This document shows positions 1 to 57,592 of a stretch of 57,592 nucleotides of DNA, one piece after another (positions within the stretch are counted from its first letter, which is position 1; the number at the start of each line of letters is the position of its first letter). Source of the DNA: Patescibacteria group bacterium. Lineage in GTDB: Bacteria > Patescibacteriota > Doudnabacteria > UBA920. The stretch covers positions 1 through 57,592 of the forward strand of contig JBBTRN010000002.1 of assembly GCA_038065175.1 (NCBI GenBank), given 5' to 3'. Made by a program: the position numbers and the translations under genes. The notes under the pieces are model-generated. The model saw only the letters and a program-made list of their open reading frames with translations, searched no databases and was not told where the DNA came from.

Positions 1-255
1 GTCGTGCCCGAGATAGTAATTTTAGATTTGCTTTTAACCAAAGAAGACGGCAGTACCGGGATTTTGGACAAATTAAAAAGCGAAGAGCGTTTGCACGAAG
101 TTCCAGTTTTGATATTAACTAATTTGGACAAACCGGAATTAAAAGAAATACTCCTCGCGCAAGGCGTTAAGGAGTATATAATTAAAGGGAGTTTGAGTTT
201 GGATGATTTGTACGAGAAAGTGCTTGGGTATTTGGAGCCAAAGAATAGCCAGTAG
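1..255 (+). CDS. Response regulator receiver (REC) domain protein, C-terminal part; 5' end lies outside the window
   Basis: The ORF is open to the window edge. PVLILTNLD ... GVKEYIIKG matches the beta4/beta5 region of CheY-like receivers, including the conserved Thr and Lys positions. Confidence 0.6.
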   Translation, partial: VVPEIVILDLLLTKEDGSTGILDKLKSEERLHEVPVLILTNLDKPELKEILLAQGVKEYIIKGSLSLDDLYEKVLGYLEPKNSQ

Positions 256-284
256 TAAGTAGTAAGTAGTAGGTAGCAAGAAAA

Positions 285-303
285 ATCCCGCTAGCGCGGG
301 ATT
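285..303. terminator. Hairpin between convergent genes (atcccgc-tag-gcgggat)
   Basis: A perfect 7-bp GC-rich stem flanked by A-run and T-run lies between the REC gene stop and the methyltransferase stop. It is preceded by the stop-rich heptamer repeat agtagta x3 (251-271). Confidence 0.45.
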
Positions 304-1221
304 TTAGTTATGCCATCTTGAGAATATCCCAGTGGATATCAGACGGCCTGTCCTGACCTTTGCGTCGGGGTTATTTTTTTTTGCCCCGTACCCTTGTGGT
401 ATGGGGTGTTTCAAACACAATTCCCCGAATTCGATTTTGCCGGCTCTCGACCCAATCGCGTCTTCGAGCAAGTTGTTTATAGCAATTGCCGAGGAGTTTG
501 TCGCGTAGCCGTTGATTATTAGGAATTTGGCACCATCTGATAATAATTGCACACAATTTGCCAAGAGCCCGGGGAGGTCATTGTTAAAGCGCCATGTTTT
601 GCCGTCCGGGGCATGGCCGAAAGCGGGCGGATCCATAATTATCCCGTCGTAGTTGGCGCCGCGTTTAATTTCGCGTTTTACAAATTTAACCGCGTCATCG
701 AGTATCCATCTGACGCTATCTTTTGGGAGGTTATTGAGCTTGGCGTTTTCATTGGCCCAATTTAGAGCCGGTTTGCTCGCGTCCACATGCGTCACTTGGC
801 AGCCGGCTTTGGCCAAAATCACGGTCGCCCCTCCCGTGTAAGCAAAGAGGTTAAGGACTTTTAACTTTTCACTTTTCACTTTTAACTTGCTGGTCATCCA
901 GCTCCACTGCGCGGCCTGTTCGGGGAAAATTCCGGTATGCTTGAAAGGGGAGAGTTTGAGCAAGAATTGGCTGTTTTGCCAGCTGATTGTCCACGGCTGA
1001 GGCACAGTTTTTTTTATTTTCCAGCGGCCTGGTTTATTATCAGCGGGCGATTGATATACGGCCCAAGCCTTCCGCCATTCATTTTCCGATAGGGAGCGGG
1101 CCCAAATTATTTGCGGGTCAGGCCGCGTTAAAATCACCTGGCCCCAGCGTTCCAGGCGGTAGCCACCCCCCGTATCTAATAATTCAAAGTCCCAAGGAAG
1201 CTCGTAACATTCTAGGAGCAT
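304..1221 (-). CDS. Class I SAM-dependent methyltransferase, RlmI/RlmK(YwbD)-like
   Basis: 305-aa ORF. It has LNLFAYTGGATV (SAM glycine loop), HVDASKPAL and IIMDPPAFG (a DPP(S/A)F-type catalytic motif). No PUA domain is visible. Confidence 0.7.
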   Translation of the reverse strand: MLLECYELPWDFELLDTGGGYRLERWGQVILTRPDPQIIWARSLSENEWRKAWAVYQSPADNKPGRWKIKKTVPQPWTISWQNSQFLLKLSPFKHTGIFPEQAAQWSWMTSKLKVKSEKLKVLNLFAYTGGATVILAKAGCQVTHVDASKPALNWANENAKLNNLPKDSVRWILDDAVKFVKREIKRGANYDGIIMDPPAFGHAPDGKTWRFNNDLPGLLANCVQLLSDGAKFLIINGYATNSSAIAINNLLEDAIGSRAGKIEFGELCLKHPIPQGYGAKKNNPDAKVRTGRLISTGIFSRWHN

Positions 1222-1357
1222 AAAACTCTAAGCACTAATTTTTAAATCCCAAATAATATCAAAATTTAAATAATTAAATCCAAAACCGCCATCCCGTTTA
1301 TTATTTTGTATTTCAATATTTGAATTTGTTTAGGATTTAGAGCTTGAGATTTAGAAT

Positions 1358-1723
1358 TTATTTTTCTTTTATATCCACTAACCTAAAGTTCTCCAACGAG
1401 CCGTCAATTTCAACTTTAACTTCTTTCTCAAACAATTGGCTATAATCCCGGCTGGTAAAGAGATAAACTATGTGGTCCGCCTGCACAAGCATTAAATTAC
1501 CCCTTTTTAAGTCATCGGATATTTTAAGGACACCTTCCAGCATACCGGAAGGCTTGGGGGAATCTGTTTTGCTTCCCGGTACGGAGAGGTTTTGCCTATT
1601 GTCTGTTTGCCGGTCTTGTTCCTCGTTTGCCGGTTTTTGATTTTTGTAATACTGGATTCCGCCTAAGGTTACGACTATTGCCAACACGGCAATTGTCGGC
1701 AAATATTTGGATATTTTGTTCAT
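1358..1723 (-). CDS. Hypothetical protein with N-terminal membrane anchor
   Basis: 121-aa ORF with an N-terminal hydrophobic helix (PTIAVLAIVVTLGGI). No recognisable domain. Confidence 0.45.
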   Translation of the reverse strand: MNKISKYLPTIAVLAIVVTLGGIQYYKNQKPANEEQDRQTDNRQNLSVPGSKTDSPKPSGMLEGVLKISDDLKRGNLMLVQADHIVYLFTSRDYSQLFEKEVKVEIDGSLENFRLVDIKEK

Positions 1724-1875
1724 ATACTTTTGTTAAGGCTTATGAGGGTAGTTTATATTTTAGCCTTGAAAAAGTCAAAGGAATATTGTAGAATATCAAA
1801 GTCTTGGCGAGACGCAAATAAGTAACTAAATTTAATATAAAAGCAGTCTTGCCGTGCGAGGTTTTTGCGAAGCAT

Positions 1876-1951
1876 GGGAACGTAGCTCAGTCGGTAGAGC
1901 AGTGGCCTTTTAAGCCATGTGTCGTGGGTTCGATCCCCACCGTTCCCACCA
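1876..1951 (+). tRNA. tRNA-Lys (anticodon UUU), CCA encoded
   Basis: Hand-folded cloverleaf: GGGAACG/CGTTCCC acceptor, GCTC/GAGC D stem, GTGGC/GCCAT anticodon stem, loop CTTTTAA, GTGGG-TTCGATC-CCCAC T arm, then ACCA. Confidence 0.9.
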
Positions 1952-1996
1952 ATTCGCCTTAAGTTTGTCTCTCGTGTTTAGGTAAAATTTATCCAC

Positions 1997-2025
1997 TTGC
2001 CTCGCTAGAGTTAAAATGTTATAGT
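1997..2025 (+). promoter_or_regulatory. Candidate sigma70 promoter for the pilin gene (TTGCCT-17-TATAGT)
   Basis: ttgcct at 1997-2002, a 17-nt spacer, tatagt at 2020-2025, about 28 nt upstream of the ATG at 2054. Confidence 0.35.
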
Positions 2026-2053
2026 AATTCAAACAATTAGTTAGATAATTTAA

Positions 2054-2560
2054 ATGCTGGGAAATAAAAACAAAAAACAAACAGGCTTCACGCTTATTGA
2101 ACTTTTGGTAGTTGTGGCAATCATTGCGCTTTTGACTTCCATAGCCCTAATTGCGTTTGTGAGTGCCAGGCAGAAATCCAGAAATGCCAAAAGGCTTTCT
2201 GACATGGTACAAATGTTGAATGGCTTGGAGTTATTTAGTGCCCAGAATAAAGGCTATCCGGATGATATCGTTCCCCAAGACGGCATTCCTGACGGACTTT
2301 CGCCAAAATTCGTAAGTACAATACCAAAGGCTCCGCTGCCTGCGGATTCAGTCGCGTGCAGCGCTGTATACAGCCCTTGCGGCAGCGCGGGCCAGCCGGC
2401 TTGCGTTACTTCCAATACCTATTATTATGTGGCGCGCAACTGCCAGGTAGTCAATGGGCTTAGTGTTTGCAAAGATTTTGATTATTATTTTTGCCTTGGC
2501 GCAGACACCGGCAGTTTTTCAGCCGGGGTGAGGACTATGACACCCGAAGGGGTAAAGTAG
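2054..2560 (+). CDS. Type IV pilin / pseudopilin (prepilin-type N-terminal cleavage/methylation domain)
   Basis: KQTG|FTLIELLVVVAIIALL class III signal motif, followed by a Cys-rich globular C-terminal part. Confidence 0.8.
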   Translation: MLGNKNKKQTGFTLIELLVVVAIIALLTSIALIAFVSARQKSRNAKRLSDMVQMLNGLELFSAQNKGYPDDIVPQDGIPDGLSPKFVSTIPKAPLPADSVACSAVYSPCGSAGQPACVTSNTYYYVARNCQVVNGLSVCKDFDYYFCLGADTGSFSAGVRTMTPEGVK

Positions 2561-2643
2561 TAACGAATAACCCAAAATCCATAATTTATCACTGATAACT
2601 TATAGCCCTCCCAAAGGAGGGTGATTTTGTTATAATAGCAGAT

Positions 2644-4119
2644 ATGACTAAAGCGGAAGCCATAAGGAAACTCAAAGGGAAAATCTTGGCCAAACGGCCG
2701 ATTTTAGATGAGTTATTAAAGCGCCACGCCAATGTATCTGTAGCAGAATATAACAGAACATTGCTACCCTCTACATCGCCGATTGATGCTGTGCGCAAAC
2801 ACGATTTTATAAATATCTTTTCTGCGGAAATAGGAAAACATTTTAGTTCAGAAGTGGTGAATAGTGTTGTTAGGCAGCTGGAATCTTCGTATATGGTTTC
2901 AACCGCTGAGCATCATGGACCTTTAATGCACCCGTTTTTTGTCCATAGTAATTTGCTGGCCGCGCACAACGGCCAGGAAAATATTATAGTTTTAGGAGTC
3001 GGCAACGTTTCTTTAAATAATTCTTCCTATCCTCGCGGCTTAATTTTTCACTCCAAGGATGGAACAAAGCACCATTTGCCTTTTTTCCCATCTCCCGAGC
3101 GCATGTTTTCCGTATTCGGCCAGCGTGCTTTTGGCCAAAACGATATTCTTAAACTGCAAAATTTGATTCAAAATAAAGTCCGGAAAGGGGAATTGAGCAA
3201 TGCTTTGGCTAATTCGCTCAGAGAGTTCATTAATAATATTTGTAATCGCTCTGAAATTTTAAACCTGCCCGACTATAACCATCAAATTGTAAAGTTGAAT
3301 AGTTTATTGTGGCAGGACTTTCTTCCTCTGCCGCGAGCTAAACCTCCGCGGCTTTTGACATTACAATTGGAAGACATTGTTTTGCAGCTTTTGCAAAAAC
3401 ACCATTTGTTTTCTAATACGGATATTTACGAGTTAATCTTTAATACCAATATGCATCGCTTGCTTATTGAACATGCCGACGGGATTCCAGGCAATTTTTC
3501 TCTTGCTGATAAAAAGGGTACTTTTTTGTTTTGGTATTTGCCTTCTAAAAATAATCGCCGCCAGCAGATGTGGTTAAATGGCCGCTGGCTGCAATCAGCT
3601 GAAGGCTTTAAGCTCAAATTAGAGCCGTCGGCTTTAGAAAAAGCCATCGAGTTAGGGAAATTAATTCCCGGAACTTTTTTAAGCCTGCTTTTGCTTTCCG
3701 AATATTATGGCGTAAAGTGCCTCGGGGGATTTAGCCAGGGCACTTATTTAACCAAGACGCATGAAGTTTATAATATTATGCGCAAACGGCCTGCAAAGGC
3801 TTTTGACCAATCCCACTCTACCGGGCTAAGAAGCGATTTTGTTTTAGCTTATTTCAAAGACACCTTAGGACGCTTGCAGCCCGCAACAGGCATGGATTTA
3901 GCTCTGCATAGAAAAGCCGGATCATGGCAGGCTTTTTTAGAAACTGCTAATGAGCTTACTTTGGAACAAGCTATGGCACCTTTATTCCCCGAGTTATATC
4001 TGATTCTTTACTCTCCGAGCGAGCGTCAGGACGAGCTAACTAGTCTAACTATTTATGATATAATTGAGCATTATGGTTTTGCTGAGAAAATTAAGCCTAC
4101 AATTAGTATAGATGGATAA
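2644..4119 (+). CDS. Hypothetical protein (491 aa), no domain recognised
   Basis: Long uninterrupted ORF of host composition. An extended -10 (tgttataat, 2624-2632) lies just upstream. Its stop overlaps the next start by 8 nt. Confidence 0.55.
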   Translation: MTKAEAIRKLKGKILAKRPILDELLKRHANVSVAEYNRTLLPSTSPIDAVRKHDFINIFSAEIGKHFSSEVVNSVVRQLESSYMVSTAEHHGPLMHPFFVHSNLLAAHNGQENIIVLGVGNVSLNNSSYPRGLIFHSKDGTKHHLPFFPSPERMFSVFGQRAFGQNDILKLQNLIQNKVRKGELSNALANSLREFINNICNRSEILNLPDYNHQIVKLNSLLWQDFLPLPRAKPPRLLTLQLEDIVLQLLQKHHLFSNTDIYELIFNTNMHRLLIEHADGIPGNFSLADKKGTFLFWYLPSKNNRRQQMWLNGRWLQSAEGFKLKLEPSALEKAIELGKLIPGTFLSLLLLSEYYGVKCLGGFSQGTYLTKTHEVYNIMRKRPAKAFDQSHSTGLRSDFVLAYFKDTLGRLQPATGMDLALHRKAGSWQAFLETANELTLEQAMAPLFPELYLILYSPSERQDELTSLTIYDIIEHYGFAEKIKPTISIDG

Positions 4120-4873
4120 AAGTCCAAAAAAGGAAATTTCTTTCCAAATTTATTCTTCAGGCGGCAATCTTACCGCAATTGTGCCGGGTGGGAAGTATAA
4201 AAATTTAGGGAATACTGCCCGAAAGATTATGCGGGCAGACAGACGAATAGAGCAAGTCGGTTTTTTAGAGGCGCCTATTTTGCCTGGCTGCGACTTACAT
4301 TTGCAAATGATGGGCGGAGAATTTTGCGGCAATGCGGCGCGCTCTGCAGCTATGTACATAGCTCGTGTTAAAGGCAAAAAACAAGTACGGCTTACTGTAT
4401 CCGGCTTTGCTTTGCCAGTCGCAGCCAGAATCTCATCAGATGTTGTTTCTTTAAATCTGCCCGCTAAATTTTTGCGTAAGATTTTTAAAGTTCGTGAGGG
4501 CTGGTTGATAGACTTCGAGGGCATTAGATTTTTAGTTTGCTTTAAAAAAATTAACAAACATCGAATACCGCAGATTATAAACCAGTACAAGGACAATTTC
4601 GCGGCAGTCGGCGTTGTAATGTTGAGTAAAATCAGGGCAGGTTATAAAATTAGCCCATGGGTGTGGGTCAGAGCTACTAAAACTTTAATTGTAGAAACTG
4701 CCTGCGCCAGCGGAAGCCTTGCGGCTGCGGCTGTTTTGCATCAAATGGACGCATCGAAAAAGTTGTATAAAATCAAGCAACCAAGCGGCAGTTGGTATAA
4801 AGTTGGAGTGATTGGCAAGCTTGGCAGCATTAAGAAGTTTTTCCTATCAGGCTCTGTCAAAATAATATTATAG
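4112..4873 (+). CDS. DapF-fold (diaminopimelate epimerase-like) two-cysteine epimerase/racemase family protein
   Basis: FCGNAARSAAMY and ETACASGSLAAAAV resemble the two catalytic-Cys motifs of the DapF/PhzF fold. 253 aa. Translationally coupled to the upstream ORF. Confidence 0.5.
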   Translation: MDKSPKKEISFQIYSSGGNLTAIVPGGKYKNLGNTARKIMRADRRIEQVGFLEAPILPGCDLHLQMMGGEFCGNAARSAAMYIARVKGKKQVRLTVSGFALPVAARISSDVVSLNLPAKFLRKIFKVREGWLIDFEGIRFLVCFKKINKHRIPQIINQYKDNFAAVGVVMLSKIRAGYKISPWVWVRATKTLIVETACASGSLAAAAVLHQMDASKKLYKIKQPSGSWYKVGVIGKLGSIKKFFLSGSVKIIL

Positions 4874-4953
4874 TTTTTTTATTTAATTTTGTTCAATAGA
4901 ATTGTGTTATAATTATCTTGAAATATTTAGAAGGCTTTGAAAAATAAAATCTA

Positions 4954-6192
4954 ATGACTAAAATTAACATTGTTATCCTCGGCGGGGGATTTTCCGGAGT
5001 TAGTTTGGCCATGGGTTTGGCCAGGCGCTTTAAGCGCGATTCGAATGTTGCAATAACGCTGGTAGATAGGGAAGCCTATCATTTGTTTAACAGTAATTTA
5101 TACGAAGTTGCCACGGCCGCAGAAGAACTAGAAAATACGGGCGATTTAAAAAACAGTATTGGCTTGCCATTTGCGGAAATTTTTAAGGGTAGGCGCGTTA
5201 GTTTTATCCAAAGCGAAGTTAAATCCATAGACCCTTTAACCCGCACTGTAAGTTTGGGCAATAAAAAGTTGGAGTATGATTATTTAATCGTTGCTCTTGG
5301 GTCAGAGGAGGAATATTTTAGCATACCGGGGGCAAAAGAATTCGGCATTCCGTTAAAAAGTCTGCCGCATGCGCTTAAAATAAAAAACGCAATTGAGTTC
5401 GCAGTCGAAGCCCATAAATTTGACGCGCAAAAAAAATATGTGCGAGTTTTAGTCGCCGGCGGCGGCTACACCGGAGTGGAGCTGGCAGGGGAATTGAAAG
5501 GTTTGTTGAATTTTTTGTCATGGAAATACAACTACCCCCGGGAAAAAATGGAAATTCAGATTTTAGAAGCATCGAATTCGCTAATGCCCGGGATGGGGGA
5601 TAGGGCGACTCGGGACGCCGCATCCCGTTTAAACTCTTTGGGGATCCGGGTAAAATTATTAAGCCCGATTATTAAAGTAGAACAGAATACGGTTGAAATT
5701 AATTATGGGGAAAAATTGGTTTATGACGTGCTGATTTGGACTGCGGGAGTAAGGGCTAAACCTTTACCCGCGGGGCTTAATTTACAAAAAGATGCTAAAG
5801 GCAAAGCCGTTGTTGACCAGTTTTTAAGGATCGCAGAGCACCATAATATTTTTGTGCTTGGCGACCAGGCAGCTGTTTTAAAACCAAATGGACAAGCGGC
5901 GCCGGCCAGCGCCCAGGATGCCGTGCGCGAGGCTGAATATTTAGCCAATGCCCTGCCGTGCTTAATTAAAAATCATCGTCCGCCGCCATATAGAACAAAA
6001 AACCACGGATTTATAGTTAGCGTGGGAGGGAAATGGGCTATTTTAAATTATCCACCGTTTTATTTTACCGGCCGCTTGGCCTATTTTATCCACGAACTCG
6101 CGCATGCGCGGTACTTTGCTTCCATCTTAGGTTGGTGGAAAGCTATTAAGCTGGTTTGGTTTCAGGATAGGCTATATAGCAGAAATGATTGA
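4954..6192 (+). CDS. ndh: Type II NADH dehydrogenase-like FAD/NAD(P)-dependent oxidoreductase
   Basis: Two Rossmann motifs (ILGGGFSGV, VAGGGYTGVELAGE) and VLGDQA. Length is 412 aa. Confidence 0.7.
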   Translation: MTKINIVILGGGFSGVSLAMGLARRFKRDSNVAITLVDREAYHLFNSNLYEVATAAEELENTGDLKNSIGLPFAEIFKGRRVSFIQSEVKSIDPLTRTVSLGNKKLEYDYLIVALGSEEEYFSIPGAKEFGIPLKSLPHALKIKNAIEFAVEAHKFDAQKKYVRVLVAGGGYTGVELAGELKGLLNFLSWKYNYPREKMEIQILEASNSLMPGMGDRATRDAASRLNSLGIRVKLLSPIIKVEQNTVEINYGEKLVYDVLIWTAGVRAKPLPAGLNLQKDAKGKAVVDQFLRIAEHHNIFVLGDQAAVLKPNGQAAPASAQDAVREAEYLANALPCLIKNHRPPPYRTKNHGFIVSVGGKWAILNYPPFYFTGRLAYFIHELAHARYFASILGWWKAIKLVWFQDRLYSRND

Positions 6193-6200
6193 TTTTTTAT

Positions 6201-6235
6201 TCCCTCCCCTTGAGGGGGAGGGCTAGGGTGGGGTG
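6201..6235 (-). repeat. GGGAGG-hairpin repeat, inverted copy abutting the DUF559 start
   Basis: tccctccccttgagggggagggctagggtggggtg is the reverse complement of the family consensus cacccc(a/t)cc.ta.cctcccccctcaagggggagg seen at 10751, 11065, 26290 and 28508. Confidence 0.8.
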
Positions 6236-6574
6236 ATGATTAACCACAAAATCCAAATAGCAAGAAAGCTTAGAAATAATCCGACTGATGCCGAAAAGAA
6301 ACTTTGGTATTTTTTAAGAAGCTACCGTATCCTGGGAATCAAATTTAGGAGACAACAGCCGATCGGAAGATATGTTGTAGATTTTGTCTGTCTGCCCAAA
6401 AAATTAATTATCGAATTGGACGGAAGCCAGCATCTAAACTCCAAATCCGATGAAGTACGGGATGATTGGCTAAACAAAGAAGGTTTTACAGTTTTAAGAT
6501 TCTGGAATAATGAAGTGTTGCAAAATATTGAAGGCGTGATGGAAAAAATTTTAAATTATTGTAATAAGCTATAA
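6236..6574 (+). CDS. DUF559 endonuclease-like protein (Vsr/restriction-endonuclease fold)
   Basis: KLRNNPTDAEKKLW, FRRQQPIGRYVVDFVC, IIELDGSQH and VLRFWNNEV are typical DUF559 blocks. The ATG at 6236 is preferred over the GTG at 6233. Confidence 0.8.
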   Translation: MINHKIQIARKLRNNPTDAEKKLWYFLRSYRILGIKFRRQQPIGRYVVDFVCLPKKLIIELDGSQHLNSKSDEVRDDWLNKEGFTVLRFWNNEVLQNIEGVMEKILNYCNKL

Positions 6575-6576
6575 AC

Positions 6577-6654
6577 TACCCCCACCTAACCTCCCCCCTC
6601 AAGCCACCCCATTTTCGCCAAGCGATAAATGGGGAACCCCGGCAGGGGGAGGAA
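6577..6654 (+). repeat. GGGAGG-hairpin repeat, direct copy abutting the DUF559 stop, interrupted by about 40 nt
   Basis: tacccccacctaacctcccccctcaag ... gggggaggaa. The loop is split by an inserted ccccattt/aaatgggg hairpin. Confidence 0.7.
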
Positions 6655-6790
6655 CCAGAAACACATTACTGTGCTAGCAGAATCCCCAGATTTGCTTGGG
6701 GATTTTTGATTTTACCCCGCTCTTTTGATGCAAAAAGGGCGGGGTTGACACCAACAGAGAGAGAGTATTATTGGCTTAAAGATAATCCTT

Positions 6791-6940
6791 GTCATCGCGA
6801 GTGCATCTCATTCGAGTCCGAGCGATTCCGTTCGTCCCTCAGAGTCGAGGACCGAAGCGATCTGAACCGTGGGGTAGATTGCTTCGTCGGATGTCGTGCC
6901 TGAGGCAGATCCGCCTCCGGCGGGCACTCCTCGCAATGAC
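6791..6940. repeat. Composite palindromic repeat: 72-nt unit A (6791-6862) plus inverted unit B (6877-6940) of the gtcat(t/c)gcgag...cgaagc(a/g)atc family
   Basis: Unit A reappears inverted at 9910-9981 with 2 mismatches in 72. Unit B is a gtcattgcgag...cgaagcaatc-type element on the opposite strand. Confidence 0.85.
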
Positions 6941-6970
6941 AGAAAATTAAATTTTGAAAGGAAAAAATAT

Positions 6971-7267
6971 ATGAGCGAAGGTAAGCAACAATTTGATGTT
7001 GATCCCAATATGCAATTAATAATTGATTCTCTTAAAGATTCAGGAAAATATAAAGAAATATATGCTGATCCAGAAATCCAAAAGTTGAAACAGGCATATG
7101 ACATTTTGGGGACATTGGCCGATAATGTATGGCGGAATCCTAATACTGTACCTACCCCAATTGCCTTATCCTTATTACACTCTAGAGACTACATCGGTCG
7201 GCAAATCGCTGATCTCTTGAAAGGTGAGGACGAGGATAGTACAACAGATGAACAAAAAACCGAGTAG
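6971..7267 (+). CDS. Hypothetical small acidic protein (98 aa)
   Basis: The ORF track gives 6896-7267, but the 5' part is repeat-encoded. The ATG at 6971 follows gaaaggaaaaaatat. The stop lies inside a terminator hairpin. Confidence 0.4.
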   Translation: MSEGKQQFDVDPNMQLIIDSLKDSGKYKEIYADPEIQKLKQAYDILGTLADNVWRNPNTVPTPIALSLLHSRDYIGRQIADLLKGEDEDSTTDEQKTE

Positions 7268-7286
7268 CTACTCGGTTTTCTTTTTG
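7256..7286 (+). terminator. Rho-independent terminator (aaaaccgagtag/ctactcggtttt + T-run)
   Basis: A perfect 12-bp palindromic stem followed by ctttttg. Confidence 0.6.
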
Positions 7287-7401
7287 TACACCTTTTTTCG
7301 CCCCAGTACCAGTCGTTCCTCCGGTACGGGGTTTCAGTTTTGGCGGATTATCCCCAGTACCATATCCGCTTCGCGTATCGCTACGGGGTAAACCTTCCAA
7401 T

Positions 7402-9765
7402 CTACTCCTTCTTTTTATAAGGTTTTTTCGGTTTTGGAGGATTCGCTTTCCAATCCTCGAAAGCTTTTTGTAGTTGTTCCTGATTTTCCGGTTTGGCGTT
7501 CATTACAAATGTACAGTCAGGAAAGCGGGTGCAGGCAAAAAAGGCTTTGCCCCGGCCGCGTGATTTTTTTTCAACAATGTCGCCAATCAGCTTTGCTGAT
7601 TGTCCCGAGCGATCTTCGGCGTTAGCCGAAGGAGTCGAGGGGCGGGTTTCGTGTTGAGGGGTTCGACTTCGCTCACCCTCTTGCTTCGCAAGACAATTAG
7701 GACACTTAAACCCGGTTTTGTTCCAGATTTTACTTATGCCTTTGCATTTGGGATAGTCGCTACAGCCCAGGAAAAAGCCAAATCGCCCGCGCCTTACATC
7801 CATCTGTTTGCCGCAAATTGGGCAAAGTTCGCCTTTAGTTTTTTCTTCCAGTTCTTTTATTTTTGCCGCTTCTTCGGGCATGGGCTGGGTAATTTTACTG
7901 CCTTCTTCCGGGCAAGCGAGGAATTTGCCGTTTCGGCCGTATTTTATAAGCATCATTTTATTGCAATGCTCGCATGGGATGTTAGAAAGCTCAACCTTTT
8001 TTTCTACGGTTTTTTCTTTTTCTATGAGATGCTGTTTAAACGGGCCGTAAAATTCCTTCATTACTTCCACCCATTTTATTTTACCTTCGGCTATAAGGTC
8101 TAATTCTTCTTCAATATGGGAAGTGAAGTTAATATCCACAATTTCCGGGAAATGTTCGACCAGCATATCGTTTACTAAAAAACCCTCTTCAGTGGGGGAG
8201 TATTTTTTTTCCTGTTTGTCCACATAGCCCCGGTCTTGGATGGTCGAAAGGGTTGGCGCGTAAGTCGAAGGTCTGCCTATACCGTGGGCTTCCAGGGCTT
8301 TAATTAAAGTGGCATCACTGTAGCGTGCCGGAGGTTCTGTAAAATGTTGGAGGGGCAGGAGCTCATGTAATTTTAATTTTTCGTCAACCGATAGTTCAGG
8401 CAGACTGCCTTCTATTTCATCTTCTGCTTTTTCGTCCGTGCCTTCGGTGTAGGCGCGGATAAAACCATCAAACTTTACTATTTGGCCGTTTGCCCTGAAT
8501 GTTGCGTGTTGCGTGTTGCGAGTTGCGAGTATATCCACCGCAGTTTGTTCTAAAACTGCCGGCGCCATTTGGCAGGCTACCGTGCGTTTCCAAATAAGCC
8601 CGTACAGTTTTTTTTGGCCGGCATCTAAATATTTTTCAATACTGTCCGGCGTTAGGGTAACATCGGCCGGGCGGATGGCCTCGTGCGCTTCCTGCGCGCC
8701 TTTGCTTTTGTTAGTAAAATGCCTAGGTTCAGTTAAAACGTATTCTTTGCCAAAGTGCTCCCCAATAACTTGCTTAATTGCAATCATAGCCGACTGTGCT
8801 AAATTCAAGCTGTCAGTACGCATATAGGTAATTAGACCTGTGTGGCCTTCGGGCCCTAAATTAATCCCTTCGTAAAGCTGTTGGGCAATAACCATGGTTT
8901 GTTTGGCAGACATGCCAAACTTACGGGCGGCTTCCTGCTGCAGGGTGGAGGTAATAAAAGGAGGTGCGGGGTTGCGCTTGACTTCTTTTTGGTTTATGCC
9001 GGCTACTGCGTATTCCGCGCCGTTTAAACCAGCCGCGATTTTTTTTGCATCAGCTTCTTGGTTTATGTCCATCTTGCCGATTTTTTTGCCGTTGATTTCG
9101 TGAAGTTTAGCAACGAAGACCCGTTTTGTATCACCAAGTTTTGATAATTTCGCTTCTATGCTCCAGTATTCTTCTTGTTTGAAATTTTGGATTTCCCGTT
9201 CGCGTTCCACGACTAAACGCACAGCCACGCTTTGCACCCGCCCGGCGCTTAACCCATAACGGATTTTGCGCCACAAAAATGGGGAAAGTTCGTAGCCTAC
9301 GAGCCTGTCTAAGACGCGCCTTGCCTGCTGGGCATCGACTAAATTTAAATCCAAATCGCGAGGGTTTTTCATGGCTTCGTCTATGGCGGATTTAGTAATT
9401 TCGTGGAAAACTATACGTTTTATCCGCTTGTCTTCTTTGCCTTTGGAGATTTCCGCTTCATCGCCTAAATCTAAAGCCTGCACCAAATGCCAGGAAATAG
9501 CCTCGCCTTCGCGGTCTTCGTCAGTCGCTAATATTATAGAGGGCGCGTTTTTGGCATCTTTTTTAAGTTCCATAACGATTTCTTTGGCTTTGGGCGGGAT
9601 AATATAGACAGGTTCAAAGTCATGCTCAACATCTATAGAGAGCTTGCTTTTAGGTAAATCCCGCACATGGCCCATGCTGGCTTTAACCGTATAAGCCCCG
9701 CCCAAAAAACGCGAAATGGTTTTCGCTTTTGTCGGGGACTCGACGATGATGAGGGGTTTGGGCAT
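7402..9765 (-). CDS. topA: DNA topoisomerase I
   Basis: Toprim start MPKPLIIVESPTKAKTI, DEDREGEAI, active-site ITYMRTDS, and several C-terminal CxxC zinc ribbons. Start chosen at ATG 9765 rather than 9783. Confidence 0.9.
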   Translation of the reverse strand: MPKPLIIVESPTKAKTISRFLGGAYTVKASMGHVRDLPKSKLSIDVEHDFEPVYIIPPKAKEIVMELKKDAKNAPSIILATDEDREGEAISWHLVQALDLGDEAEISKGKEDKRIKRIVFHEITKSAIDEAMKNPRDLDLNLVDAQQARRVLDRLVGYELSPFLWRKIRYGLSAGRVQSVAVRLVVEREREIQNFKQEEYWSIEAKLSKLGDTKRVFVAKLHEINGKKIGKMDINQEADAKKIAAGLNGAEYAVAGINQKEVKRNPAPPFITSTLQQEAARKFGMSAKQTMVIAQQLYEGINLGPEGHTGLITYMRTDSLNLAQSAMIAIKQVIGEHFGKEYVLTEPRHFTNKSKGAQEAHEAIRPADVTLTPDSIEKYLDAGQKKLYGLIWKRTVACQMAPAVLEQTAVDILATRNTQHATFRANGQIVKFDGFIRAYTEGTDEKAEDEIEGSLPELSVDEKLKLHELLPLQHFTEPPARYSDATLIKALEAHGIGRPSTYAPTLSTIQDRGYVDKQEKKYSPTEEGFLVNDMLVEHFPEIVDINFTSHIEEELDLIAEGKIKWVEVMKEFYGPFKQHLIEKEKTVEKKVELSNIPCEHCNKMMLIKYGRNGKFLACPEEGSKITQPMPEEAAKIKELEEKTKGELCPICGKQMDVRRGRFGFFLGCSDYPKCKGISKIWNKTGFKCPNCLAKQEGERSRTPQHETRPSTPSANAEDRSGQSAKLIGDIVEKKSRGRGKAFFACTRFPDCTFVMNAKPENQEQLQKAFEDWKANPPKPKKPYKKKE
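7601..7695 (-). repeat. Palindromic repeat element inside the topA zinc-ribbon coding region
   Basis: tgtcccgagcg...cttcgcaagaca has ends related to the gtcattgcgag family. It encodes LAKQEGERSRTPQHETRPSTPSANAEDRSGQSAK between CPNC and GDIVEKKSRGRGKAFFAC. Confidence 0.6.
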
Positions 9766-9857
9766 ATATCTACAAAACAACAAATTTATACGAATCTACA
9801 AATGACTACAAATACAAAAGTGAGTTTAACCATAAAAAAAATAATTGTCAACTTTTT

Positions 9858-9981
9858 GTCATTGTAAGGAGCGAAGCGACTAAGCAATCTGTCGTAAGCG
9901 CATTAAAAAGATTGCTTCGGTCCTCGACTCTGAGGGACGAACGGAATCGCTCGGACTCGAATGAGATGCACTCGCAATGAC
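9858..9981. repeat. Composite palindromic repeat, mirror image of 6791-6940 (short unit B' 9858-9889, unit A inverted 9910-9981)
   Basis: The reverse complement of 9910-9981 equals 6791-6862 except at 2 positions. Confidence 0.85.
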
Positions 9982-10061
9982 AAACGAACACGCTTGCTTT
10001 TTTCAGAGAGAGAGAGTATTCTAAAAAGCAAACACAAACCACTTGAAAAGGAGGTGATTAC

Positions 10062-10394
10062 ATGTCAATACGACTTAAGGAATTGGAAGCATGCATAGCT
10101 TACGATCTGCACGCCTGGCCTTCGTTGACTCCAGCCGGACAAAGGCTCTTAACAAGAATAAGAGCCGATGCCAAGCACAAGCCAAACGGTAAGGTCGGGC
10201 TGGAACTGGCTTGTCTTCTGGCACCGTCGTTCAGGAACATGCCGTCTAAGACCGCCACTGACGCAGACAAGCGTCGTGCCGCCCGTCGTCTGCCCGTGGT
10301 AGAAGCCCGGCAACAGCGCCACGAAGATCGGGTTTGGAAGTCCCGTACCGCTGGAATTCCCCACTACGCGGGACAGCGTCGGTCAAGGTTGTAA
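10062..10394 (+). CDS. Hypothetical basic protein (110 aa), high-GC cassette 1
   Basis: AAGGAGG lies 7 nt upstream of the ATG. Composition is GC-rich. Its own hairpin terminator follows. Confidence 0.5.
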   Translation: MSIRLKELEACIAYDLHAWPSLTPAGQRLLTRIRADAKHKPNGKVGLELACLLAPSFRNMPSKTATDADKRRAARRLPVVEARQQRHEDRVWKSRTAGIPHYAGQRRSRL

Positions 10395-10408
10395 CGCAAC
10401 CAACTGGT

Positions 10409-10436
10409 GGGCGGCGCGAATGCAAGCGTGCCGCCC
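10409..10436 (+). terminator. GC-rich hairpin after cassette 1 (gggcggcgcg-aatgcaa-gcgtgccgccc)
   Basis: A 9/10-bp stem. It is a near-duplicate of the hairpin at 10711. Confidence 0.5.
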
Positions 10437-10470
10437 TCAACATTTTGTCATTCGATAGGAGGTGAAATAC

Positions 10471-10704
10471 ATGAAGGTGCCAGAACAAGCACGGTCTTGG
10501 GTACTTATTATGCTGTTGTTTGCGGCGATTGCTTTTCTAATAGCCGTGAATATTCAGCAGTACACATGGCGGCCTCATAACGAGGAGTATTGGTTCGAGC
10601 AATACTTCTGGCCGCGCCACGCGGCGTGGTGGGCCAAAACCGGCATGTGGGCCAGTGTTGGAATTATGGCAATCCTGTTCCATCGTTGGAAACGACCCGG
10701 TTGA
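10471..10704 (+). CDS. Hypothetical small two-TM, Trp-rich membrane protein (77 aa), high-GC cassette 2
   Basis: AGGAGG lies 8 nt upstream of the ATG at 10471. Two hydrophobic helices are present (WVLIMLLFAAIAFLIAV, MWASVGIMAILF). Confidence 0.5.
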   Translation: MKVPEQARSWVLIMLLFAAIAFLIAVNIQQYTWRPHNEEYWFEQYFWPRHAAWWAKTGMWASVGIMAILFHRWKRPG

Positions 10705-10710
10705 GCGTTA

Positions 10711-10747
10711 GGGCGGCGCGAATGCCAGCGCGCCGTCCATTTTTTTA
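10711..10747 (+). terminator. Rho-independent terminator after cassette 2
   Basis: gggcggcgcg-aatgcca-gcgcgccgtcc followed by tttttttt. Confidence 0.65.
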
Positions 10748-10750
10748 TTT

Positions 10751-10787
10751 CACCCCCTCCTAGCCTCCCCCCTCAAGGGGGAGGAAA
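10751..10787 (+). repeat. GGGAGG-hairpin repeat (solo copy) overlapping the capA stop
   Basis: caccccctcctagcctcccccctcaagggggaggaaa. It supplies the CapA C-terminal residues LPLEGGG. Confidence 0.8.
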
Positions 10788-12061
10788 CGGGAGGGGATTT
10801 TTATTTTTTCTAAAATTTCTTTACTTTCTTTTTCATCCGCCAAGCGGGGAGTGGAGTAGTTGTCTATAATAATCGGGATCAATTCTATACTATCTAAAGT
10901 CGCCGGTGTTCTCGGCCCTTGCAAATTATTTTGAAATTTGAAATTTGAAATTTGGATTTTTAATGCCAGCCCTTCCCTGGTTTTTTGGCTCCACATTTGG
11001 TCAAAAATAAAATTACCCAAAGAATAAAAAATGTATTTTGGGTTGGCGCATTGTGATTCAGAATCACCCTCCCCTAGCCCCTCCCCTCGAGGGAGGGGAA
11101 TTAAAGCAGTCTCCTCCCCCTTGAGGGGGGAGGTTGGGAGGGGGTGTGGACAGTACAACTCTATTTCTTGCACCCAGTGCGGGTGGTGGCCAATTACCAT
11201 ATTTGCCCCGGCATCTATGGCGGCATGCGCGAAATCTATTTGCGCTTGATTAGGTTTGGTGGTGTATTCGGTGCCGGCGTGCATACTTGCGACTACAAAG
11301 TCGCAAGTAGATGCTAGATACGAGATACTAGATTTTAGTCTGTCTAAGTCCTGAATCCTTGCCACATAATTATTCGTAGTTTTGCCGTTGTCGTTTATGG
11401 AAGCGTAAGATGCGCCAATAAAACATAGTTTAATCCCGTTTTGTTCAATCACTACAGGCGCCCAAGCGTCATCTAAGGTCATTCCAGCACCAGTGTGCTT
11501 GATACTATTTTCATTAAGATAGTTGATTGTGTATTCCAGTCCATCCAAACCCTGGTCTAGCGCGTGATTGTTGGCAAGGTTCAAAATTTTAAATTTATTT
11601 TCCACCAAACCTTTTATATTATCTCGCGGGGCATTAAAAATCATTGAGCCGGTCGGGTTAAAATTATCGCTGTCTGAAAATGGACTTTCCAGATTTGCAA
11701 AAGAAAAATCTACGCTTTCGAACAAGTCATCCAGCGTCCTAAAAGGTAATAGGGGATCGTTGGTATCCTTAATTTTTTGTGCGACATTCCTGGAAAGCAT
11801 AATGTCGCCCACGGCTAAAAATGTTGCATCTGACTTTTGAATAGCACGATTGGAGCGGCCGCTCAAATCGTGCGCTTTGTTGTAAAAGCCCCAAAGCTCG
11901 TTTTGGGTTTCTTGGGAAAGTTCTATTTCGCGGTTTTGATTTTTAAAAGCAAATTGATTGTTATCGCGTTTAAAAAATCCAAACAGGATAATAACAACAA
12001 CCAGTGTAGGAACTAGAAATTTTAGATGTTTGGCGTCCATTTGGAATTTGTAATTTGTCAT
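10760..12061 (-). CDS. CapA/PGA_cap family metallophosphatase-like protein (poly-gamma-glutamate capsule synthesis CapA family)
   Basis: FLAVGDIM, NLESP, NLANNHALD, MHAGTEY and GHHPH motifs, plus an N-terminal TM helix. Confidence 0.75.
   Translation of the reverse strand: MTNYKFQMDAKHLKFLVPTLVVVIILFGFFKRDNNQFAFKNQNREIELSQETQNELWGFYNKAHDLSGRSNRAIQKSDATFLAVGDIMLSRNVAQKIKDTNDPLLPFRTLDDLFESVDFSFANLESPFSDSDNFNPTGSMIFNAPRDNIKGLVENKFKILNLANNHALDQGLDGLEYTINYLNENSIKHTGAGMTLDDAWAPVVIEQNGIKLCFIGASYASINDNGKTTNNYVARIQDLDRLKSSISYLASTCDFVVASMHAGTEYTTKPNQAQIDFAHAAIDAGANMVIGHHPHWVQEIELYCPHPLPTSPLKGEETALIPLPRGEGLGEGDSESQCANPKYIFYSLGNFIFDQMWSQKTREGLALKIQISNFKFQNNLQGPRTPATLDSIELIPIIIDNYSTPRLADEKESKEILEKIKIPSRFLPLEGGG
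11065..11148. repeat. Two GGGAGG-hairpin repeats in opposite orientation, inserted in frame in capA (84 nt)
   Basis: caccctcccctagcccctcccctcgagggaggggaa + ttaaagca + tctcctcccccttgaggggggaggttgggagggggtgtgg. It encodes HPLPTSPLKGEETALIPLPRGEGLGEGD. Confidence 0.8.
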
Positions 12062-12079
12062 TTGAAATTTCCGTTCCCG

Positions 12080-13321
12080 CTAGCGGGAACGGATGTATTG
12101 CTGTCCGCCCAAATTCCTTATTTTACCTTTCATTTCCAAAAATGTTAAGGCCGACGTGACTTCGCCAACATCCAGACCGGAAGACTTGATGATCTCGTTG
12201 ATAATTATAGGTTCCTTGTTGATTATCTCAAGTAATTTATTTTCTACCGGATTGTCGCCAAAAATATTTTGATTTTCAACTTCTTCGGGCAAGCTTTTTA
12301 AATTTAAATCTTCTAAAATATCATTAGCTTCGGTCACCGCCTTAGCGCCCATCTTTATGAGATTGTTCGGACCCTTGCTCATTTCCGCGTAAATTGGCCC
12401 AGGCACGGCATAGACCTGGCGGTTTTGTTCCAGCGCGTGCTTGGCTGTTATTAGCGAACCTGACTTTAAATCGCATTCAACTACCAATGTGCCAATGCTC
12501 ATGCCGGAAATAATCCGGTTGCGCGCTACGAAATGCTGTTTGAAGTTAGGCGTTAAGGGAGGATATTCGGAGAGAAGGGCGCCGCCGTTGTCCAAGATTT
12601 CTTGGGCGAGCAGCTGGTGGTGTTTTGGGTACAGAGATTTATTATCTAAGCCTCCGCCTAAAACGGCGATTGTCCTTTTTCCTTTTATTAATGCTTGCTT
12701 ATGCGCTTCGCTGTCTACGCCAAAAGCCATACCGGAAACAATCACCGCGCCCGCTTGAACCAGGGGCGCTACTAAATCGGGAATCACACTTCGTCCGTAT
12801 GTGGCAATGTTTCTGGTGCCGACCACGGCAAAACATAATTCATCAGCATTTTCCATTATCCCTCGGTAATATAACAGTACGGGAAATTTAGGGATTTCCA
12901 AAAGTAGCTTAGGGTAATTAACGTCATTTTGGGCTATAATACCAATTCCTTCATTCTCCATTAGGGATTTTTCAACATTTAAATTTATTTTCGGCTTCTT
13001 TTCCAGCCAGGCATCCACGACTTCGTTTTCCAGTCCTGCTTTTATAAGTTCGTGTTTGGAGGCCTTAAAAGCGCGCTCGAAATCGTTCTCAAAATGGTTT
13101 GCGAGCTTAAAAAGCCGCGTTGGGCCAAATTGAGGCAGAAGGTTAAAGCTGTGTAAATAAAGGGGGTTTTCCCGAATTGGGGTTGACATAAAGCCTAAAA
13201 GGGTATATAATATTAAATCTAGTCTTGTGCCCGTTATCCTGTCTGTAGGTCGTGAGTTCCGGAAGACATCCCTCCTAACTTTTGGAATTTGCATCAAGTA
13301 AAGGTTCAAATGCGTTTGCAT
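12080..13321 (-). CDS. dprA: DNA-processing protein DprA (Smf)
   Basis: GTRNIATYG, VSGMAFGVDSEAH, AVLGGGLD, RNRIISG, VVECDLKSGSLITA and AVPG, plus a C-terminal wHTH-like tail. The alternative start at ATG 13189 would remove a poorly conserved N-terminus. Confidence 0.85.
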   Translation of the reverse strand: MQTHLNLYLMQIPKVRRDVFRNSRPTDRITGTRLDLILYTLLGFMSTPIRENPLYLHSFNLLPQFGPTRLFKLANHFENDFERAFKASKHELIKAGLENEVVDAWLEKKPKINLNVEKSLMENEGIGIIAQNDVNYPKLLLEIPKFPVLLYYRGIMENADELCFAVVGTRNIATYGRSVIPDLVAPLVQAGAVIVSGMAFGVDSEAHKQALIKGKRTIAVLGGGLDNKSLYPKHHQLLAQEILDNGGALLSEYPPLTPNFKQHFVARNRIISGMSIGTLVVECDLKSGSLITAKHALEQNRQVYAVPGPIYAEMSKGPNNLIKMGAKAVTEANDILEDLNLKSLPEEVENQNIFGDNPVENKLLEIINKEPIIINEIIKSSGLDVGEVTSALTFLEMKGKIRNLGGQQYIRSR

Positions 13322-13354
13322 TTAACCTTTCACCTGCAGGTGGGGTAGTGGACA

Positions 13355-13384
13355 CAAAAAACTCCGTATGACGGAGTTTTTTTA
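13355..13384. terminator. Bidirectional hairpin (aaaaaactccgt-atg-acggagttttttt)
   Basis: A perfect stem flanked by A-run and T-run, located downstream of pth on the minus strand. Confidence 0.6.
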
Positions 13385-13387
13385 ATT

Positions 13388-14023
13388 TCAAATTTCAAAT
13401 TTCAAATTTCCAATAAATTTTTCGATTTCGTCATTCACTTTAGGAAATACCTCTGCTTGGAGTTTTTTGAGTTCATCAGCCGTAAAGTTTTGCAGGACAA
13501 AGGCGTCGGTGGGCATATCATTGCGCGATTGCCTTGATTCTACTCCAATGCGAATTCTATGGAAATTTTGGGTACCTAATTTATCTATAATATCTTGCAC
13601 CCCGTTGTGCCCGGCTGATGAGGATGAATCGGCCGTTCTTATGGTGCCTAGTGGCAAATCGGAGTCATCGTGGATTATCAGTAAATCTTTAGAGATATCC
13701 GTTTTGTAAAAGTTCACAATTTCAGAAACAGCCTTGCCCGAGTCGTTCATAAAGGTTTGGGGTTTTACCAAGATATAATCCGAATGCCCCGGATTATTAT
13801 CCCCGCCATCGCTAAAGCTTCCCCCTTCGTTAAAACTTCGGAGGACAGGTTGGGGGGCAGGCAAATGATCCGAAAACAGAATCTCTGAATCGAATTTTTT
13901 CTGCCAACTTTCCACTTTATACTTTTCACTTTCAACTAGCTGGTCAAGCGTCAGCCACCCGGTATTATGCCGCGTGTGTTCGTATTTAGCCCCCGGGTTG
14001 CCTAAGCCTACAATAATTTTCAT
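13388..14023 (-). CDS. pth: Peptidyl-tRNA hydrolase
   Basis: GLGNPGAKYEHTRHNTG, FMNDSGKAV and IIHDDSDLPLG motifs. At 211 aa it is about 25-30 aa longer than usual because of an internal repeat-like segment. Confidence 0.85.
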   Translation of the reverse strand: MKIIVGLGNPGAKYEHTRHNTGWLTLDQLVESEKYKVESWQKKFDSEILFSDHLPAPQPVLRSFNEGGSFSDGGDNNPGHSDYILVKPQTFMNDSGKAVSEIVNFYKTDISKDLLIIHDDSDLPLGTIRTADSSSSAGHNGVQDIIDKLGTQNFHRIRIGVESRQSRNDMPTDAFVLQNFTADELKKLQAEVFPKVNDEIEKFIGNLKFEI

Positions 14024-14493
14024 AGCTTTTTAAATCCTTTGCGGAAAATTTTAAAGAATTCTTTTGTTGAAAGAATTTGAAAAGGCCAGTCCAGATTTTT
14101 TAGTTTTGGTTGAAGGATATGTTTTTTATCCAGCGAAACAAGGAAATCGGCCTCCGCGTCCAGCGCACCCGCAAGGACGGGCATATCTTTGGCCGGTAGC
14201 AATCCGTCTAATTTTTTAACAAGGACTGGGTTAGGGCTAATAGTGCTAATTTTTGGAGCTGCTGTTTTTATAAGCCTGTAATAATCATTTAATTTTTTTA
14301 GTGCTTTTAAAAGCAGATTTCGTTCCGCTTCTTCCAATACATGATTATTGGCAAAAGCCTGAATTAACCCCGCCTCGGCCAGGCGGCAAATTAAAAAAGA
14401 GCCACCTTGTGGGGACATGGCGGCAGAAAACCAGACATTGGCATCTAAGAATATCTTATATTTTGTCACTGGATTTTTTTTTGATGACTGCAA
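14020..14493 (-). CDS. PIN-domain toxin (VapC-like)
   Basis: IFLDANVWFSAA N-terminal acidic motif and VSLDKKHIL distal acidic motif. The stop overlaps the pth start (ATGA). Confidence 0.6.
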   Translation of the reverse strand: MQSSKKNPVTKYKIFLDANVWFSAAMSPQGGSFLICRLAEAGLIQAFANNHVLEEAERNLLLKALKKLNDYYRLIKTAAPKISTISPNPVLVKKLDGLLPAKDMPVLAGALDAEADFLVSLDKKHILQPKLKNLDWPFQILSTKEFFKIFRKGFKKL

Positions 14494-14671
14494 GAATCAT
14501 CTGTTTTTGCTTGGAGTTTAACCTGTCGTCTTTTTTAAATTGCCTTAGGTCGGAGGATGAGTATTCATCTATGGGGAAAGACTGTTTTGTTAAAGCCAGC
14601 ACACGGTCAAAAGTCCTAGCTTTTTCCAGGAGCGATTGATAGGTCTTCGTTGGGACGGTTATAGTTTGCAT
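14456..14671 (-). CDS. Putative cognate antitoxin (72 aa)
   Basis: A small ORF directly upstream of the PIN gene and overlapping it. Start set at MQTITVPTKTY (ATG 14671). No fold recognised. Confidence 0.4.
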   Translation of the reverse strand: MQTITVPTKTYQSLLEKARTFDRVLALTKQSFPIDEYSSSDLRQFKKDDRLNSKQKQMILAVIKKKSSDKI

Positions 14672-14884
14672 ATAGGATATGTTGAATAATTTCATAGGTA
14701 TTATACAACCCGTTGACGAATGTGGCAAATTGTGATATTTTTAGCTGTCTTTCGGTTTACCGCAAATGTGCGGAGTTTTATCTTCCTATTTTTCGTGTGA
14801 GGTGTAATTTAATCGGAGTGCCATACCCCGGTACCAGTCGTTTCTAGATAAATCGGGACTCCGGTACGGGGCAAGGAAATCCTC

Positions 14885-16225
14885 TTATCTCCCTATCTTC
14901 CTAGTCAGATGTAATTTGATTGGAGTACCATAGAAATCGAGTTCCCTGATTATGGCATTTTCCAAATAGTGTTTAAAGTGGTGGGCAATGGCCGCCGGGA
15001 AGTTGACCAGCAAATCAAAAGTCGGTGGGTTGATGTCAGTCTGTGTTAAACCGAATACTCGGGGGGTTTTTTGGTCCCATAGGCGTTTGGGGGGCTGTTT
15101 TTTCATTATTTTAGCTAAAAATTCCGATATCGTCTGGTTGTCGATTTTTTTATTCCGGCGGTCGGAAATAGGTTTTATGGCTTTTATTGCATCAGCCAAG
15201 CCTTCGTTGGTTAGGGCAGAGACAAAAAATACCGGACACATCCATAAAAAAGGGAAGTGGTGGCTAATGTAATCTTTAAGCGCGCTTTCTTTGCCTTGGT
15301 AAAGATCTATTTTATTGGCAATGACTATACAGCCTTTTTGCATTTGCATAATTTCCTGGGCAATTTTTTTGTCCTGCACCGTTATGTCTTGTGTGGCATC
15401 CAAAACTAAAAAACATACATCGCTCCTTCTTATGGATTTAAATGTCTGGAAGCCGCTGAATACATCGGGCTGGGTTTGTTTGTATTCCTTTTTTTTAAGA
15501 CCGGCTGTGTCAATAAAAGTGTAATTTACGCCGCCAATTATCATTTCATCGTCGACCGATGTCCGTGTGGTGCCCGGCACAGCGGATACGACGGATCGTT
15601 CATCATTCAAAATTTTATTAAACAGGCTCGATTTTCCGACATTGGGTTTACCGACAATGGAAACCGGAATAGTGGGTAGTGGGTAGTGGGTAGTGGGTAG
15701 TTCAGACAGCGGCAGGGGTTTAAGGATTGATGCTATGTATTCAAGCAAATCGCCAATGCCGGCGCCGGTCACAGATGAGATAGGAAAAAAAGGTTTGATG
15801 CCTAGTTTGGCAAAATTCGCCGCTTGCTCGTCGCGCTTGGAAGGCGAGTCCAGCTTGTTGACCGCCAGGATTTTTGGTTTCGCGGTTTTCCGGAATTTAA
15901 TTAAGACTTTTTTATTTATTGCCCCCACCGGCTCTTTGCCGTCTACGACCAAGACAAGGACATCTGCTTCTTTTAAGGCGACATCAATTTGTTTTTGTAC
16001 ATTTTTTTCCAGCTCCCCGCTGGCCGACAGATCCAGACCCGCGGTATCAACCAGCATAAAATCCACGCCGTTAAAAGCCGTCTTTATATACTGCCTGTCG
16101 CGAGTAGTGCCGGCAATTTCGGAAGTGACGGCCAAGTGTTCTTTGGCTATTTTATTTAACAAAGTTGATTTGCCGGCGTTGGGCGGACCCACGAGGGCAA
16201 CAATGGGTAAATTATGATTGACCAT
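14885..16225 (-). CDS. der: Ribosome-associated GTPase Der (EngA)
   Basis: Tandem GTPase domains (GPPNAGKST/DTAG/NKLD and GKPNVGKSS/DTAG/NKID) plus a KH-like C-terminus. Confidence 0.9.
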   Translation of the reverse strand: MVNHNLPIVALVGPPNAGKSTLLNKIAKEHLAVTSEIAGTTRDRQYIKTAFNGVDFMLVDTAGLDLSASGELEKNVQKQIDVALKEADVLVLVVDGKEPVGAINKKVLIKFRKTAKPKILAVNKLDSPSKRDEQAANFAKLGIKPFFPISSVTGAGIGDLLEYIASILKPLPLSELPTTHYPLPTIPVSIVGKPNVGKSSLFNKILNDERSVVSAVPGTTRTSVDDEMIIGGVNYTFIDTAGLKKKEYKQTQPDVFSGFQTFKSIRRSDVCFLVLDATQDITVQDKKIAQEIMQMQKGCIVIANKIDLYQGKESALKDYISHHFPFLWMCPVFFVSALTNEGLADAIKAIKPISDRRNKKIDNQTISEFLAKIMKKQPPKRLWDQKTPRVFGLTQTDINPPTFDLLVNFPAAIAHHFKHYLENAIIRELDFYGTPIKLHLTRKIGR

Positions 16226-16292
16226 GATTGACCATGATTGCCAAGCATTAAATCTTGGTCAATCTTATTTAATCTTACTTAATCTTGTTCAA

Positions 16293-17786
16293 TTAGTTGT
16301 TTTTTCCCAAAATAACTACAATATCCACCTTGCTTGGGTCGGCATTAACCCCTGGCGGGGGAAGAGTGAGCACTTTGGCATTTAAAATATTTTTTATGAA
16401 TTCCAATGTGGCCGGTTTTGGGTTGGCCTGAAAGGCTATAGTTTGGGGAAAATCGTCTTTACTGTAATCCAATCGCCAAACAGTCAGTCCGGCTTCCTTC
16501 AGCAAACTTTCCGCTTGTTTGAGCCTGCTTGGGTTTTGGGTGGAATCGCCCAGCCAAATTGTGGCTTTTTCCTGGCTTAGCTTGCCTAAAACAAAAGAGT
16601 TTTTAAAAAAACTTTGAATGTCATTGTATGTTTTGCCCGCGCAGGGGATTAAAATATAGCCTGCGGTTTCATGGGTTGTGGGGCACACCAGCCCGGTTTC
16701 CAAACCGAGATTCAAAGAGAGGAAAGTTTGGATATTTTGTTCTTTGGCCAGGTTGTAAAGGCGAAAAATTTCTCCCGGGCTTAGATTGGTGTGGAAATTA
16801 TTTGCAAAAATTCCCAGTAAAGTGTTAATCCTGCCCAGGTTAGTAAGCAGGTTGATTTCCAGAAGCTTGTCTTTAAACGCTTTTATGACTTTTTGCTGTC
16901 TAAGGCCGCGCGTAAAATCACTGCCTTCATTGTTATTGCCGTGGCGTGAACGCGCGAACTGCAGGGCGCGGGTTCCGTCCATATGCTCTTTGCCTTTTTC
17001 AAAGACCACGGGCGGCAGGTATCCTAATTTTTCGTTCGGAAATTGGGCGTCCGCGAAACTGTTTTCCACGGTAATATCCAGTCCGCCAATTTCATCTACC
17101 GCCATTTTAAAGCCCGCAAAATCTATGACCGCAAAGTACGGAATGGTTTGCCCGGAAAGCCTCTCTGTGGCCATGGCTGCCCAACGGCCGGCAGTATTGA
17201 AATCTTTGGTGCGGGCAATGCCTTCCGCAAAGACCGTATTTATTTTCCTTTCGCCCAAGTTATTCGGCAATTCGGCGAGCATGTCCCTGGGTATGGAAAC
17301 AAACGAGACTTCAGATGTTTTTGGGAGGATTTGCGCCAGTATAATGGTGTCGGTTAAGTAGGGTCCTTCGTGTCCGGGGCCGCCAATGCCGAGCAAAAGT
17401 ATATTTATTTTTCCTTGATTTTCCCCAAGTAGGGTGACTTTGCCTGTAGCGCCCCTAAGCGTTTCCCAAACTTTGCCAAAGAAAGTGGTTTTTTTCCCTG
17501 CGAAAATTTTTTCCGACAATATGGCAGTGCGGTTAATGGCCAGTGCGCCCAAAAATAAAATTGCCGCAAGCAGAATAAAAAATATCCATTTTAGTATGGA
17601 CTTGTTTTTTTTACTTTTCGCACTTCCCCCGCCGGGTTCTGTAAACTGCTGGGCGGACAACAACCTTCCGGGGTTTTTTAATATGCTAACTTTAGTGTCC
17701 GACCCATGGGGGGCATTTTGGATTTTTGGTGGCTGAAAATCCGAGTTTTTATTATTTGACGACGCTGAATCAAGATTTTTTACCAT
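16293..17786 (-). CDS. LytR-CpsA-Psr (LCP) family protein
   Basis: N-terminal TM helix, NILLLGIGGPGHEGPYLTDTIILAQI, VSIPRDM and RSRHG motifs, plus a C-terminal LytR_C-like region. Confidence 0.8.
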   Translation of the reverse strand: MVKNLDSASSNNKNSDFQPPKIQNAPHGSDTKVSILKNPGRLLSAQQFTEPGGGSAKSKKNKSILKWIFFILLAAILFLGALAINRTAILSEKIFAGKKTTFFGKVWETLRGATGKVTLLGENQGKINILLLGIGGPGHEGPYLTDTIILAQILPKTSEVSFVSIPRDMLAELPNNLGERKINTVFAEGIARTKDFNTAGRWAAMATERLSGQTIPYFAVIDFAGFKMAVDEIGGLDITVENSFADAQFPNEKLGYLPPVVFEKGKEHMDGTRALQFARSRHGNNNEGSDFTRGLRQQKVIKAFKDKLLEINLLTNLGRINTLLGIFANNFHTNLSPGEIFRLYNLAKEQNIQTFLSLNLGLETGLVCPTTHETAGYILIPCAGKTYNDIQSFFKNSFVLGKLSQEKATIWLGDSTQNPSRLKQAESLLKEAGLTVWRLDYSKDDFPQTIAFQANPKPATLEFIKNILNAKVLTLPPPGVNADPSKVDIVVILGKNN

Positions 17787-17793
17787 AAGGCGG

Positions 17794-17957
17794 AGAACCT
17801 ATTTTAAAAATCCTTCTTGGCTGCAATTGCAGATTTTCGGCCATTCGGCCAAAAAAATTTATCCGCTTAACTTTCAGTTAAACATCAAAATTTATTTTGC
17901 CCGACTTGCTCGAAAATTTGCAATTTCGCCTAAAAATTATTTTTTAAAATAGGTTCT
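17794..17957. other. 164-nt long-hairpin element (perfect 17-nt terminal inverted repeats agaacctattttaaaaa) with a conserved apex motif
   Basis: The arms are imperfectly complementary over about 55 nt. The apex at 17851-17899 recurs at 30204-30252. Either a MITE or a structured RNA. Confidence 0.6.
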
Positions 17958-18254
17958 TAGGTATTATACTCAATTAAAGCTATTGCATCAATGAGGTTCG
18001 AATGATATGATTTAGCTCGTTAGGGGTTAAATTGAAATATTTTGGCGCAAAGTTTACATTACGGCGTTCTGTTCATTCACCCCGTTGAATATTCGGCCAC
18101 TTAGTTCAGTCTTGCCCCGCACGAATTTCCCTACATTTGGTTTATCTATAAATTTACAATTGCCGCAAAGACAATATTGATCAGTTTCATTAGTTAAGGA
18201 AATTGGTGCGGGGTGAAGTTAGAGCGCGCCGTTCATTCACCCCGTTGAATATTT

Positions 18255-18455
18255 GGACTCGTAGCTCAGTCTTGCCCCGTTAAATATTTATGGTCGCATA
18301 GCTCAGTTGGTTAGAGCGTTGCATTCACATTGCAAAGGCCCCTGGTTCGAGTCCAGGTGCGATCACCATAATTGCGACCATATTTAACGGGGTGAAGTTA
18401 GAGCGTTCGATTCACATTCAAAAGGTCAGAGGTTCAAATCCTCTCGAGTCCACCA
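18255..18455 (+). other. Split tRNA-like gene (Val-CAC-like) whose D-loop is interrupted by 126 nt that contain an intact tRNA-Val
   Basis: The 5' part GGACTCG TA GCTC AGT (18255-18270) and the 3' part GTTA GAGC G TTCGA TTCACAT TCAAA AGGTC AGAGG TTCAAAT CCTCT CGAGTCC A CCA (18397-18455) join into a cloverleaf with one C-A mismatch in the anticodon stem. Confidence 0.45.
18292..18368 (+). tRNA. tRNA-Val (anticodon CAC), CCA encoded
   Basis: Hand-folded: GGTCGCA/TGCGATC acceptor, GCTC/GAGC D stem, TTGCA-TTCACAT-TGCAA anticodon arm, CCTGG-TTCGAGT-CCAGG T arm, then ACCA. Confidence 0.85.
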
Positions 18456-18565
18456 AGTCTAACGGGGCAGGTAGTTGATGGCTCGTTTGGGTCTGCCTTA
18501 GGGCTTGACCGATTGGATATTATAGGTAAAATATATGCACAGTAATTATAAACTGGTTTTTAAAA

Positions 18566-19159
18566 ATGGAAACAGAGCCAAACCAAAACCAATCATCTAA
18601 ATTTTCAGCCGTGAAAGGTTTTTTTTGGGACTTAACAAAAATTTTGGCATGGTCTTTGTTGATTATTATCCCTTTCAGGCTTTTTATTGCCGAGCCGTTC
18701 GTTGTAAGTGGTTCTTCCATGGTGCCAAATTTCCACAATAAGGATTATTTAATTATAGACAGAATTTCCTACCGGAAGAGCGAGCCCGCAAGAGGGGATG
18801 TGGTGGTAATAAAATACCCAAAAGACAATAAGCAATATTTTATTAAAAGAATTATTGCTTTGCCCGGTGAAACCGTAGAGTTAAAAAATGGCGAAGTATT
18901 TATTGTAAATAAACAGGAGCCGCTAGGATTTGAAATAAATGAAAGTTATTTGTCAAAAAATATCCAGACTTTGGGCAGGGCCGGACCGGTAACCTTGGGA
19001 AGTGGCGAATATTATGTATTTGGCGATAACCGCACAGCTTCCTCAGATTCCCGAGTTTGGGGAATTTTGCCCAAAAAAAATATTGTCGGACGGGTTTGGC
19101 TCAGAGTTTTTCCGCTTGGGGATTTCGGCTTCATTAAAACGCCAACATATAGCAAGTAG
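18566..19159 (+). CDS. lepB: Signal peptidase I
   Basis: N-terminal TM helix, VSGSSMVPNF (catalytic Ser), FIKRIIALPGE (catalytic Lys box) and GDNRTASSDSR. Confidence 0.85.
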   Translation: METEPNQNQSSKFSAVKGFFWDLTKILAWSLLIIIPFRLFIAEPFVVSGSSMVPNFHNKDYLIIDRISYRKSEPARGDVVVIKYPKDNKQYFIKRIIALPGETVELKNGEVFIVNKQEPLGFEINESYLSKNIQTLGRAGPVTLGSGEYYVFGDNRTASSDSRVWGILPKKNIVGRVWLRVFPLGDFGFIKTPTYSK

Positions 19160-19228
19160 TAGGTAGCATTTAGTAAGTAGCCAGCAGTTTTGCTAAACGC
19201 TACTTACTAAGTGCTAAAAGCTAAAAAT

Positions 19229-20533
19229 ATGGGAAGACCAAAAAAATTTTTTTCAGGCTCCGGAACTCAAAGCACAGTTAAGAAGATTTCGGCGTTGCCC
19301 GATAGTTTTGATGTAAATACAGGGACCGACCTTTTTTGGGATGCGCTTTTAAAACGTTTTTCAAAAATCGCCAGAGTCTATGGGTTTTCCAGAGTTGAAA
19401 CTCCGGCTGTTGAAGATGCACGGTTGTTTAAGGCTTTTTACGGGCAAAATAGCGCTAAATATGATTCTTTGGTTGTTTTGCCCTGGCACGGCCTTTTGGA
19501 GGCCGCCCTCAGGCCTACCCAGTTGCCCGGAATTTTAAGGAATTTTTCCCACCAAAAGTTCGAGGATGCTCCCTCTCTCCACAAGTGGCACTATGGAGGG
19601 TTTACTTATAAAAAAGATTTTGCCGGCAAGCCTTTTTTGGATTATGAATTGGGATGTGAGATTTTGGGGCAATTTAACCATTTGAATGAAGCCCAGGTAA
19701 TAGCCGCGGCCTGGGAATTTTTCAGCGGATTTGAGCTTGAGGGTTTAATTTTAGAGATAAACAATTTAGGCAGCCAGGAATGCCAAGAGCGCTATGCTGG
19801 AGTGTTAGTAGACGCATTGCTACCCAAAAAGTATGACCTGTGCGATAATTGTAACGAACTCTTAACCTACCGCCCCTTGGGAGTGTTTGCCTGCGAAAAC
19901 CTGGATTGCCAGGCAGCCGCGGCGGAAAGCCCCACCATTTTAGATTTTCTTGACCAGGATTCCCATAAGGATTTTACCAATGTGCTTGAGGCTTTAGATG
20001 AAATGAATATTATTTATCAGCTTAATCCCTTCTATGTCGGAAAACAGTCCAGTGAAAAAACAACTTTTTCCGTAAAATATAAATTTGGGGAAAAGATGGT
20101 AAGCTTGGTAGAAGGAGGCTACCATCAAAGCTCGGGTTATGGCTCTTTCAACAAAAATTTTGCTGCGTTCGGATTTTTTGGAAGTTTAATGCTTTTAAAA
20201 AAGATCCTAAAAGACGGGCCTCTAGTTGTGGAAAGGCAAATTTTAAGCGAGGTCTGTCTGGTACCGTTAGGAGAACTTGCGGCAAAGCGAAGTTTGAGAC
20301 TTTTTCGCGACTTAACGGCACATAAAATTTTAGTTTACGACCATTTTGGTTTAAGCGGGGTAAAAAATCAGCTAAAGGTAGCCTTGGACAATAAAGTGCC
20401 AATTGCCTTAATTATGGGGCAAAAAGAGGCAATGGACGAAATGGTTATACTGCGCGACGTTAAATCCGGTATGCAAGAAATCATTTCTTATGATAAGATA
20501 GTAGAAGAGGTAAAAAAGAGGCTGGGTAAATAG
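19229..20533 (+). CDS. Histidyl-tRNA synthetase-like class II aaRS paralogue with degenerate catalytic motifs
   Basis: Colinear with HisRS: N-terminal YGFSRVETPAVE, LRPT, a CxxC..C..C insertion and a C-terminal anticodon-binding-like domain. The FRYERPQ/GR.R.F, LDYY and GGGRYD blocks are replaced by FTYKKDF/GKPFLDY, GKQSS and EGGYHQ. Confidence 0.55.
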   Translation: MGRPKKFFSGSGTQSTVKKISALPDSFDVNTGTDLFWDALLKRFSKIARVYGFSRVETPAVEDARLFKAFYGQNSAKYDSLVVLPWHGLLEAALRPTQLPGILRNFSHQKFEDAPSLHKWHYGGFTYKKDFAGKPFLDYELGCEILGQFNHLNEAQVIAAAWEFFSGFELEGLILEINNLGSQECQERYAGVLVDALLPKKYDLCDNCNELLTYRPLGVFACENLDCQAAAAESPTILDFLDQDSHKDFTNVLEALDEMNIIYQLNPFYVGKQSSEKTTFSVKYKFGEKMVSLVEGGYHQSSGYGSFNKNFAAFGFFGSLMLLKKILKDGPLVVERQILSEVCLVPLGELAAKRSLRLFRDLTAHKILVYDHFGLSGVKNQLKVALDNKVPIALIMGQKEAMDEMVILRDVKSGMQEIISYDKIVEEVKKRLGK

Positions 20534-20637
20534 TATTATTGACAAAAATTAAAAAAATAATAAAAATGACAAAAATAGGAAGCGGTAAATTTTGCTTCCG
20601 CCTTTGGCGGATCATTTATGTCATTTTTGCTCATTTA
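20534..20637. repeat. TGACAAAA-rich palindromic element, copy A
   Basis: tattattgacaaaaatt...aaaaatgacaaaaat...atttatgtcatttttgctcattt. It ends 4 nt before the HIT start codon. Confidence 0.75.
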
Positions 20638-20641
20638 AGTT

Positions 20642-20977
20642 ATGGACGATTGCGTATTTTGTAACATTGTCAACAAAGCCATTGAATCCAAAATAGAGTT
20701 TGAGGATGAGGGCTTGATAGTAATCCGGGATATTTTACCCAAAGCCCCGGTGCATCTTTTGGTAATACCCAAAAAGCACATAGTGTCCGTTAACCATATG
20801 AAAGAGGCTGACAAAGCCTTGGTTGGGCAGATGGTATTTGTGGCGAGCCTAATGGCTGAAAAGTTTGGAATCGCGGAAACCGGGTATAAATTGGTTTTTA
20901 ATGTCGGGCGGGATGGCGGGATGGTAGTGCCACATTTGCATTTACATTTAATGGGCGGAAAGAACTTGGGGGAATAG
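20642..20977 (+). CDS. HIT family (histidine triad) nucleotide hydrolase
   Basis: CVFCNI N-terminus and the HLHLHLMGG triad. Confidence 0.85.
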   Translation: MDDCVFCNIVNKAIESKIEFEDEGLIVIRDILPKAPVHLLVIPKKHIVSVNHMKEADKALVGQMVFVASLMAEKFGIAETGYKLVFNVGRDGGMVVPHLHLHLMGGKNLGE

Positions 20978-21070
20978 CTTTAGTAAACCGATAATAAGTA
21001 ATTTATAACTAATAACTCTGGTTTTGAGGGTTATAGGTTATCAATTATTAGTTATTAGTTTTTTGTTTGT

Positions 21071-21099
21071 TTGACTAAATCAGACAAATTTTATATAAT
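21071..21099 (+). promoter_or_regulatory. Candidate sigma70 promoter for rpsU (TTGACT-17-TATAAT)
   Basis: ttgact at 21071-21076, a 17-nt spacer, tataat at 21094-21099. Confidence 0.5.
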
Positions 21100-21150
21100 C
21101 AATAGGAAATATTAACTATTTTTGAAATTTGAAAGACGAGGTGAATTTAA

Positions 21151-21390
21151 GTGGTAGAAGTTAAAAAGAAAGACGGTGAATCCTTTGAATCGCTCCTAAG
21201 ACGTTTTAGCCGCAAGATCCAGCAAAGCGGGGTGCTTATACGCGCCCGCAGAATCCGTTTTCATACTCCGGAAAAGAGCAGAAATTTGCAGAAAGTCGCG
21301 GCGCGTAGAAGGGCGAAAAACAAAGCTGAAAGGGAAGAACTAAAGAAATTAGGCAAACTATTGCCGGTAAAAAGGTACGGGAGAAGGTAG
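21151..21390 (+). CDS. rpsU: 30S ribosomal protein bS21
   Basis: GTG start after gaggtg. ESFESLLRRFSRKIQQSGVL...RFHTPEKSR and the basic tail are typical of S21. Confidence 0.85.
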   Translation: MVEVKKKDGESFESLLRRFSRKIQQSGVLIRARRIRFHTPEKSRNLQKVAARRRAKNKAEREELKKLGKLLPVKRYGRR

Positions 21391-21490
21391 TATTAATGAC
21401 AAAAATTAAAAAAATGACAAAATTGACAAATTTTTTTTCTGCAGTTTATTTTTGTTCATTCCCGTCGTTTTTGTCATTTTTGTTCATTTA
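21391..21490. repeat. TGACAAAA-rich palindromic element, copy B
   Basis: Its reverse complement is nearly colinear with copy E (54031-54115). It ends 4 nt before the yqeY-like start. Confidence 0.8.
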
Positions 21491-21494
21491 GTCA

Positions 21495-21935
21495 ATGTTA
21501 TCACTTTCGCAAATCGAACAAGACCTAACGGCCGCGATGAAAGCTAAGGATCAGTTGTCGGTTGATGTTTTGCGTGGTTTAAAATCGCGCGTTCAAAATG
21601 AAAAAATTTTAAAGATGCGGGATATATCCGAGGAAGATATTTTGGGATTGGTAAGGTCAGAAATAAAAAAACGCAAAGAAGCATCGGAAAGCTTTAAAAG
21701 CGGCGGTCGGACCGAATTGTCCGACAAGGAATTGAAAGAGGCGGAAATTTTGGGAAAGTATTTGCCCGCACAAATGGGCGAAGCTGATTTAATAAAGATT
21801 TTGGAAGCAGTTATCCAAGAAGGGTCTTTTACCGCCCAGGATTTTGGCAAAGCCATGGGGGCGGTAAAAGCCAAGGTCGGCAACGCGGCCGAAGGCGGGA
21901 CATTAGCTAAGTTGTTGAAAGAAAAACTAAAATAG
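21495..21935 (+). CDS. GatB/YqeY domain protein
   Basis: AMKAKDQLSVDVLRGLKS, EIKKRKEASESF and YLPAQM blocks are typical of the YqeY family. Confidence 0.8.
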   Translation: MLSLSQIEQDLTAAMKAKDQLSVDVLRGLKSRVQNEKILKMRDISEEDILGLVRSEIKKRKEASESFKSGGRTELSDKELKEAEILGKYLPAQMGEADLIKILEAVIQEGSFTAQDFGKAMGAVKAKVGNAAEGGTLAKLLKEKLK

Positions 21936-22015
21936 CAGTTAGCATCTAGCGTTTAGTTGGTAGCCAGGAAAATTTTTTGGCTAAACGCTACTTACTACCA
22001 GCTACTGGCTAGAGT

Positions 22016-23275
22016 ATGGCTAAGGGATCATACATAACAGGCCTTGACATCGGCACCGCTTACATTCGCGCTGTGCAGGGAAAGTTTACCCAAGAAACAG
22101 GGGAGCCTTTAAGCATTATTGGCGCAAGTGAAGTTATTAGCCAGGGTCTTAGAAAAGGTGTGCTTATAGACATTGAGGAAGCCGTTTCCTGCATTTCCCA
22201 GGCAATTGAGAAAATTGAAAGGATGACCGGAGTAGGGGTAACTTCCGTGAATGTATCGGTTTCCGGTAACCATATTTCTACTTTGCCCAGCCATGGGGTG
22301 ATTGCTGTTTCCAGGGCTGACGGCGAAATAACCGAAGCCGATGTGGTGAGGTGTATAGATGCCAGCCAGGCAATTTCCGTGCCCCAGAACCGGGAAATTT
22401 TGCATGTCTTCCCTAAGAATTTTACGCTCGATGGTCAGAGCGGAATAAAAGACCCCCATGGCATGAGCGGCGTCCGACTGGAGGTAGACACATTAATCGT
22501 CCAGGCCGGCTTGCCGTTTGTAAAAAATTTAACCCGTTCGGTTTCCCAGGCTGGTTTGGAAATCGGTGATTTGGTTTTATCGCCGCTCGCTACCGGCGAA
22601 GCGGTTTTGAGCAAGAGGCAAAAAGATTTGGGCGTTTGCGTGGTAGACTTGGGCGCGGGCACGACATCACTAGCGGTTTACGAAGAAGGGGAGCTTTTGC
22701 ATGCCGGCGTAATCCCCGTGGGCGGACAGCACATTACCAACGATTTAGCGATAGGCTTAAGATCATCTATTGAAGTGGCGGAAAAAGTAAAATTGATGTT
22801 CGGGCATTCGGACATTAAAGCCGTGGGCAAGAATGAGGAAATCCAATTAAGCCAATTTGAACCGGGCGAAACAGATTCCGTAATGCGGCATTATGCGGTG
22901 GAGATTATCCAGGCGCGGTTGGAGGAAATTTTTGACCTGGTGGCTAAGGAGCTTAAAAATATCGGCCGTGACGGCAAACTGCCGGCCGGCGTGGTTTTGA
23001 CCGGCGGGGGTAGCCGTTTGCCGAATGTGGTTGAATTTGCCAAAAAGCATTTGCGTTTGCCCGCGTCTTTGGGCAAAAGTCAGGGCATAAACACTGTAAT
23101 CGACAAGGTAGATGACCCGGGTTTTGCCACAGCTTTAGGTTTGGTTTTATGGGGTCAAAAATACGGGCAGGGACATAGCTTTAGCGCGGGGAGCATATTT
23201 TCTTCGGTAAAAAGAATGTTTGCGCACCCGGCAATGGAAAAAGCCAAGAAGTGGTTGAAATCTTTTATGCCGTAA
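22016..23275 (+). CDS. ftsA: Cell division protein FtsA
   Basis: Actin-fold phosphate motifs GLDIGTAYI, VVDLGAGTTSLAV and VLTGGGSRL. Length is 419 aa. Confidence 0.85.
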   Translation: MAKGSYITGLDIGTAYIRAVQGKFTQETGEPLSIIGASEVISQGLRKGVLIDIEEAVSCISQAIEKIERMTGVGVTSVNVSVSGNHISTLPSHGVIAVSRADGEITEADVVRCIDASQAISVPQNREILHVFPKNFTLDGQSGIKDPHGMSGVRLEVDTLIVQAGLPFVKNLTRSVSQAGLEIGDLVLSPLATGEAVLSKRQKDLGVCVVDLGAGTTSLAVYEEGELLHAGVIPVGGQHITNDLAIGLRSSIEVAEKVKLMFGHSDIKAVGKNEEIQLSQFEPGETDSVMRHYAVEIIQARLEEIFDLVAKELKNIGRDGKLPAGVVLTGGGSRLPNVVEFAKKHLRLPASLGKSQGINTVIDKVDDPGFATALGLVLWGQKYGQGHSFSAGSIFSSVKRMFAHPAMEKAKKWLKSFMP

Positions 23276-23455
23276 AGCGCCTTAAGTAAGCAAAAAATTA
23301 AGAAAATTTATAAACTTTAAAAGTTGACTGGAAATGTTGACGAGAGCAGAAAAGGGGTGAAATTTAGGGATGGATGAAATCGGGACGGAAGGAAGGTTTA
23401 AGTTTTTTATGCTTTATTGAAATAAAATAACACCCTTATTCGAGTATTTTTATAC

Positions 23456-23508
23456 AAAAAAAAGAAGGGACGATGGGCAGGCTGGTTGGCCGTTTCATCG
23501 TCCTCTTC
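23456..23508 (-). terminator. Rho-independent terminator of the high-GC minus-strand operon
   Basis: On the minus strand: gaagaggacgatg ... catcgtcccttc followed by T8. It marks the left edge of the GC-rich island. Confidence 0.65.
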
Positions 23509-23580
23509 AGGGTGATCTAGGTCGGGCGCGGGGTGGTCCCCGTCTAAAGCGCATTAGCTTTCGCATAATGCACCCCCTTC

Positions 23581-24630
23581 CTAGTATTCCATCTCAACTT
23601 TGGCGCCTTTGCTTTCCAGCAGCCACTTCCAGAAGGAGAGCGACTGCCGAATTTGGTCGGCATTGGCGCCGCTTTTGGGTCCGTACAGGTAGACCCATGT
23701 ACCTTTCAGATCCGGGCACTGGACTTTGCTCTGGAGCTTGTCCGCCACTTCTTGGTTTCCGCTTTTGGGCGGGCTCACATAGAAGTTACCGAGATCAGAG
23801 TTTTCGAGCCCGTCCGTAAACACCAGGACGGTTCGATTGCGTTTGCCGAGGTTCTTGGCCAGGGCGTTGAACAGCCCTGTTGCCAACGATGTCCGTGTTT
23901 TTGCTGGTTTCGGCGCCAACAGGTCATCTAGCTTTCTTCCGATTTTTCCGTAGGCGTGAGTGCCTTCGCCGGGTTCGGCTAGGGCTCTGTCGCTGTCCAG
24001 AAAGTCGGTGGCAGAAAGCCGGAACGTCCAGAAGTGGACGCCGTCGCCTGCCTTTAGCCGAGTGGGGATGTCGAGATTGTCGACTTCCCGAACGACTTGG
24101 TCGCGAAGCGTTTGGTCAATTCCACTGCTGTCGTCGACCATTACTTCATGAGTCCAAGTGCGGGGCTGGTATCGAGCGAACTCGGCCGTGACTTCTTGGA
24201 ACTCATTGATCTTTTTGAGTACCAGGGCACGCCGAGCCGGGCGGCTAACGTCTGCGGTCATTTTTTGCTTAGGGATAAAGAACGGGCGAACCCATTCGTC
24301 CTTCCCGCGGAAAGAAATGACGAACCGAGTTTCGTTGGTGCCATCGCCGTTGTTAAAGCGGCGAACAGCTTCCTCGGAAAAGATCGTCTCGACTTCAATG
24401 GTCGGGGCGGTCGAAAGCGCGTCGCGTTTGAATTCGGTCGGGATGGCGACACTTTGGGGTTCGCGGCTAGAACGAGCGTTCATAAACCAGATTATCCCAC
24501 CGACGAGGCCAAAGAACGCGAGAGCGAGGCCGAGAGCGAGCAACCACGGAAATTTTTTGTGGTTGCTGTTGGTCCGGCTGTTGGCAGCACGGACGCGAAT
24601 ATTTGGGCGTGGGGTATAACGAGGTATCAT
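23581..24630 (-). CDS. Membrane-anchored vWA-like domain protein (349 aa)
   Basis: Very basic N-terminus plus a single TM helix (WLLALGLALAFFGLVGGIIWF). The motifs VMVDDSSG ... TSLATGLFNAL ... VLVFTDGLEN occur in the order and spacing of a vWA MIDAS, although the DxSxS is degenerate. High GC. Confidence 0.5.
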   Translation of the reverse strand: MIPRYTPRPNIRVRAANSRTNSNHKKFPWLLALGLALAFFGLVGGIIWFMNARSSREPQSVAIPTEFKRDALSTAPTIEVETIFSEEAVRRFNNGDGTNETRFVISFRGKDEWVRPFFIPKQKMTADVSRPARRALVLKKINEFQEVTAEFARYQPRTWTHEVMVDDSSGIDQTLRDQVVREVDNLDIPTRLKAGDGVHFWTFRLSATDFLDSDRALAEPGEGTHAYGKIGRKLDDLLAPKPAKTRTSLATGLFNALAKNLGKRNRTVLVFTDGLENSDLGNFYVSPPKSGNQEVADKLQSKVQCPDLKGTWVYLYGPKSGANADQIRQSLSFWKWLLESKGAKVEMEY

Positions 24631-26168
24631 TAGAGTACGCCTCCGTCCGCCGGATTGTTCCAGCGAAATATCATTGCGCCCGACGAAGCGGCCTGTGCCG
24701 CTTCGGTTTGCACCTGCGCGAGGGTTTCAGCCTCGACAGGCGCGAAGTTGGTCACGCGAGCGTCAGCCGGCAGGTCAACCCGAGGGTCAAACTTTTCGGC
24801 TTCGGCAGTGAGGTCAGCGTCGTTTAGCGTTGGTAGGACAGAGCGAGAAAACAGCTCGTCGAGCTCACGGGTTGCGTCAGCATTGTCAAACAGTTTGATG
24901 TCTATGCTGGGAACGACCTTGGCGACCGCGTTGGCCGCCTCCTGAACCAAGGCATGGAAAGCGCGCCGAACGAGTTCAAACGCAGTCAGATACTGCTCCA
25001 CGAGGGAGAGGTACAGTGCGGCAAGCTCGCGGCGAGCGGAGCAATCGTTTGCCACAACAGCCGCGGCGTTATCAGCCGCTTCGTTGTAAATGCGGATTGC
25101 ATTCTCGCGTTCTTGCGGGTAGGGGTCATTGGGGTCGGTGGTGGAGAGTTCGGAAATTCTTGCACCCATGGCTTCATAATCTGCCACGAGCCTTTCGAAC
25201 TCTTGCTGATGCTCTTTGGCGTACTTCGGGGCGTGGCGTACCTCGGCGAGGTAATACACACCGGCCAAGACGGCCATAGCAACAGAACCAAACACCGCGT
25301 TCCAGCCGAATTCCTTTGGATTGGAAACGGCGAGGACGACGCGGAATGCAACCAGAATGAATGACCAGCCGAGGAGCGTGCGCTCCGACCAGCGAGCCAT
25401 CATCCAAATGGATTCTTCAACGGGTGTAACGTAAACGGGGTTGCCGTTCATGTCAAAGCACCCGCCTGCACATTTCTGCGCGTAAATCCGATGGGCATCT
25501 TCGTTGGCGTTGATGATCGCGCGGTTGACACCAGCGAAGTGGGATGTGAGCGCGAGAACGACAACGGTGATGAGCGACCAAGCAAGTGCGCTGTACGAAG
25601 TTCCTTCGAACTCGAACATGCCGTAGCCGGCCATTCCTTCGACCGCAATCAGCATTAGGAAGACGAAAGCCGCCATTACCCCGTGTACAAGGTAGTTCAC
25701 ATGGTGAATGACTGCATCCTGGTCTCCCGACATGCGGATTTTTTGCGACCAAATCGCGTCTTCCAGAATTGGCCTTTGCTCGGTGAGCTGGGCCAGCTCC
25801 AGTCCGCGCGCTTGATCACGCTCGAACTTGCGGGTGAGGATGGTGTAGAGCTGCTCCCGCAAATAAGCGAGCGAGGCGTCCAGGGTTAGGCGGTAGCCGG
25901 TTATGTGACCGGCGGGATTGAACAAGCGGATGGCCTCGCGCAGATTGCGCGCGGCAACCGTGAGCGAGGTGCAGGCGGAGTTCTCAAATCGTGTCCACAG
26001 CTCAGAGAGCCAAAACACGACTGTGGCGAACAGCGGGAGAAACCCAGAGTCTTTGCGGAATGTGGGGACCAGACCAGCGATCCGTCCCTTCTGCGCCGCA
26101 AGTTGTTGTCTAAGGCCGGCGGTGTTAATTTCCGGCCTCGTTTCTTGAACATTGTTGAGATGGTCCAT
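24630..26168 (-). CDS. Four-TM membrane protein with long helical N- and C-terminal domains (512 aa), unknown family
   Basis: AGGAGG lies 4 nt upstream of ATG 26168, and the ORF-track start at 26276 is rejected. TM pairs lie at about aa 195-260 and 300-345. The stop overlaps the downstream start (TAATG). Confidence 0.5.
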   Translation of the reverse strand: MDHLNNVQETRPEINTAGLRQQLAAQKGRIAGLVPTFRKDSGFLPLFATVVFWLSELWTRFENSACTSLTVAARNLREAIRLFNPAGHITGYRLTLDASLAYLREQLYTILTRKFERDQARGLELAQLTEQRPILEDAIWSQKIRMSGDQDAVIHHVNYLVHGVMAAFVFLMLIAVEGMAGYGMFEFEGTSYSALAWSLITVVVLALTSHFAGVNRAIINANEDAHRIYAQKCAGGCFDMNGNPVYVTPVEESIWMMARWSERTLLGWSFILVAFRVVLAVSNPKEFGWNAVFGSVAMAVLAGVYYLAEVRHAPKYAKEHQQEFERLVADYEAMGARISELSTTDPNDPYPQERENAIRIYNEAADNAAAVVANDCSARRELAALYLSLVEQYLTAFELVRRAFHALVQEAANAVAKVVPSIDIKLFDNADATRELDELFSRSVLPTLNDADLTAEAEKFDPRVDLPADARVTNFAPVEAETLAQVQTEAAQAASSGAMIFRWNNPADGGVL

Positions 26169-26289
26169 TTGTCCTCCTAGACATTTGGTAAAGAACTGTT
26201 GGTTAGAGAATTCTGCGTGTGGCGGTCTGCGCAAAATCCCCTTAAGCGAACTGCAAAAAAACTTGTGTAGCCACATTACTAATGTTTTT

Positions 26290-26326
26290 CACCCCCACCT
26301 AACCTCCCCCCTCAAGGGGGAGGAAA
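26290..26326 (+). repeat. GGGAGG-hairpin repeat (solo copy) in the 5' leader of the minus-strand operon
   Basis: cacccccacctaacctcccccctcaagggggaggaaa, located at the GC-rich/AT-rich boundary. Confidence 0.8.
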
Positions 26327-26394
26327 AAAACAGGAGATTAAAAACAACAGCAATGTAGCCGCAATTAATAAATAATATTTTATTTTAACCTCTG

Positions 26395-26424
26395 ATTATA
26401 ACACAAAATAGCTAAATTTGTCAA
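26395..26424 (-). promoter_or_regulatory. Consensus sigma70 promoter, minus strand (TTGACA-18-TGT-TATAAT)
   Basis: The reverse complement reads ttgaca aatttagctattttgtgt tataat with a TGn extended -10. It lies about 225 nt upstream of ATG 26168. Confidence 0.55.
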
Positions 26425-26504
26425 TAATTAGACCCTAAAACCCTTATTTATAAGGGAAAATTAATAATTTAGATTAAAAACAAGCCTGGATTAAGAGTTT
26501 ATTC

Positions 26505-26533
26505 TTGACATAATAGTTTATTTGTATTATAAT
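26505..26533 (+). promoter_or_regulatory. Consensus sigma70 promoter, plus strand (TTGACA-17-TATAAT)
   Basis: ttgaca at 26505-26510, a 17-nt spacer, tataat at 26528-26533. It lies about 335 nt upstream of ATG 26869. Confidence 0.55.
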
Positions 26534-26868
26534 GTTTAGTCATTATGCCGCAGTGTCGGCAGAGTGACACAGTTCTTTATAATTGTCCTTAAGGAGGATA
26601 TAAGCCCCAGTTAAATGAATCCAGACTTTGTTTGGGAATTTAACGGGGCAAGCGTTACTTATTTTACGCGGAGCATTCGCGGATTTAGATCGCAGACGCG
26701 GATTACGCGCTGAGCGGAAAAGAAATGTTAATTGCATGCTGAAAAAATTGGATACTGCAATTAGCCCCAAATTTATTTTTGGGATTAGTGGCAGTATCTA
26801 GTTTGATTTTTAGAACACGCCGCAAGGTGTGTCTCTATGGCAGTTAACGTTCAGGAAAAGGAAAGACA

Positions 26869-28497
26869 ATGTCTAACTACAAAAACCCCCTCGCACGTTT
26901 TTTTGGATTCGCGATTTGCGCGCTCGCGCTGATCGCGTCGTCCACAACCGCTTTTTCACAGACCCGCGATTACGACTTCGACAAGGACGGCAAGCCCGTT
27001 CAAGTCGGCGGCCCTGGGTTCACCCAGCAGCCGCAGGCGGCTCCGACCCCATTGCCGGCTCCCAAGCCGGACGAAGTGAAGCCGGGTTCGAGTTCCCCCA
27101 CCCCAAAGGCCGAGCCTGATAAGGGTGAAGCCAAAAAGGGAGGGGAGGAGAAAAAGTCCGAAGAGGCTACGACTCCATCTCCCGCGGCTCGCATCGGCGG
27201 CGCCATCCGTTCAGCCTTTCCGTGGATTTTGGGCGCTGTCGGTTTTATCGGTGTGGTAATCTTAGTGGTCGTGTTCCTGCGTTCGCGCAGGCAGGCGACT
27301 CCGCCCCCGCCGCGTCCGCACGCGCCTCCACCACCTCCCGCTCCCGGACCTCACGCTGCTCCGCGGCCCGTGGTTTCCCCGGCTCACCGTCCGCCTCCGG
27401 CCAGTGGGGTACCTGTTCGTCCGCCCGTTGCGGCGACTCCGCCCCCCTCTGGCCCAGCCGCACCCGCTCCGCCTGCAACGCCGGCTCCCGCGCCACCCGC
27501 AACACCTCCGGTCGTGGCTCCCATCGTCGCCCTGTTGTTCGCCGTGTTGTTCGCGGCGCAGGCGGCGTACTCGCAGGCGCAGTACACGGTGTTTCCGTCG
27601 GCCATCCCGGTCGGCGGCAGCATCAACGCCATCGTCACCGGGCCGAACGCCAACACCCTCACGGGTTGCGGCGTTGCCCTTCCGGACAGTGGCTGCTCGT
27701 TCTCACACGTGGTCTCCGCCACCCAGGTAATGGTTCGGCTCACTGCCGGACCCAACGCCATGGGCACGAACCCGCACCCGGTGCGCGGCACCCTTCGGTT
27801 GGTTTTCGGTGGCACAACCACCGTGAATTTGCCGAACGCAGTTGTGGTGGGCAAGTCGGAGCAAATTGGCACGGCGATGATCTCGCCACATGTCAATCCG
27901 GCACCTGCGCCAGCACCCCGTCCGACCTACATCGCCGGCGCTGACCGGACCGCACGCACTGCGGCCGAAGCGGCTATGAACGCCGCGAAAAACGCGCAGT
28001 CCGCGAATCGGTCGTTGGCTGATAAGCTGGAAGCAACAATGACGTTGCTCCAGAACGTGGACTCGCGACTGCAGGCTTTGGAAGGTCGTCCGCAGGTTGT
28101 GGGCGGGCTCCAGGACTCGCAAGTCCGGACTATCGTCAACGAAAGCGTTGATGGTCGGGTTGCCCTTTCACTCGCCCCGGTCCGCAAGGACCTGGACGAG
28201 CTGAAGGCTCGTGTGGACAAGGTTGAGCCGATTTTGACCGCGACGGCTGATGCTGTTGAAGCGGTCGGTGCGGCGGCGGATCATGGTGGCAGTTTTCTCG
28301 GTTTCGGCGGCGGACCTAAAAAATCCCTCCGTCAGGCCGCGACTGAAGCCAGGCTCCGCCTGGCGTGTGCCCGCGGAATCGTGACCAAGGGTTGCCCGGC
28401 TTCGCTGGGTACACCCGCGGCCACGGCCGCATCGGCACCGGTGGCCGCAAGCTCCGGAACCGCCCGCCTCTCGGGCGGCCGTGTTGACAAGAAGTAA
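26869..28497 (+). CDS. Proline-rich envelope protein with signal peptide, two further TM helices, an Ig-like region and a coiled coil (542 aa)
   Basis: Signal-like N-terminus FAICALALIASSTTAFSQ, TM helix WILGAVGFIGVVILVVVFL, a Pro-rich block of about 70 aa (PPPPRPHAPPPPPAPGP...), and a second signal-like helix IVALLFAVLFAAQAAYSQ. The C-terminal part has heptad-like helices. High GC. Confidence 0.55.
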   Translation: MSNYKNPLARFFGFAICALALIASSTTAFSQTRDYDFDKDGKPVQVGGPGFTQQPQAAPTPLPAPKPDEVKPGSSSPTPKAEPDKGEAKKGGEEKKSEEATTPSPAARIGGAIRSAFPWILGAVGFIGVVILVVVFLRSRRQATPPPPRPHAPPPPPAPGPHAAPRPVVSPAHRPPPASGVPVRPPVAATPPPSGPAAPAPPATPAPAPPATPPVVAPIVALLFAVLFAAQAAYSQAQYTVFPSAIPVGGSINAIVTGPNANTLTGCGVALPDSGCSFSHVVSATQVMVRLTAGPNAMGTNPHPVRGTLRLVFGGTTTVNLPNAVVVGKSEQIGTAMISPHVNPAPAPAPRPTYIAGADRTARTAAEAAMNAAKNAQSANRSLADKLEATMTLLQNVDSRLQALEGRPQVVGGLQDSQVRTIVNESVDGRVALSLAPVRKDLDELKARVDKVEPILTATADAVEAVGAAADHGGSFLGFGGGPKKSLRQAATEARLRLACARGIVTKGCPASLGTPAATAASAPVAASSGTARLSGGRVDKK

Positions 28498-28507
28498 CGC
28501 TTTTCCT

Positions 28508-28546
28508 TACCCCCTCCCTAACCCTCCCCCTTAACAGGGGAGGGAA
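28508..28546 (+). repeat. GGGAGG-hairpin repeat (solo, diverged copy) right after the 542-aa gene
   Basis: taccccctccctaaccctcccccttaacaggggagggaa. Confidence 0.7.
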
Positions 28547-29027
28547 TAGCAGGCGGTGACGGAACATAAACATTGGAAGAGGGGAATGGCACTGCTATTT
28601 CCCTCTCTCCTCTCTAAAAAATTAGGATTTGGAATTTAGGGTAAAAGGTATATACTTTATATCCTGAAACTAGAATCTTAAAAATACCTCCGGTTAAATG
28701 ATTTGCTTGGCAAATCAACCCGCCTTTGGCGGATTATTTAACGGGGTAAACAAGGAGGAATATAAACCAATTCCAGTTTTTGGAATTGGGAAATTTTAGA
28801 TTTGGCAGATTAGCTTCTCGACAGGCTCGAAGGTTATGCACGGATGAGCAAGTAAAGACATCTTAGAGATAAAAATAGATCCCGGATCCCCAGTAGTAGT
28901 TCTCGACAAGCTCGAACACTACGGGGCAAGCAAGTCCGGGATGACAGAAAGGTGTTTTTTCTTGCTCGTCCGGCATCCCTGAAGTTTAGGGAAATTCAAC
29001 CGGACGGCGAGAAAGGAGGGTAGCGAG

Positions 29028-29981
29028 ATGCCTTTGATCTTTGCAATTCTCCTGTTTTTGTCCGCCGGTTTGGGGGTCGCACAGACTTCCACCGGCAAAG
29101 TGTTTTTTGCAACGCCCGAGGCTTGCCTCGCGGCTCCGCTAGACAACTCCTCGATCGTTTATCAACCGAGCTTTAACAATTTGCTTGGGTGGTGGACGGA
29201 AAAGTGGGAGCTTGGAACTGCGCAAAAAGTCGAGGGTCATAACAAGACCTTCTGTGCAGAGGAGCAGACTGTGGAGGGCAAGCAAATTATCCGTTGGCCC
29301 AAAAACAATCCGTTCTTTACAGCCGGAAGCCGCAAGGCTGACGGCCGGTGCGGCAATGAGGTTTATAGGCTTTGGGAAGTTTCCGAGCCTGTGTTTCAAC
29401 CAGTAGTAGTAGTACCGCCCGTTGCAGTCGCTCCGGCTTCGCCCGCACCACCTTCGCATGTCTGTCCGGAGTGCGGCGATGTTACTTGGGCTGTGAACCA
29501 GCCTGGGGTGATATCGAAAGTCGAGAACGGAACACTTGTTCTCGGCTCGGTGGTTCTCCACAGCGACTTGCGCCTTAATTTGACGTTCTCGTTTACCGAG
29601 GGCGTAGAGGAAGGCCGCATTTTGGCAGGGGACACGGTTCTGGCCGGCGGAAATGCCGTGGACATTACTTCTGCGGATGGTCCGGAACCGGGGGTGTACG
29701 ATATTGTTGCGGAAGGCCGGGACTCGGACGGTCACATTGTCCGTTGCCGGGTTCGTATCACGTTTGTGGCTCCTGCGCTACCCGCTCCTGTCCTTATTAC
29801 CGTCGAAAAAAAGAAGGGGAGGAAATTCCCAATCCCGTGTATCCCACGGGAGAAAACGTGGTTCGGCATCGGCGTCCCCGTTCTTGAGTGTGCGGCCATC
29901 GTTGGCGGCGTATGGGCAATCTGGCCTGTCGCCGAAGCCTTCAAGCACGGCGCTGCTGTGCTGGTCGGACTTGTGCTCTAA
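29028..29981 (+). CDS. Secreted, C-terminally anchored protein with Ig-like region (317 aa)
   Basis: AGGAGG lies 8 nt upstream. Signal peptide IFAILLFLSAGLGVAQ, a Cys-containing N-domain, a Pro/Val linker, a beta-rich segment (GVYDIVAEGRDSDGHIVRCRVRITF) and a hydrophobic C-terminus. High GC. Confidence 0.55.
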   Translation: MPLIFAILLFLSAGLGVAQTSTGKVFFATPEACLAAPLDNSSIVYQPSFNNLLGWWTEKWELGTAQKVEGHNKTFCAEEQTVEGKQIIRWPKNNPFFTAGSRKADGRCGNEVYRLWEVSEPVFQPVVVVPPVAVAPASPAPPSHVCPECGDVTWAVNQPGVISKVENGTLVLGSVVLHSDLRLNLTFSFTEGVEEGRILAGDTVLAGGNAVDITSADGPEPGVYDIVAEGRDSDGHIVRCRVRITFVAPALPAPVLITVEKKKGRKFPIPCIPREKTWFGIGVPVLECAAIVGGVWAIWPVAEAFKHGAAVLVGLVL

Positions 29982-30046
29982 ACTGGGCAAAAACGGCAGC
30001 GTTCAACCAGGACGCCGCTACGGCAAATCTAAAATGTAGGAATCTT

Positions 30047-30087
30047 GGCCCGGGCGCGACTAATTATCGTTCCCGGGTCTTGTTTTT
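30047..30087 (+). terminator. Hairpin (ggcccggg...cccgggtc) plus T-run at the right edge of the island
   Basis: A 7/8-bp stem with an 18-nt loop followed by ttgttttt. Confidence 0.4.
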
Positions 30088-30142
30088 ATCAATAATCTTT
30101 TATCGCCTCTTCTTTTCATTTTGGTTTTTTTATGGTTTAATA

Positions 30143-30315
30143 TATATAGGGACTGTTGCGGAATGTCATTTTTGCCCAAAACGATCTGCTTTGGCAAAAT
30201 TCCTAAAAAAATTCTTCCGCTTACCTTTCAGGTAAACATCAAAATTTGTTTTAGAAATTTTACTCAAATCATATCATTTTGCATCAAAAAGCCCATTCGG
30301 CAACAGTCCCATATA
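30143..30315. other. 173-nt long-hairpin element, second copy of the family at 17794-17957
   Basis: The terminal arms tatatagggactgttgcggaatg / cattcggcaacagtcccatata are complementary. The apex at 30204-30252 matches 17851-17899. It ends 18 nt before ATG 30334. Confidence 0.6.
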
Positions 30316-30333
30316 AGATTTGTCCCTAATAAT

Positions 30334-32631
30334 ATGCCAGAAACACAAAATAGCAATCCAAGCGAATTAGGCTTAGAACACCAGCCGCCCGCCCCTCACC
30401 CAACCGAAAGCCCAGACAATCGAAAAGTTGTGCCAGTAGAGGAAGGGAGGCAAGGCTTAAAGTCTAAACAGCGTAAAAACATTCGGTTAACAGACATAAG
30501 AGCCACAGAAATGCCTGATTCCAAGGGTGAGTTTGATAAGGATAATAATCCATTGGGCAGGGTCCGTTACGAAGTCAGAATTGACGCGCCCGGTAAAGGT
30601 AAAGTTTACAGGCGAACCGTGAAATTTATTGTGCCAAGAGTTGACCAGAAAAATTTTTTAGATGCACGAAAAAAAGAGACTATTAATTTTCATAGCCAGG
30701 ATATAGTTGACCAATACCGCAGATATAAAAATGAACATAGGGGTCGGCTTGTGCCCTGGAATAAGGATCGCTGGCTAACTGAGAAAGAGTTTGAGGAAGG
30801 TTTAGAGGAGTCGGGTTATGACATTGGGATGAACCGGTGGCAAAGCACTCAAGCAGACAGCGTTGAGCAGGTAATTGCCAGGATGCTCAAGCAGAATAAT
30901 TTTGATTTATTGCCCAGCGGTATTAGTTTAGATAAGCCCCTTTTAGACAAAAAGCGGCAATTGCGATTTTATATTGACGGCAGGGAATTTAACGCACCGC
31001 TTGCGGAAGTTGAGACCCGCGTTAAAACGGTATTTGGCCTATTGCAGGCGAGCCAGGAGCAAAATTTAAATTTATACGAAAATCTAATCCGTTTTAGGCA
31101 AATGGATTTTAACAAAATTTTAAGATTACCAGACGGCAATGAAAAAAAATTAGCTTTACAGGTCTTGGGCGTATTTGCGGGCATTCCAATTAAGGTTCTG
31201 CAAAAAGCCAAACAACTGGTGAACAATGGCGAGGCTGAAGATTTATTTGAGGAATATGAGCGGGTTAAAATTAAAGAACGCCAATTGGCTTCTACGCATG
31301 GACGGCGGCCTAGGGCTCGGAGGTTTTTAAGCCAAAAAGAACAGAATATAATAGACGTATTTGAAACTTTGGGCTTGAAGCTAAGGGGTAAAGACGGTTT
31401 TAGCTTTGCTACGGCAGGGGTGAACCAAGCTTTTTTAAAAAGATTAAGGCGTGAACCATGGGAGCATTTGGAAGAAAAAACACAGAGCCTTTTAGACGAA
31501 GCCCGCGAGAGCGTAAAAACATTAAATTTAAAGAAATTGGGATTCAAAGGCCTCCAAAAAGAGTTGGAAAGCGCCAATTTAAGCCAGCAGGAACAGAATG
31601 TAATGTATATTGCCGCGATTTTAGAAACTGGCCATAGCGCCAGATATATATTGGATGATTTTTGTAAAAAAGATTTACTGGAGCATTTTCCGGTTTTAGA
31701 AGTTAACCGTACCGCGGCCAGAATTGCTTTGGATTTATATAAAACAACGGTGGAAAAAAAATCTTTGCCGGAATTTCAGGACAAGCCGATTTTTGAGGCA
31801 AATGCCAGCCAAGCCTTTAAGGATCCGAATGACAAACGGCCGCAAAGCTTGGGTTTTGTAGCAAGAAAACAAGTTCAGGTTTTAACCGGCAGGCAATTCG
31901 TGGAAGTGTCCATTGCAAGACCTGCGGTCAAAGCAGGCCAAAACGCGGACAGAGACAGGGTTTTCCGTTTACCTAAAGACAGTTCGGTTGTTGGTTCCTT
32001 AGGAGCGGCTAAAACTTTGCAAAACCAAGTGGCGGATATTTTTTGGCGGCGGGCAAGGGAGGAAGGCCAGCGTTTTAGTTTTGTGCCGCACATTGAGCTG
32101 TTGAAGGGCAAGGCAAAGCAGAATCCTAAATTCCGCCTAACTTTAGGCACGAGTTCGGGAGAGGTTGATTATAAGACTTTCTATGAATCTTTAAGTTTTG
32201 AAAATAAAGTTAAGGTTGAAGTGTTGAAAGCAACCTACTTAGATAACAAAAAAAACCGGGGTGAGTGGTCAAAAGACACTAAAGAATGGCAAAAGCAGGC
32301 CGTGTATATGTTTCAGAATATTCTTTCTCACAGCGGGTTGCCCAGTTTAACCGAACAGCTTATAGTTTCGGAACTAAAAAAACACGGAGGAAAGCCAAGG
32401 GGTACGGTGGCCATATTGGACAAAGTCGGCAAAGTGATAAAAACGGGCGTTGAAAAAACAGCCAAAAAAGTTAGCCCAGATGAACCTATTATTCCAACTG
32501 GCATAATTAGCGCCAAAGATGTGGGATTGATTCTTGAAGAAAAGGCAAAACTCACCCGGAAAGCTCCAAAGGCTAAAGTAGTAAAAGCAAAACCTGATAT
32601 CCCAGCCAAAAAACGGGTTAAAAAGAAATGA
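30334..32631 (+). CDS. Large basic hypothetical protein (765 aa)
   Basis: Start set at MPETQNS (ATG 30334), because the ORF-track extension back to 30121 lies inside the hairpin element. No TM helix or signal peptide. Lys-rich C-terminal tail. Confidence 0.55.
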   Translation: MPETQNSNPSELGLEHQPPAPHPTESPDNRKVVPVEEGRQGLKSKQRKNIRLTDIRATEMPDSKGEFDKDNNPLGRVRYEVRIDAPGKGKVYRRTVKFIVPRVDQKNFLDARKKETINFHSQDIVDQYRRYKNEHRGRLVPWNKDRWLTEKEFEEGLEESGYDIGMNRWQSTQADSVEQVIARMLKQNNFDLLPSGISLDKPLLDKKRQLRFYIDGREFNAPLAEVETRVKTVFGLLQASQEQNLNLYENLIRFRQMDFNKILRLPDGNEKKLALQVLGVFAGIPIKVLQKAKQLVNNGEAEDLFEEYERVKIKERQLASTHGRRPRARRFLSQKEQNIIDVFETLGLKLRGKDGFSFATAGVNQAFLKRLRREPWEHLEEKTQSLLDEARESVKTLNLKKLGFKGLQKELESANLSQQEQNVMYIAAILETGHSARYILDDFCKKDLLEHFPVLEVNRTAARIALDLYKTTVEKKSLPEFQDKPIFEANASQAFKDPNDKRPQSLGFVARKQVQVLTGRQFVEVSIARPAVKAGQNADRDRVFRLPKDSSVVGSLGAAKTLQNQVADIFWRRAREEGQRFSFVPHIELLKGKAKQNPKFRLTLGTSSGEVDYKTFYESLSFENKVKVEVLKATYLDNKKNRGEWSKDTKEWQKQAVYMFQNILSHSGLPSLTEQLIVSELKKHGGKPRGTVAILDKVGKVIKTGVEKTAKKVSPDEPIIPTGIISAKDVGLILEEKAKLTRKAPKAKVVKAKPDIPAKKRVKKK

Positions 32632-32692
32632 GAAATTGACATTAATTGAAAATCATGGCATTTTTAAGGCAAATATTAAATAAAAAAATTTT

Positions 32693-33025
32693 ATGACTCA
32701 AAAAAATCAAAACACTACCAGCGCTCTGTCAGATCCTAATATAAAAGTTTTTGTGGAAAATTTGGTGGCGGAAAAAAACTTTACAGATGTGGAAGAAGAA
32801 GTTATGGCGCAAATAACAAAAGACTTGACTGATCGTGTCGAAGAAATTATTAATGCCGCAATTTTGGCGGCTATTCCTGCTGACAAACTGGAAGATTTTG
32901 ATAAACTTTTGCACACAGGGACTAGGCAGGAAATTGCGGCTTTTTGCGAAACCAATGTACCCAATTTGCAAGGGGTGGTGACAGAAGAATTAAGGGCGTT
33001 TAGGGAAACCTATTTGGGCGTTTAA
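32693..33025 (+). CDS. Small acidic helical protein (110 aa)
   Basis: An ORF of host composition between the two large genes. No domain recognised. Confidence 0.5.
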   Translation: MTQKNQNTTSALSDPNIKVFVENLVAEKNFTDVEEEVMAQITKDLTDRVEEIINAAILAAIPADKLEDFDKLLHTGTRQEIAAFCETNVPNLQGVVTEELRAFRETYLGV

Positions 33026-33062
33026 TTTTCCGTTTTATTTTTTATCGCTCATCGTTTATTAT

Positions 33063-36000
33063 ATGACAGAAAGGCCGGGCTTTAATTCCGAAGACTCCAT
33101 GAGGGAGTTTCAGGATCAGGACAAGCTTACAATCGGCTTAGCCGATATTACTTCGGCCGTGGAAGAGCGTTCTAAAGATGTTGCTTTAGACAAAGTTACC
33201 GAGAACGCCGAACAGCCAAAGGGTTTTTGGGCGCGGGCAAAAGGTTTAGTCAAGAATGTCTGGAAGCGCAGCGAGATGAACTTGACTCTGGAGCGCTACC
33301 GGGCGGAAAAGAAAATCCTTAAAGAAGGTTTGTACTCGCATTTAGAAGAAGAAGCTGGCAGTGACCAGGCAAAAAAGGCGGAAAGACAACAGGAAGCCAA
33401 AGAAGCTCAAGAACGCACAGTTAAGGCCACAGTGGACAGGTTCACCGTAAAGAGCGAATTTGAGGATCAATTTATACACAAAGAAGCAGGTGAGCATAGG
33501 GAAGAGCTTAACGATGCAAATTTACGCGGGCAAATTATTGGTTTGGTAAAAGCCTACGCCAGAGGCGAAGAAAGAGGCGGTATTACTGAAGAGCAATTTA
33601 ATATTGAAGTTAACAAGCTTTTTAATCCGGAAAGCCAGTTTGTCCGTGGACTAAAAAACACCAATCCCCAGGCCGTAGAAAAAGGCAAAATGTTCGCTCA
33701 TAATCTTTTGGATATTGCTAAAAAAGCCAAACAGATTATAACTAGGCAAGTTGAGCAAAATGTGGATTTACTGGCGGCCTTGGAAGGTTTGGATGAGCGG
33801 TTCCGAATTATGGTGGGTAAGGCCAAAGCCGGGGTCAGAACCGAGGCCCAGTATAACGCGGTTGATAGAATAACCAATTTTATTGTTAAACACACTGGCG
33901 GAGTTTTTACCGAACAGACCGTGGCCGTGGGGGTGGCCGCGGTTTACGGCGCTGCCACAAAGTTTGCTGGTGCGGCGTTTAGAAAAGCCTCTGGGATTTT
34001 AGGCGGCGCAGGAGCTTTGGCCGGCATGCAGGAGAGCAGGAGGCTCGAGAGGGAAAGAGCCCAGCACGCGCGTGAAATGGCCCAGGGGCGTAAGCTTAAG
34101 AGTCCGGATAAAGCTAAGCGCCGTAAAGAATTGGAAGAGTCCAGGATCCAATTTAAAAAATTTGGCGACATAAAGAACGATTTGGAAATTTCGGTCTTAA
34201 ACCGCGGCAGCGCAGAATTTTCTGAAGCGGAATATAATGAAGGTTTAAAAGTTTTGGCAGACTTGGAAGCCCGGGTTAAAGTCTCCAACCGCGGCATTTT
34301 AAATTCCGAAGTCTCCAAATGGAGGCTCATACAAAGAAATAAACGTTACAGGATAGATTTGATTGGCTATAGCGACGAGACAAATGTGGCTAAAGAACAG
34401 CAGGTTTTGGACATAATGCGCGCTAAGGCTAAAATTGAATTGGCCAAGTGGGCAACGGCGCACGGCAAGAATTTGGATCGTGATTTAGACCAGGCGGTGG
34501 AAGCCCAAATTACGAATCTCAAGCAGGGCGACCAAGGCATTTTAAAAAAGAATGAAATGTTTATTAGCCTTAAGCGCAAAAGGGTGTTTAAGGCCATTGC
34601 TAAAGGCATGCTAATTGGCGGTGCAATTGGCACAATTATGCAGGAGGCGCAAGCGTTTTGGAATGAAGGTCAATATGGCGTGGCTGAACATTTGGTGGAC
34701 AAGGTAAGGGGCATAAAGCATTTTGTCAAAAAGGGCGAAACTTCGACTATGCTCGAGGGTGCTTGGCAGAACGCGAGGGATTATTTTGACCCATCGGTCC
34801 ACGCGGCAAGTCCTCTCCACGATGAAATTTTAGGCTCCCGGACTTTTAGGATGCACGACGGCATAAAGTGGGCAGAGGACGCTTCGACTACAGGCAACAA
34901 CAATGATTTTTATTTAACGGACGCGAGCGGCAACCGTATAAGCGAAAATTTGGAATTGAACCCGGATAGGAGTTTGACTCCCGGGGCTAAACAGTGGCTT
35001 TTAGACCATGGGTACAATGTAGCTGATTTAGCCTCCAGCGCGGCTAAAGGCATGCACGGGCTGGATTTGGCGGAAACCCAAAAGCTGTTTCCTGACTTAG
35101 CGCAAAACGCAAGGGTAGACTGGCACGACAAACCGGGTGAGTTTTGGAGCGAGATTCATAAACAGTGGCTGGAATTTGAAGGCAAACAGCAAATGGGCTA
35201 TTTGGTCACGCGAGGAGATAAGGTTTTTTTGGATTGCAGTAAAGTGCTTGATAATTTTCTAAAAGAGATAGAACAGCGGGTAAATTCACCTGATTTCGGG
35301 CAGGTGGAAGGATATTTTAACGCTAACGGCACACCGTTTGTTGACCCAAAAATGATGCATTTAAAGGAGCGGATTATTGAGGCAATCAATAATGGCGACA
35401 TTCACCAGAAATTCCAGGCAGTTGTCATTCCAACGGAAGGCGCCAACGACGCCGGAATAAGCGACCTAATTGAAGGCGCTGACGCCCAGGGTATGATTGA
35501 GCTAAACGGGAAATATGACTGGTCAAAGATATTTATTGATCCGGCTACCGGCAAGATCGATCCGGCAAAACTCCATGACGGCAAACTTCCGTTCAGCTTT
35601 TTGGAAATGCGTTTTGACGGCCACGTAATGAATACAGTGAAGGGTTTGCCGGAAGTTGCCGGTATGCCAATTACCGAAATTTTACCACCCAGCGGAAATT
35701 TACCACCTACCACACTCTGGCCCTTCGGTGCCGCCTGGCCGAGAAGGGGAATTGAGGAAACGGAAAGGCCGCCAGGTATTTATCCTTACTATGGTGGGTT
35801 TGAAATCACGCCTGAAGAGAGAGCAAGAATGAGGCAGGATATGTCGCCACGGTTATTAGAGAATCCTGATGCCCGTTTGGATCCTTCGGTAGAAATTCCT
35901 TGGTACTTTTCTCAACAAGAAAATCGTTATTCGGGATACAGAAAAGAATTGGACAGGCTGAATGCCCAAATAAACCATCCTATGGGCTTAAATACAGAGG

Positions 36001-38060
36001 CAGTAGTAGCTTTAGCCGTGGCCGGCCATCAAGAACATGAAAATATTTTTCGCACCCTTCAGGTATATGGTTTGCAAAAAGACAAAAATGGCAATAGTGT
36101 TTGGAACGGTGATGCCAGCAAATATGAAATTATTCTTTATGTTAACTGGCCTTCAGGTAGTAATCCCGAAAAAACTTTTCAAGAAATTGAACGGTTTAGG
36201 CAGCAATATCCAAATGTCCCGCTAAGAGTTTCCGGCGAAGAGATAAATAACGGGCAAACTGAAGTTGGCTGGTATAAGAAGAAAGCTTTTGATTTGGGAT
36301 TACTTAGGCACATGCAAAGAGGAAACGGAAAGGATATTATAATAATTGCTAACGATGCGGATATGCGCTACGCTCATCCGCAATATTTAGAACTCGCTAG
36401 TGGTTATATGGATACAACAGAAGCCCAGAAACTTGACGCATTGCTTGGCAGGCAAGATTTAGACCCAGAAGTATACGAGAAGAACCCAACATTCCATTCA
36501 GTTATGCGTTTTTGGCAGAATATGGATAGCGTTTTGCGCGCTAAACACCATATGATGTATACCCAAGGCAGGAATACCTTATTAAGAGGTTCAAGTTATG
36601 CGGCGATTGGTGGTAATAGAACTAAGGATTTTTGGGCAGATGTGGAGTTTGGGAAATTATTCCAAGCCGCGAGGAATGGCAAGCATACGCTTGACTATTC
36701 AAATAAGGCTTGGGTTATGGTAGACCCAAGAAGAGAAATAGACAAGTTTAAGAGGGGCGAGTTCATTGCTTGGACTTGGTCAGATTTTAATACCAGGCAA
36801 AACATACGCGGCGGAGGCAAGGCAGACCATCAGGCTCCAGAAAATTTGGATGTGGAAAAATTGGCCTTAGCAGCAGAACAAGACCCGCAGGTTGTCCAGT
36901 TCAGAGAGCGTTTAGAGGAAGAAATCCAGGCGGTCGCTGATTCTTATTTATCAAACCTATCTTATTATCCTTCCGATATAGACGATGGGGATGACGATGT
37001 TAATTCTCTATTTAAAGGTAAATTAGATTATCGGAAGGCTGAGAAAGTCGTAAGAAAAGCGGCTGAGTATTTGGGCATAGAGATTGACATTCAGCCTGAT
37101 ACTTACGCTGACAATAAGGCAAAATTAAAAATAAACATTAAAGATTCACAAAAGCTCCGTGATCGTTTGTTGCAATATAGAGATGAGGTTAGGAAACAAG
37201 TTAAATTAAAAACTCAGCCTTTTGAATTAAGACCAACTTTCGAGCCGAAAAAACTTTTAACCGAAGCCCTTAAATCTGGATTTAATCAGAATCCTTTTAA
37301 ATTTATTAAAAATTTGGATACGGTAGATTTAAAGAAGTCAAAAATATCCAGGCAAGATTTGGTTCAGGCTTTGTTTGAGGTAAATGGACTTGGGGATCAG
37401 TATGAGCAGGCAAAATTGGACGCGCCTGAGACTAGGGGTGCCAGTGCCGGCCAAAAGACTTTGATCCAGCTGTTAAAACTAATGGCGCAAGGCAATCCGG
37501 GATTAAAACAGCAATGGCAGCAAAACTATCCGCGCGGGTACACAGCCTGGGCGTTTGATGCCATGTCGCAAGACGTACACCGCGACATTGTCTCTCAAGG
37601 CGGTTTGACGGACGCTAAAGTGGATGCTTACGCAAAGGAGTACAACCTTTCCGGAGTGGAAATCTTAACCCAGCTGTTTAAGGGCAAACCTTCTTGGCAG
37701 AAAAAATTTGAAGACGCTTTTGCTGCGGCCGGCCGGGTTGAAGCCAGACGTGAAGAAACATTAAGGCAAATATTAGCAGAAATGCAGCCGTCTGCGCAAA
37801 ATAAAATTCCCTCGACGGTTACTCGGATAGTTCCTGGGACAGTTCCTGGTCGAATCGGCGGACAAACAGCGCCGGACATAACCAGAGCCAGGCCGGCGAC
37901 AAGAAGAGAAATACTTCCCTCATCTCCCGACTCTCCCGAAGACATTCAAGTTGACGCGGCAGAATTATTAAGACTACTTCAGCAACAGGGTAAGCCGGGC
38001 AACAAAAAGACTGCCGGAGTTAGGAAGGTTGTTAAGAAAACAGTCGTAAAGAAAAAGTAG
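33063..38060 (+). CDS. Giant membrane-associated protein (1665 aa) with an embedded GT-A (family-2-like, DxD) glycosyltransferase core
   Basis: Gly/Ala-rich hydrophobic segments at about 33.92-34.03 kb and 34.60-34.65 kb. The GT-A-like block at about 36.00-36.70 kb has VALAVAGHQEHENIFRTL, YEIILYVNWPSGSNPEKT, IIIIANDADMRY (DxD) and QGRNTLLRGSSYAAIGG. The tail is Lys-rich. Confidence 0.55.
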   Translation: MTERPGFNSEDSMREFQDQDKLTIGLADITSAVEERSKDVALDKVTENAEQPKGFWARAKGLVKNVWKRSEMNLTLERYRAEKKILKEGLYSHLEEEAGSDQAKKAERQQEAKEAQERTVKATVDRFTVKSEFEDQFIHKEAGEHREELNDANLRGQIIGLVKAYARGEERGGITEEQFNIEVNKLFNPESQFVRGLKNTNPQAVEKGKMFAHNLLDIAKKAKQIITRQVEQNVDLLAALEGLDERFRIMVGKAKAGVRTEAQYNAVDRITNFIVKHTGGVFTEQTVAVGVAAVYGAATKFAGAAFRKASGILGGAGALAGMQESRRLERERAQHAREMAQGRKLKSPDKAKRRKELEESRIQFKKFGDIKNDLEISVLNRGSAEFSEAEYNEGLKVLADLEARVKVSNRGILNSEVSKWRLIQRNKRYRIDLIGYSDETNVAKEQQVLDIMRAKAKIELAKWATAHGKNLDRDLDQAVEAQITNLKQGDQGILKKNEMFISLKRKRVFKAIAKGMLIGGAIGTIMQEAQAFWNEGQYGVAEHLVDKVRGIKHFVKKGETSTMLEGAWQNARDYFDPSVHAASPLHDEILGSRTFRMHDGIKWAEDASTTGNNNDFYLTDASGNRISENLELNPDRSLTPGAKQWLLDHGYNVADLASSAAKGMHGLDLAETQKLFPDLAQNARVDWHDKPGEFWSEIHKQWLEFEGKQQMGYLVTRGDKVFLDCSKVLDNFLKEIEQRVNSPDFGQVEGYFNANGTPFVDPKMMHLKERIIEAINNGDIHQKFQAVVIPTEGANDAGISDLIEGADAQGMIELNGKYDWSKIFIDPATGKIDPAKLHDGKLPFSFLEMRFDGHVMNTVKGLPEVAGMPITEILPPSGNLPPTTLWPFGAAWPRRGIEETERPPGIYPYYGGFEITPEERARMRQDMSPRLLENPDARLDPSVEIPWYFSQQENRYSGYRKELDRLNAQINHPMGLNTEAVVALAVAGHQEHENIFRTLQVYGLQKDKNGNSVWNGDASKYEIILYVNWPSGSNPEKTFQEIERFRQQYPNVPLRVSGEEINNGQTEVGWYKKKAFDLGLLRHMQRGNGKDIIIIANDADMRYAHPQYLELASGYMDTTEAQKLDALLGRQDLDPEVYEKNPTFHSVMRFWQNMDSVLRAKHHMMYTQGRNTLLRGSSYAAIGGNRTKDFWADVEFGKLFQAARNGKHTLDYSNKAWVMVDPRREIDKFKRGEFIAWTWSDFNTRQNIRGGGKADHQAPENLDVEKLALAAEQDPQVVQFRERLEEEIQAVADSYLSNLSYYPSDIDDGDDDVNSLFKGKLDYRKAEKVVRKAAEYLGIEIDIQPDTYADNKAKLKINIKDSQKLRDRLLQYRDEVRKQVKLKTQPFELRPTFEPKKLLTEALKSGFNQNPFKFIKNLDTVDLKKSKISRQDLVQALFEVNGLGDQYEQAKLDAPETRGASAGQKTLIQLLKLMAQGNPGLKQQWQQNYPRGYTAWAFDAMSQDVHRDIVSQGGLTDAKVDAYAKEYNLSGVEILTQLFKGKPSWQKKFEDAFAAAGRVEARREETLRQILAEMQPSAQNKIPSTVTRIVPGTVPGRIGGQTAPDITRARPATRREILPSSPDSPEDIQVDAAELLRLLQQQGKPGNKKTAGVRKVVKKTVVKKK

Positions 38061-38442
38061 TTTTAGACTTTTGTGGCTCTCCTCCGCATTTAGTCATCTA
38101 AGAATGTTACTCGAACGCCGCAAAAAGTTAATAAAATTAGGCCTAATATATCGTTGCATTTTTCGGGATTTTTTTAACCCTAACAACGGCTACAAAATTC
38201 ATTATTCGCTTTGAAATCGGCCTTGGATTGATTTATTAAGAATTTAAGCATCAGTGCTTGGCAAAAGGGGTATCTAGGGTAACACCGCTCATGGCTCAAC
38301 CGAAGATGAGGTAGTAACAAATTACGTGGCTCAATTCGCTCCTCTTGTGTGAAGGTTATTTTTGTAGTATAGTATAAAATATAAAGGGAATTTGGTCGAT
38401 TTCCTTTAAATAATTTAATAAAAATAATTAAATTAAAAATAT

Positions 38443-39201
38443 ATGGCATTTTTTAGAAAAAGCCCGGAAGTCGGGCCACAAGTGGAAGCCTCTACCGAGG
38501 CAAAACCGGCTGGGAAGAGGGAGAGGCCTGATTTTAAGGCTCTCGCCACTCAAAGGAATGAGGTAGTTGCCAAAAAGACATCGGGTGTTGGTGAAAGAAT
38601 AAAAGGTTTTTTTGGCAGGGTTAGGGAAGGCGGAAAAGTAGCCAAGGATTTTGTTTTGACTATTGACGCCCGCGCGGCTTATCGCGCCGGCCAGGCGAAA
38701 GACATTGCTGTTGGAGCCTATGAAGCTACGAGGGACGCGGCGGTCAGCGGCGCGCGGGCAGTGAGGTCAGAAGTAGTTCAAGACGCTAAAGCTGTGTATG
38801 GCGCTGGTGTAAGAGGTAAGGATTACGCAGCGGGGAAGGGTAAAGAGGGAGTAGAGTGGACAAAAGCGCGTGGGAGCGAAGCAGTCCAGCTTGGCAGGGA
38901 TGGGGTGGAAGCAGTGCATGACGGAATGGAGAGAGCCAGAGATTACAGCTTGGCAAGGTTTAGTGAAGCTGGGGCCGCCATTGCCAGCCGGAGACAGGAA
39001 TATTTAGACAGTAAAGAAACGAGAGCTTGGAACGCGGAACAGACAAAAGTCAACGGTGCGCAGGATATGATTAGGGCTTTACAAGCTCGAATTGCAACAA
39101 GCCAGGAGGCTCAAACTAGAATTGAACGGGGTTTTCAGGATAGGCTAAAAGAGAGAGATGTTTCGTATCCTAACCAAGAAGTAGCGACAGCGGCTGCCTA
39201 A
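38443..39201 (+). CDS. Ala/Gly/Arg-rich repetitive helical protein (252 aa)
   Basis: Low-complexity amphipathic repeats (A..A.RDAAVSGARAV...). A possible TTGTGT-17-TATAGT promoter lies at 38345-38373. Confidence 0.45.
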   Translation: MAFFRKSPEVGPQVEASTEAKPAGKRERPDFKALATQRNEVVAKKTSGVGERIKGFFGRVREGGKVAKDFVLTIDARAAYRAGQAKDIAVGAYEATRDAAVSGARAVRSEVVQDAKAVYGAGVRGKDYAAGKGKEGVEWTKARGSEAVQLGRDGVEAVHDGMERARDYSLARFSEAGAAIASRRQEYLDSKETRAWNAEQTKVNGAQDMIRALQARIATSQEAQTRIERGFQDRLKERDVSYPNQEVATAAA

Positions 39202-39218
39202 AATTAATATAAAAATAT

Positions 39219-39560
39219 ATGGCTGACTTAAAACAACAACTTGAAGAATTAATTAATTCTTTGCCGGTTGAAGACGGCGTCAAGCAAACTTTGCTTACTA
39301 AACTTAACGTCGAAGGCGCTAGCGAAGATATGGTTATTGAAGTGAGGGTGGTTTTGGCAGAAGCCCAGGTCAATTTAAATAAAAAATATAAGCCGCAGCT
39401 TGACCAGCTTAAAGCTTTGGAGCAGGAAGAAAAAGCCGCTTATGACACCTATAGCCAAGAAATGGACGAATTGGAAGAGGACTTAGATAACTTGGCGAAA
39501 GCCCTGACTAAAGCTGAAGAAGAGCAGCAGTTAGAAGAAGCGCGGAAAAAGATAGTATAG
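39219..39560 (+). CDS. Acidic coiled-coil protein (113 aa)
   Basis: Lies 17 nt after the previous stop. Glu/Leu/Lys heptad-like sequence. Confidence 0.45.
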   Translation: MADLKQQLEELINSLPVEDGVKQTLLTKLNVEGASEDMVIEVRVVLAEAQVNLNKKYKPQLDQLKALEQEEKAAYDTYSQEMDELEEDLDNLAKALTKAEEEQQLEEARKKIV

Positions 39561-39580
39561 ATAGATATAATCAAATTTTA

Positions 39581-39606
39581 CAAAGCCCCGGGAATTCCCG
39601 GGGCTT
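39581..39606 (+). terminator. Rho-independent terminator (aaagccccgggaattcccggggcttt)
   Basis: A perfect palindromic GC-rich stem with flanking A and T residues. Confidence 0.65.
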
Positions 39607-39624
39607 TGGTTCGGGGTTTTTAGG

Positions 39625-39838
39625 TTCATACGCAATATTACTGGACTTAAGCGTATAACTTCGCTACCCGAAACAGATGGAAAGCTCTATCTCTCACGCC
39701 TCTGACCACAGAACGGAAACTCTTTAATTTAGCGTTAAACGGGTCATAATGATAATCGTTAGTTGTGATTATCATTATCACATCTTTACTTGACTTAATG
39801 TTCTAGCTGGCTTGTTACTCCAGTAGTATTGCGTATGA
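39625..39838. repeat. 214-nt segment bounded by 20-nt inverted repeats (tcatacgcaatattactgga / tccagtagtattgcgtatga)
   Basis: 19/20 complementary. An internal hairpin ataatgataatc...gattatcattat lies at 39746-39778. Confidence 0.6.
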
Positions 39839-39864
39839 CTCGGTTTTTATGGTACAGTTTTACT

Positions 39865-40182
39865 ATGAGTAAGGATTTGGAAAAAATTAAAGAGATTGCG
39901 GTGCCTATTTTAAAACAGAACGGCGTCGAATTTGCCGGCGTTTTTGGCAGTGTGGCAAGGGGCGAGAGCAGGGTCGGGAGCGACGTTGATATTTTGGTAA
40001 AATTTGCGAGCCGCCCGACCTTTGCAGGCTACTTGCGTTTGGACGATGCTTTGCGGGCAAGTTTGGGGCGTGAGATTGATTTGGTCACTGTCGGAGGAGT
40101 TAATAAATTTTTGCTCCCGGAGATTGAAAAAGATTTAATGGTATTATATGGACAAAGACCAAATTTATCTTTCCGAAATTAA
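39865..40182 (+). CDS. mntA: MNT-type nucleotidyltransferase antitoxin
   Basis: GVFGSVARGESRVGSDVDILV (GS-x10-DxD Pol-beta NTase motif). Start set at MSKDLEKIKE (ATG 39865). Confidence 0.75.
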   Translation: MSKDLEKIKEIAVPILKQNGVEFAGVFGSVARGESRVGSDVDILVKFASRPTFAGYLRLDDALRASLGREIDLVTVGGVNKFLLPEIEKDLMVLYGQRPNLSFRN

Positions 40183-40465
40183 AGAATTTTGCCAGGAAGT
40201 AATTGATTTTACCGCACAGGTTGCTTATGAGGATTTTGTTTCTGACAGGAAATTATACCTTTGTGTCATAAAGCTTATAGAAAATATTGGCGAAGCATCC
40301 AAAAGGCTTTCTATGGAAGCCAAGTCCCAATATCCGAAGGTTGAGTGGGACAAGGCTGCCAAGATGCGCGACCGGCTTGTACATCATTATATGGATGTTG
40401 ATTTAGCTATAGTTTTCGATGTGGCAATCAATGAAATTCCTAAACTTTTTAGCAATTTATCCTAA
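40148..40465 (+). CDS. hepT: HEPN (DUF86) toxin
   Basis: RDRLVHHY matches the R-x4-H HEPN motif. It overlaps the mntA 3' end by 35 nt. Confidence 0.75.
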   Translation: MDKDQIYLSEIKEFCQEVIDFTAQVAYEDFVSDRKLYLCVIKLIENIGEASKRLSMEAKSQYPKVEWDKAAKMRDRLVHHYMDVDLAIVFDVAINEIPKLFSNLS

Positions 40466-40510
40466 TTTGCTTTTTTATTTAGTTTTGCTATCCTGACTAT
40501 ATAAATTATC

Positions 40511-41743
40511 ATGAAATTAAAAAATCATATGGCAGAAGTTAAACCAAAAATCCAATCATTTGCCAGAATTAAGGTTCTTGGCATTGGGGGATCCGGTACC
40601 TCGGCTGTTAACCGTATGACTGAACTTGGGATTAAAGGCGTGGAATTCATAGCGATAAATACCGATGCCCAGGCGCTCCATAACAACCACGCGGACATTA
40701 AGGTCCATATTGGCAAGGGGATTACCAAAGGCTTAGGTAGCGGCATGAACCCCGAACTCGGGCGCCAAGCGGCCGAGGAGTCCATAGAGGAACTGGAAGA
40801 CGTGGTAGATAACGCGGATATGGTCTTTTTAACCTGCGGCCTTGGCGGGGGCACCGGAACCGGAGCCGCGCCGATTGTGGCAGAGCTTGCTAAAAATAAA
40901 GGAATTTTGACTGTAGCTTTGGTAACCAAGCCCTTTACTTTTGAAGGCAGTAAGAGAAAAGAAGTGGCCGAAGCCGGCTACGATAATTTAAAAGACAAAG
41001 TAGACGCGATTATTGCGGTTCATAATGACCGGATTTTGCAAATCATCGACAAAAAAACTTCCCTAATAGACGCCTTTAAAACTGTTGATGAAGTTTTAAG
41101 GCAGGGCATAGCCGGTATAAGCGACCTGATAACTACCCACGGCCTGGTCAACGCGGATTTCGCGGATATTAAATCCATAATGCAGGACGCGGGCACAGCC
41201 ATGATGGGCATAGGCAGGGCAAGCGGGGAGAATAGGGCACAGGAAGCGGCAAAGCTTGCCATTAACAGCCCGCTTTTGGATATGTCCTTAGACGGCGCTA
41301 AGGGCGTATTATTTAACATCACCGGCGGCAGGGATTTGGGTATGTTTGAAATTGATGAGGCGGCCAAAGTCATTACCAAAAATATTGACCCAGACGCTAA
41401 AGTTAAATTCGGCGCCGTGGTTGACGATTCCATGGGCGATGAAATTAGGATTACAGTAATTGCCACGGGCTTTGAAGGATCTAACCGAGCTTCCGGCGGC
41501 ATTATGCCGGGCTTTGAAGAGCCAAAAAAAAGCATTTTAAACCCTTCATTCTTTTCGTCCCCAGCATCAGCTCCGCAAAATCAGCAAGCTCCTCACTCTG
41601 AAGCCAGGAAGCCCTTATTTAACCCCCAGCCGGCCCAGCCAAAAACTTCTTCCCAGGCATTTCAGGCTCCCGCCCAGCAAAAGCAGGAGCAAACTGACGA
41701 TGAATTAGAGATTCCCGCCTTCATCCGTAAAAAGATGAAGTAG
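40511..41743 (+). CDS. ftsZ: Cell division protein FtsZ
   Basis: GIGGSGTSAVNRM, the GGGTGTGAAPIVAE tubulin signature, and the C-terminal DDELEIPAFIRKK peptide. Confidence 0.9.
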   Translation: MKLKNHMAEVKPKIQSFARIKVLGIGGSGTSAVNRMTELGIKGVEFIAINTDAQALHNNHADIKVHIGKGITKGLGSGMNPELGRQAAEESIEELEDVVDNADMVFLTCGLGGGTGTGAAPIVAELAKNKGILTVALVTKPFTFEGSKRKEVAEAGYDNLKDKVDAIIAVHNDRILQIIDKKTSLIDAFKTVDEVLRQGIAGISDLITTHGLVNADFADIKSIMQDAGTAMMGIGRASGENRAQEAAKLAINSPLLDMSLDGAKGVLFNITGGRDLGMFEIDEAAKVITKNIDPDAKVKFGAVVDDSMGDEIRITVIATGFEGSNRASGGIMPGFEEPKKSILNPSFFSSPASAPQNQQAPHSEARKPLFNPQPAQPKTSSQAFQAPAQQKQEQTDDELEIPAFIRKKMK

Positions 41744-41752
41744 AGCAAATTG

Positions 41753-41779
41753 AAATTTCCGCCTCTTGCGGAAATTTTT
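41753..41779 (+). terminator. Rho-independent terminator after ftsZ
   Basis: aaatttccgc-ctctt-gcggaaattt followed by tt. Confidence 0.6.
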
Positions 41780-41958
41780 ATTTTGTGCTATAATAATATA
41801 AGTAATGATATTTAAAGGTCGAGCATCAAAAAATTCTGATGCAATATCTATACGATTAAGAAACCAAGATAAAAATACAAATTAATAAAAGCATTTTGAC
41901 CAATTTTTTTATTGGCTCTTTCAATTGGAGAGCGAATAGATTTGGTCCCTGAAAGCAT

Positions 41959-42399
41959 ATGCAAGAACTATTTACTCAAGACACCCCGGGAAAAGTTATG
42001 GGTTTTTTGGGAGCCGCGCTTTTTTCTCTCGCGTTCCTGTTTAGCGTATCTGCGACTAACGCGGGGTTCAGTAGTAACGAATACGCGCTTCCTAACCCTT
42101 TTGCGCCGGAAAAAGTCGTAAGCGTAATTGACCAGGCAGCAGCCGACTACTCAAAAGCCTTATTAGCATTCCTAGAGCCTGCCAGGGAAGCTGTGGCAGT
42201 CCATATGGAAGGCATTGACTGGATATCGGATTTGGCTTCCCAGCCCATAGCCCAAGCCTTAGGCCTAGGCAATACCCAAGCGCCCCAGGTAGCAGGCGCT
42301 TTTGTTAGCGACGCGGACACTCTCTATGTGGACGGTTCTTATGGATCGTTAAGCGTAGATGATATTTACGCAATCTTAATAGAAAATGTCTCAAAATAA
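41959..42399 (+). CDS. Hypothetical protein with N-terminal signal/anchor (146 aa)
   Basis: GFLGAALFSLAFLFSVSATNA hydrophobic N-terminus. No domain recognised. Confidence 0.4.
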   Translation: MQELFTQDTPGKVMGFLGAALFSLAFLFSVSATNAGFSSNEYALPNPFAPEKVVSVIDQAAADYSKALLAFLEPAREAVAVHMEGIDWISDLASQPIAQALGLGNTQAPQVAGAFVSDADTLYVDGSYGSLSVDDIYAILIENVSK

Positions 42400-42574
42400 A
42401 ATAAAAATTTGGATTTACCCCGTTAGAAGCAGAATGCCCCGCGGCTTGCCGCGGGGATGGATGCTCTTTTGTTGTTTTAGCGAACACGGGGTTTAATGCC
42501 CCGCGTGAGCTTCTAACGGGGTTTGCCTTTAAGGTAAATCCTAAAGCAAGATTGTGCAGCTCTTGCCCATTAAA

Positions 42575-42606
42575 CCGCCCCGAGCAGAGTCGAGGGGCGG
42601 TTTTTT
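42575..42606 (+). terminator. Rho-independent terminator (ccgcccc...ggggcgg + T6)
   Basis: A 7-bp GC stem followed by tttttt. Confidence 0.5.
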
Positions 42607-42896
42607 AGTTTAAACGGATAATGACAAACAACAGTCCCTTCTAAGTAATACGGGCATATAGAATTAAAAGTAATTCTATATTCTATATTTATCCGTCGGT
42701 TGTTTATGACTGTAAAAAATTATATATCATCCAAAACACTTTCAACAGAAAGGAGTTGGATAAATGTCCGGCAGGATTTTTTTAGATAAAGTTGACAAAT
42801 TTAAGGCAAAAGATTTTGTAAAATTTTTAAATTTTTTTTTGGGGATAAACCTTTCTAATTTTTTATTTTCCTTTGATTTTAGGCTGTTGCCACTAA

Positions 42897-42945
42897 ATAC
42901 CAGATATAGTATTATCTTAAAGCGTAAGGGTACCAGATATAGGTT
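42897..42945 (+). promoter_or_regulatory. Candidate tandem NrdR boxes
   Basis: ATACCAGATATAGTAT (42897-42912) and GTACCAGATATAGGTT (42930-42945) match 12/16 and 10/16 positions of the NrdR-box consensus acaCwAtATaTwGtgt. The spacing is 33 nt centre to centre, upstream of nrdR-nrdJ. Confidence 0.4.
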
Positions 42946-43035
42946 GATAGTTAATTGATAATTAATGATTGATTATAAAAACCTTAAAAGAGCCCCTATA
43001 GTTGTTTATTGCCAATTATTATTTATCATAAGCCA

Positions 43036-43482
43036 ATGCGTTGTCCTAATTGCCAGAATGAAGATACAAAAGTCGTAGATTCCCGGCCCGTGGAGGAGGG
43101 TAGCGCCATAAGAAGGCGTAGGGAATGCGAAAAATGCCAGTTTAGGTTTTCAACCTATGAAGAAATCGAAATTTTAGACTTAGGGGTAAAAAAGAAAGAC
43201 GGCCGCAAAGAACTATTCAGCAAGGAAAAATTGGAAAGGGGCGTAAGAAGGGCTTTGCAGAAAAGGCAGCATTCGGAAGATACTTTAAGGAAATTAGTTT
43301 CCGGCATTGAGCTTGAGATCCAAAAAAAGGCCATGGGCGGCGAGATTAAGGCTTTGGAAATTGGGGAGATTGTAATGAAAAAATTAAAAAAAGTGGATAA
43401 AGTCGCTTACATCCGCTTTGCTTCGGTGTATAGGCAATTTGAGGATGTGGAAGAGTTTAAAGAAGAGCTGAAGAAGTTATAA
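43036..43482 (+). CDS. nrdR: Transcriptional repressor NrdR
   Basis: MRCPNCQNEDTKVVDSR...CEKC zinc ribbon plus an ATP-cone. Start at ATG 43036 rather than the TTG at 43009. Confidence 0.9.
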   Translation: MRCPNCQNEDTKVVDSRPVEEGSAIRRRRECEKCQFRFSTYEEIEILDLGVKKKDGRKELFSKEKLERGVRRALQKRQHSEDTLRKLVSGIELEIQKKAMGGEIKALEIGEIVMKKLKKVDKVAYIRFASVYRQFEDVEEFKEELKKL

Positions 43483-43653
43483 TTTTAAAAAATAAAAGTT
43501 TATAAATCCTAAACACTAATATCTAAATTCTAAACAAATCCAAATATAAAAATATTAAATACCAAAGACTGCAGGATTCTGAATTTAAAACATTTGGATT
43601 TTGTAATTATTTAGGATTTAGGATTTGGGACTTAGGATTTCTTAAGGAAATGT

Positions 43654-46335
43654 ATGCAACTTAAAGAGAACCTCCAGGAACGCTCTATTAACGCGCTTTC
43701 CGAGCTCGGGGAGAAAATTTTTTTGGACCGCTACGCGGTAAAAGATGTTAAGCGAGAGACTTTGCAAATAGGCGACACAGTCGTGGTTTTGGTAAACCCT
43801 AAAACCGGACAGCGGGAAATTGGTACCATCCAGTCCATTGACTTAAAAGAAAAAACCACCCAAATAGTCCTCAGGGACGGCACCGTGGAAATGCGGGCGA
43901 TTGAACACATAGACAAGCCTTTGGAAACAGTGCCGGAGCAAATGTTTGAAAGGATCGCCAGGCATATAGCCAGCGTTGAGAAAACAGCCGAGAAACAAAA
44001 TGAGTGGCAGGTGAAATTCAGGGAAATGATGGATGACTGGAAATATGTGCCGGCCGGCCGGATTTTTACAGGCGCCGGAACCGGACAAAATTTAACTTTT
44101 TATAATTGCTATGTGATCCCTTCGCCCAAAGATTCCCGACACGGCATTTTTAATACTTTAGGGCAAATGGCGGAAATAATGAGCCGGGGAGGCGGTGTGG
44201 GCATTAACGTTTCTTCTTTAAGGCCGCGCTATGCTTATGTTAAAGGCGTTAACGGCAGGTCTAGCGGCTCGGTATCTTGGGCTTCCCTGTATAGTTTTGT
44301 AACAGGCTTAATTGAGCAAGGGGGTTCGAGGCGCGGAGCTTTAATGCTGATACTTAATGCTTGGCACCCGGATGTAATTGATTTTATTAATTCAAAAAAA
44401 GAAGCGGGTAAAATTACCAACGCTAATATTTCCGTAGGGATTACCGATGATTTTATGCAAGCGGTAAAAGAAGACAAGCCTTGGGATTTGGTTTTCCCTG
44501 ACCCGAGCGACCCGTTGTACGAAAAGGAATGGGACGGGAATTTGCAGAAATGGAAAAGCTTGGGTGGCAGGGTAATCAAACACAAGACCGTGCGCGCCGC
44601 GGATATTTGGGATAACATAATTACTTCGGCTCACTCGAGCGCGGAGCCGGGCATGTATTTTATTGACCGCGCGAACTATTTTTCCAACTCCTGGTATTTT
44701 GCCCCATTGCCCTGCACCAACCCGTGCGGCGAACAGCCTTTGCCAGCCTGGGGCGTGTGTAATTTAGGCCATGTTAATTTAGCTAGGCATATAAATAAGG
44801 ACAGCGGGGAAGTGCTTTGGGATAAGCTTAAAGCCACTGTAGAGCACGCGGTTAGGTTTCAGGACAATGTCATAGACGCCACGCCTTACTTTTTTAAGGA
44901 AAACCAGGAACAGCAATTGTCGGAAAGGCGGGTTGGCATGGGCACAATTGGTTTGGCTGAAATGCTGATTTATAAAAATCTCAAGTATGGCAGTGAGAGC
45001 TGCGTGGAGTTCATTGATAAACTGTATCAATTTATTTCGGTTACGGCTTATGAGACTTCCATTGAGCTGGCGCGGGAGAAGGGCGCTTTTGAAAAATTTG
45101 AAGCGGATAAATATTTACAGAGCGGGTTTATGAAGCAGATGCCGGAATACATCCGCGATTTGGTTAAGCAGTATGGCATAAGAAATGTGACGATTTTAAC
45201 CCAGGCGCCTACGGGCACGGTGGGTACTATGGTCGGGACCAGCACCGGAATTGAACCGTTCTTTTCCTGGACATACTTTAGAAAGAGCAGGCTAGGCGTG
45301 CACGAGGAAAAAGTAAAGCTAGCCGCAGACTACCTGGACAAGCATCCGGGAGAAGAACTGCCTGACTTTTTTGCCACAGCCATGAGTTTGACCCCGGAAG
45401 AACATGTAAGGGTGCAGGCCGCGGTGCAGAGGTGGACCGATTCGGCAATATCCAAAACTGTTAACGCGCCCCAGGAGTATACTATTGAACAGACTAAGCA
45501 ACTGTATACGCTTATGTATGATTTGGGCTGTAAGGGCGGGACAATTTACAGGGACGGCTCAAGGGACGAACAGATTTTAGCCGTTGATTCCAAAAATTTG
45601 GGCAAAGACGCGCATGAGCAGGTGCAGGCCAAAAAATCGGCGGCGGAATCAGAGAGGGAAGTTGCTGAGGTAATGTCGATTTCCGGGGGGAATGTGCAAA
45701 TTAAGCTCGCGCCGAGGGAAAGGCCTTCGGCCATGGTCGGCATGACTTATAAAATGAACACGGCTTACGGCAATTTGTATGTTACGGTAAACGAAGACGG
45801 GCACGGGCCTTTTGAAGTTTTCGCGCAAATGGGCAAGGCTGGCGGGTTTTTCTCTGCCCAGACCGAGGCCATTACCCGCATGATTTCACTGGCTCTGCGC
45901 TCTAATGTGGCGGTGGAGCAAATTATTGCCCAATTAAAAGGCATTCGGGGGCCGGACGTTTCTTTTAATGAAGAAGGCATGATTTTTTCTTTGCCCGATG
46001 CCATAGCTAAAATTTTGGAAAAGCATATTAAAAGGAACCAGCAGCAATTAGCTCTGGGCCTGCCTAATAGGCAGACAGGCCTGCCTGCCGCACCAGATTC
46101 CGACAAACCAGGGGCCTTGTCTGGCGTTGTGGCTAAAATAGCCGAAACAACAGTAATGGAAACCGTTGTGGAAGAAAAAATCCAGACTAATGGCGGCGTG
46201 GCTTATAAAGCCACGCAAAAGATATCAATAGCCAACTTGGGCAATGCCCCGGTGTGCCCTTCCTGCGCGAATATGCTGGTAATGGCCGAAGGGTGTATGA
46301 AGTGCGACAGTTGCGGGTATAGCAAATGCGGATAA
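43654..46335 (+). CDS. nrdJ: Class II (adenosylcobalamin-dependent) ribonucleotide reductase
   Basis: GGGVGINVSSLRP, CTNPCGEQPLPAWGVCNLG (thiyl-radical Cys loop) and a C-terminal CPSC...CMKCDSCG redox/zinc tail. Length is 893 aa. Confidence 0.85.
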   Translation: MQLKENLQERSINALSELGEKIFLDRYAVKDVKRETLQIGDTVVVLVNPKTGQREIGTIQSIDLKEKTTQIVLRDGTVEMRAIEHIDKPLETVPEQMFERIARHIASVEKTAEKQNEWQVKFREMMDDWKYVPAGRIFTGAGTGQNLTFYNCYVIPSPKDSRHGIFNTLGQMAEIMSRGGGVGINVSSLRPRYAYVKGVNGRSSGSVSWASLYSFVTGLIEQGGSRRGALMLILNAWHPDVIDFINSKKEAGKITNANISVGITDDFMQAVKEDKPWDLVFPDPSDPLYEKEWDGNLQKWKSLGGRVIKHKTVRAADIWDNIITSAHSSAEPGMYFIDRANYFSNSWYFAPLPCTNPCGEQPLPAWGVCNLGHVNLARHINKDSGEVLWDKLKATVEHAVRFQDNVIDATPYFFKENQEQQLSERRVGMGTIGLAEMLIYKNLKYGSESCVEFIDKLYQFISVTAYETSIELAREKGAFEKFEADKYLQSGFMKQMPEYIRDLVKQYGIRNVTILTQAPTGTVGTMVGTSTGIEPFFSWTYFRKSRLGVHEEKVKLAADYLDKHPGEELPDFFATAMSLTPEEHVRVQAAVQRWTDSAISKTVNAPQEYTIEQTKQLYTLMYDLGCKGGTIYRDGSRDEQILAVDSKNLGKDAHEQVQAKKSAAESEREVAEVMSISGGNVQIKLAPRERPSAMVGMTYKMNTAYGNLYVTVNEDGHGPFEVFAQMGKAGGFFSAQTEAITRMISLALRSNVAVEQIIAQLKGIRGPDVSFNEEGMIFSLPDAIAKILEKHIKRNQQQLALGLPNRQTGLPAAPDSDKPGALSGVVAKIAETTVMETVVEEKIQTNGGVAYKATQKISIANLGNAPVCPSCANMLVMAEGCMKCDSCGYSKCG

Positions 46336-46337
46336 GA

Positions 46338-46406
46338 CTAATGACAAAATTGACAAAAACGACGTAAATGACAAAAATAGGCGGAACGGCTGCGCGCCGT
46401 TCCGCC
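46338..46406. repeat. TGACAAAA-rich element, copy C, ending in the hairpin ggcggaacgg...ccgttccgcc
   Basis: ctaatgacaaaattgacaaaaacgacgtaaatgacaaaaat plus a GC hairpin at 46379-46406. It lies between nrdJ and cobO. Confidence 0.7.
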
Positions 46407-46419
46407 TTTAAGAAATCTG

Positions 46420-47049
46420 ATGCCAAAAACAAAAGCTATGCCAAAATCATTCTCTGACGAACCTAGGGGTTTGGTTATTTGTTATCTCGGCGCGGGGAAA
46501 GGGAAAACCACGGCGGCTATGGGTATGGCCATAAGAGCCGCGGGCGTGGGCATGAATGTTTACATTTTGCAATTTGTGAAAGCCAAAGGCGCCTTATCAG
46601 AAAATATAAAAGACGGGGAGTGGCCGGTTTCGAGTGAGATAGAATTTTTTGATGAAATTGGACGAATAGGCCGTATTGGACATATAGGACAAATAGAAAA
46701 TGAGCAGGTCGGGTTGGGGTTTGTGGGAATTTTGGGGGATAAGAAAGAAAAAAACATCCATATAAAAGCGGCACTTAATGGTTTAGCCAGGGCCCGTGAA
46801 ATTATCACCAGCGGGGAATATCAGGTTATCATTCTAGACGAAATTATCTCCGCTTTGGAATCCAAATTAATTGAAGAACGGGATATTATAGATCTAATAA
46901 AATTAAAAGGCTCGCTTCAACACCTGGTGTTGACCGGACACAATAAATATCCTAGTATTTTAAAAGAATGTGATTTGGTCACGGAAATGAAAATGGTAAA
47001 GCACCCGTATTATAAGGGAATTTTGGCGCAGAGAGGGATAGATTATTGA
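46420..47049 (+). CDS. cobO: Cob(I)alamin (corrinoid) adenosyltransferase, CobA/CobO/BtuR family
   Basis: P-loop YLGAGKGKTTAAMG, VIILDEI, LVLTGH and VKHPYYKGILAQRGIDY. Confidence 0.8.
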   Translation: MPKTKAMPKSFSDEPRGLVICYLGAGKGKTTAAMGMAIRAAGVGMNVYILQFVKAKGALSENIKDGEWPVSSEIEFFDEIGRIGRIGHIGQIENEQVGLGFVGILGDKKEKNIHIKAALNGLARAREIITSGEYQVIILDEIISALESKLIEERDIIDLIKLKGSLQHLVLTGHNKYPSILKECDLVTEMKMVKHPYYKGILAQRGIDY

Positions 47050-47465
47050 CAAAAATGACAAAAGTTAAAAAATTGACAAAATTAATACTACCGTTGGCAC
47101 TTACTCTATTCTTAGCGGCAAGTTGCAACCAGCAATCAGCAACCAGCAATCAGCAATTGGAGGAGCGCCAGCAGATTCAAGTGTCGCATTTAGTCGAGGG
47201 TGTGGACAGGGGCGACCAATTGTTTAATTTTTACGCGGATGAAAATAAGACCGCTTTGGATTTACTGCGAAGCGGCCATTCTATTGAAACCAAGACTTTT
47301 TCCGGAGTAGGCGAGTATGTAATATCCGTAGACGGCAAAAAAGAAGATACAGGCAAGAATTTTTGGGCGCTTTATGTAAACGGCGAACAATCCCAAGTCG
47401 GTGCGAGCGATTATAAGCCAAAAGACAAAGACAAGATTGTGTGGAAGTTGGAAGAAATAAAATAA
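47046..47465 (+). CDS. DUF4430-like (transcobalamin beta-domain-like) lipoprotein
   Basis: Lipobox LFLAAS|C. The C-terminal GEYVISVDGKKEDTGKNFWALYVNGEQSQVGASDYKPKDKDKIVW matches the DUF4430 pattern. The start is TTG 47046 or ATG 47055. Confidence 0.6.
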   Translation: MTKMTKVKKLTKLILPLALTLFLAASCNQQSATSNQQLEERQQIQVSHLVEGVDRGDQLFNFYADENKTALDLLRSGHSIETKTFSGVGEYVISVDGKKEDTGKNFWALYVNGEQSQVGASDYKPKDKDKIVWKLEEIK

Positions 47466-47482
47466 TTGACATAATTTAAATT

Positions 47483-47776
47483 ATGGATCCATCAATAGAA
47501 GCAAGGTTTGCAAAATTAGCCGCAGCGAAAAGAGAGAACGAGTTATCGCTGGAAGCAGAAAAATTATTTTTACTTCAAGAGCAATCTTATTTTTTGGATA
47601 ATGCTGAACAAGCGGAACTGGATAGTTTTAAAGAATTATTGTGGCCTATCTTGCAAAGGTTTTTGGAGTTGAATTTATTGTCCGGAAATGAAAATTTGCT
47701 TAAAGTATGCCAGCATGCCCTTACACTGCCAAAAATCACAAGAAAAGATGCAAGGGGAGATGCAAGGGGAGAGTAG
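47483..47776 (+). CDS. Hypothetical helical protein (97 aa)
   Basis: An ORF of host composition. Its 3' end contains the tandem 12-mer gatgcaagggga x2. Confidence 0.35.
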   Translation: MDPSIEARFAKLAAAKRENELSLEAEKLFLLQEQSYFLDNAEQAELDSFKELLWPILQRFLELNLLSGNENLLKVCQHALTLPKITRKDARGDARGE

Positions 47777-47849
47777 GTAATATGACCAGAGAGGTTTATA
47801 ATTATGCAGTTATCCAAGAACGTTTAATAACAAGAAGACCTAAATTACC

Positions 47850-48518
47850 ATGATTTATATTATTATCATTTTAGCAGTTATTAGTCGCTTCATTCCGCAT
47901 ATGCCGAATTTTGCGCCCATTACCGCTCTGGCAATTTTTGCTGCGGCTTATTTGCCATGGAAAAAGGCTTTTGGCATTACTTTTGCTGTCCGGTTCATCA
48001 GTGACATATTTTTAGGCTTTGTTTCCTGGCCTATGATGCTCGTGATTTACGCCTCGCATTTAGTTGGCATACTTTTTGGGCTGTGGATTAAACGGGATTC
48101 GTCTGTCATTCCGACCGAGCCCGAGTCTAACGAGGGCGAGCGGAGGAACCCCTTATCTGATGCAGGATTACAAGTTAAGAGATCCCTCGACTCCCCTTCA
48201 GATGCATTCAGGGTCGCTCGGGATGACAGCAAAAGGCGCTGGCTAAAAATCATCTGGTCATCCTTAACAGCATCCGCAATCTTTTTCTTTGCCACTAATT
48301 TTGCTTTCCTTTATTCTAATTACCCCCATAACTTTTCCGGAATCGCCCAAGCCTATATAAACGGCTTGCCGTTTTTGCGCGGCACTTTAATGGGCGATTT
48401 GTTTTATACTGTTGCCCTGTTTGGCGGATATGAATTCGTTCAATATATTTTTCGAGTCCTTCGACTTCGCTCAGGGCAAGCTTCGTCGAGAACAAATAAG
48501 ATTTTAGCTTCTCGATAA
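47850..48518 (+). CDS. Polytopic membrane protein with an N-terminal R..PH.PNF.P motif (possibly the DUF6580-type putative transporter family)
   Basis: SRFIPHMPNFAPITALAIFAAAYL plus several TM helices. The family name is recalled from memory and not verified. The C-terminal 20 aa (RVLRLRSGQASS...) are repeat-encoded. Confidence 0.5.
   Translation: MIYIIIILAVISRFIPHMPNFAPITALAIFAAAYLPWKKAFGITFAVRFISDIFLGFVSWPMMLVIYASHLVGILFGLWIKRDSSVIPTEPESNEGERRNPLSDAGLQVKRSLDSPSDAFRVARDDSKRRWLKIIWSSLTASAIFFFATNFAFLYSNYPHNFSGIAQAYINGLPFLRGTLMGDLFYTVALFGGYEFVQYIFRVLRLRSGQASSRTNKILASR
48105..48227 (+). repeat. 123-nt palindromic element (gtcattccgaccgagc...gctcgggatgac) inserted in frame in the membrane-protein gene
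   Basis: The terminal inverted repeats belong to the gtcatt(c/g)cga family. 123 nt = 41 codons, encoding VIPTEPESNEGERRNPLSDAGLQVKRSLDSPSDAFRVARDD. Confidence 0.75.
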
Positions 48519-48537
48519 ACTCGAAGACTAAAATTTT

Positions 48538-48711
48538 ATGCAAATAAAAGTTATCGCGCATCCCAATTCCAAAAAGCTCAGGGTTGAAAAAGATTTGTTC
48601 GGGAGTTTACAAGTTTATGTAAACAAGCCGGCTTTGGAAGGCAAAGCCACATTGGCTTTGCCTTTAGCCTTGGTGGAATATTTTAAAGTCAAAAATATAA
48701 AATCAGTATAG
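48538..48711 (+). pseudogene. DUF167 (YggU)-like ORF ending at an in-frame TAG; homology continues past the stop
   Basis: MQIKVIAHPNSKK...VNKPALEGKATLALPLALVEYFKVKNIKSV*FVGSSKSRKHFVL aligns with the YggU pattern ...PP.(D/E)GKAN..L...L...v.ks.v.iv.G..sr.K.v.i across the TAG at 48709-48711. Confidence 0.45.
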
Positions 48712-48771
48712 TTCGTAGGCAGTAGTAAAAGCAGAAAGCATTTTGTATTGACTTTTAGTAAGCAAAGAAAA

Positions 48772-48807
48772 ATAGCACGATTTGAGCGGCCGCTCAAATC
48801 GTGCTAT
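48772..48807. repeat. Perfect 36-nt palindrome centred on GCGGCCGC (atagcacgatttgagcggccgctcaaatcgtgctat)
   Basis: Verified by hand as its own reverse complement. Related copies lie at 11844-11873 (inside capA) and 49353-49384. Confidence 0.85.
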
Positions 48808-48816
48808 TATGTATTT

Positions 48817-49350
48817 ATGAATGTTAAAAGTGAAAGCATCACCAATTTAATTTTAGAGATTTTGGGCGAATGGGGGAGGATGGTCCCGAGGTCTTTTGAA
48901 GGCAAATATGCCTGGGGGCGAAGATTGAAAAGTATTCATAAGCCCCAATTTGAGCGAGCTATCCGTCATTTAAACGATCGGGGTTTGGTGAGGGTCATTA
49001 GCAAAGACAGTCAAAGATTTGTTGAGATTACTCAAGCCGGGCAGTTGGAAATTTTATTGAAGAAAGCCAAAACAAAAACGGTCATACCTGCCGTATGGGA
49101 CAAAAAATGGCGTTTGGTCGTTTTTGACATTCCTGAAGATAGTAAAGATAAGCGCAGGCTTTTGAGATTTTTACTTAAGAAGCAAGAATTTTTTAAATTA
49201 CAGGCCAGTGTGTATATTAGCCCCTTTGCCCTGAATAGGGAAGCGATAGCCTATTTAAGTGAAACTGGTTTGATTGATTTTATTAGGATTATGAGAGTTG
49301 ATGAGATGGATAATGATAGAAAGCTTAAAAATCATTTTCGACTGAAATAA
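48817..49350 (+). CDS. PaaX-like regulator (wHTH plus Cas2-like ferredoxin-fold C-terminal domain)
   Basis: WDKKWRLVVFDIPEDSKDKRRLLRFLLKKQEFFKLQASVYISPF is the typical PaaX_C/Cas2-like beta-alpha-beta block. Start at ATG 48817. Confidence 0.55.
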   Translation: MNVKSESITNLILEILGEWGRMVPRSFEGKYAWGRRLKSIHKPQFERAIRHLNDRGLVRVISKDSQRFVEITQAGQLEILLKKAKTKTVIPAVWDKKWRLVVFDIPEDSKDKRRLLRFLLKKQEFFKLQASVYISPFALNREAIAYLSETGLIDFIRIMRVDEMDNDRKLKNHFRLK

Positions 49351-49352
49351 AA

Positions 49353-49397
49353 AGCAGAAAAGGAGCGGCCGCTCCTTTTCTGCTGAAGTTTTTTTTT
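49353..49397 (+). terminator. Rho-independent terminator built on a GCGGCCGC-centred palindrome
   Basis: agcagaaaaggagcggccgctccttttctgct followed by gaag and T10. Confidence 0.7.
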
Positions 49398-49413
49398 TGG
49401 TGGAGAACTTTTT

Positions 49414-50874
49414 ATGACTAAAAGCAAAATTTTTATCCTCATTAGTTTAAGTTTTGCTTTCGGAATTTTTTTTGCTTCGAAATTTAATGTTTACGGACTT
49501 TGGGCTTTGTGGACAGTCGGCGCAGGCAGTTTAGCTTTTGCCGCATCATTAACCATTAAAAATATATATTTCCGCCGCAGCGCGCAAATACTGGTGCTGT
49601 TTTTGTTTTTTGCGGGTTTAGGGGTTTTAAGGTTCAATCAGACTTTGGCGGACAATGCATATAAAAATTTTTTTGGCCAAAAAGTTAAATGGGAAGGGTA
49701 TGTTATGGAAGATCCGGATGTAAGGAGCGATAAGCAATTGCTCACCGTGCAGCCCATAAATTTTGACCAGAGGGTTTTGGTTACTACCACCCGGGCGCAA
49801 AGTTTTTTTTACGGCGATTGGCTATTAGTGGAGGGTAAGCTAAAACAGCCGGAGGATTTTGAAGGTTTTGACTATAGCGGGTATTTGGAGCGGTTCGGTA
49901 TTTACGGGATAATGTCTTACCCTAAAATTTTAATTTTAAAGAATGGCCAGGCAAATATTTTTAAATCGGCTTTGCTGACAATTAAGCACGCGTTCGCGAA
50001 GCGGCTCCAAAAATTCCTCCCAGAGCCGCAAAATAGTCTGGCTCTAGGGATACTAATAGGCGCTAAAAGGGGTTTGCCCCAAAATTTGACAGACAGCTTT
50101 AACAATACCGGCACATCGCACATTGTGGCGATTTCCGGGTTTAACATTGCAATCATTGTGGCGGCTTTAAGTTTTTTAGCCTGGATTGTCGGGAGAAAAA
50201 TGAGTTTTTGGCTGTCGTTAATTATTATTTTAGGTTTCGTGGTAATTGCCGGGGCTTCGGCTTCGGTGATTCGTGCCGCGGTAATGGGCATATTGCTGTT
50301 AATGGCGTTTAACATAGGCAGGCTGTATTCAGTAATGCCCGCGCTGATTTTTGCGGCCGCGGGCATGCTTTATGTTAACCCAAAAATTTTATATTGGGAC
50401 ATAGGGTTTCAATTGTCTTTCGCCGCGACTTTGGGTTTGGTTTTATTTATGCCGCTGTTGGAAAAATTGGCTGAAAGTTGGCCAAAAATGTTCGGCCTGA
50501 AATTAATTTTTTTAGCCACGCTGGCGGCCACGGTTTCTACCTTGCCTTTGGTGTTGTGGTATTTTGGAAGGTTAAGCCTGGTTTCGCTTTTGGCTAATTT
50601 GCTGGTTTTGCCCGTGGTGCCTTTTGCCATGCTGTTCGGGTTTTTAACTGTTTTGCCTTTTTTCGGCCCGGGTTTTGCTTTTTTGGCCAATGCATTATTA
50701 ACTTACATTTTATGGGTTGTGGAAACTTTGGCCAGATGGCCTTTAGCCAGCGTTTCGGCGGAGATTTCCAAAAAGGTTTTGCTGTCCATGATAGCCGCGC
50801 TTTTTGTTTTATACTTCCTTTTAAGGAAAATCGCGGGCAAGCTTAGGAGAGTTGAAATTATTAAGCCTTTGTGA
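49414..50874 (+). CDS. comEC: ComEC/Rec2 family competence channel (DUF4131 + competence domain only)
   Basis: NNTGTSHIVAISGFNIAIIV motif and about 10 TM helices. The protein ends after the membrane domain at 486 aa, with no metallo-beta-lactamase domain. Confidence 0.8.
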   Translation: MTKSKIFILISLSFAFGIFFASKFNVYGLWALWTVGAGSLAFAASLTIKNIYFRRSAQILVLFLFFAGLGVLRFNQTLADNAYKNFFGQKVKWEGYVMEDPDVRSDKQLLTVQPINFDQRVLVTTTRAQSFFYGDWLLVEGKLKQPEDFEGFDYSGYLERFGIYGIMSYPKILILKNGQANIFKSALLTIKHAFAKRLQKFLPEPQNSLALGILIGAKRGLPQNLTDSFNNTGTSHIVAISGFNIAIIVAALSFLAWIVGRKMSFWLSLIIILGFVVIAGASASVIRAAVMGILLLMAFNIGRLYSVMPALIFAAAGMLYVNPKILYWDIGFQLSFAATLGLVLFMPLLEKLAESWPKMFGLKLIFLATLAATVSTLPLVLWYFGRLSLVSLLANLLVLPVVPFAMLFGFLTVLPFFGPGFAFLANALLTYILWVVETLARWPLASVSAEISKKVLLSMIAALFVLYFLLRKIAGKLRRVEIIKPL

Positions 50875-50923
50875 TAGCATTAGCCAGTGGAAAATAAATT
50901 ATTTAGGGGATGGATCGCGGTTT

Positions 50924-51673
50924 ATGTCCAATAAAATTTTAGTTTATATAATAATTATAGTGTTGGTAGTTGCTACCGGCGCTTTCTTCTTTTGGCGTAT
51001 GTCGCCAAATAACGGCAGTAAATTATTGCTTGACGATGCCAATAAAGAAGGGGGTTTAAAGCCTCCGGTTTCAACTTCTGAAGGCGCGCAAGTCCAGCCT
51101 AAGGAAGAGACTTTCGATGTTTGCGAGCGGAAGTTCGACGAAACAGTCTTAAAAACCGCCAAATTAGAAATAAGAAATCGGCAGGCGGAAATCTCGGTTA
51201 AAGGTTTTGGCAAAATTCTCGTGGAATTTTTTGACACAGACGCGCCCAAAACCGTTGAGAATTTTTTGCGGCTTGCTAACTCCGGATATTTTGACTGCCT
51301 TACTTTCCACAGGGTGGCCAAAGGCTTCGTTATCCAGGGAGGAGACCCAGCCGGCACGGGAAGCGGCGGACAGAGCGCTTTTGGAGCGGAATTTGCCGAC
51401 GAGATTGACCCGGCTTCCCCCATCTATCAAACAGGGTATAAGAAAGGCGTATTAGCCATGGCTAACCGCGGCCCGAACACCAACACCAGCCAGTTTTTTA
51501 TTATGCTCTCTGACGCCGGGCTTCCTCCTGCCTACACGATTTTTGGGCGGGTGGTTTCAGGCCTCGATAGTGTGGACAAAATTGGCCAGGTGGAAATTAT
51601 TCCCCAGCTCGGGTCCACAGACGGCAAGCCCAAGGCGCCGGTTGTTATAGAATCGGTAAAGATTATTAAATAA
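50924..51673 (+). CDS. ppiB: Cyclophilin-type peptidyl-prolyl cis-trans isomerase with N-terminal membrane anchor
   Basis: FHRVAKGFVIQGGDPAGTGSGG and LAMANRGPNTNTSQFFI. Start at ATG 50924 rather than the TTG at 50852 that overlaps comEC. Confidence 0.85.
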   Translation: MSNKILVYIIIIVLVVATGAFFFWRMSPNNGSKLLLDDANKEGGLKPPVSTSEGAQVQPKEETFDVCERKFDETVLKTAKLEIRNRQAEISVKGFGKILVEFFDTDAPKTVENFLRLANSGYFDCLTFHRVAKGFVIQGGDPAGTGSGGQSAFGAEFADEIDPASPIYQTGYKKGVLAMANRGPNTNTSQFFIMLSDAGLPPAYTIFGRVVSGLDSVDKIGQVEIIPQLGSTDGKPKAPVVIESVKIIK

Positions 51674-51709
51674 TCCTTATAAGGCATAAATAGGAACAAT
51701 AGGACGAAT

Positions 51710-52300
51710 ATGGAACACATCAAACAGGAAAAAACTTTAGTTCTAGTAAAGCCGGACGGGGTTAAGCGCGGGCTAATTGGAGAGGTTATAAAACGGATTG
51801 AAAGAAGGGGGCTTAAAATTATTGCCATAAAAATGGTTTGGGCCGGTAAGGAACATATCCATAAACATTTGCCTACGAGCGAGGAGTGGATGGAGCGGCT
51901 GGGGCAAAAAACCTTGAAAACTTTCGCGGAATACAAGATTGACCCGCTTAAGGCCCAAGGCACTAGCGACCCAAAACAAATCGGCCAAATGGTGAAAGAG
52001 GCTTTGGCGGAGTACTTAACCAGCGGGCCTGTGGTGGCCATGGCGGTTCAGGGCATCCATGCCATTGATATGATACGGAAGCTTGCCGGTCATACCCTGC
52101 CGGTGTTCGCGAAAATGGGGACCATAAGAGGCGATTACAGCGTTGATAGCCCGTCGGTTGCCAATGTAGAGCGCCGCGCCATCCATAACATCATGCATGC
52201 CTCGGAAACTCCGGAAGAGGCCAATAACGAAATTGGTTTGTGGTTTTCCAAAGACGAAATCCATGAATACAAGCGCGCGGAAGAAGATATTATGTTTTGA
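51710..52300 (+). CDS. ndk: Nucleoside diphosphate kinase (long form, about 45-aa internal insert)
   Basis: TLVLVKPDGVKRGLIGEV, SGPVVAMAVQG and NIMHASE (catalytic His). Confidence 0.85.
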   Translation: MEHIKQEKTLVLVKPDGVKRGLIGEVIKRIERRGLKIIAIKMVWAGKEHIHKHLPTSEEWMERLGQKTLKTFAEYKIDPLKAQGTSDPKQIGQMVKEALAEYLTSGPVVAMAVQGIHAIDMIRKLAGHTLPVFAKMGTIRGDYSVDSPSVANVERRAIHNIMHASETPEEANNEIGLWFSKDEIHEYKRAEEDIMF

Positions 52301-52394
52301 CCCACCGTATCAATTTATAGCGGGTCATCCGCCGAAGCTTTATGCGAAGGCGGATAGATCACAGATTTTTTAAGGCACGCAGATTATACAGACA

Positions 52395-52416
52395 AAAGCC
52401 CCGAACCTGGGGCTTT
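52395..52416. terminator. Hairpin between convergent ndk and RSH genes (aaagcccc-gaacct-ggggcttt)
   Basis: A perfect 8-bp stem flanked by A and T residues. Confidence 0.5.
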
Positions 52417-52463
52417 AAAATTCGTAGTCATTTGTAGATCTGTTTATATTTGTAGTTTTGTAG

Positions 52464-53984
52464 CTATTTCTTTCTCAAAAATTTCGGTAAGCCGGGCTTG
52501 AGGTCAGCAAGCTTAAGCTCCTTAATCCTGTCCATTAAGCCTTTTTCGTGTTCTGCTAAATAGTGGCGGATGCGGTTTCGGGCGTTGTGGGTATTGGCGG
52601 ATTTTAGCCAATCGCGGGAGATTTTTGCCGGCTGTTTGGTTTTTAAGACTTCAATCACATCGCCCTTTTTTAATTTGTCGTAAATGCTTGCCATTTTTCC
52701 GTTAATTTTTGCGCCCATCATATGGTAGCCCAAGTCCGTATGCACCGCGAAAGCAAAATCAATCACCGTGGCTCCGTTTGGCAGATCCTTAATGTCGCCC
52801 TTGGGAGTAAAAACAAAAATTCGGTCCCTAAAAAAATCTATTTTTAAATTTTCCAGAAATTCTTCCGGATTTTCCGTTTCCTCCTGCCAATTATGGAGTT
52901 CTTTTGTCCAACTTTCTTTTACGGCATCCAATTTTTCTTTTTTTCCCTGTTCGGAATAAAACCAATGGGCGGCAATGCCCCTTTCCGCTTCTTCATCCAT
53001 AATATCGGTTCTGATTTGGATTTCGAAAACTTTTCCATCCCGGCCAAAAACAGAGGTGTGGATACTTTGGTACCCGTTGGGTTTCGGGGTGGAAATATAA
53101 TCCTTTATGCGCCCCGGCACCGGCTGGAAAGCTTCGTGGATTGCGCCTAAGACCGAATAACAATCCGCAGTAGACCGCGTAATTACGCGCAAGGCGACTA
53201 CATCGTAAATTCTGGAGAGCTCGCCTTCGTATTTTTGTATTTTTTTAAAGAGGGAGTATGACCTTTTTATTCTCCCCCTAACTTCCAGAAATTTAATGCC
53301 CTGTTGGCGCAGCGTGTGCTCCAGGCTTTTTTGCATCAGCTTTAAATTTTCGTTCCGCTTTTTTAGTTCGCTGTCCAGAAGTTTGGCCGTTGTTTCAAAT
53401 TCTTTTGGGTAAACAATCTTAAACGATAAGTCTTCCAGCTCATCTTTCCACGAACCAATGCCTAAACGGCCCGCTACCGGAGCATAAATTTCTAAAGTTT
53501 CTTTCGCGACTTTAACCTGCTTTTCCGGGGGTATGAATTTAATTGTGCGCATATTATGCAGCCTATCGGCTAGTTTAATAAGAATCACCCTAACATCTTT
53601 GCTGGTCGCAATAAAAAGTTTGCGCAGGTTTTCCACATAGAATTTGTCCTGGCTGGTTTTCATCCTCACATGGCCTAATTGGGTAACTCCGTTAATTAGC
53701 TCGGCAATTTCTTCCCCAAATTCCTCTTTAATTTTTTCCAAAGGCACGCTAGTGTCTTCGGGTACGTCGTGTAGGAGGGTTGCCGCTAAGGTCGGGGGAT
53801 TGGGGAAAATTTGTCCCAAAATTAAAGCCGCGGCTTTCGTGTGGCTAAAATACTCCTCGCCGCTTTTTCTTTTTTGTCCCTTGTGGGCGTGTTCGGCTAA
53901 TTCAAAAGCCCGCTTTATGAGTTTTTCCTGAGCGTCGTTAAATTTGTGGGGGATGGATTTAAGGAAGGCGTTAAAATCGTGCAT
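52464..53984 (-). CDS. RelA/SpoT homologue (bifunctional-type (p)ppGpp synthetase/hydrolase: HD + synthetase + TGS, no ACT domain)
   Basis: HD motif HKGQKRKSGEEYFSH...LLHDVPEDT, synthetase block GYQSIHTSV...EIQIRT, and TGS block IFVFTPKGDIKDLPNGATVIDFA. Confidence 0.85.
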   Translation of the reverse strand: MHDFNAFLKSIPHKFNDAQEKLIKRAFELAEHAHKGQKRKSGEEYFSHTKAAALILGQIFPNPPTLAATLLHDVPEDTSVPLEKIKEEFGEEIAELINGVTQLGHVRMKTSQDKFYVENLRKLFIATSKDVRVILIKLADRLHNMRTIKFIPPEKQVKVAKETLEIYAPVAGRLGIGSWKDELEDLSFKIVYPKEFETTAKLLDSELKKRNENLKLMQKSLEHTLRQQGIKFLEVRGRIKRSYSLFKKIQKYEGELSRIYDVVALRVITRSTADCYSVLGAIHEAFQPVPGRIKDYISTPKPNGYQSIHTSVFGRDGKVFEIQIRTDIMDEEAERGIAAHWFYSEQGKKEKLDAVKESWTKELHNWQEETENPEEFLENLKIDFFRDRIFVFTPKGDIKDLPNGATVIDFAFAVHTDLGYHMMGAKINGKMASIYDKLKKGDVIEVLKTKQPAKISRDWLKSANTHNARNRIRHYLAEHEKGLMDRIKELKLADLKPGLPKFLRKK

Positions 53985-54030
53985 AAATTTTTATTAAGTC
54001 ATGTATGTTATAATTTTAGCATTAAAAGTA

Positions 54031-54115
54031 AAATGAGCAAAAATGACAAAAACGACGGAAATGACAAGAATTTAGCTGCAGTATTATTTTTGTCAATTTT
54101 TTAATTTTTGTCATT
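54031..54115. repeat. TGACAAAA-rich palindromic element, copy E (inverted relative to copy B)
   Basis: aaatgagcaaaaatgacaaaaacgacggaaatgacaagaatttagctgcag...tttttgtcaattttttaatttttgtcattg. It is nearly colinear with the reverse complement of 21391-21490 and ends 6 nt before the mutM ATG. Confidence 0.8.
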
Positions 54116-54121
54116 GTTTTT

Positions 54122-55048
54122 ATGCCCGAACTCCCAGAAGTCCAAACCGTCGCAAGCGAACTTAACCGCAAATTAAAAAACCGCCGGATTAAGTCGGTAA
54201 TTATTAACGCGCCGAAAATGCTGGGGCTTGGGCCGGCTGTCCTGTCATCCGCGCGCAAAACGGCTTCGGCTACCGTTGATAAATTTAAAAGGCTGATGAT
54301 AGGCCAAAAGTTTTTGTCTGTCCGTAGGCGGGCCAAACTTTTGATTTTTGATTTATCTGGGTCGTGGTCCATACTCGCGCATTTAAAAATGACCGGGCAA
54401 TTTATTTTTGAAGACAAGGCATTGCGGGAACGAACGGGCGGGGAATATCGCATTATTAATAAGCCAAATGCGCCTTTGGTCGCAATGCCCTGCAAACATA
54501 CGCACATCATTTTTAAATTTACAGATTCCTCGAGCCTGTATTTTAACGATGTGCGAAAGTTCGGCTATTTAAAATTAGTCCATGACAGCGAAATCGGCCA
54601 AGTCAAGGAGCTGCAAGAATTCGGGCCCGAGCCGTTTTCCAAAAAATTTCTATATCCCCATTTTGTGACGGCCGTCACAAAATGGGGATATAGGCGGATT
54701 AAGGAAGTATTAATGGACCAGAAAGTTATAGCTGGTATTGGGAATATTTATAGCGACGAGATACTTTTCCACGCTAAAGTTCGACCTACGCGTCGCGCGG
54801 CATCGCTTTCCGGAAAAGAACTTAGGGCAGTCTACGAATCCATCAGACCTGTGTTAATAAAAGCCATAAAAGCCAAAGGGTCAAGTGTAGGCGACTTTGT
54901 TCGTACGGACGGCTCGTGGGGCAAAATGGGCAAATACCACTATGTTTACGGCCGTAAAGGGCAGAAATGCAAAAAATGTGGTAGTATTATTTTATCGGTC
55001 AAACTCAACGGGCGGACGGCGAGTTTTTGTCCGAAATGCCAGAAGTAA
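54122..55048 (+). CDS. mutM: Formamidopyrimidine-DNA glycosylase
   Basis: N-terminal MPELPEV (catalytic Pro2/Glu3), H2TH block GIGNIYSDEILF, and a C-terminal CKKCG...CPKCQ zinc finger. Confidence 0.85.
   Translation: MPELPEVQTVASELNRKLKNRRIKSVIINAPKMLGLGPAVLSSARKTASATVDKFKRLMIGQKFLSVRRRAKLLIFDLSGSWSILAHLKMTGQFIFEDKALRERTGGEYRIINKPNAPLVAMPCKHTHIIFKFTDSSSLYFNDVRKFGYLKLVHDSEIGQVKELQEFGPEPFSKKFLYPHFVTAVTKWGYRRIKEVLMDQKVIAGIGNIYSDEILFHAKVRPTRRAASLSGKELRAVYESIRPVLIKAIKAKGSSVGDFVRTDGSWGKMGKYHYVYGRKGQKCKKCGSIILSVKLNGRTASFCPKCQK
54653..54690. repeat. Perfect 38-nt palindrome inside mutM (tatccccattttgtgacgg|ccgtcacaaaatggggata)
   Basis: Verified by hand as its own reverse complement. It encodes YPHFVTAVTKWGY. 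Confidence 0.85.
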
Positions 55049-55079
55049 TTAATAATTGATAATTTATAATTGATAACAA

Positions 55080-55295
55080 ATGGAAAACGATCAAAATCAA
55101 AATGATGAACCAAGCATGACCAAAGAGCAGGTACTAATGGAAATTTTGGAAAACACAAGAAAGACCAAGAATTATATTAAATGGCAATTATATATTACCA
55201 TTGCGCTCGTGGTTTTGCCTCTGTTTGCTATGATATTCATCATCCCCATGGTTTTACGGAGTGTGGGGAATGCTTATGGCGGGGTAATACAATAA
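55080..55295 (+). CDS. Small membrane protein (71 aa)
   Basis: One hydrophobic helix (LYITIALVVLPLFAMIFIIPMVL). No homology recognised. Confidence 0.35.
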   Translation: MENDQNQNDEPSMTKEQVLMEILENTRKTKNYIKWQLYITIALVVLPLFAMIFIIPMVLRSVGNAYGGVIQ

Positions 55296-55376
55296 ATCGA
55301 ATCAACGAATGGAACGAATCAACGAATTCGTTATATTCGTAGCCATTCGCAGATTCGTCTAATTCGTTGATTCGAT
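55296..55376. repeat. 81-nt palindromic cgaat/attcg-rich element
   Basis: The termini atcgaatcaacgaat (55296-55310) and attcgttgattcgat (55362-55376) are perfectly complementary. Confidence 0.6.
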
Positions 55377-55382
55377 ATATTT

Positions 55383-55730
55383 ATGCAAGATGACCGGTGG
55401 CAGCAACTAGTAGAAATGGCCAGGAAGAATTTTAGGAATGTGTCGCAACATTCCGAGGATTTAATAATGGAAACACAAGACGGGCCAATTAAGCAGGGGA
55501 CGAAAGATTTGCTGCTGTTTGACCATCCATCAGGCGACAAATATAAATTAGTGCGCGAAAACCGCCCGTTGGTATTGGAAAAAAAACAGCATTTTTCCCA
55601 CCGGATGGGGGACACGGCCAGGACAGAGTATAAACATTCAGAAACCGAATTTTCTCATAAATTACGCGTCTATAAAGAGGTTGGATTTGATGAATGGGAA
55701 GAAATAACCCTCGACAGGCTCGGGTTATAA
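55383..55730 (+). CDS. Hypothetical protein (115 aa)
   Basis: An ORF of host composition. The last residues (LDRLGL) are encoded by a ctcgacaggctcg repeat. Confidence 0.35.
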   Translation: MQDDRWQQLVEMARKNFRNVSQHSEDLIMETQDGPIKQGTKDLLLFDHPSGDKYKLVRENRPLVLEKKQHFSHRMGDTARTEYKHSETEFSHKLRVYKEVGFDEWEEITLDRLGL

Positions 55731-55806
55731 ATTTCTAATGTCGAATTACTAATTTTTGGCATTTGGCATTGATTAGGCATTCGTCATTAGTAATTAGAAA
55801 TTTGGA

Positions 55807-56724
55807 ATGTTAAAAAATAGAATTTTATCCACTCTCAAATTTTTTGACCTTCAGGACATTCCTTTGACCTTGCTTGAATTGCATCGTTTTTTAATTGGGG
55901 ATATTGGCCAAATCAAATTAAGCCTAGATGCCAACTGGGAGCTGTCTGCGCCCCAAAATTTAAGCCACGCGAGTTTAGGCATAACCATGGACCAAATTTT
56001 ATATTGCCTGGACAACGAGTGCCAGGCAGAGGCGGAAAATACTTTGGGCTATTATCATTTAAGCGGCCGTTCCGAAATAGTCCACGCCAGGCGGGACAAT
56101 TATTTATTTGGCTTAAAAAGGGAAAAGAGGATTAAGCGATTTGCAAACTTTTTAAGATATTTGCCTTTTGTGAGGGGGGCGGCGATTGGCGGGAGCCAGT
56201 CATTGGGGCAGCAAAAGGAAAAATCGGACATTGATTTGTTTATTGTCGCTGAACCGGGATTTTTGTGGGCGACAAGGACGGCGGTTAGCGTATTTTTCCA
56301 AATTTTTGGGCTCCGCAGGCACGGCTCAAAAATTAAAGACCGGTTTTGCCTTAACCATTATGTCGCGGGGGGAAAACGCGTGGACCGCGAACGGAACTTG
56401 TATAAGGCAATGGAATACGCCCGGCTAAGGCCTATAGTTTACCCGCAAGGCGTGGGACAATTTTTGGAAAACAATAAAGATTGGACGCAATTTTTTTTCC
56501 CCAATTTTTATAATGACATTTTTTTTGAGAAGCAGTCCAAAATCCAAAAGTTGTTTGAAACCCTTTTAAAAAATCCTTTCGGGAAATTGCTTGAAAGGAT
56601 TTTGGGTTTTTTCCAAAAGCATAAAATCCACGAAGACGAGTTTACATTTGTGCTCTCTGACGAGCTGTCTTTCCATCCGCAGAGCCAGCACCGGGCTTTG
56701 CTATCTCGCTTTTTTAGCCATTAA
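55807..56724 (+). CDS. Nucleotidyltransferase (Pol-beta superfamily) domain protein
   Basis: IGGSQSLGQQKEKSDIDLFIV matches the GS...DxD NTase motif. Confidence 0.5.
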   Translation: MLKNRILSTLKFFDLQDIPLTLLELHRFLIGDIGQIKLSLDANWELSAPQNLSHASLGITMDQILYCLDNECQAEAENTLGYYHLSGRSEIVHARRDNYLFGLKREKRIKRFANFLRYLPFVRGAAIGGSQSLGQQKEKSDIDLFIVAEPGFLWATRTAVSVFFQIFGLRRHGSKIKDRFCLNHYVAGGKRVDRERNLYKAMEYARLRPIVYPQGVGQFLENNKDWTQFFFPNFYNDIFFEKQSKIQKLFETLLKNPFGKLLERILGFFQKHKIHEDEFTFVLSDELSFHPQSQHRALLSRFFSH

Positions 56725-56768
56725 AGTCATTAGCTAAAACAATACATTTGTACAAAGTTTACTAAAAG

Positions 56769-57509
56769 TTATTTTTTTGAGAATTCCATTAAAACAAATA
56801 TTGGAAAGCGGTGCAGTCTGTATTTTAGGCTGTATGCGGCATCATCAGGATCCGATTTAATATCCGCCATAAATTTCATCGTAAAACCCAAATTAAGCAG
56901 TAAATTTATTTGTTCCGGCAGGGTGTAAAAATAGGAAGTTAAATTTTTGTTCCAAACAAAGGCGCGGTCAGTATTTTTTTGAAAATCAAAATACGGTCTT
57001 AGCTTCAGCGCCGGCTTTTTCATAAGCAGTCTGCCTATTGGGTCTCGCTTCCAAACACCCACCGGAAAGCCATAGTAAGGGTTGACGGTAACGATTATGA
57101 GCCTTCCGTCTTCTTTCACTACCCTTTTTATTTCCAAGAAAGCTGTTTGCTGATCCTTTAAATCCAGGGCAGACAAAGACAAAATTACGCTGTCAAACAG
57201 CGCGTTAGTATACGGCAGTTTTTTTGTGAGATCACAGATTTGAAAATCTATGTTAGGATAATCCGCCTTTGCTTTTTTGATTAGTTGCGGCGAAATGTCA
57301 CAGGCCTTAACCCGGTGCCCCCTATCTGCCAGCATTTTAGACAGCCAGCCCGGTCCGCACCCTGCGTCTAAAATAGCGAGGTTGGGTGAATCAGTCAGGC
57401 GTTTTAAAACCGATTCGGAAATTACCTGTTTGAAGGTTTTCCCATCTGTTGACCCCAAAAAATCCAAATACCCTTGTGCGCCCTGGTAATTAGAATAGTT
57501 TGATTCCAT
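56769..57509 (-). CDS. Class I SAM-dependent methyltransferase
   Basis: ILDAGCGPGWLSKMLADRGHRVKACDIS (motif I and the post-I acidic residue). Confidence 0.75.
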   Translation of the reverse strand: MESNYSNYQGAQGYLDFLGSTDGKTFKQVISESVLKRLTDSPNLAILDAGCGPGWLSKMLADRGHRVKACDISPQLIKKAKADYPNIDFQICDLTKKLPYTNALFDSVILSLSALDLKDQQTAFLEIKRVVKEDGRLIIVTVNPYYGFPVGVWKRDPIGRLLMKKPALKLRPYFDFQKNTDRAFVWNKNLTSYFYTLPEQINLLLNLGFTMKFMADIKSDPDDAAYSLKYRLHRFPIFVLMEFSKK

Positions 57510-57592
57510 AAAGTCATTATAGCATTAAAATTTCTTGATTCGCCTCCGCTAATACCCCGCGGCTTGCCGCGGGGAAAATAGAATGCGGCGAA

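Follow-up and report, generated by a model that had tools for sequence, protein, structure and literature searches.

Integrative elements target tRNA genes, carry a partial copy of the tRNA, and leave the displaced fragment at the far junction. Free-standing GIY-YIG homing endonucleases are also found beside tRNA genes, as is the case for SegB in the tRNA cluster of phage T4, and fungal mitochondrial GIY-YIG open reading frames (ORFs) insert in a gene together with a duplicated gene end. Small mobile palindromes include REP elements, bacterial MITEs, the GC clusters of yeast mitochondria, and the double-hairpin elements of Allomyces. In Archaea, tRNA genes can be interrupted at non-canonical positions, including the D-arm, with fragments lying beside a complete gene, and a mobile element has been proposed as the cause of the disruption (PMC3293823). 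The types described include multiple or ectopic bulge-helix-bulge (BHB) introns, split and tri-split tRNAs, intron transposition, and the Caldiarchaeum tRNA-Thr locus (PMC3293823; PMC10714607), with work by Fujishima et al. on disrupted archaeal tRNA genes summarized in the latter (PMC10714607).

We analyzed a 57,592-nt stretch of DNA from a Patescibacteria group bacterium (the window), in which an earlier note had described an intact tRNA-Val(CAC) in the D-loop of a second tRNA gene. The nesting was confirmed: ARAGORN and Rfam (69.9 bits) both recognize a live tRNA-Val(CAC) at 18292-18368 (Table 1). The flanking pieces, which had been said to assemble into a cloverleaf with one C-A mismatch in the anticodon stem, do so when 18255-18270 is joined to 18397-18455: the resulting Val(CAC) cloverleaf is complete, its acceptor stem pairs 7/7, and the only flaw in the anticodon stem is that mismatch. 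Deletion of 18271-18396 in silico likewise yields the full cloverleaf, and the inner tRNA is canonical. The 3' part of this middle gene matches the tRNA model by itself (24.6 bits, E = 0.011). The insert is bracketed, as claimed, by a 13-bp inverted repeat (18275-18287 / 18380-18392), which is 100% complementary, and the reported pairing of the trailer with the inner 5' acceptor strand holds for 18373-18382 (TGCGACCATA) against 18289-18298; the right spacer carries an additional copy of the 3' acceptor strand, TGCGACCA. The middle gene is in turn enclosed by a CCCCG...CGGGG leader/trailer pair (18236-18254 / 18456-18471), the left arm of which pairs with 18456-18471 and also with 18380-18396. 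The same arrangement, TTCAC/CCCG...CGGGG/CAAG, is present at loci L039, L030, and L018.

Outside the middle gene lies a second 5' fragment interrupted in its D-loop by a 107-nt hairpin. The earlier note had reported this correctly, and the shell proves to continue past the hairpin: GTTAGAGCG follows it directly, and the continuation (18218-18235) stops within the anticodon loop. In L187, GTTAGAGCGCGCCGTTCA is uninterrupted with the remainder of a tRNA (GTTAGAGCGCGCCGTTCACATCGGCG...). A search for the 3' half of the outermost shell, in which 18095-18110 and 18218-18239 were joined to sequence past 18468, gave no tRNA, and the acceptor strand of the outermost fragment does not pair with the 3' end of the middle gene. 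The 107-nt insert contains no tRNA; homologous inserts of ~107 nt in L001, L006, and L013 occupy the identical D-loop position and show compensatory stem changes. The leader CCCCGTT(G/A)AATATT precedes all three tRNA starts, as had been noted, and forms repeat family D4. A direct repeat, D1, relates 18059-18119 to 18219-18279 with 84% identity, and the decayed copy at 18059-18079 may be what is left of a fourth layer older than the others. The locus thus consists of at least three nested tRNA-Val levels and one further decayed copy. RNA folding of the stack predicts nested pairing (z = -6.2) in a continuous imperfect rod. Searches against Rfam, run over the whole window and with permissive settings on 17900-18600, 26270-26880, and 28480-29040, detected only the two tRNAs and matches at chance level.

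Table 1. Parts of the tRNA-Val(CAC) stack, in order along the window.
Feature	Position	Strand	Evidence
Promoter-like site, TTGAAA, 17-nt spacer, TACATT	18032..18060	+	Consensus scan; candidate promoter at the upstream edge of the stack
Decayed copy of GTTAGAGCGCGCCGTTCATTCA (D-arm 3' strand and 5' anticodon stem)	18059..18079	+	
Leader, first copy, TTCACCCCGTTGAATATTC	18076..18094	+	Repeat families D3 and D4, inverted repeat I3
Outermost shell, tRNA nucleotides 1-16, GGCCACTTAGTTCAGT	18095..18110	+	Repeat analysis
D-loop hairpin of the outermost shell, 107 nt, CTTGCCCCG...CGGGGTGAA	18111..18217	+	Inverted repeat I2
Outermost shell continued, D-arm 3' strand and 5' anticodon stem, GTTAGAGCGCGCCGTTCA	18218..18235	+	
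Left bracket arm of the middle gene, TTCA-CCCCGTTGAATATTT	18236..18254	+	Inverted repeat I4, RNA fold
Middle shell, tRNA-Val(CAC) nucleotides 1-16, GGACTCGTAGCTCAGT	18255..18270	+	Spliced cloverleaf
D-loop insert, left end: CTTG, arm CCCCGTTAAATAT, spacer TTAT	18271..18291	+	Repeat analysis
Live tRNA-Val(CAC), CCA encoded	18292..18368	+	ARAGORN, Rfam
D-loop insert, right end: spacer, arm ATATTTAACGGGG, then TGAA	18369..18396	+	Inverted repeats I5 and I7
Middle shell, tRNA-Val(CAC) nucleotide 19 to CCA	18397..18455	+	tRNA model match, spliced cloverleaf
Right bracket arm of the middle gene, AGTCTAACGGGG-CAGG	18456..18471	+	Repeat D6, inverted repeat I6, fold

A genome search seeded with the 17-mer CGGGGTGAAGTTAGAGC found 40 genome loci, 27 of which are CPR tRNA loci that share the junction of the window, from 27 CPR genome assemblies; this census is biased to tRNAs with the seeded D-arm, GTTAGAGC. 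Together with the window, L041, and L187, the 27 loci make up the 30 sources analyzed. Across these sources, 14 inserts enclose an intact tRNA, and its anticodon is always that of the shell (Val-CAC, Val-TAC, or Met-CAT); by inspection, same-anticodon nesting is also found in L020 (Ile-GAT) and L011 (Val-GAC). Across many isotypes and phyla, inserts have identical 9-nt ends and occupy one and the same D-loop position. Leader-trailer stems of at least 10 bp with a CCCCG foot accompany 17 nested tRNAs versus none of ~50 other tRNAs at the same loci; the possibility that the bracket is a general trait of CPR tRNA genes is ruled out, as it is confined to nested tRNAs. A census of the 5' junction with GCTCAGNCTTGCCCCG, in which too few bases are specified, gave mostly chance matches in unrelated phyla among the matches listed. 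A phage origin was also rejected: the junction 17-mer has four matches in IMG/VR, all in coding sequence with tRNA-free surroundings. The pieces described in the earlier note are real, but its account falls short of the locus, which has at least three levels of nesting and is one member of a widespread class. The recurrence of this nested layout across many ultra-small (CPR) bacteria points to tRNA genes that were repeatedly overwritten from inside.

Removing the insert restores a clean cloverleaf in only 3 of 29 interrupted genes; the other 26 stay broken. A live isoacceptor lies inside or beside the interrupted gene at every locus except L012, which is unreadable because of an N-run. Comparison of L025 with L029 gives 100% identity for both the inner tRNA and the bracket arms, whereas a 34-nt hairpin insertion and several indels separate their shells. 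Because few outer genes can be rebuilt, a live isoacceptor is present, and shells diverge while inner genes are identical, the sequences indicate that the outer genes are dead shells, neither intron-containing nor split tRNAs. As in a pseudogene, constraint on the shell is relaxed and an intact homologue of the shell is found in relatives. In L030 and L032, the bracket and the 5' shell are common to both loci and the inner tRNA differs at six fully compensated stem pairs.

Relatives also differ in the order of the layers. L186, whose LepB is 75% identical, has an uninterrupted, live tRNA that is 89% identical to the middle shell of the window and is its closest intact homologue. Position 41 of the middle shell is an A that breaks one anticodon-stem pair; L186 has a G there, and the stem is intact. 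Conversely, the live tRNA of the window (GGTCGCA/GGTCGTA), which is 91% identical to a free-standing tRNA in L035, is present as a shell in L041 and L187, where it encloses a newer Val(CAC), GGACGGT or GGGCGGT. In L041, the middle part of this shell has been deleted (nucleotides 17-58) with the bracket retained. Homologous tRNAs without a bracket occur in L053 and L186. Within the window, the acceptor stems of the layers are different and internally complementary (GGACTCG/CGAGTCC vs GGTCGCA/TGCGATC), so the layers are distinct alleles rather than decayed copies of one another. Of the explanations that the earlier note had offered, the series formed by the window, L186, L041, and L187 supports insertion of a repeat element with a replacement tRNA, which killed an older tRNA-Val; a D-loop intervening sequence and split tRNA halves find no support as general accounts, as discussed below.

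The inserts have common ends, CTTGCCCCG...CGGGGTGAA. The window contains five copies of CTTGCCCCG, each a hairpin end, versus 0.66 expected, and four copies of CGGGGTGAA versus 0.42 expected; neither count was reached by any shuffle. Other hairpins in the window, at 26605-26652, 28692-28749, and 42418-42523, had been placed in the same family. Their likeness at the stem foot is real, but the 11-mer on which the grouping drew is statistically weak, with 8 matches versus 3.9 expected. The conserved part of the inserts amounts to ~9 nt per end, made up of ~5 bp of CCCCG/CGGGG and asymmetric 4-nt ends. The insert ends are not clean inverted repeats. A compensatory CCCCC/GGGGG variant of the junction is found in L041. 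The sequences of the bracket arms vary between loci, and their pairs comprise 392 Watson-Crick, 11 G-T, and 4 A-C. The inserts are 107 and 126 nt long in the window and as short as 28 nt elsewhere (range 28-130). No target-site duplication was found at D-loop junctions, where the nucleotides TG are lost rather than duplicated; a hairpin of a separate family in L058 has short direct repeats at its flanks (TAGA, TCA; 3-4 nt). The orientation of the insert in the anticodon loop is the reverse of that in the D-loop, whereas the direction of the enclosed tRNA is unchanged, and the hairpin that is inverted in anticodon loops is also present in intergenic DNA. As expected of MITE or foldback elements, copies are dispersed (the hairpin ends of the window) and their presence is polymorphic, with a hairpin in L029 that is missing from L025 and inserts in L030 that are missing from L032.

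Nesting, recurrence, shell decay, and a layer order that differs between relatives are all observed features of these loci, and we consider it probable that they reflect the serial replacement of a resident tRNA gene by hairpin-bracketed tRNA cassettes. According to this model, the stack would represent successive generations of tRNA-Val(CAC), with only the innermost copy (18292-18368) a working gene. Each newer copy would have arrived as a short cassette, a tRNA within a perfect inverted repeat with the foot CTTG-CCCCG...CGGGG-TGAA, and would have entered the previous copy either within the anticodon loop or between nucleotides 16 and 19 of the D-loop, dividing the older gene into a 5' shell and a 3' shell. 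The disruption would be tolerated because the cassette brought the same essential tRNA. The shells would later have decayed by point mutations, deletions, and the insertion of more small GC-rich hairpins. We infer that the cassettes are or were mobile and that the layers are co-transcribed: the whole stack is probably one precursor transcript from the candidate promoter near 18032-18060, in which the bracket helices would fold as predicted, ordinary 5' and 3' tRNA processing would free the inner tRNA only, and the shells would be thrown away as leader and trailer. Since the insert orientation flips while the direction of the enclosed tRNA is constant, a "cassette with fixed cargo" is too simple a description. 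Two observations sit uneasily with serial replacement: known transposition chemistries do not fit the insert ends, and a simple MITE family does not predict arms that are near-purely Watson-Crick yet locus-specific, a pairing pattern that could reflect selection on RNA or DNA structure. Readings of the inserts as integron attC-like, IS200/IS605-like, or hammerhead-like junctions were rejected by hand because arm positions or core motifs do not fit.

One alternative model is that the D-loop insert is an intervening sequence excised from the RNA, which would make the outer tRNA-Val a second functional gene with another tRNA encoded in its "intron". Consistent with this, the middle gene freed of its insert folds to a cloverleaf whose acceptor stem is perfect; CPR phyla share a conserved junction motif, of which L041 has the compensatory variant; and the excess of G-T over A-C pairs in the stems (11 to 4) is a weak hint of sense-strand selection. 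However, a hand check of 18264-18287 / 18380-18404 indicates that the junctions are unable to form a BHB, which consists of two 3-nt bulges on opposite strands with a 4-bp helix between them: past the CCCCG/CGGGG helix, pairing is possible neither for CUUG with AGUU (bulge UGA) nor for AGUC with UGAA (bulge UUG). An archaeal-type BHB intron is contradicted by these junctions as well as by the failure of most interrupted genes to rebuild. No intron family matched 17900-18600 at the gathering score or at E values up to 10, and the inserts, at 107 and 126 nt, have no covariance model match as group I introns, for which insertion in the anticodon loop would be expected, or as group II introns. Excision at the conserved ends would leave a 7-nt D-loop without G18 and G19, and would leave most interrupted genes elsewhere (26 of 29) broken; moreover, the same hairpin lies inverted in anticodon loops and in intergenic DNA, and the G41-to-A change in the middle shell breaks a stem that is intact in its homologue. 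Overall, we regard RNA excision as highly unlikely. The same evidence counts against a split tRNA, in which the inner tRNA would be cut out by RNase P and 3' processing, and the outer halves, held together by the 13-bp bracket, the acceptor stem, and the D-stem, would act as a two-piece or ligated tRNA. The predicted fold has exactly such nested pairing, and the leader at 18236-18252 is complementary to 18380-18396 (I4), resembling the complementary flanks of Nanoarchaeum half-genes. Nonetheless, both the inner and the outer gene decode one and the same codon, such that there would be no selection for the outer one, and most outer genes elsewhere are irreparable once the insert is removed, with an intact same-anticodon gene present at all loci but L012. 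The L041 outer gene lacks nucleotides 17-58 yet keeps its bracket, which argues that the bracket is not for reuniting halves. We consider a split tRNA extremely improbable. The gene arrangement also departs from the Nanoarchaeum type, in which transcripts of separate half-genes pair through complementary flanks and are joined into the sole tRNA for an anticodon: here the halves are 126 nt apart on one strand with an intact same-anticodon gene between them.

Alternatively, the stack could have been built up without a mobile element, if a fragile locus that is palindromic and forms cloverleaves was rearranged locally by replication template switching, by partial duplication, and by gene conversion with DNA acquired from relatives. 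A tandem-like periodicity of ~160 nt (18059-18119 vs 18219-18279), TTCA microhomology at the unit junctions, and the lack of a mobility gene in the window are consistent with this possibility, and the six compensated stem pairs of L030 and L032 resemble conversion within a stable frame. By contrast, 5' and 3' shells that flank a gene require insertion rather than tandem duplication, and local events would not account for identical 9-nt ends at an identical D-loop position in many isotypes and phyla, for layers that are distinct alleles by their acceptor stems, or for close relatives that differ in the presence of a hairpin. We consider local rearrangement unlikely. A further proposal, which overlaps with serial replacement, is that shells and brackets are retained to serve the inner gene as a promoter, a double-stranded processing stem, or protection for the precursor. 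The arms remain perfectly paired while shells decay and show compensatory changes between loci, and the promoter-like site occurs solely at the upstream edge of the stack. However, ~50 ordinary tRNAs of these genomes do without a bracket, as do the homologous tRNAs expressed in L053 and L186, and shell sequences vary freely; we consider retention for function quite unlikely.

The nearest lead to what would move the cassettes is the GIY-YIG family, whose role is putative. Four CPR ORFs beside nested tRNAs (L018, L029, L033, and L058) match PF01541, giving these loci the adjacent endonuclease gene expected of a homing-endonuclease element, which the window lacks. A co-oriented tRNA lies at the end of the GIY-YIG ORF in 27 of 80 loci, and in 21 of these 27 a 5' shell lies upstream. 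In CPR and Bacteroidota genomes, such ORFs (~80 aa) have a 5' shell with a hairpin on one side and, on the other, a live gene for the same tRNA. By inspection, all shell sequences listed for GIY-YIG loci have a GC-rich palindrome in the D-arm, which in L033 is of the CTTGCCCCG...TGAA type. The ~80-aa proteins comprise a catalytic domain with no recognizable DNA-binding domain. A GIY-YIG profile has no match over the 57.6-kb window; the stack and its surroundings contain no gene for a nuclease, transposase, or integrase, and the inserts (≤126 nt) contain no ORF. Since the window has no GIY-YIG gene, its stack may be a fossil or may have been mobilized in trans. A more speculative proposal, which we put forward tentatively and rate below even chances, is that the tRNA cassettes and the "hairpin-shell / GIY-YIG / tRNA" units form an undescribed class of selfish element specific to tRNA genes. 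Such elements would spread by destroying an essential single-copy resident while supplying their own copy, and repeated invasions would build stacks and reshuffle alleles across CPR and Bacteroidota. The host would be unable to lose these elements because they carry the essential tRNA copy. No published description of nested tRNA stacks was found in the literature searched, the coverage of which was incomplete.

The tRNA genes of reduced genomes are single-copy and essential, and are assumed to evolve slowly and vertically. The stacks would contradict this assumption: alleles that differ in their stems would have replaced a tRNA gene time and again, and its predecessors would still be legible in the sequence. 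There are implications for annotation, since tRNA finders see the inner gene only, and a shell could be misread as an intron, a split gene, or pseudogene noise. If the cassettes are mobile, they would amount to a "kill and replace" drive of compact size that targets genes for non-coding RNAs, and the GIY-YIG lead gives a testable role to a very common, uncharacterized family of ~80-aa proteins.

For the debate over the origin of archaeal disrupted tRNA genes, the locus provides a bacterial counterpart; it shares with those genes interruption at a non-canonical position, fragments by a complete gene, and a proposed mobile element. In Archaea, however, a splicing endonuclease removes the interruption at a BHB and the genes are functional, whereas the locus described here is bacterial and a BHB is impossible; genes of the window type are mostly beyond repair, with a whole replacement tRNA inside the interruption. 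There are also parallels with integrative elements, which likewise target tRNA genes, keep function by means of the incoming tRNA sequence, and let displaced fragments accumulate. Those elements span kilobases and encode a tyrosine integrase; as a rule they duplicate the 3' part of the gene and leave the fragment kilobases away, whereas the inserts of the window type measure 28-130 nt, lack an integrase, enter the D-loop or the anticodon loop, and have both shells around the new gene. Integrase-mediated insertion was rejected, as the inserts are ORF-free (≤126 nt) and both 5' and 3' shells are present, where an att-site duplication of one tRNA end only would be expected. In the T4 and mitochondrial GIY-YIG cases, too, a small nuclease gene accompanies the replacement or duplication of a portion of an essential gene, and the order at the CPR and Bacteroidota loci is 5' shell, GIY-YIG ORF, live tRNA; those cases have no counterpart of the hairpin in the shell D-arm, and the window has no GIY-YIG gene. 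Lastly, small mobile palindromes resemble the hairpin family of the window in being short and GC-rich, with a conserved end, intergenic scatter, differing presence, and sometimes direct repeats. In contrast to them, the window family strongly prefers one position in tRNA genes, conserves ~9 nt per end while its arms vary yet pair perfectly, and in some cases encloses a complete tRNA.

The nested tRNA-Val(CAC) locus is a deeper stack than the earlier note had described, and the observation itself was confirmed and extended. The live gene lies in the D-loop of a middle gene. Because the last outermost fragment breaks off in the anticodon loop and the entire middle gene comes next, the middle gene in turn lies in the anticodon loop of an outermost one. 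The two additional tRNA 5' fragments noticed earlier were both found, as were three copies of the leader CCCCGTT(G/A)AATATT in the window, the inverted repeat around the inner tRNA, and the complementarity of the trailer to the 5' side of that tRNA. The reported second cloverleaf also holds: when its two parts are joined, the middle gene is a complete Val(CAC) with one C-A mismatch in the anticodon stem and an acceptor stem paired at 7/7 positions (GGACTCG/CGAGTCC), and its 3' part by itself scores 24.6 bits on the tRNA model. The two D-loop inserts have identical ends, CTTGCCCCG...CGGGGTGAA, and the window has far more of these 9-mers than expected (5 versus 0.66 and 4 versus 0.42, respectively). 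Past its 107-nt hairpin, the outermost gene resumes as GTTAGAGCGCGCCGTTCA; a tRNA search on the joined fragments found no surviving 3' half. A decayed direct repeat further upstream hints at the trace of a fourth layer. The RNA fold of the region is exactly the nested helix set (−138.6 kcal/mol, z = −6.2). The orientation of the window's intergenic hairpins to adjacent genes varies.

Positions of the tRNA layers, associated elements and intergenic hairpins in the window
Feature	Position	Remarks
GCAGTCTTGCCGTGCGAGG upstream of tRNA-Lys	about 1843-1861	similar to junction TCAGTCTTGCCCCGCACGA
tRNA-Lys	1876-1951	
Intergenic hairpin	14827-14877	read on minus strand; left end CTTGCCCCG as in tRNA inserts
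Promoter-like site	18032-18060	upstream edge of stack
Decayed copy of D-arm/anticodon piece	18059-18079	direct repeat
Outermost gene, 5' fragment	18095-18110	
Outermost gene, D-loop insert	18111-18217	
Outermost gene, continuation	18218-18235	D-arm and 5' anticodon stem
Middle gene, leader/trailer pair	18236-18254 and 18456-18471	CCCCG...CGGGG
Middle gene, 5' part	18255-18270	
Middle gene, D-loop insert	18271-18396	
Inverted repeat around inner tRNA	18275-18287 / 18380-18392	13 bp, perfect
Live tRNA-Val(CAC)	18292-18368	
Trailer pairing	18373-18382	complementary to 18289-18298
Middle gene, 3' part	18397-18455	
Promoter-like site ahead of lepB	18505-18532	TTGACC, 16-nt spacer, TAAAAT
Intergenic hairpin	26605-26652	read on minus strand; left end CTTGCCCCG as in tRNA inserts
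Variant intergenic hairpin	28692-28749	
Intergenic hairpin	28890-28933	read on minus strand; left end CTTGCCCCG as in tRNA inserts
Variant intergenic hairpin	42418-42523	second hairpin inside, CCCCGCGGCTTGCCGCGGGG

The neighbours of the stack (Pth, Der, an LCP-family protein, LepB and a HisRS-like protein) are a gene set typical for CPR/Patescibacteria. The closest relatives of the window's LepB are 59-75% identical and come from a metagenome contig and from assemblies labelled Doudnabacteria or Saccharibacteria. ARAGORN and Rfam report two tRNAs in the 57.6-kb window, one being the live tRNA-Val(CAC), which has 91% identity with the free-standing tRNA of L035, a locus in a Moranbacteria-type assembly. 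At the stack, a promoter-like site occurs only at the upstream edge; the site ahead of lepB adjoins the stack end and is kept in L186, a syntenic locus. The sequence upstream of tRNA-Lys may be what is left, after decay, of an older shell enclosing that gene.

The nested tRNA-Val locus belongs to a recurring class and is not a one-off. A database holding one genome per species was scanned with a 17-mer over the 3' junction, CGGGGTGAAGTTAGAGC, giving 40 loci; 27 of them, all from CPR assemblies, are tRNA loci that share the architecture of the stack, in taxa that include Moran-, Doudna-, Buchanan-, Uhr-, Levyi- and Saccharibacteria and Paceibacterota. Together with the window and two further loci, L041 and L187, these made 30 sources, with 29 recognisable inserts. 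An intact tRNA is enclosed in 14 of the 29, always with the anticodon of the interrupted gene (Val-CAC, Val-TAC or Met-CAT), and by inspection L020 (Ile-GAT) and L011 (Val-GAC) follow the same pattern; the remaining inserts are plain hairpins of 28-140 nt. Three loci (L001, L006 and L013) carry, at the identical position, a ~107-nt insert homologous to the window's first, with compensatory stem changes. Copies of the element in the anticodon loop run inverted, TTCACCCCG...CGGGGCAAG (L018, L030, L039 and L001). Further copies lie between genes of the window, at 14827-14877, 26605-26652 and 28890-28933. Long leader-trailer stems with a CCCCG foot were found for 17 nested tRNAs, compared with none of roughly 50 other tRNAs at the same loci.

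The outer genes are probably superseded shells of serial replacement. That they are not alive is indicated by failures to rebuild them, intact copies nearby, shell differences between paired loci, and the states of the layers in relatives. Perfect removal of the insert gives a clean cloverleaf in 3/29 interrupted genes (the window's middle gene, L024 and L028), the others being truncated, carrying further inserts or having mismatched acceptor stems. An intact gene with the same anticodon lies inside or beside every interrupted gene except at L012, where an N-run blocks reading. This tRNA-Val locus of Buchananbacteria (minus strand, about 6480-7230) has many hairpin inserts and, in its N-containing record, no intact tRNA by ARAGORN; it is a candidate exception to the rule of a live copy nearby. 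L025 and L029 are a close pair with 100% identity in the inner tRNA and the bracket arms, and a 34-nt hairpin insertion and several indels set their shells apart; the shells of L030 and L032 carry different inserts. The comparison of the locus in relatives, suggested previously, found the layers in differing states. At the syntenic LCP-lepB locus, L053 has a plain tRNA-Val(CAC), and L186 (LepB 75% identical) has an uninterrupted tRNA with 89% identity to the window's middle shell, in which the stem-breaking A41 of that shell is a G. In both L041 and L187, the syntenic GGTCGCA/GGTCGTA tRNA (alleles are named by their 5' acceptor strand), live in the window, is a shell that encloses a newer Val(CAC), GGACGGT or GGGCGGT; the L041 shell has lost nucleotides ~17-58. 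These states give a layer order of GGCCACT, GGACTCG, GGTCGCA (alive in the window) and GGRCGGT (alive in relatives).

The dead shells and the layer states in relatives thus support one of three explanations in the earlier note, a repeat element that brought a replacement tRNA and killed an older tRNA-Val. The other two, a D-loop intervening sequence and split-tRNA halves, are unlikely for the window locus. The middle shell is among the few that still fold, and it may retain some function. A hand check showed that a bulge-helix-bulge is impossible at the junctions, where the fold is a continuous imperfect rod; an Rfam scan of the window and a permissive scan at the locus gave no match to intron families; and the D-loop would lack G18 and G19 after excision at the conserved ends. 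The split-tRNA reading found no support either, given that L041 retains its bracket despite a gutted outer gene.

Nesting requires the insertion of a whole-tRNA segment into a resident gene, and the acceptor stems of the layers differ yet are internally complementary, so the layers are distinct alleles rather than decayed duplicates. We propose that a cassette, consisting of a CTTG-CCCCG arm, a tRNA and a CGGGG-TGAA arm, would replace the gene that it disrupts. With one copy per tRNA in the genome, only inserts supplying a working replacement would survive, which would explain why inner and outer genes always share their anticodon. Any particular mobility mechanism is much less probable than serial replacement itself. 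A purely recombinational origin of the stack and a structural role for the bracket stay alive as rivals because the D-loop junctions have no target-site duplication and have lost the D-loop TG, the outer 4 nt of the element are asymmetric, the arms differ between loci and pair almost purely by Watson-Crick pairs (392, with 11 G-T, 4 A-C and 18 other), and the anticodon-loop element is inverted while the enclosed tRNA is not. Conversion bears on them too: L030 (minus strand, about 2782-3075) and L032 (2860-3070) have the same arms and 5' shell, and six stem pairs, all fully compensated, distinguish their inner tRNA-Val(CAC) genes, which suggests an allele swap by conversion in a stable frame, without a new nesting layer. 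Confidence in the serial-replacement reading of the shells is fairly good.

One lead to a candidate cassette mover is a set of ~80-aa GIY-YIG proteins. ORFs matching PF01541 occur in four CPR loci (L018, L029, L033 and L058), with a 5' shell on one side and a live copy of that tRNA on the other, and a profile built from these proteins found 80 further loci in CPR, Bacteroidota and other groups. In 27/80, the ORF ends where a co-oriented tRNA begins, the T8-A9-G10 of the tRNA often being the stop codon, and 21 of these 27 have an upstream 5' shell. By inspection, every listed shell sequence has a GC-rich palindrome in the D-arm, of the CTTGCCCCG...TGAA type in L033. In the window's first unit, the shell has a D-loop hairpin and breaks off in the anticodon loop, and a short spacer then leads to the next tRNA. 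This is the architecture of the GIY-YIG loci minus the ORF; a profile search of the 57.6 kb found no GIY-YIG gene.

Other arrangements were seen at such loci. In L228-L282 (e.g., L243, L262 and L275), from Bacteroidota and other non-CPR genomes, a 5' tRNA copy (Arg, Met, Phe, Gln, Lys or Gly) lies about 60-120 nt upstream of the ~80-aa GIY-YIG ORF, with CCTGCCTGCCGGCAGGCAGG between its A21 and G22. This copy breaks off in the anticodon loop; the ORF and then the live tRNA come after it, and here too T8-A9-G10 of the live tRNA is often the ORF's stop codon. The tRNA-Asp nest of L029 (minus strand, about 5558-6030) opens with a 5' shell whose position 9/10 holds a CCCGCCCGAACG... hairpin. The GIY-YIG ORF and the live tRNA-Asp follow, and a spacer separates the latter from a 3' shell beginning in the T-loop (AGTCCCGCCGTCCCCGCA), the same start position as in the 3' shell of L041. 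In L058 (same record as L205), the GIY-YIG gene and live tRNA-Val(CAC) are followed downstream by a dead copy of that tRNA (about 2640-2790) with two TCCCCCC...GGGGGGA hairpins. The direct repeats on their flanks, TAGA and TCA, resemble the target-site duplications that a separate small hairpin element would leave.

No published account of nested tRNA cassettes was found in the literature searched, coverage of which was incomplete. The stack would be a case of mobile-element-linked disruption and replacement of tRNA genes. Among the closest parallels, integrative elements restore the tRNA gene that they target, free-standing GIY-YIG endonucleases lie within tRNA clusters or accompany duplicated gene ends, and small GC-rich palindromes can be mobile. 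Also among the closest are the disrupted tRNA genes of archaea, including the Caldiarchaeum tRNA-Thr locus, for which a mobile-element model has been proposed (PMC3293823). None of these parallels unites three traits: a host that is a bacterium, whole tRNA genes nested tightly within a D-loop or an anticodon loop, and a hairpin bracket that is conserved.

What the first reader, a model, noticed from the sequence alone, without database searches (positions are those of the whole stretch)
23581..26168. Translationally coupled pair: 4-TM protein with large helical domains plus membrane-anchored degenerate vWA protein
The 512-aa ORF has about 190 aa of helical N-terminal domain, two TM hairpins, a 50-aa Cys-containing loop and about 170 aa of helical C-terminal domain. 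Its stop overlaps the start of the 349-aa ORF in TAATG. The 349-aa protein has a strongly basic N-terminus, one TM helix and then VMVDDSSG ... TSLATGLFNAL ... VLVFTDGLEN, in the order and spacing of a vWA MIDAS fold with the second Ser lost. I recognise no enzymatic domain and no named two-gene family with this architecture. Two ideas are open: an adhesion or attachment module with an external vWA domain, or a membrane-acting conflict or defence effector with a vWA sensor. Both are speculation.
Basis: inference. Interest (0 to 1): 0.7.

Follow-up and report, generated by a model that had tools for sequence, protein, structure and literature searches.

The report
Uncharacterised membrane pair with external vWA
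A candidate-phyla-radiation (CPR) bacterium carries a two-gene operon for a four-helix membrane protein and a partner with a von Willebrand A-type domain outside the cell; the pair matches no named family, recurs widely, is sometimes fused into one protein, and in one Bacteroidota lineage sits inside a CRISPR immunity operon.

Summary
On the minus strand, geneA (26168..24630, 512 aa) and geneB (24630..23581, 349 aa) overlap in TAATG. They form a two-gene operon with a consensus promoter, a structured leader and a terminator.

GeneB's model (pLDDT 92.8) hits only vWA domains in Foldseek. No sequence model detects this. Its metal site is a conserved variant, not a decayed one: D-x-[T/S]-x-G … [S/T] … D-G-x-E-N, at 92-100% in 87 relatives.

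GeneA is all-helical with four TM helices and an invariant membrane Glu (E177). It has no structural or sequence relative in any library searched.

An exhaustive search found 257 geneB relatives. In every locus with upstream sequence, a geneA-like gene abuts geneB. Proteins of 630-710 aa fuse both halves (hhalign E 8.6e-9), with an extra TM segment between them. This puts the vWA domain outside and geneA's domains inside.

Short versions occur in Bacteroidota, in a mobile element and inside a type III CRISPR-Cas operon. In the CPR clade the pair is GC3-rich, evolves faster than ftsA and has decayed in one relative.

I read it as a new two-subunit trans-membrane module, probably accessory or conflict-related. 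Its function is unproven.

The parts
26395..26424 (-). Consensus sigma-70-type promoter of the geneA-geneB operon (TTGACA-18-TATAAT with an upstream TG)
   Evidence: One search gives 12/12 hexamer matches. A divergent perfect promoter at 26505-26533 (+) faces the 542-aa gene. The same divergent pair of perfect promoters is present in syntenic L001.
26169..26394 (-). Structured 5' leader, about 226 nt. It holds the invariant block ATGTGGCTACACA (about 26276-26264), a GC hairpin at 26323-26303, and the Shine-Dalgarno AGGAGG at 26178-26173.
   Evidence: RNA fold of -78 kcal/mol, z = -4.9. No Rfam match. The block is invariant in the window, L001 and L010.
24630..26168 (-). geneA: 512-aa polytopic membrane protein with an N-terminal helical domain (aa 17-147), a 4-TM core and a C-terminal helical/coiled-coil domain (aa 318-496)
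   Evidence: AF2 model with pLDDT 81, all-helical. Family alignments A1 and A9.
25233..25694 (-). geneA TM core (aa 159-312): two TM hairpins joined by a 51-aa loop. It holds the invariant E177 and G181 at the outer end of TM1 and the conserved outer-loop motif EGMAGYxMFEFEG.
   Evidence: This region aligns with the fusion proteins and the short-type partners.
24628..24632 (-). TAATG stop/start overlap of geneA and geneB. GeneB's own GGAGG lies at 24644-24640.
   Evidence: Tight abutment or overlap is conserved in relatives.
23581..24630 (-). geneB: 349-aa signal-anchored (N-in) protein with an extracytoplasmic domain
   Evidence: AF2 model with pLDDT 92.8 and pTM 0.81.
24469..24549 (-). geneB TM anchor helix (aa 28-54), preceded by a basic cytoplasmic tail (aa 1-27)
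   Evidence: A TM helix is present in 84/87 relatives, and only 2 carry an acidic residue in it. The N-side is more positive than the C-side, +1.69 versus +0.67.
24175..24468 (-). geneB membrane-proximal alpha+beta subdomain (aa 55-152) with conserved R69, G95 and R133
23584..24159 (-). geneB vWA-fold domain (aa 158-349) with a variant MIDAS: D166-x-S168-x-G170, T247/S248, D273-G-L-E276-N277
   Evidence: Foldseek top 50 hits are all vWA, E down to 1.5e-5, probability 1.0. Secondary-structure order. Column conservation.
23456..23508 (-). Intrinsic terminator after geneB: a 12-bp stem followed by U8
   Evidence: -22 kcal/mol, z = -5.4.

Best explanation
The two genes encode the two subunits of one trans-membrane module.

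GeneA is an inner-membrane protein with both ends and its central loop in the cytoplasm. It has two large helical/coiled-coil domains. Its four TM helices expose only two short, conserved loops outside and carry an invariant glutamate near the outer end of TM1.

GeneB is inserted N-in by a signal anchor. Just outside the membrane it displays a small alpha+beta subdomain and a vWA-fold domain. The metal-ion site of that domain is a conserved variant with Gly in place of the second MIDAS serine.

The proteins are made from one transcript and are inferred to assemble through their TM helices and geneA's outer loops.

Proposed working, all inferred: the external vWA site binds a ligand or cation in the wall space. 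That event passes through the Glu-containing TM core. The core either changes ion flux across the membrane or repositions the cytoplasmic coiled-coil domains.

The biological role is most likely accessory and conflict-related (envelope surveillance, defence, or mobile-element function). It is less likely to be core housekeeping.

Shown: the operon, the topology logic, the vWA fold, the conserved pairing and the fusions.
Inferred: physical complex formation, ligand binding, signalling or ion flux, and the conflict role.
For: Operon: promoter, leader, overlapping genes and terminator.

vWA fold. The variant MIDAS is conserved at 92-100%. The conserved residues sit where MIDAS residues sit in the fold: the end of beta1 and the beta1-alpha1 loop, the N-terminus of alpha3, and the end of beta4.

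Pairing: in W, L001, L004/L010, L005, L009, L011 and L013 a geneA-like protein (helical domain, 4 TM, helical domain) ends within 16 nt of geneB or overlaps it. L007, L008 and L012 show an abutting upstream ORF fragment.

Fusions: P0131, P0132, P0148 and P0157 carry both halves. hhalign of the geneA family against their N-halves gives probability 95.7%, E 8.6e-9, over 262 columns. A TM/lipobox-like segment lies between the halves, which puts the vWA domain on the opposite face from geneA's C-domain.

External location: short relatives of geneB are lipoproteins with an L..C lipobox. Positive-inside counts agree.

Conflict or accessory signals:
- The short-type pair lies inside a Saprospiraceae type III CRISPR-Cas operon, between the Cmr genes and Card1. 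Its 438-aa partner is homologous to the fusions' geneA half (E 8e-11).
- Another short-type pair lies in an element with a TraG-type coupling protein, relaxase, ArdC and integrase, with SIR2_2 nearby.
- In the CPR clade the pair has GC3 of 0.65 against about 0.45.
- The pair evolves faster than FtsA, with discordant relationships.
- It lies in a hypervariable stretch between ftsA and ftsZ.
- In L003 it is decaying next to a transposase.
Against: No experiment or complex model supports assembly.

PADLOC finds no defence family for any variant.

No nuclease, cyclase, CARF/SAVED domain or MoxR partner is present.

The CRISPR context is one evolutionary instance, since L015-L018 are near-identical. 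It concerns a distant short-type homologue whose direct similarity to CPR geneA is not significant.

In the window's clade the pair is syntenic next to ftsA. The fusions sit among housekeeping genes. Both facts fit a constitutive envelope role equally well.

The higher GC could partly reflect amino-acid composition, because GC1 is also raised.
Confidence: 0.4

Rival explanations
1. Attachment module. The external vWA domain is an adhesin that binds a host-cell or matrix ligand for the episymbiotic lifestyle of CPR bacteria, and geneA is its membrane scaffold.
For: The vWA domain is extracytoplasmic. Many Foldseek neighbours are adhesive vWA domains such as the integrin I-domain, SpaC pilus adhesin, TRAP and CMG2. 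The long form is found in CPR MAGs (Saccharibacteria, Doudnabacteria). Neighbouring island genes encode secreted, Pro-rich membrane proteins.
Against: The domain is tethered within a few residues of the membrane (TM helix to aa 54, fold begins near aa 60). It would therefore sit beneath the wall or S-layer. Homologous domains in diderm Bacteroidota are 240-aa lipoproteins, found in CRISPR and mobile-element contexts. Nothing explains the roughly 360 aa of conserved cytoplasmic helical domains or the invariant TM Glu in geneA.
Confidence: 0.15
2. Constitutive envelope or division-associated complex. The pair is a lineage-specific housekeeping membrane complex, for example for divalent-cation sensing or homeostasis or for wall organisation. 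It would be linked to the division cluster, because it lies between ftsA and ftsZ.
For: The position next to ftsA-yqeY-rpsU is conserved in four related loci. ftsZ lies 17 kb further on. The fusions sit among housekeeping genes such as IF-2, RNase Y, NusA and the H+-PPase. The pair is retained in very small genomes. A metal-site vWA plus a TM carboxylate would suit cation sensing.
Against: The link to ftsA is clade-specific. L005, L009 and L011 have other neighbours. GeneA is truncated in L003. The pair diverges faster than FtsA, with discordant relationships and anomalous GC3. The surrounding genes are not conserved.
Confidence: 0.2
3. Ion-driven stator-like machine. GeneA and geneB form a MotAB/ExbBD/TolQR/ZorAB-type assembly. 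A ring of the polytopic subunit would surround single-pass subunits whose external domain is anchored outside, converting ion flow into movement of the cytoplasmic coiled coils.
For: The gene order and overlap are the same. The polytopic subunit has two TM hairpins, short outer loops and large cytoplasmic parts. The partner is N-in and single-pass, with a short basic tail and an external globular domain. GeneA has an invariant membrane carboxylate, E177, as GldL has in the GldLM motor (own knowledge). ExbB appears in the Foldseek list at rank 45.
Against: The ExbB hit is not significant (E 0.86, TM 0.17), and no MotA, TolQ, ZorA or GldL structure scores better. No Pfam MotA_ExbB, ExbD, MotB or OmpA hit appears in any family member. 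Only 2 of 84 geneB TM helices hold an acidic residue, so the defining TM Asp of the single-pass subunit is absent.
Confidence: 0.1
4. SLATT-like pore-forming suicide effector. GeneA's TM hairpins would be relatives of the 2-TM SLATT effector domain and would open a lethal pore when triggered, with geneB as regulator.
For: Marginal SLATT_fungal matches cover TM3-TM4 plus the following helix, over nearly the whole model, in 2 of 9 geneA-family members (E 0.03-0.1). One SLATT_5 match occurs in a fusion (E 0.006). A short-type pair sits next to Cas10 and Card1.
Against: All scores are far below the gathering thresholds. The Pfam and NCBIfam models are the same family, so they are not independent. 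The SLATT_5 match falls in coiled coil, not in the TM region. No internal duplication of the two hairpins is detectable. No SMODS, SLOG or other nucleotide-generating partner lies in the CPR loci.
Confidence: 0.08

Closest known systems
Membrane-anchored bacterial vWA proteins of the BatA/BatB (aerotolerance operon) type
   Same: Both have an N-terminal TM anchor followed by a single vWA-fold domain. The B. fragilis aerotolerance-related protein 4jdu is among the top structural hits (rank 5, E 5e-5).
   Different: Bat-type proteins match the Pfam VWA models, keep a canonical DxSxS MIDAS, and are encoded with a MoxR AAA+ ATPase (own knowledge). Here no VWA model matches, the MIDAS has a conserved Gly in place of the second Ser, no MoxR gene is nearby, and the obligatory partner is a 4-TM coiled-coil protein.
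vWA-MoxR-VMAP and iSTAND ternary conflict systems (Kaur et al. 2020, PMC7159879)
   Same: Both use a vWA domain in conflict-associated gene neighbourhoods, and some of those vWA components have N-terminal TM segments. vWA-related genes with TM proteins have been noted near CRISPR loci (PMC10910872).
   Different: Those systems are defined by an NTPase (MoxR) and a third component with effector domains. None of these is present here. The partner here is a polytopic membrane protein, and the vWA domain faces outward.
MotAB / ExbBD / TolQR / ZorAB stator-type pairs
   Same: Two overlapping genes. The polytopic subunit has cytoplasmic domains and short outer loops. The single-pass N-in subunit has an external globular domain.
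   Different: There is no sequence or fold similarity. The single-pass subunit has no TM Asp. The external domain is vWA, not a peptidoglycan-binding OmpA-like or ExbD-type domain.
Extracellular vWA auxiliary subunits of ion channels (alpha2delta/Cachd1, CLCA1)
   Same: An external MIDAS-type vWA domain is associated with a multi-TM partner. The CLCA1 and Cachd1 vWA domains are among the Foldseek hits (ranks 4, 7, 16 and 30).
   Different: These are eukaryotic and are not homologous beyond the shared vWA fold. It is not known whether geneA conducts ions. This is an analogy only.
Membrane ancillary effectors of type III CRISPR (Cam1, Csx23, CorA; PMC11229360)
   Same: A short-type homologous pair is encoded inside a type III operon next to Card1. 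Like those effectors, it is a membrane protein with cytoplasmic soluble domains.
   Different: No CARF, SAVED or known nucleotide-sensor domain was detected. No such pair is listed in the survey read. The window itself has no CRISPR-Cas genes.

Membership tests
[quoted passage not shown] | Alpha/beta fold in the order beta1-alpha1-beta2-beta3-alpha2-alpha3-beta4-alpha4-beta5-alpha5-beta6, and structural similarity to solved vWA domains | tested here: met
   The AF2 model has pLDDT 92.8, with elements E158-166, H173-193, E197-205, E212-218, H224-237, H249-259, E266-271, H293-299, E311-316, H324-340 and E344-348. All 50 top Foldseek PDB hits are vWA domains, E 1.5e-5 to 2e-3, probability about 1.0, TM(target) 0.36-0.57 for single-domain targets.
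[quoted passage not shown] | Significant match to curated vWA sequence models or to vWA sequences of solved structures | tested here: not met
   No Pfam or NCBIfam hit for geneB. Only 1 of 87 relatives touches VWA_2, at E 0.0065. Profiles A3 and A4 hit no vWA chain in the PDB at E <= 10.
[quoted passage not shown] | Complete MIDAS motif DxSxS ... T ... D | tested here: not met
   Four of five positions are conserved: D166 100%, T/S168 100%, S/T247 100%, D273 99%. The second Ser is Gly in 93% of 87 relatives. E276 (92%) and N277 (87%) are additionally conserved. Metal binding itself is not testable here.
MoxR-associated vWA systems (BatA/B, vWA-MoxR-VMAP, RavA-ViaA, NorQ-NorD) | A MoxR-type AAA+ ATPase gene in the same neighbourhood | tested here: not met
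   No AAA+/MoxR hit among the neighbours in the window or in 12 related loci.
MotAB/ExbBD/TolQR/ZorAB stator-type pairs | Polytopic subunit followed by a single-pass N-in subunit with an external domain, with adjacent or overlapping genes | tested here: met
   This is a resemblance in architecture only.
MotAB/ExbBD/TolQR/ZorAB stator-type pairs | Conserved protonatable Asp in the TM helix of the single-pass subunit | tested here: not met
   An acidic residue is present in only 2 of 84 geneB-family TM helices.
MotAB/ExbBD/TolQR/ZorAB stator-type pairs | Sequence or fold similarity of the polytopic subunit to MotA/ExbB/TolQ | tested here: not met
   No MotA_ExbB Pfam hit in 9 geneA-family members at E <= 0.5. 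The best Foldseek hit to ExbB is at rank 45, E 0.86, TM 0.17.
SLATT (SMODS- and SLOG-associating 2TM effector) domains | Match to a SLATT model at or above its curated threshold | tested here: not met
   SLATT_fungal scores 13 bits against a cutoff of 26.5 (E 0.1) for geneA. The best in the family is E 0.028, in 2 of 9 members. SLATT_5 scores 16 bits against 29.5 in one fusion, in a coiled-coil region.
SLATT (SMODS- and SLOG-associating 2TM effector) domains | Association with nucleotide-signal-generating or -sensing genes | tested here: inconclusive
   Absent in the window and the CPR loci. Present for one distant short-type pair, beside Cas10/Cmr2 and Card1.
Type III CRISPR ancillary membrane effectors | Encoded within a type III CRISPR-Cas locus | tested here: not met
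   The window has no cas genes near the pair. The feature is met only for the Saprospiraceae short-type homologue, L017/L018.
Type III CRISPR ancillary membrane effectors | A recognisable second-messenger sensor domain (CARF, SAVED or the Csx23 type) | tested here: not met
   No such Pfam hit in geneA, geneB, the fusions or the short forms. A novel sensor cannot be excluded with these tools.

The most novel reading that the evidence does not exclude
The pair defines a previously unrecognised and widespread class of two-subunit trans-envelope devices. One subunit is a 4-TM protein with a buried glutamate and cytoplasmic coiled coils. The other is an outward-facing vWA domain with a variant metal site. 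The device would act as an envelope-sensing defence or conflict effector. It has been recruited as an ancillary module by a type III CRISPR system and by mobile elements in Bacteroidota. In genome-reduced CPR bacteria it is kept as a rapidly exchanged, GC-anomalous cassette.
Probability: 0.28. Interest if true: 0.8.

Novelty: new variant of a known kind. Interest (0 to 1): 0.62.

Why it matters
CPR/Patescibacteria genomes are small and mostly unannotated. Conserved membrane modules in them are candidates for how these cells sense or defend their envelope or deal with hosts.

This work makes three advances:
- It turns two 'hypothetical proteins' into a defined family pair, with a testable topology and specific residues to mutate (E177 in geneA; D166, T/S168, D273 and E276 in geneB).
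- It finds natural fusions that argue for a physical complex.
- It links the pair to cultivable Bacteroidota relatives, including one inside a type III CRISPR operon.

If the conflict reading holds, the pair would add a membrane effector type with an outward-facing sensor domain, which is unusual among known defence systems. If it does not hold, the pair is still a new vWA subfamily with a conserved non-canonical metal site and a partner whose fold matches no solved structure.

Tried and rejected
1. Curated HMM libraries for both proteins and their neighbours (Pfam, NCBIfam, PADLOC, PHROGs) gave nothing above threshold.

2. PDB sequence searches with shallow and deep profiles gave no relevant hit.

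3. Foldseek of geneA against the PDB and the viral BFVD library gave only non-specific coiled-coil or membrane hits, with E >= 0.006 and TM < 0.25.

4. The first hhalign of the shallow geneA alignment (A1) against the fusions was negative. It became significant only with the more diverse alignment A9. The direct comparison of A9 with the L014 short-type partner stayed non-significant. That link therefore rests on the chain through the fusions. TM-rich alignments can inflate such scores.

5. No internal duplication of geneA's two TM hairpins was detected.

6. I looked for a recently acquired prophage or integrative island. There is no flanking tRNA, no convincing direct repeats, and no viral or phage relatives. 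Synteny in relatives argues against a recent single insertion.

7. I looked for a conserved third gene. None is shared across the subtypes. Only the 542-aa neighbour is shared, within the close clade. The fusions have their own conserved upstream gene of about 390 aa.

8. No Rfam family matches the leader.

Scans with A8 found only 2 loci in each collection. Plasmid and phage tblastn searches were negative.

10. Literature searches found no description of this pair.
Full report
**1. The observation**

The two ORFs lie on the minus strand. GeneA runs 26168..24630 (512 aa) and geneB runs 24630..23581 (349 aa). GeneA's TAA and geneB's ATG share one base inside TAATG at 24632-24628, and GGAGG lies 9 nt before geneB's ATG.

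AGGAGG precedes it, and the block CTAGGAGGACA is conserved in the syntenic locus L001. The upstream in-frame extension to 548 aa is not conserved as protein.

The unit is a clean two-gene operon:
- A 12/12 sigma-70-type promoter with an extended -10 at 26424-26395.
- A leader of about 226 nt that folds far better than shuffles (z = -4.9) and matches no Rfam family.
- The two genes.
- A strong stem-loop plus U8 terminator at 23508-23456 (z = -5.4).

**2. GeneB**

Hydropathy and charge give a basic 28-residue tail, one TM helix and about 300 residues beyond it. Across 87 relatives, 84 have this TM helix, and the N-side is the more positive. This implies an N-in, C-out orientation.

An AlphaFold2 model built on an 87-sequence alignment is very confident (pLDDT 92.8, pTM 0.81). 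It shows a TM helix (aa 28-54), a small alpha+beta subdomain (aa 55-152) and an alternating beta/alpha domain (aa 158-349).

Foldseek against the PDB returns only vWA domains in the top 50. These include Rpn10, CMG2, CLCA1, a B. fragilis aerotolerance-related membrane protein, integrin I-domains, NorD, factor B and TRAP. E-values run from 1.5e-5 to 2e-3 with probability about 1.0.

By sequence the relationship is invisible:
- Pfam and NCBIfam give no hit.
- 1 of 87 relatives grazes VWA_2.
- Neither the shallow nor the deep profile finds any vWA chain in the PDB.

The metal-site residues are not decayed. D166 is invariant, position 168 is T/S in 100%, position 170 is Gly in 93%, position 247 is S/T in 100%, D273 is 99%, E276 is 92% and N277 is 87%. 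They fall at the end of beta1 and the beta1-alpha1 loop, the start of alpha3 and the end of beta4, which is where MIDAS residues sit. This is a conserved variant MIDAS, D-x-[T/S]-x-G ... [S/T] ... D-G-x-E-N.

**3. GeneA**

The model (pLDDT 81, pTM 0.54) is entirely helical:
- An N-terminal helical domain (aa 17-147, with a 63-residue helix).
- TM1 and TM2 joined by a 10-residue loop.
- A 51-residue loop with a small hairpin.
- TM3 and TM4 joined by a 9-residue loop.
- About 200 residues of long helices.

The short loops have almost no K/R, and the flanks of the long segments are basic. A 158-residue N-terminal domain with no signal sequence is unlikely to be exported. The soluble parts are therefore assigned to the cytoplasm by inference.

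Neither the PDB nor the BFVD library holds a significant structural neighbour, and no sequence library matches. The only recurrent whisper is SLATT_fungal at E 0.03-0.1 in 2 of 9 members. That is well below threshold.

Across a diverse 9-member alignment the invariant residues are G148, E177, G181, L272, Y361, A368, Y393, P467 and F475. E177 lies near the outer end of TM1. It is also present at the aligned position in the fusion and short-type relatives.

**4. How widespread, and is the pairing real?**

The word-index searches found only six clusters for each protein, all unnamed. The window's own protein is labelled as from a Patescibacteria MAG.

An exhaustive HMM search with the geneB profile found 257 proteins at E <= 1e-3 and 92 at E <= 1e-10. 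They fall into three architectures:

(i) A long type of 330-430 aa, built as in the window. Where named, these are from Candidatus Saccharibacteria and Doudnabacteria.

(ii) Fusion proteins of 630-711 aa. They carry an N-terminal coiled coil, four TM helices, a second helical domain, a TM/lipobox-like segment and a geneB-like domain.

(iii) Lipoproteins of about 240 aa with an L..C lipobox that match the C-terminal part. Where named, these are from Saprospiraceae and Kordia.

In every locus with upstream sequence, a geneA-like gene ends within 16 nt of geneB or overlaps it. This holds for W, L001, L004/L010, L005, L009, L011 and L013. L007, L008 and L012 show an abutting ORF fragment. In L003 only a truncated geneA remnant remains, beside a DDE transposase.

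With the diverse geneA alignment, the N-halves of the fusions are homologous to geneA (hhalign probability 95.7%, E 8.6e-9, 262 columns across all four TM helices). The earlier shallow alignment had failed to show this.

The short-type upstream genes match the fusions' N-halves (E 1.6e-6, 1.7e-7 and 8e-11). They do not match the CPR family directly. That link is a chain of homology and carries the usual caveat for TM-rich alignments.

The fusions are Rosetta-stone evidence that the two proteins work together. The extra TM segment between the halves independently places the vWA domain on the opposite face from geneA's C-terminal domain.

**5. Context**

In the window's clade the pair sits next to ftsA-yqeY-rpsU-HIT-hisS. 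ftsZ lies 17 kb further on, and the stretch between holds only unannotated genes. Apart from the 542-aa neighbour, these are not conserved even in L001.

The pair and two neighbouring genes form a GC-rich block. GC3 is 0.59-0.69, against 0.40-0.53 for most other genes in the window. The same tendency appears in other loci.

The pair is 40-62% identical among the four syntenic loci, where FtsA is 66-82% identical. The relationships are discordant: FtsA groups L001 with L004, while geneA and geneB group the window with L001.

There is no tRNA, no flanking repeat and no viral relative.

More distant CPR pairs have other neighbours and no MoxR, cyclase or nuclease. The fusions lie among housekeeping genes, with a conserved unannotated gene of about 390 aa upstream.

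The short type occurs in two contexts:
- In an element carrying a TraG-type coupling protein, relaxase, ArdC and integrase, with SIR2_2 nearby.
- Inside a Saprospiraceae type III CRISPR-Cas operon, in the order Cas6b, Cas10/Cmr2, RAMPs, a 196-aa gene, the 438-aa geneA-like gene, the 243-aa geneB-like gene, Card1, MJ1673, a PIF1-type helicase, Cas1 and Cas2, all on one strand.

L015-L018 are near-identical to one another, so the CRISPR context counts as one evolutionary instance.

**6. Interpretation**

Shown:
- An operon.
- A confident vWA fold with a conserved variant metal site on a signal-anchored protein.
- A partner of unknown fold with four TM helices, an invariant membrane Glu and large helical domains.
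- Conserved adjacency over wide divergence.
- Natural fusions.

Inferred:
- The two proteins form a complex spanning the membrane.
- The external vWA site binds a ligand or cation.
- The event is transmitted through the Glu-containing TM core, to change ion flux or to reposition the cytoplasmic coiled coils.

I favour an accessory, conflict-related role. The evidence is the CRISPR and mobile-element contexts of the short type, and the fast, discordant, GC-anomalous, sometimes decaying behaviour in CPR.

The evidence is contextual, and PADLOC is negative for every variant. My confidence in the whole statement is 0.4. For the structural and complex part alone I would say about 0.8.

Rivals:
- A constitutive envelope or division-linked complex (0.2).
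- An adhesin (0.15), weakened by the short tether and by the lipoprotein forms.
- A MotAB/ExbBD-like stator (0.1). The architecture fits, but the defining TM Asp and any fold or sequence similarity are absent.
- A SLATT-like pore (0.08).

**7. Comparison and novelty**

GeneB is a new, sequence-divergent subfamily of the vWA fold. It works like a membrane-tethered MIDAS-type binding domain, but it fails two of the three membership features tested: a sequence-model match and a complete MIDAS.

The two-gene module matches no described system in the libraries or in the papers read. The nearest published remark is a general note that vWA-related genes with TM proteins occur near CRISPR loci (PMC10910872).

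I rate it 'new variant of a known kind', meaning a membrane-anchored vWA module. GeneA may prove to be a new fold family, and the module as a whole could turn out to be a new kind of system.

Noticed in passing
window 23500-30000: Four consecutive genes form a GC-rich block: geneB, geneA, the 542-aa gene at 26869-28497 and the 317-aa gene at 29028-29981. GC3 is 0.59-0.69, against 0.40-0.53 for most other genes in the window (one gene at the window's edge, 304-1221, reaches 0.57). The intergenic spacers stay AT-rich. Homologous pairs in L001, L010, L011 and L007 are also GC-richer than their contigs. The cause is unknown; exchange from higher-GC donors or selection on codon use are possibilities.
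   Followed up: partly
window 22016-41743: ftsA (22016-23275) and ftsZ (40511-41743), normally neighbours, are separated by about 17 kb of genes with no family match. These include proteins of 836, 1665 and 252 aa. The large proteins are not conserved even in the closest syntenic locus, so the region is hypervariable.
   Followed up: partly
window 26160-26440 (minus strand); L001 9720-10010; L010 5090-5380: GeneA's long leader holds an invariant 13-nt block, ATGTGGCTACACA, in the 3' arm of a long stem. The fold has z = -4.9 and there is no Rfam family. Divergent perfect promoters are conserved in the window and in L001. This may be an unrecognised regulatory RNA element.
   Followed up: partly
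window 26303-26323 and 28523-28543: Near-identical GC-rich palindromes, CCTCCCCC..GGGGGAGG, occur in geneA's leader and just after the stop of the 542-aa gene (I4). The one in the leader is absent from L001.
   Followed up: no
window 26869-28497 (+): The 542-aa protein is transcribed divergently from geneA. It has a signal peptide, two very Pro-rich stretches (local GC up to 0.74), a TM helix at aa 119-137, a second hydrophobic segment at aa 215-237, a domain conserved in L001 (51-65% identity over aa 215-387) and a coiled-coil tail. No family matches.
   Followed up: partly
L003 412-804 and 2908-3747: In this relative, geneA is reduced to a 130-aa remnant (TM4 plus part of the C-domain, ending out of frame) upstream of an intact geneB. 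A DDE transposase lies just downstream. The pair is therefore dispensable in at least one lineage.
   Followed up: partly
L017 1-16375 (Saprospiraceae MAG GCA_054681935.1); L018: A type III CRISPR-Cas operon carries the short-type pair between the Cmr genes and Card1, together with an unannotated 196-aa membrane protein, an MJ1673-family protein and a PIF1-type helicase. This is a candidate new ancillary module.
   Followed up: partly
L006 4743-5900; L019 128-1312: The geneA-geneB fusion genes are each preceded by an unannotated gene of about 390 aa. The two copies are 27% identical to each other (E 1e-27). This may be a third component specific to the fused form.
   Followed up: no
L014 1213-9144: The short-type pair lies in a mobilisable or conjugative element, directly upstream of a TraG/TrwB-type coupling protein, a relaxase, ArdC and an integrase. 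SIR2_2 lies nearby on the longer contig. An entry-exclusion or transfer-related role for this version cannot be excluded.
   Followed up: no

Follow-up and report, generated by a model that had tools for sequence, protein, structure and literature searches.

A conserved pair of Patescibacteria genes encoding a DUF5663 protein and a giant protein with a predicted, divergent GT-A-type glycosyltransferase domain

Gene organization and chromosomal setting

Three genes lie in tandem on the forward strand of the window, by which we mean the whole stretch of 57,592 nucleotides that was analysed. The first (30334-32631) encodes a basic protein of 765 aa with an ATG start and a pI of 9.75; its open frame reaches back to a TTG at 30121, and the database lists the gene with 822 aa. 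The second (32693-33025) encodes an acidic protein of 110 aa with a pI of 4.41. The third (33063-38060) is an intact open reading frame for a protein of 1665 aa with a pI of 8.09, hereafter the giant protein, which comprises an N-terminal module (N-module), a middle module, a GT-A head and a C-terminal region. The intergenic gaps measure 61 nt and 37 nt, respectively, and none of the three starts is preceded by a visible purine run of the Shine-Dalgarno type. The G+C fraction of the three genes (0.42-0.47) resembles that of the remainder of the window, unlike that of the adjoining island of surface-protein genes at 24-30 kb (0.55-0.57). The gene sizes, spacing, missing Shine-Dalgarno sequences and host-like composition given in a preliminary description of this DNA are thus borne out by the open reading frame calls and the upstream sequence. 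Downstream of the giant gene, a gene for a 252-aa protein and then one for an acidic 113-aa coiled-coil protein follow on the same strand (38443-39560). They are possibly co-transcribed, and a terminator-like hairpin lies behind the 113-aa gene at 39596-39616. Promoter and terminator counts across 29.8-39.8 kb were not above those of shuffled sequence. Both of the closest syntenic loci encode a weak homologue of the 113-aa protein (E 3e-6 and 5e-4).

Scans of the three proteins against Pfam, NCBIfam, PHROGs and PADLOC yielded nothing except the assignment of the 110-aa protein to DUF5663 (PF18908), with an E-value of 5.9e-7 and 30.4 bits (gathering cut-off 23.7) over profile positions 1-82 of 84. 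An alignment of DUF5663 had no significant match among PDB profiles. In 17 of 18 distinct loci, a DUF5663 gene immediately precedes the giant gene (in the eighteenth, the DNA does not extend upstream), and the same holds for 34 of 35 further loci. The gap between the two genes, scored automatically, was -19 to +31 nt in 32 of these 34 pairs; in the remaining two, the mechanically called DUF5663 and giant open reading frames overlap. Across the 18 loci, no other gene family recurred around the giant gene, no downstream immunity-like family was recurrent (the downstream neighbours being housekeeping or unrelated genes), and no sugar-nucleotide or acceptor-pathway genes linked to the module were found. 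The conserved unit consists of two genes, encoding the DUF5663 protein and the giant protein, a pairing that is not reported in any paper that we found in the searchable literature.

The preliminary description had proposed a cassette of three genes, associated with the neighbouring surface-protein island. That the 765-aa, 110-aa and giant proteins together form one undescribed system linked to the island would agree with their common strand and short gaps. It would also agree with the 41%-identical homologue of the 765-aa protein (772 aa; E 8e-163, local BLAST) that adjoins the giant gene in one other Doudnabacteria genome (locus L001). In that genome, however, the order is DUF5663 gene, giant gene and 772-aa gene, the last being directly downstream of the giant gene, so that its position is not fixed. 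Homologues of the 765-aa protein were absent from the other distinct loci among the 18 examined and from the other GTDB species representatives, and the island had no counterpart at other giant-gene loci. A three-gene system is therefore very improbable in our judgement, and the census supports neither the cassette nor the link to the island. By its distribution, the 765-aa protein appears to be a rare, lineage-restricted neighbour, neither an orphan nor a conserved member of the module. It has no Pfam, NCBIfam, PHROG, PADLOC or PDB match, and a word-index homologue search, with the single sequence as well as with a two-sequence profile, returned only the protein itself and missed the homologue in L001.

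The gene order in the window is hisS-HIT-yqeY-ftsA ... ftsZ-nrd, with the giant gene between ftsA and ftsZ. Locus L001 shows the same synteny and likewise has the giant gene between ftsA and ftsZ, together with a T4SS_pilin gene in the same interval. Synteny is partial in L021, where ftsZ and nrdR lie downstream of the giant gene, and in L004 ftsA lies less than 10 kb from it. No linkage to ftsA or ftsZ was found in L003, L006 and L007. A core position within or next to the ftsA-ftsZ division cluster is thus seen in three related genomes. Phage, plasmid and IMG/VR viral-contig collections contained no copies of the giant family. The locus is part of the core chromosome and not of a mobile element.

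Architecture and distribution of the giant-protein family

A word-index search detected 30 homologues of the giant protein, and an exhaustive profile search with the N-module profile (E<=1e-3) detected at least 1,305 clusters at 50% identity, which shows that the open reading frame is not a chance one. According to the record labels, members occur in Doudna-, Moran-, Sacchari-, Shapiro-, Uhr-, Komeili- and Parcubacteria and in Minisyncoccia, and judged by these sequence matches the family is spread across the Patescibacteria. Typical members are 1,300-1,700 aa long, and each assembly had a single copy in a scan of 12 plus 42 genomes that was limited by its search patterns. All named members are annotated as 'hypothetical protein', and searchable literature on DUF5663, PF18908, giant CPR genes and Saccharibacteria Tn-seq contained no mention of the family. 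Its function is undescribed in that literature, in agreement with the preliminary description, which had called the genes a candidate for an undescribed system.

The N-module (aa 1-650, about 610 aa; 33063-35012) defines the family. It is mostly helical, ends in a small beta domain at aa ~585-632 (AlphaFold model, pLDDT 74) and was found in all 167 family proteins examined, being their sole universal part. A fold search of PDB and BFVD returned no relatives at E<=1e-3, and a sequence-profile search of PDB was without a match, as was a search of the whole giant protein against PDB sequences. Resemblances to tape-measure, T7-ejectosome and BAR-domain proteins (TM-score about 0.1) were discarded as long-helix noise.

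The C-terminal catalytic heads, by contrast with the constant N-module, vary. Among the 167 members, 110 have a GT2-like head, 1 has GT2 plus GT9, 13 have a DHH-like module, 9 have GT9, 21 have other heads and 13 are short; a glycosyltransferase head is present in about 75% of the long members. The DHH-like module had no significant match among PDB profiles. Some members carry an additional C-terminal Ser/Thr kinase, DnaJ also occurs among the heads and add-ons, and one member matches the HopA1 effector family. In locus L006, a free-standing gene for a 337-aa kinase without a signal peptide adjoins the giant gene, and its product shares 38-41% identity with the kinase tails that other members carry as fusions. 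Since the GT9-type members are not each other's nearest neighbours by N-module, sequence comparison suggests that catalytic heads were swapped repeatedly on a constant N-module. Pairwise identities of N-module and glycosyltransferase head correlated weakly (Pearson 0.32), and the nearest neighbour was the same for both modules in 12 of 112 cases; the signal for co-inheritance appears weakly positive and is not decisive.

Between the N-module and the head of the giant protein lies a middle module (aa 661-886, 35043-35720; alignments A6 and A8), a diverged copy of a family module that also occurs in members without a glycosyltransferase head. It has no significant PDB profile match, and a short Pro-rich linker joins it to the catalytic head. 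The C-terminal region (aa 1251-1665, 36813-38057) is shared less widely: aa 1251-1390 are common to about 10 family members, and aa 1397-1660 to the relatives P0002, P0076 and P0004 only. It ends in a Lys-rich tail. The Lys-rich tails of both large proteins had been pointed out before, and P0002, the closest full-length relative of the giant protein, has one as well; Lys/Arg-rich tails occur in just 19% of the family and are not a family-wide trait.

The giant protein has a hydrophilic N-terminus and no signal peptide. Its Gly/Ala-rich, weakly hydrophobic segments, also noted before, are H1 and H2 (aa 286-306 and 309-322; 33918-34028) and H3 (aa 508-526, here with Q527-E528; 34584-34646). The position of H1 and H2 is conserved across homologues, and residues 279-314 have low pLDDT in the model; Q527-E528 after H3 is nearly invariant. 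Kyte-Doolittle means over 19 residues are 1.0-1.5 in the giant protein and 1.2-2.1 in its relatives. On the Hessa scale, the segments of the giant protein sum to +5.4 or more, a borderline value for a transmembrane helix, and 150 of 167 family members lack any window of 2.5 or below; control helices scored -4.5 to +4.5, most of them -4.5 to +2, with the true helix MscL TM1 at +4.5. Membrane character was judged by hydrophobicity scales alone. The segments on which the earlier label 'membrane protein' was based are therefore present, but their transmembrane grade, and with it the label, is not secure.

H3 is flanked by positive charges before it and acidic residues after it, with a family-wide mean K+R count of 6.2 before vs 0.9 after the segment. 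This is the signature of an N-in/C-out orientation, which would place the head outside the cell. H3 could then be a signal anchor, with residues 540-1665 outside and acting on the cell's own wall or on the surface of a partner. The beta-rich domain directly after H3, which is repeated in some family members, and the surface-protein island adjoining the giant gene in the window would fit such an exposed enzyme. However, the GT-A, GT9, kinase, DHH and DnaJ heads depend on nucleotide sugars, ATP or partners in the cytoplasm, none of which are available outside the cell. H3 is moreover only weakly hydrophobic, and in other genomes the island is not linked to the module. We regard surface exposure as extremely improbable.

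The GT-A head and its proposed role

The head of the giant protein (aa ~940-1240, 35880-36782) was assigned by fold search and by the Pfam matches of its relatives. An AlphaFold model of residues 880-1280 had a pLDDT of 78.8 and a pTM of 0.81, and Foldseek retrieved 58 PDB matches at E<=1e-3. The 50 listed of these 58 are all GT-A or related glycosyltransferases, with GT2 enzymes on top: the best match is 6yv7 (E 1.4e-8), and next come hyaluronan and chitin synthases, K4CP and TarP. A profile of the head matched the same GT2 entry, 6yv7, weakly (E=0.2). The giant protein's own module matches no Pfam glycosyltransferase model. Of 17 homologous modules, five match PF00535 (best E 1e-5), three PF13641 (best 9.6e-7) and three PF13632. 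Together with the conserved residues described below, the predicted fold and the Pfam GT2 matches of relatives confirm that the giant protein carries a real but very divergent domain of the GT-A/GT2 type, as the preliminary description had proposed for 36.0-36.7 kb.

The five motifs on which that proposal was built lie at residues 982-999, 1021-1038, 1069-1081, 1092-1103 and 1168-1184 (nt 36006-36614). The DxD motif D1098-A-D1100 (36354-36362) is the presumed site for metal and nucleotide sugar; of 112 glycosyltransferase modules of the family, 106 retain D1098 and 105 retain D1100. D1193 (36639-36641), at the position of the Asp in the GT2 'ED' motif and the presumed catalytic base, is kept in 105 of the 112 and is invariant in alignment A1; the preceding residue is Ala in the giant protein (A-D) and Glu in most relatives (E-D). 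Further conserved residues are E991 (104 modules), D1125 (105), R1204 (109) and R1224 (105). The canonical first nucleotide-binding Asp of GT2, in the 'DD' that closes strand 2, is replaced by N1028 (V-N-W-P), an Asn in 107 of the 112 modules. Judged by residue conservation, the head appears to be a catalytically intact glycosyltransferase of the GT2 type.

This conservation bears on whether the head is accessory. The giant protein could serve the division or envelope machinery as a structural or regulatory scaffold in which the N-module, for instance as a membrane-bound helical element near the divisome, is the functional part. Consistent with this, the window and L001 have the giant gene between ftsA and ftsZ, in L021 it precedes ftsZ, and in L004 ftsA lies within 10 kb of it. 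The universality of the N-module fits as well, as do the Ser/Thr kinases fused or adjacent in several members; in other monoderm bacteria, kinases of this type control division and the synthesis of the wall. Yet the linkage is missing in three loci, the fold searches revealed no similarity to known divisome scaffolds, and the strong conservation of the catalytic residues argues for a functional head. We therefore think a scaffold quite improbable.

We propose instead that the giant protein and the DUF5663 protein form a membrane-proximal, cytoplasm-facing glycosyltransferase complex, a reading to which we give an even chance. What the analysis establishes is the fold of the head and how well its catalytic residues are conserved, the pairing of the two genes, the modular build of the giant protein, the spread of the family and the chromosomal setting of the locus. 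In such a complex, the DUF5663 protein would be made together with the N-module and bind to it, and the N-module, by way of its hydrophobic segments, would keep the enzyme on the cytoplasmic side of the cell membrane. With D1098/D1100 the head would bind a divalent metal as well as a nucleotide sugar, D1193 would act as the base, and the sugar would be transferred with inversion to a membrane-proximal acceptor, which may be a lipid carrier, a protein or a glycoconjugate of the envelope. The cytoplasmic orientation is suggested by the cofactor requirements of every identifiable head or add-on (GT2, GT9, DHH-like, Pkinase and DnaJ), and the signal-less free kinase of L006, with its similarity to the fused tails, argues in the same direction. 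The core-genome context and the lack of mobile copies also speak for the complex. Against this reading we counted the missing Pfam match of the module itself, N1028, the marginal helices, the lack of linked sugar-nucleotide or acceptor genes, the charges around H3, and the exchange of heads on a constant N-module with a small upstream partner, which also fits effector systems.

The giant protein may indeed be a delivered effector, with the N-module as an export or translocation module, the DUF5663 protein as a dedicated chaperone masking its moderately hydrophobic, glycine-zipper-like segments in the producer cell, and the head acting in the partner or host cell to which the epibiont is attached; the route would perhaps be the Patescibacteria type IV secretion system. 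Several features agree with this: the constant N-terminal part with swappable C-terminal enzymes (glycosyltransferase, phosphoesterase or kinase), the small acidic partner gene always directly upstream, and the lack of a signal peptide combined with intermediate hydrophobicity. Transmembrane-segment effectors of type III and IV systems typically show such reduced hydrophobicity. The N-in/C-out asymmetry of H3 in a protein whose heads need cytoplasmic cofactors, the Lys-rich tails of the giant protein and P0002, the T4SS_pilin gene in the ftsA-ftsZ interval of L001 and the match of one member to HopA1 point the same way. In addition, no substrates of the Patescibacteria type IV secretion system are known (bioRxiv 10.1101/2025.01.22.634366). 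On the other hand, an immunity-like gene did not recur downstream, and the family occurs as a single copy per assembly (within the same pattern-limited scan) in core-genome neighbourhoods. Moreover, a glycosyltransferase head with conserved catalytic residues predominates among the long members, the folds match housekeeping GT2 enzymes with no glycosylating-toxin structure among the 50 matches listed, Lys/Arg-rich tails are confined to a minority of the family, and the kinase also occurs as a free, signal-less neighbouring gene. On balance, we consider delivery unlikely. The broader possibility that the DUF5663 and giant proteins constitute a phylum-wide export platform, in which DUF5663 chaperones a translocation-competent N-module that carries interchangeable enzymes (glycosyltransferases, a DHH-like phosphoesterase, Ser/Thr kinases) into the host bacterium to reprogram it, is in our view less likely still; if true, the family would be the first candidate cargo for a widespread, essential type IV secretion system with no known substrate.

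Significance and comparison with known systems

Patescibacteria account for a large part of bacterial diversity; their genomes are tiny, and the cells live attached to other microbes. To our knowledge, very few of their lineage-specific proteins have an assigned role. That so large a gene is kept in such tiny genomes suggests that the giant family is important to these organisms. Should its role be to build or modify the envelope, the family would represent an unknown glycosylation route in Patescibacteria; should it be exported, it would bear on what epibionts deliver to their hosts. D1098, D1100 and D1193, as well as the pair of DUF5663 protein and N-module, are offered as targets.

The known enzymes that the head resembles most are the inverting GT2 enzymes of the PF00535 clan, such as PcManGT (6YV7), TarP (6H4F) and K4CP (2Z86), and also hyaluronan, chitin and cellulose synthases as regards their catalytic domains. 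In common with these, the head has a predicted GT-A fold, a DxD motif, an Asp at the 'ED' base position and a preceding G-x-N ... GG block; its relatives reach the Pfam GT2 models, whereas the giant protein's own module is below Pfam detection. It differs in the first Asp, which is Asn throughout the giant family, and in its location behind a region of roughly 900 aa of no assigned fold, in a protein paired with DUF5663. No transmembrane helices follow the head, so it is not a channel-forming synthase.

Glycosylating toxins and effectors, the class to which the preliminary description had likened the architecture and of which TcdA/TcdB (GT44), PaTox and Legionella Lgt/SetA are examples, are also very large and combine a GT-A domain and a hydrophobic region with the lack of a classical signal peptide. 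Their domain order is reversed, however: TcdA/TcdB-type toxins begin with the glycosyltransferase, and protease, translocation and receptor-binding regions follow, while in the giant protein the glycosyltransferase lies towards the C-terminus, behind the hydrophobic region, and no cysteine-protease or repeat domain was detected. The TcdA/TcdB model PF12919 was matched by just one of 17 relatives (E=0.24), the best fold matches are GT2 enzymes, and the giant gene resides in the core chromosome as a member of a phylum-wide family; the likeness to toxins was therefore not upheld.

A small upstream partner or a constant N-terminal part is also found in chaperone-dependent effectors with transmembrane segments, namely type VI Eag/prePAAR effectors and type III/IV effectors whose segments are moderately hydrophobic, and in LXG toxins, which have small helical partner proteins. 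The giant family shares with them the Gly-rich segments of intermediate hydrophobicity and the variable C-terminal enzyme. It differs from these systems in that their defining domains PAAR, Rhs, LXG, WXG100 and DUF1795 were not detected in the three proteins of the window (Pfam, NCBIfam and PADLOC scans), in the lack of an immunity gene, and in that its heads are glycosyltransferases, phosphoesterases or kinases instead of nucleases or NADases.

Pfam assigns no function to DUF5663, the family to which the 110-aa protein belongs, and the pairing with the giant gene is a first function-related observation for it. What makes the giant family notable is the combination of an obligate DUF5663 partner, an N-module without a fold relative in PDB or BFVD, exchanged catalytic heads and a position in the core chromosome.

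Gene content and neighbourhood of the conserved pair

The three open reading frames of the preliminary description were recovered on the forward strand when coordinates, gaps, segments and motifs were rechecked. They encode proteins of 765 aa (30334-32631, counted from ATG; pI 9.75), 110 aa (32693-33025; pI 4.41) and 1665 aa (33063-38060, hereafter the giant protein; pI 8.09), with intergenic gaps of 61 and 37 nt and AT-rich, purine-poor DNA ahead of all three starts. The frame of the 765-aa protein is open from a TTG at 30121, and the public gene call (822 aa) starts at ATG 30163. The peptide encoded between this TTG and ATG 30334 is AT-rich in its coding sequence, of low complexity and absent from the Doudnabacteria homologue; judged from the sequence, the start at ATG 30334 is more plausible than that of the 822-aa call. 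GC-rich hairpins with T-runs are found at 30047-30090 (stem GCCCGGG/CCCGGGT, 17-nt loop, 3' of the last gene of the upstream island) and at 39596-39616 (3' of a gene for a 113-aa protein), of which a terminator scan detected only the latter. The two hairpins could mark the ends of a single transcription unit of five genes (30334-39560).

The window represents core chromosome, in the order topA, dprA, der, hisS, HIT, yqeY, ftsA (22016-23275), a GC-rich island and the cassette of three genes, followed by an MNT/HepT toxin-antitoxin pair, ftsZ (40511-41743) and a ribonucleotide reductase gene. The genes for the MNT nucleotidyltransferase (PF18765/PF01909; 39829-40182, forward strand) and the HepT RNase (PF01934; 40148-40465, forward strand) overlap and lie immediately upstream of ftsZ; in the Moranbacteria locus L003, a pair of this type immediately precedes the DUF5663 gene. 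The 110-aa protein is a member of the Pfam family DUF5663 (PF18908). A Doudnabacteria locus has the identical order of hisS, ftsA, the DUF5663-giant pair and ftsZ, in a third relative ftsZ and nrdR lie downstream of the pair, and in other lineages the pair is found beside infB, ftsH, recG or tRNA synthetase genes. We regard a division or envelope scaffold as a lesser alternative for the function of the pair. Weak homologues of the 113-aa acidic coiled-coil protein (39219-39560, forward strand) are encoded in the two syntenic loci closest to the window (L001, 18481-18780, E = 3e-6; L021, 922-1263, E = 5e-4). The protein accompanies the ftsA-ftsZ interval at the level of this lineage.

A DUF5663 gene immediately precedes the giant gene in all 17 distinct loci having upstream DNA and in 34 of 35 further loci, with gaps of -19 to +31 nt in the 32 of these that were scored automatically. 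An all-against-all comparison of neighbouring genes revealed no other recurrent gene family. The 765-aa protein is not an orphan, as a word-index search had falsely indicated: a 772-aa protein of one Doudnabacteria genome is 41% identical to it (E = 8e-163). The gene for this homologue has a different position, downstream of the giant gene, and none of the other loci and species representatives examined contained a homologue. From the pairing with DUF5663 and the rarity of the 765-aa gene, we conclude that the conserved unit consists of two genes and not, as first proposed, of three; a three-gene system is a lesser alternative. In three loci (L004, 13125-13565; L009, 4363-4671; L018, 5110-5595), a second, longer DUF5663-domain gene was observed on the downstream side of the giant gene, so that in L004 and L018 the giant gene is flanked by DUF5663 genes on both sides, while L009 has no upstream DNA.

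The adjacent island, previously suggested for a test of co-occurrence with the cassette, also lies outside the conserved unit. It spans approximately 23500-30000 and has a GC content of 0.55-0.57 (24-30 kb), compared with 0.42-0.47 in the cassette, which is the window level, and 0.42-0.45 elsewhere. Four of its ORFs had no match in a Pfam scan, and two (26869-28497 and 29028-29981) encode Pro/Ala-rich proteins with signal-peptide-like or transmembrane-grade segments. The related loci have no counterpart of the island, which points to a surface-protein insertion that is specific to this lineage and was possibly acquired.

A modular family with exchangeable heads

Word-index searching retrieved 30 homologues of the giant protein, each encoded in a Patescibacteria MAG and either unnamed or annotated as hypothetical. 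BLAST delimited two conserved blocks (residues 20-650 and 860-1250), and the N-terminal block, used as a profile in an exhaustive search, yielded 1,305 clusters (50% identity) at E<=1e-3 and 898 at E<=1e-30. The median length is 1,377 aa. Scans at species level (one genome per species), limited by their search patterns, gave 12 and 42 loci, each in a separate assembly. Record labels of the loci include Doudna-, Moran-, Sacchari-, Shapiro-, Uhr-, Komeili- and Parcubacteria and Minisyncoccia, although a few bins are probably mislabelled. No family copy was found in the phage, plasmid and IMG/VR collections searched.

Every family protein examined has an N-module of ~610 aa (residues 1-650 in the giant protein). 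Helices make up most of its model (pLDDT 74), with low confidence around the hydrophobic segments H1 and H2 and with the third, H3, inside a 41-residue helix followed by a small beta domain; it had no fold relative at E<=1e-3 in the PDB or BFVD, nor did its sequence profile match the PDB. Then follow a middle module, with the motif WYDNDT...NELKLWWGG...ILATH in most members and a diverged version in the window, and a Pro-rich linker. Given these conserved blocks and modules, the 1,200 residues initially described as unassignable are mostly conserved family modules without a recognised fold.

The catalytic head is exchangeable. Among 167 family proteins, 110 have a GT2-like head, 13 a DHH-like head, nine a GT9 head (PF01075, best E = 8e-15) and one both GT2 and GT9; in 21 the head is unidentified and 13 are truncated. 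In some lineages GT9 takes the place of GT2, which suggests that the platform most often serves in glycosyl transfer. The DHH-like head (e.g. L003, 12266-13699; alignment A7, comprising P0020-P0023, P0026, P0027, P0135, P0090 and others) shows the invariant pattern H-x3-D-x-D ... D ... DHH ... D, and only two of nine members matched PF01368, at 2e-4. This third head type appears to be a DHH-family phosphoesterase that has diverged strongly, and no sequence match was found for it in the PDB. A C-terminal Ser/Thr kinase was present in six of 30 members scanned, and calpain-like, DnaJ and HopA1 domains occurred as add-ons in one case each. In a close relative (L021, 2266-8108), the giant protein has 1062 aa and stops behind the middle module. 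Instead of a GT head, a HAD-hydrolase domain is found there in an 875-aa protein encoded by the adjoining downstream gene, and FtsZ and NrdR come next as in the window.

The five glycosyltransferase motifs noticed earlier were located at residues 982-1184 (nt 36006-36614), where a GT-A fold is confidently predicted. Neither the whole protein nor residues 880-1280 matched any Pfam or NCBIfam model, the whole protein had no match in a PDB sequence search, and a 17-sequence profile of the GT region gave only a marginal GT2 match (6yv7, E=0.2). The AlphaFold2 model of residues 880-1280, built from this 17-sequence alignment (pLDDT 78.8, pTM 0.81), had 58 Foldseek matches in the PDB at E<=1e-3, headed by the GT2 enzymes PcManGT (6yv7, 1.4e-8), hyaluronan synthases, chitin synthase Chs1, chondroitin polymerase K4CP, TarP, RmlT and BcsA. 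Homologous modules of relatives matched the GT2 models PF00535 (5/17, best 1e-5) and PF13641 (3/17, best 9.6e-7). The presumed active-site residues are E991, N1028, D1077, D1125, N1171, R1204 and R1224, together with the DxD motif D1098-A-D1100 and D1193, the Asp position of the GT2 'ED' motif; presumed active-site residues are retained in 93-97% of 112 family GT modules. The first nucleotide-contacting Asp of canonical GT2 enzymes is replaced by Asn throughout the family. Taken together, these results identify the head as a divergent, inverting GT2-type domain that is probably active; the outcome named beforehand as refuting this, no predicted GT-A fold, did not occur.

Possible membrane association and proposed function

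The Gly/Ala-rich hydrophobic segments were confirmed at residues 286-306, 309-322 and 508-526 (H1, H2 and H3), positions conserved in all homologues. On a position-independent Hessa-type scale, the best-scoring 19-residue windows in the giant protein sum to +5.4, and in 150 of 167 members every window lies above +2.5. Control transmembrane helices of Patescibacteria proteins mostly scored -4.5 to +2, and MscL TM1, a true Gly/Ala-rich helix, +4.5. By this measure, the three segments appear weak as transmembrane helices. Every flank of H1 and H2 is net positive, compatible with a cytoplasmic in-plane or re-entrant hairpin. This conflicts with the flanks of H3 (K+R 6.2 before and 0.9 after; D+E 3.1 after), which form an N-in/C-out signature. 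A C-terminal part outside the cell, as in a surface-anchored enzyme (a lesser alternative), is disfavoured because all recognisable heads require cytoplasmic cofactors and because a free-standing, signal-less 337-aa Hanks-type kinase adjoining a giant gene (L006, 10081-11094) shares 38-41% identity across its entire length with the kinase tails fused in P0005, P0036 and P0113. This gene-fusion link also ties Ser/Thr phosphorylation to the family. In our weighing, these arguments outweigh the charge signal of H3, and we prefer a cytoplasmic placement.

The best-supported reading, to which we give even chances, is that DUF5663 joins the N-module in a complex on the cytoplasmic side of the membrane, from which the GT2-type head glycosylates a membrane-proximal acceptor. 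The head would take a nucleotide sugar, with the metal bound by D1098/D1100, and D1193 would serve as the base in moving the sugar to the acceptor. The main rival, that the giant protein is an exported effector, seems to us unlikely. It is favoured by the constant N-terminal part with swappable enzymes, the chaperone-like gene upstream, the intermediate hydrophobicity of the segments, the charge pattern of H3 and the Lys-rich tails in the window's lineage, and the type IV secretion system of Patescibacteria is widespread and has no known substrates (bioRxiv 10.1101/2025.01.22.634366). However, an immunity-like gene is absent, the pattern-limited scans found a single copy per assembly, the neighbourhoods are core-genomic, the fold matches are housekeeping-type GT2 enzymes and a free cytoplasmic kinase homologue exists.

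Comparison with known systems

The earlier comparison with glycosylating toxins did not hold: as the identity of the whole protein, a large glycosylating toxin is excluded by the wrong GT type, the reversed domain order and the missing accessory domains. Chaperone-dependent effectors with transmembrane segments are similar in outline only, and their defining domains are all absent. The literature searched contained no mention of DUF5663, PF18908 or the giant-protein family. Among GT2/GT-A enzymes, the head represents a divergent member: the first Asp, a defining feature, is missing, and the curated sequence model does not detect the window's protein. On the basis of this divergent head, the poor fit to toxins and effectors and the silence of the literature searched, we conclude that the giant protein represents a GT2 enzyme set in a modular architecture of two genes that spans the phylum and had not been described before.
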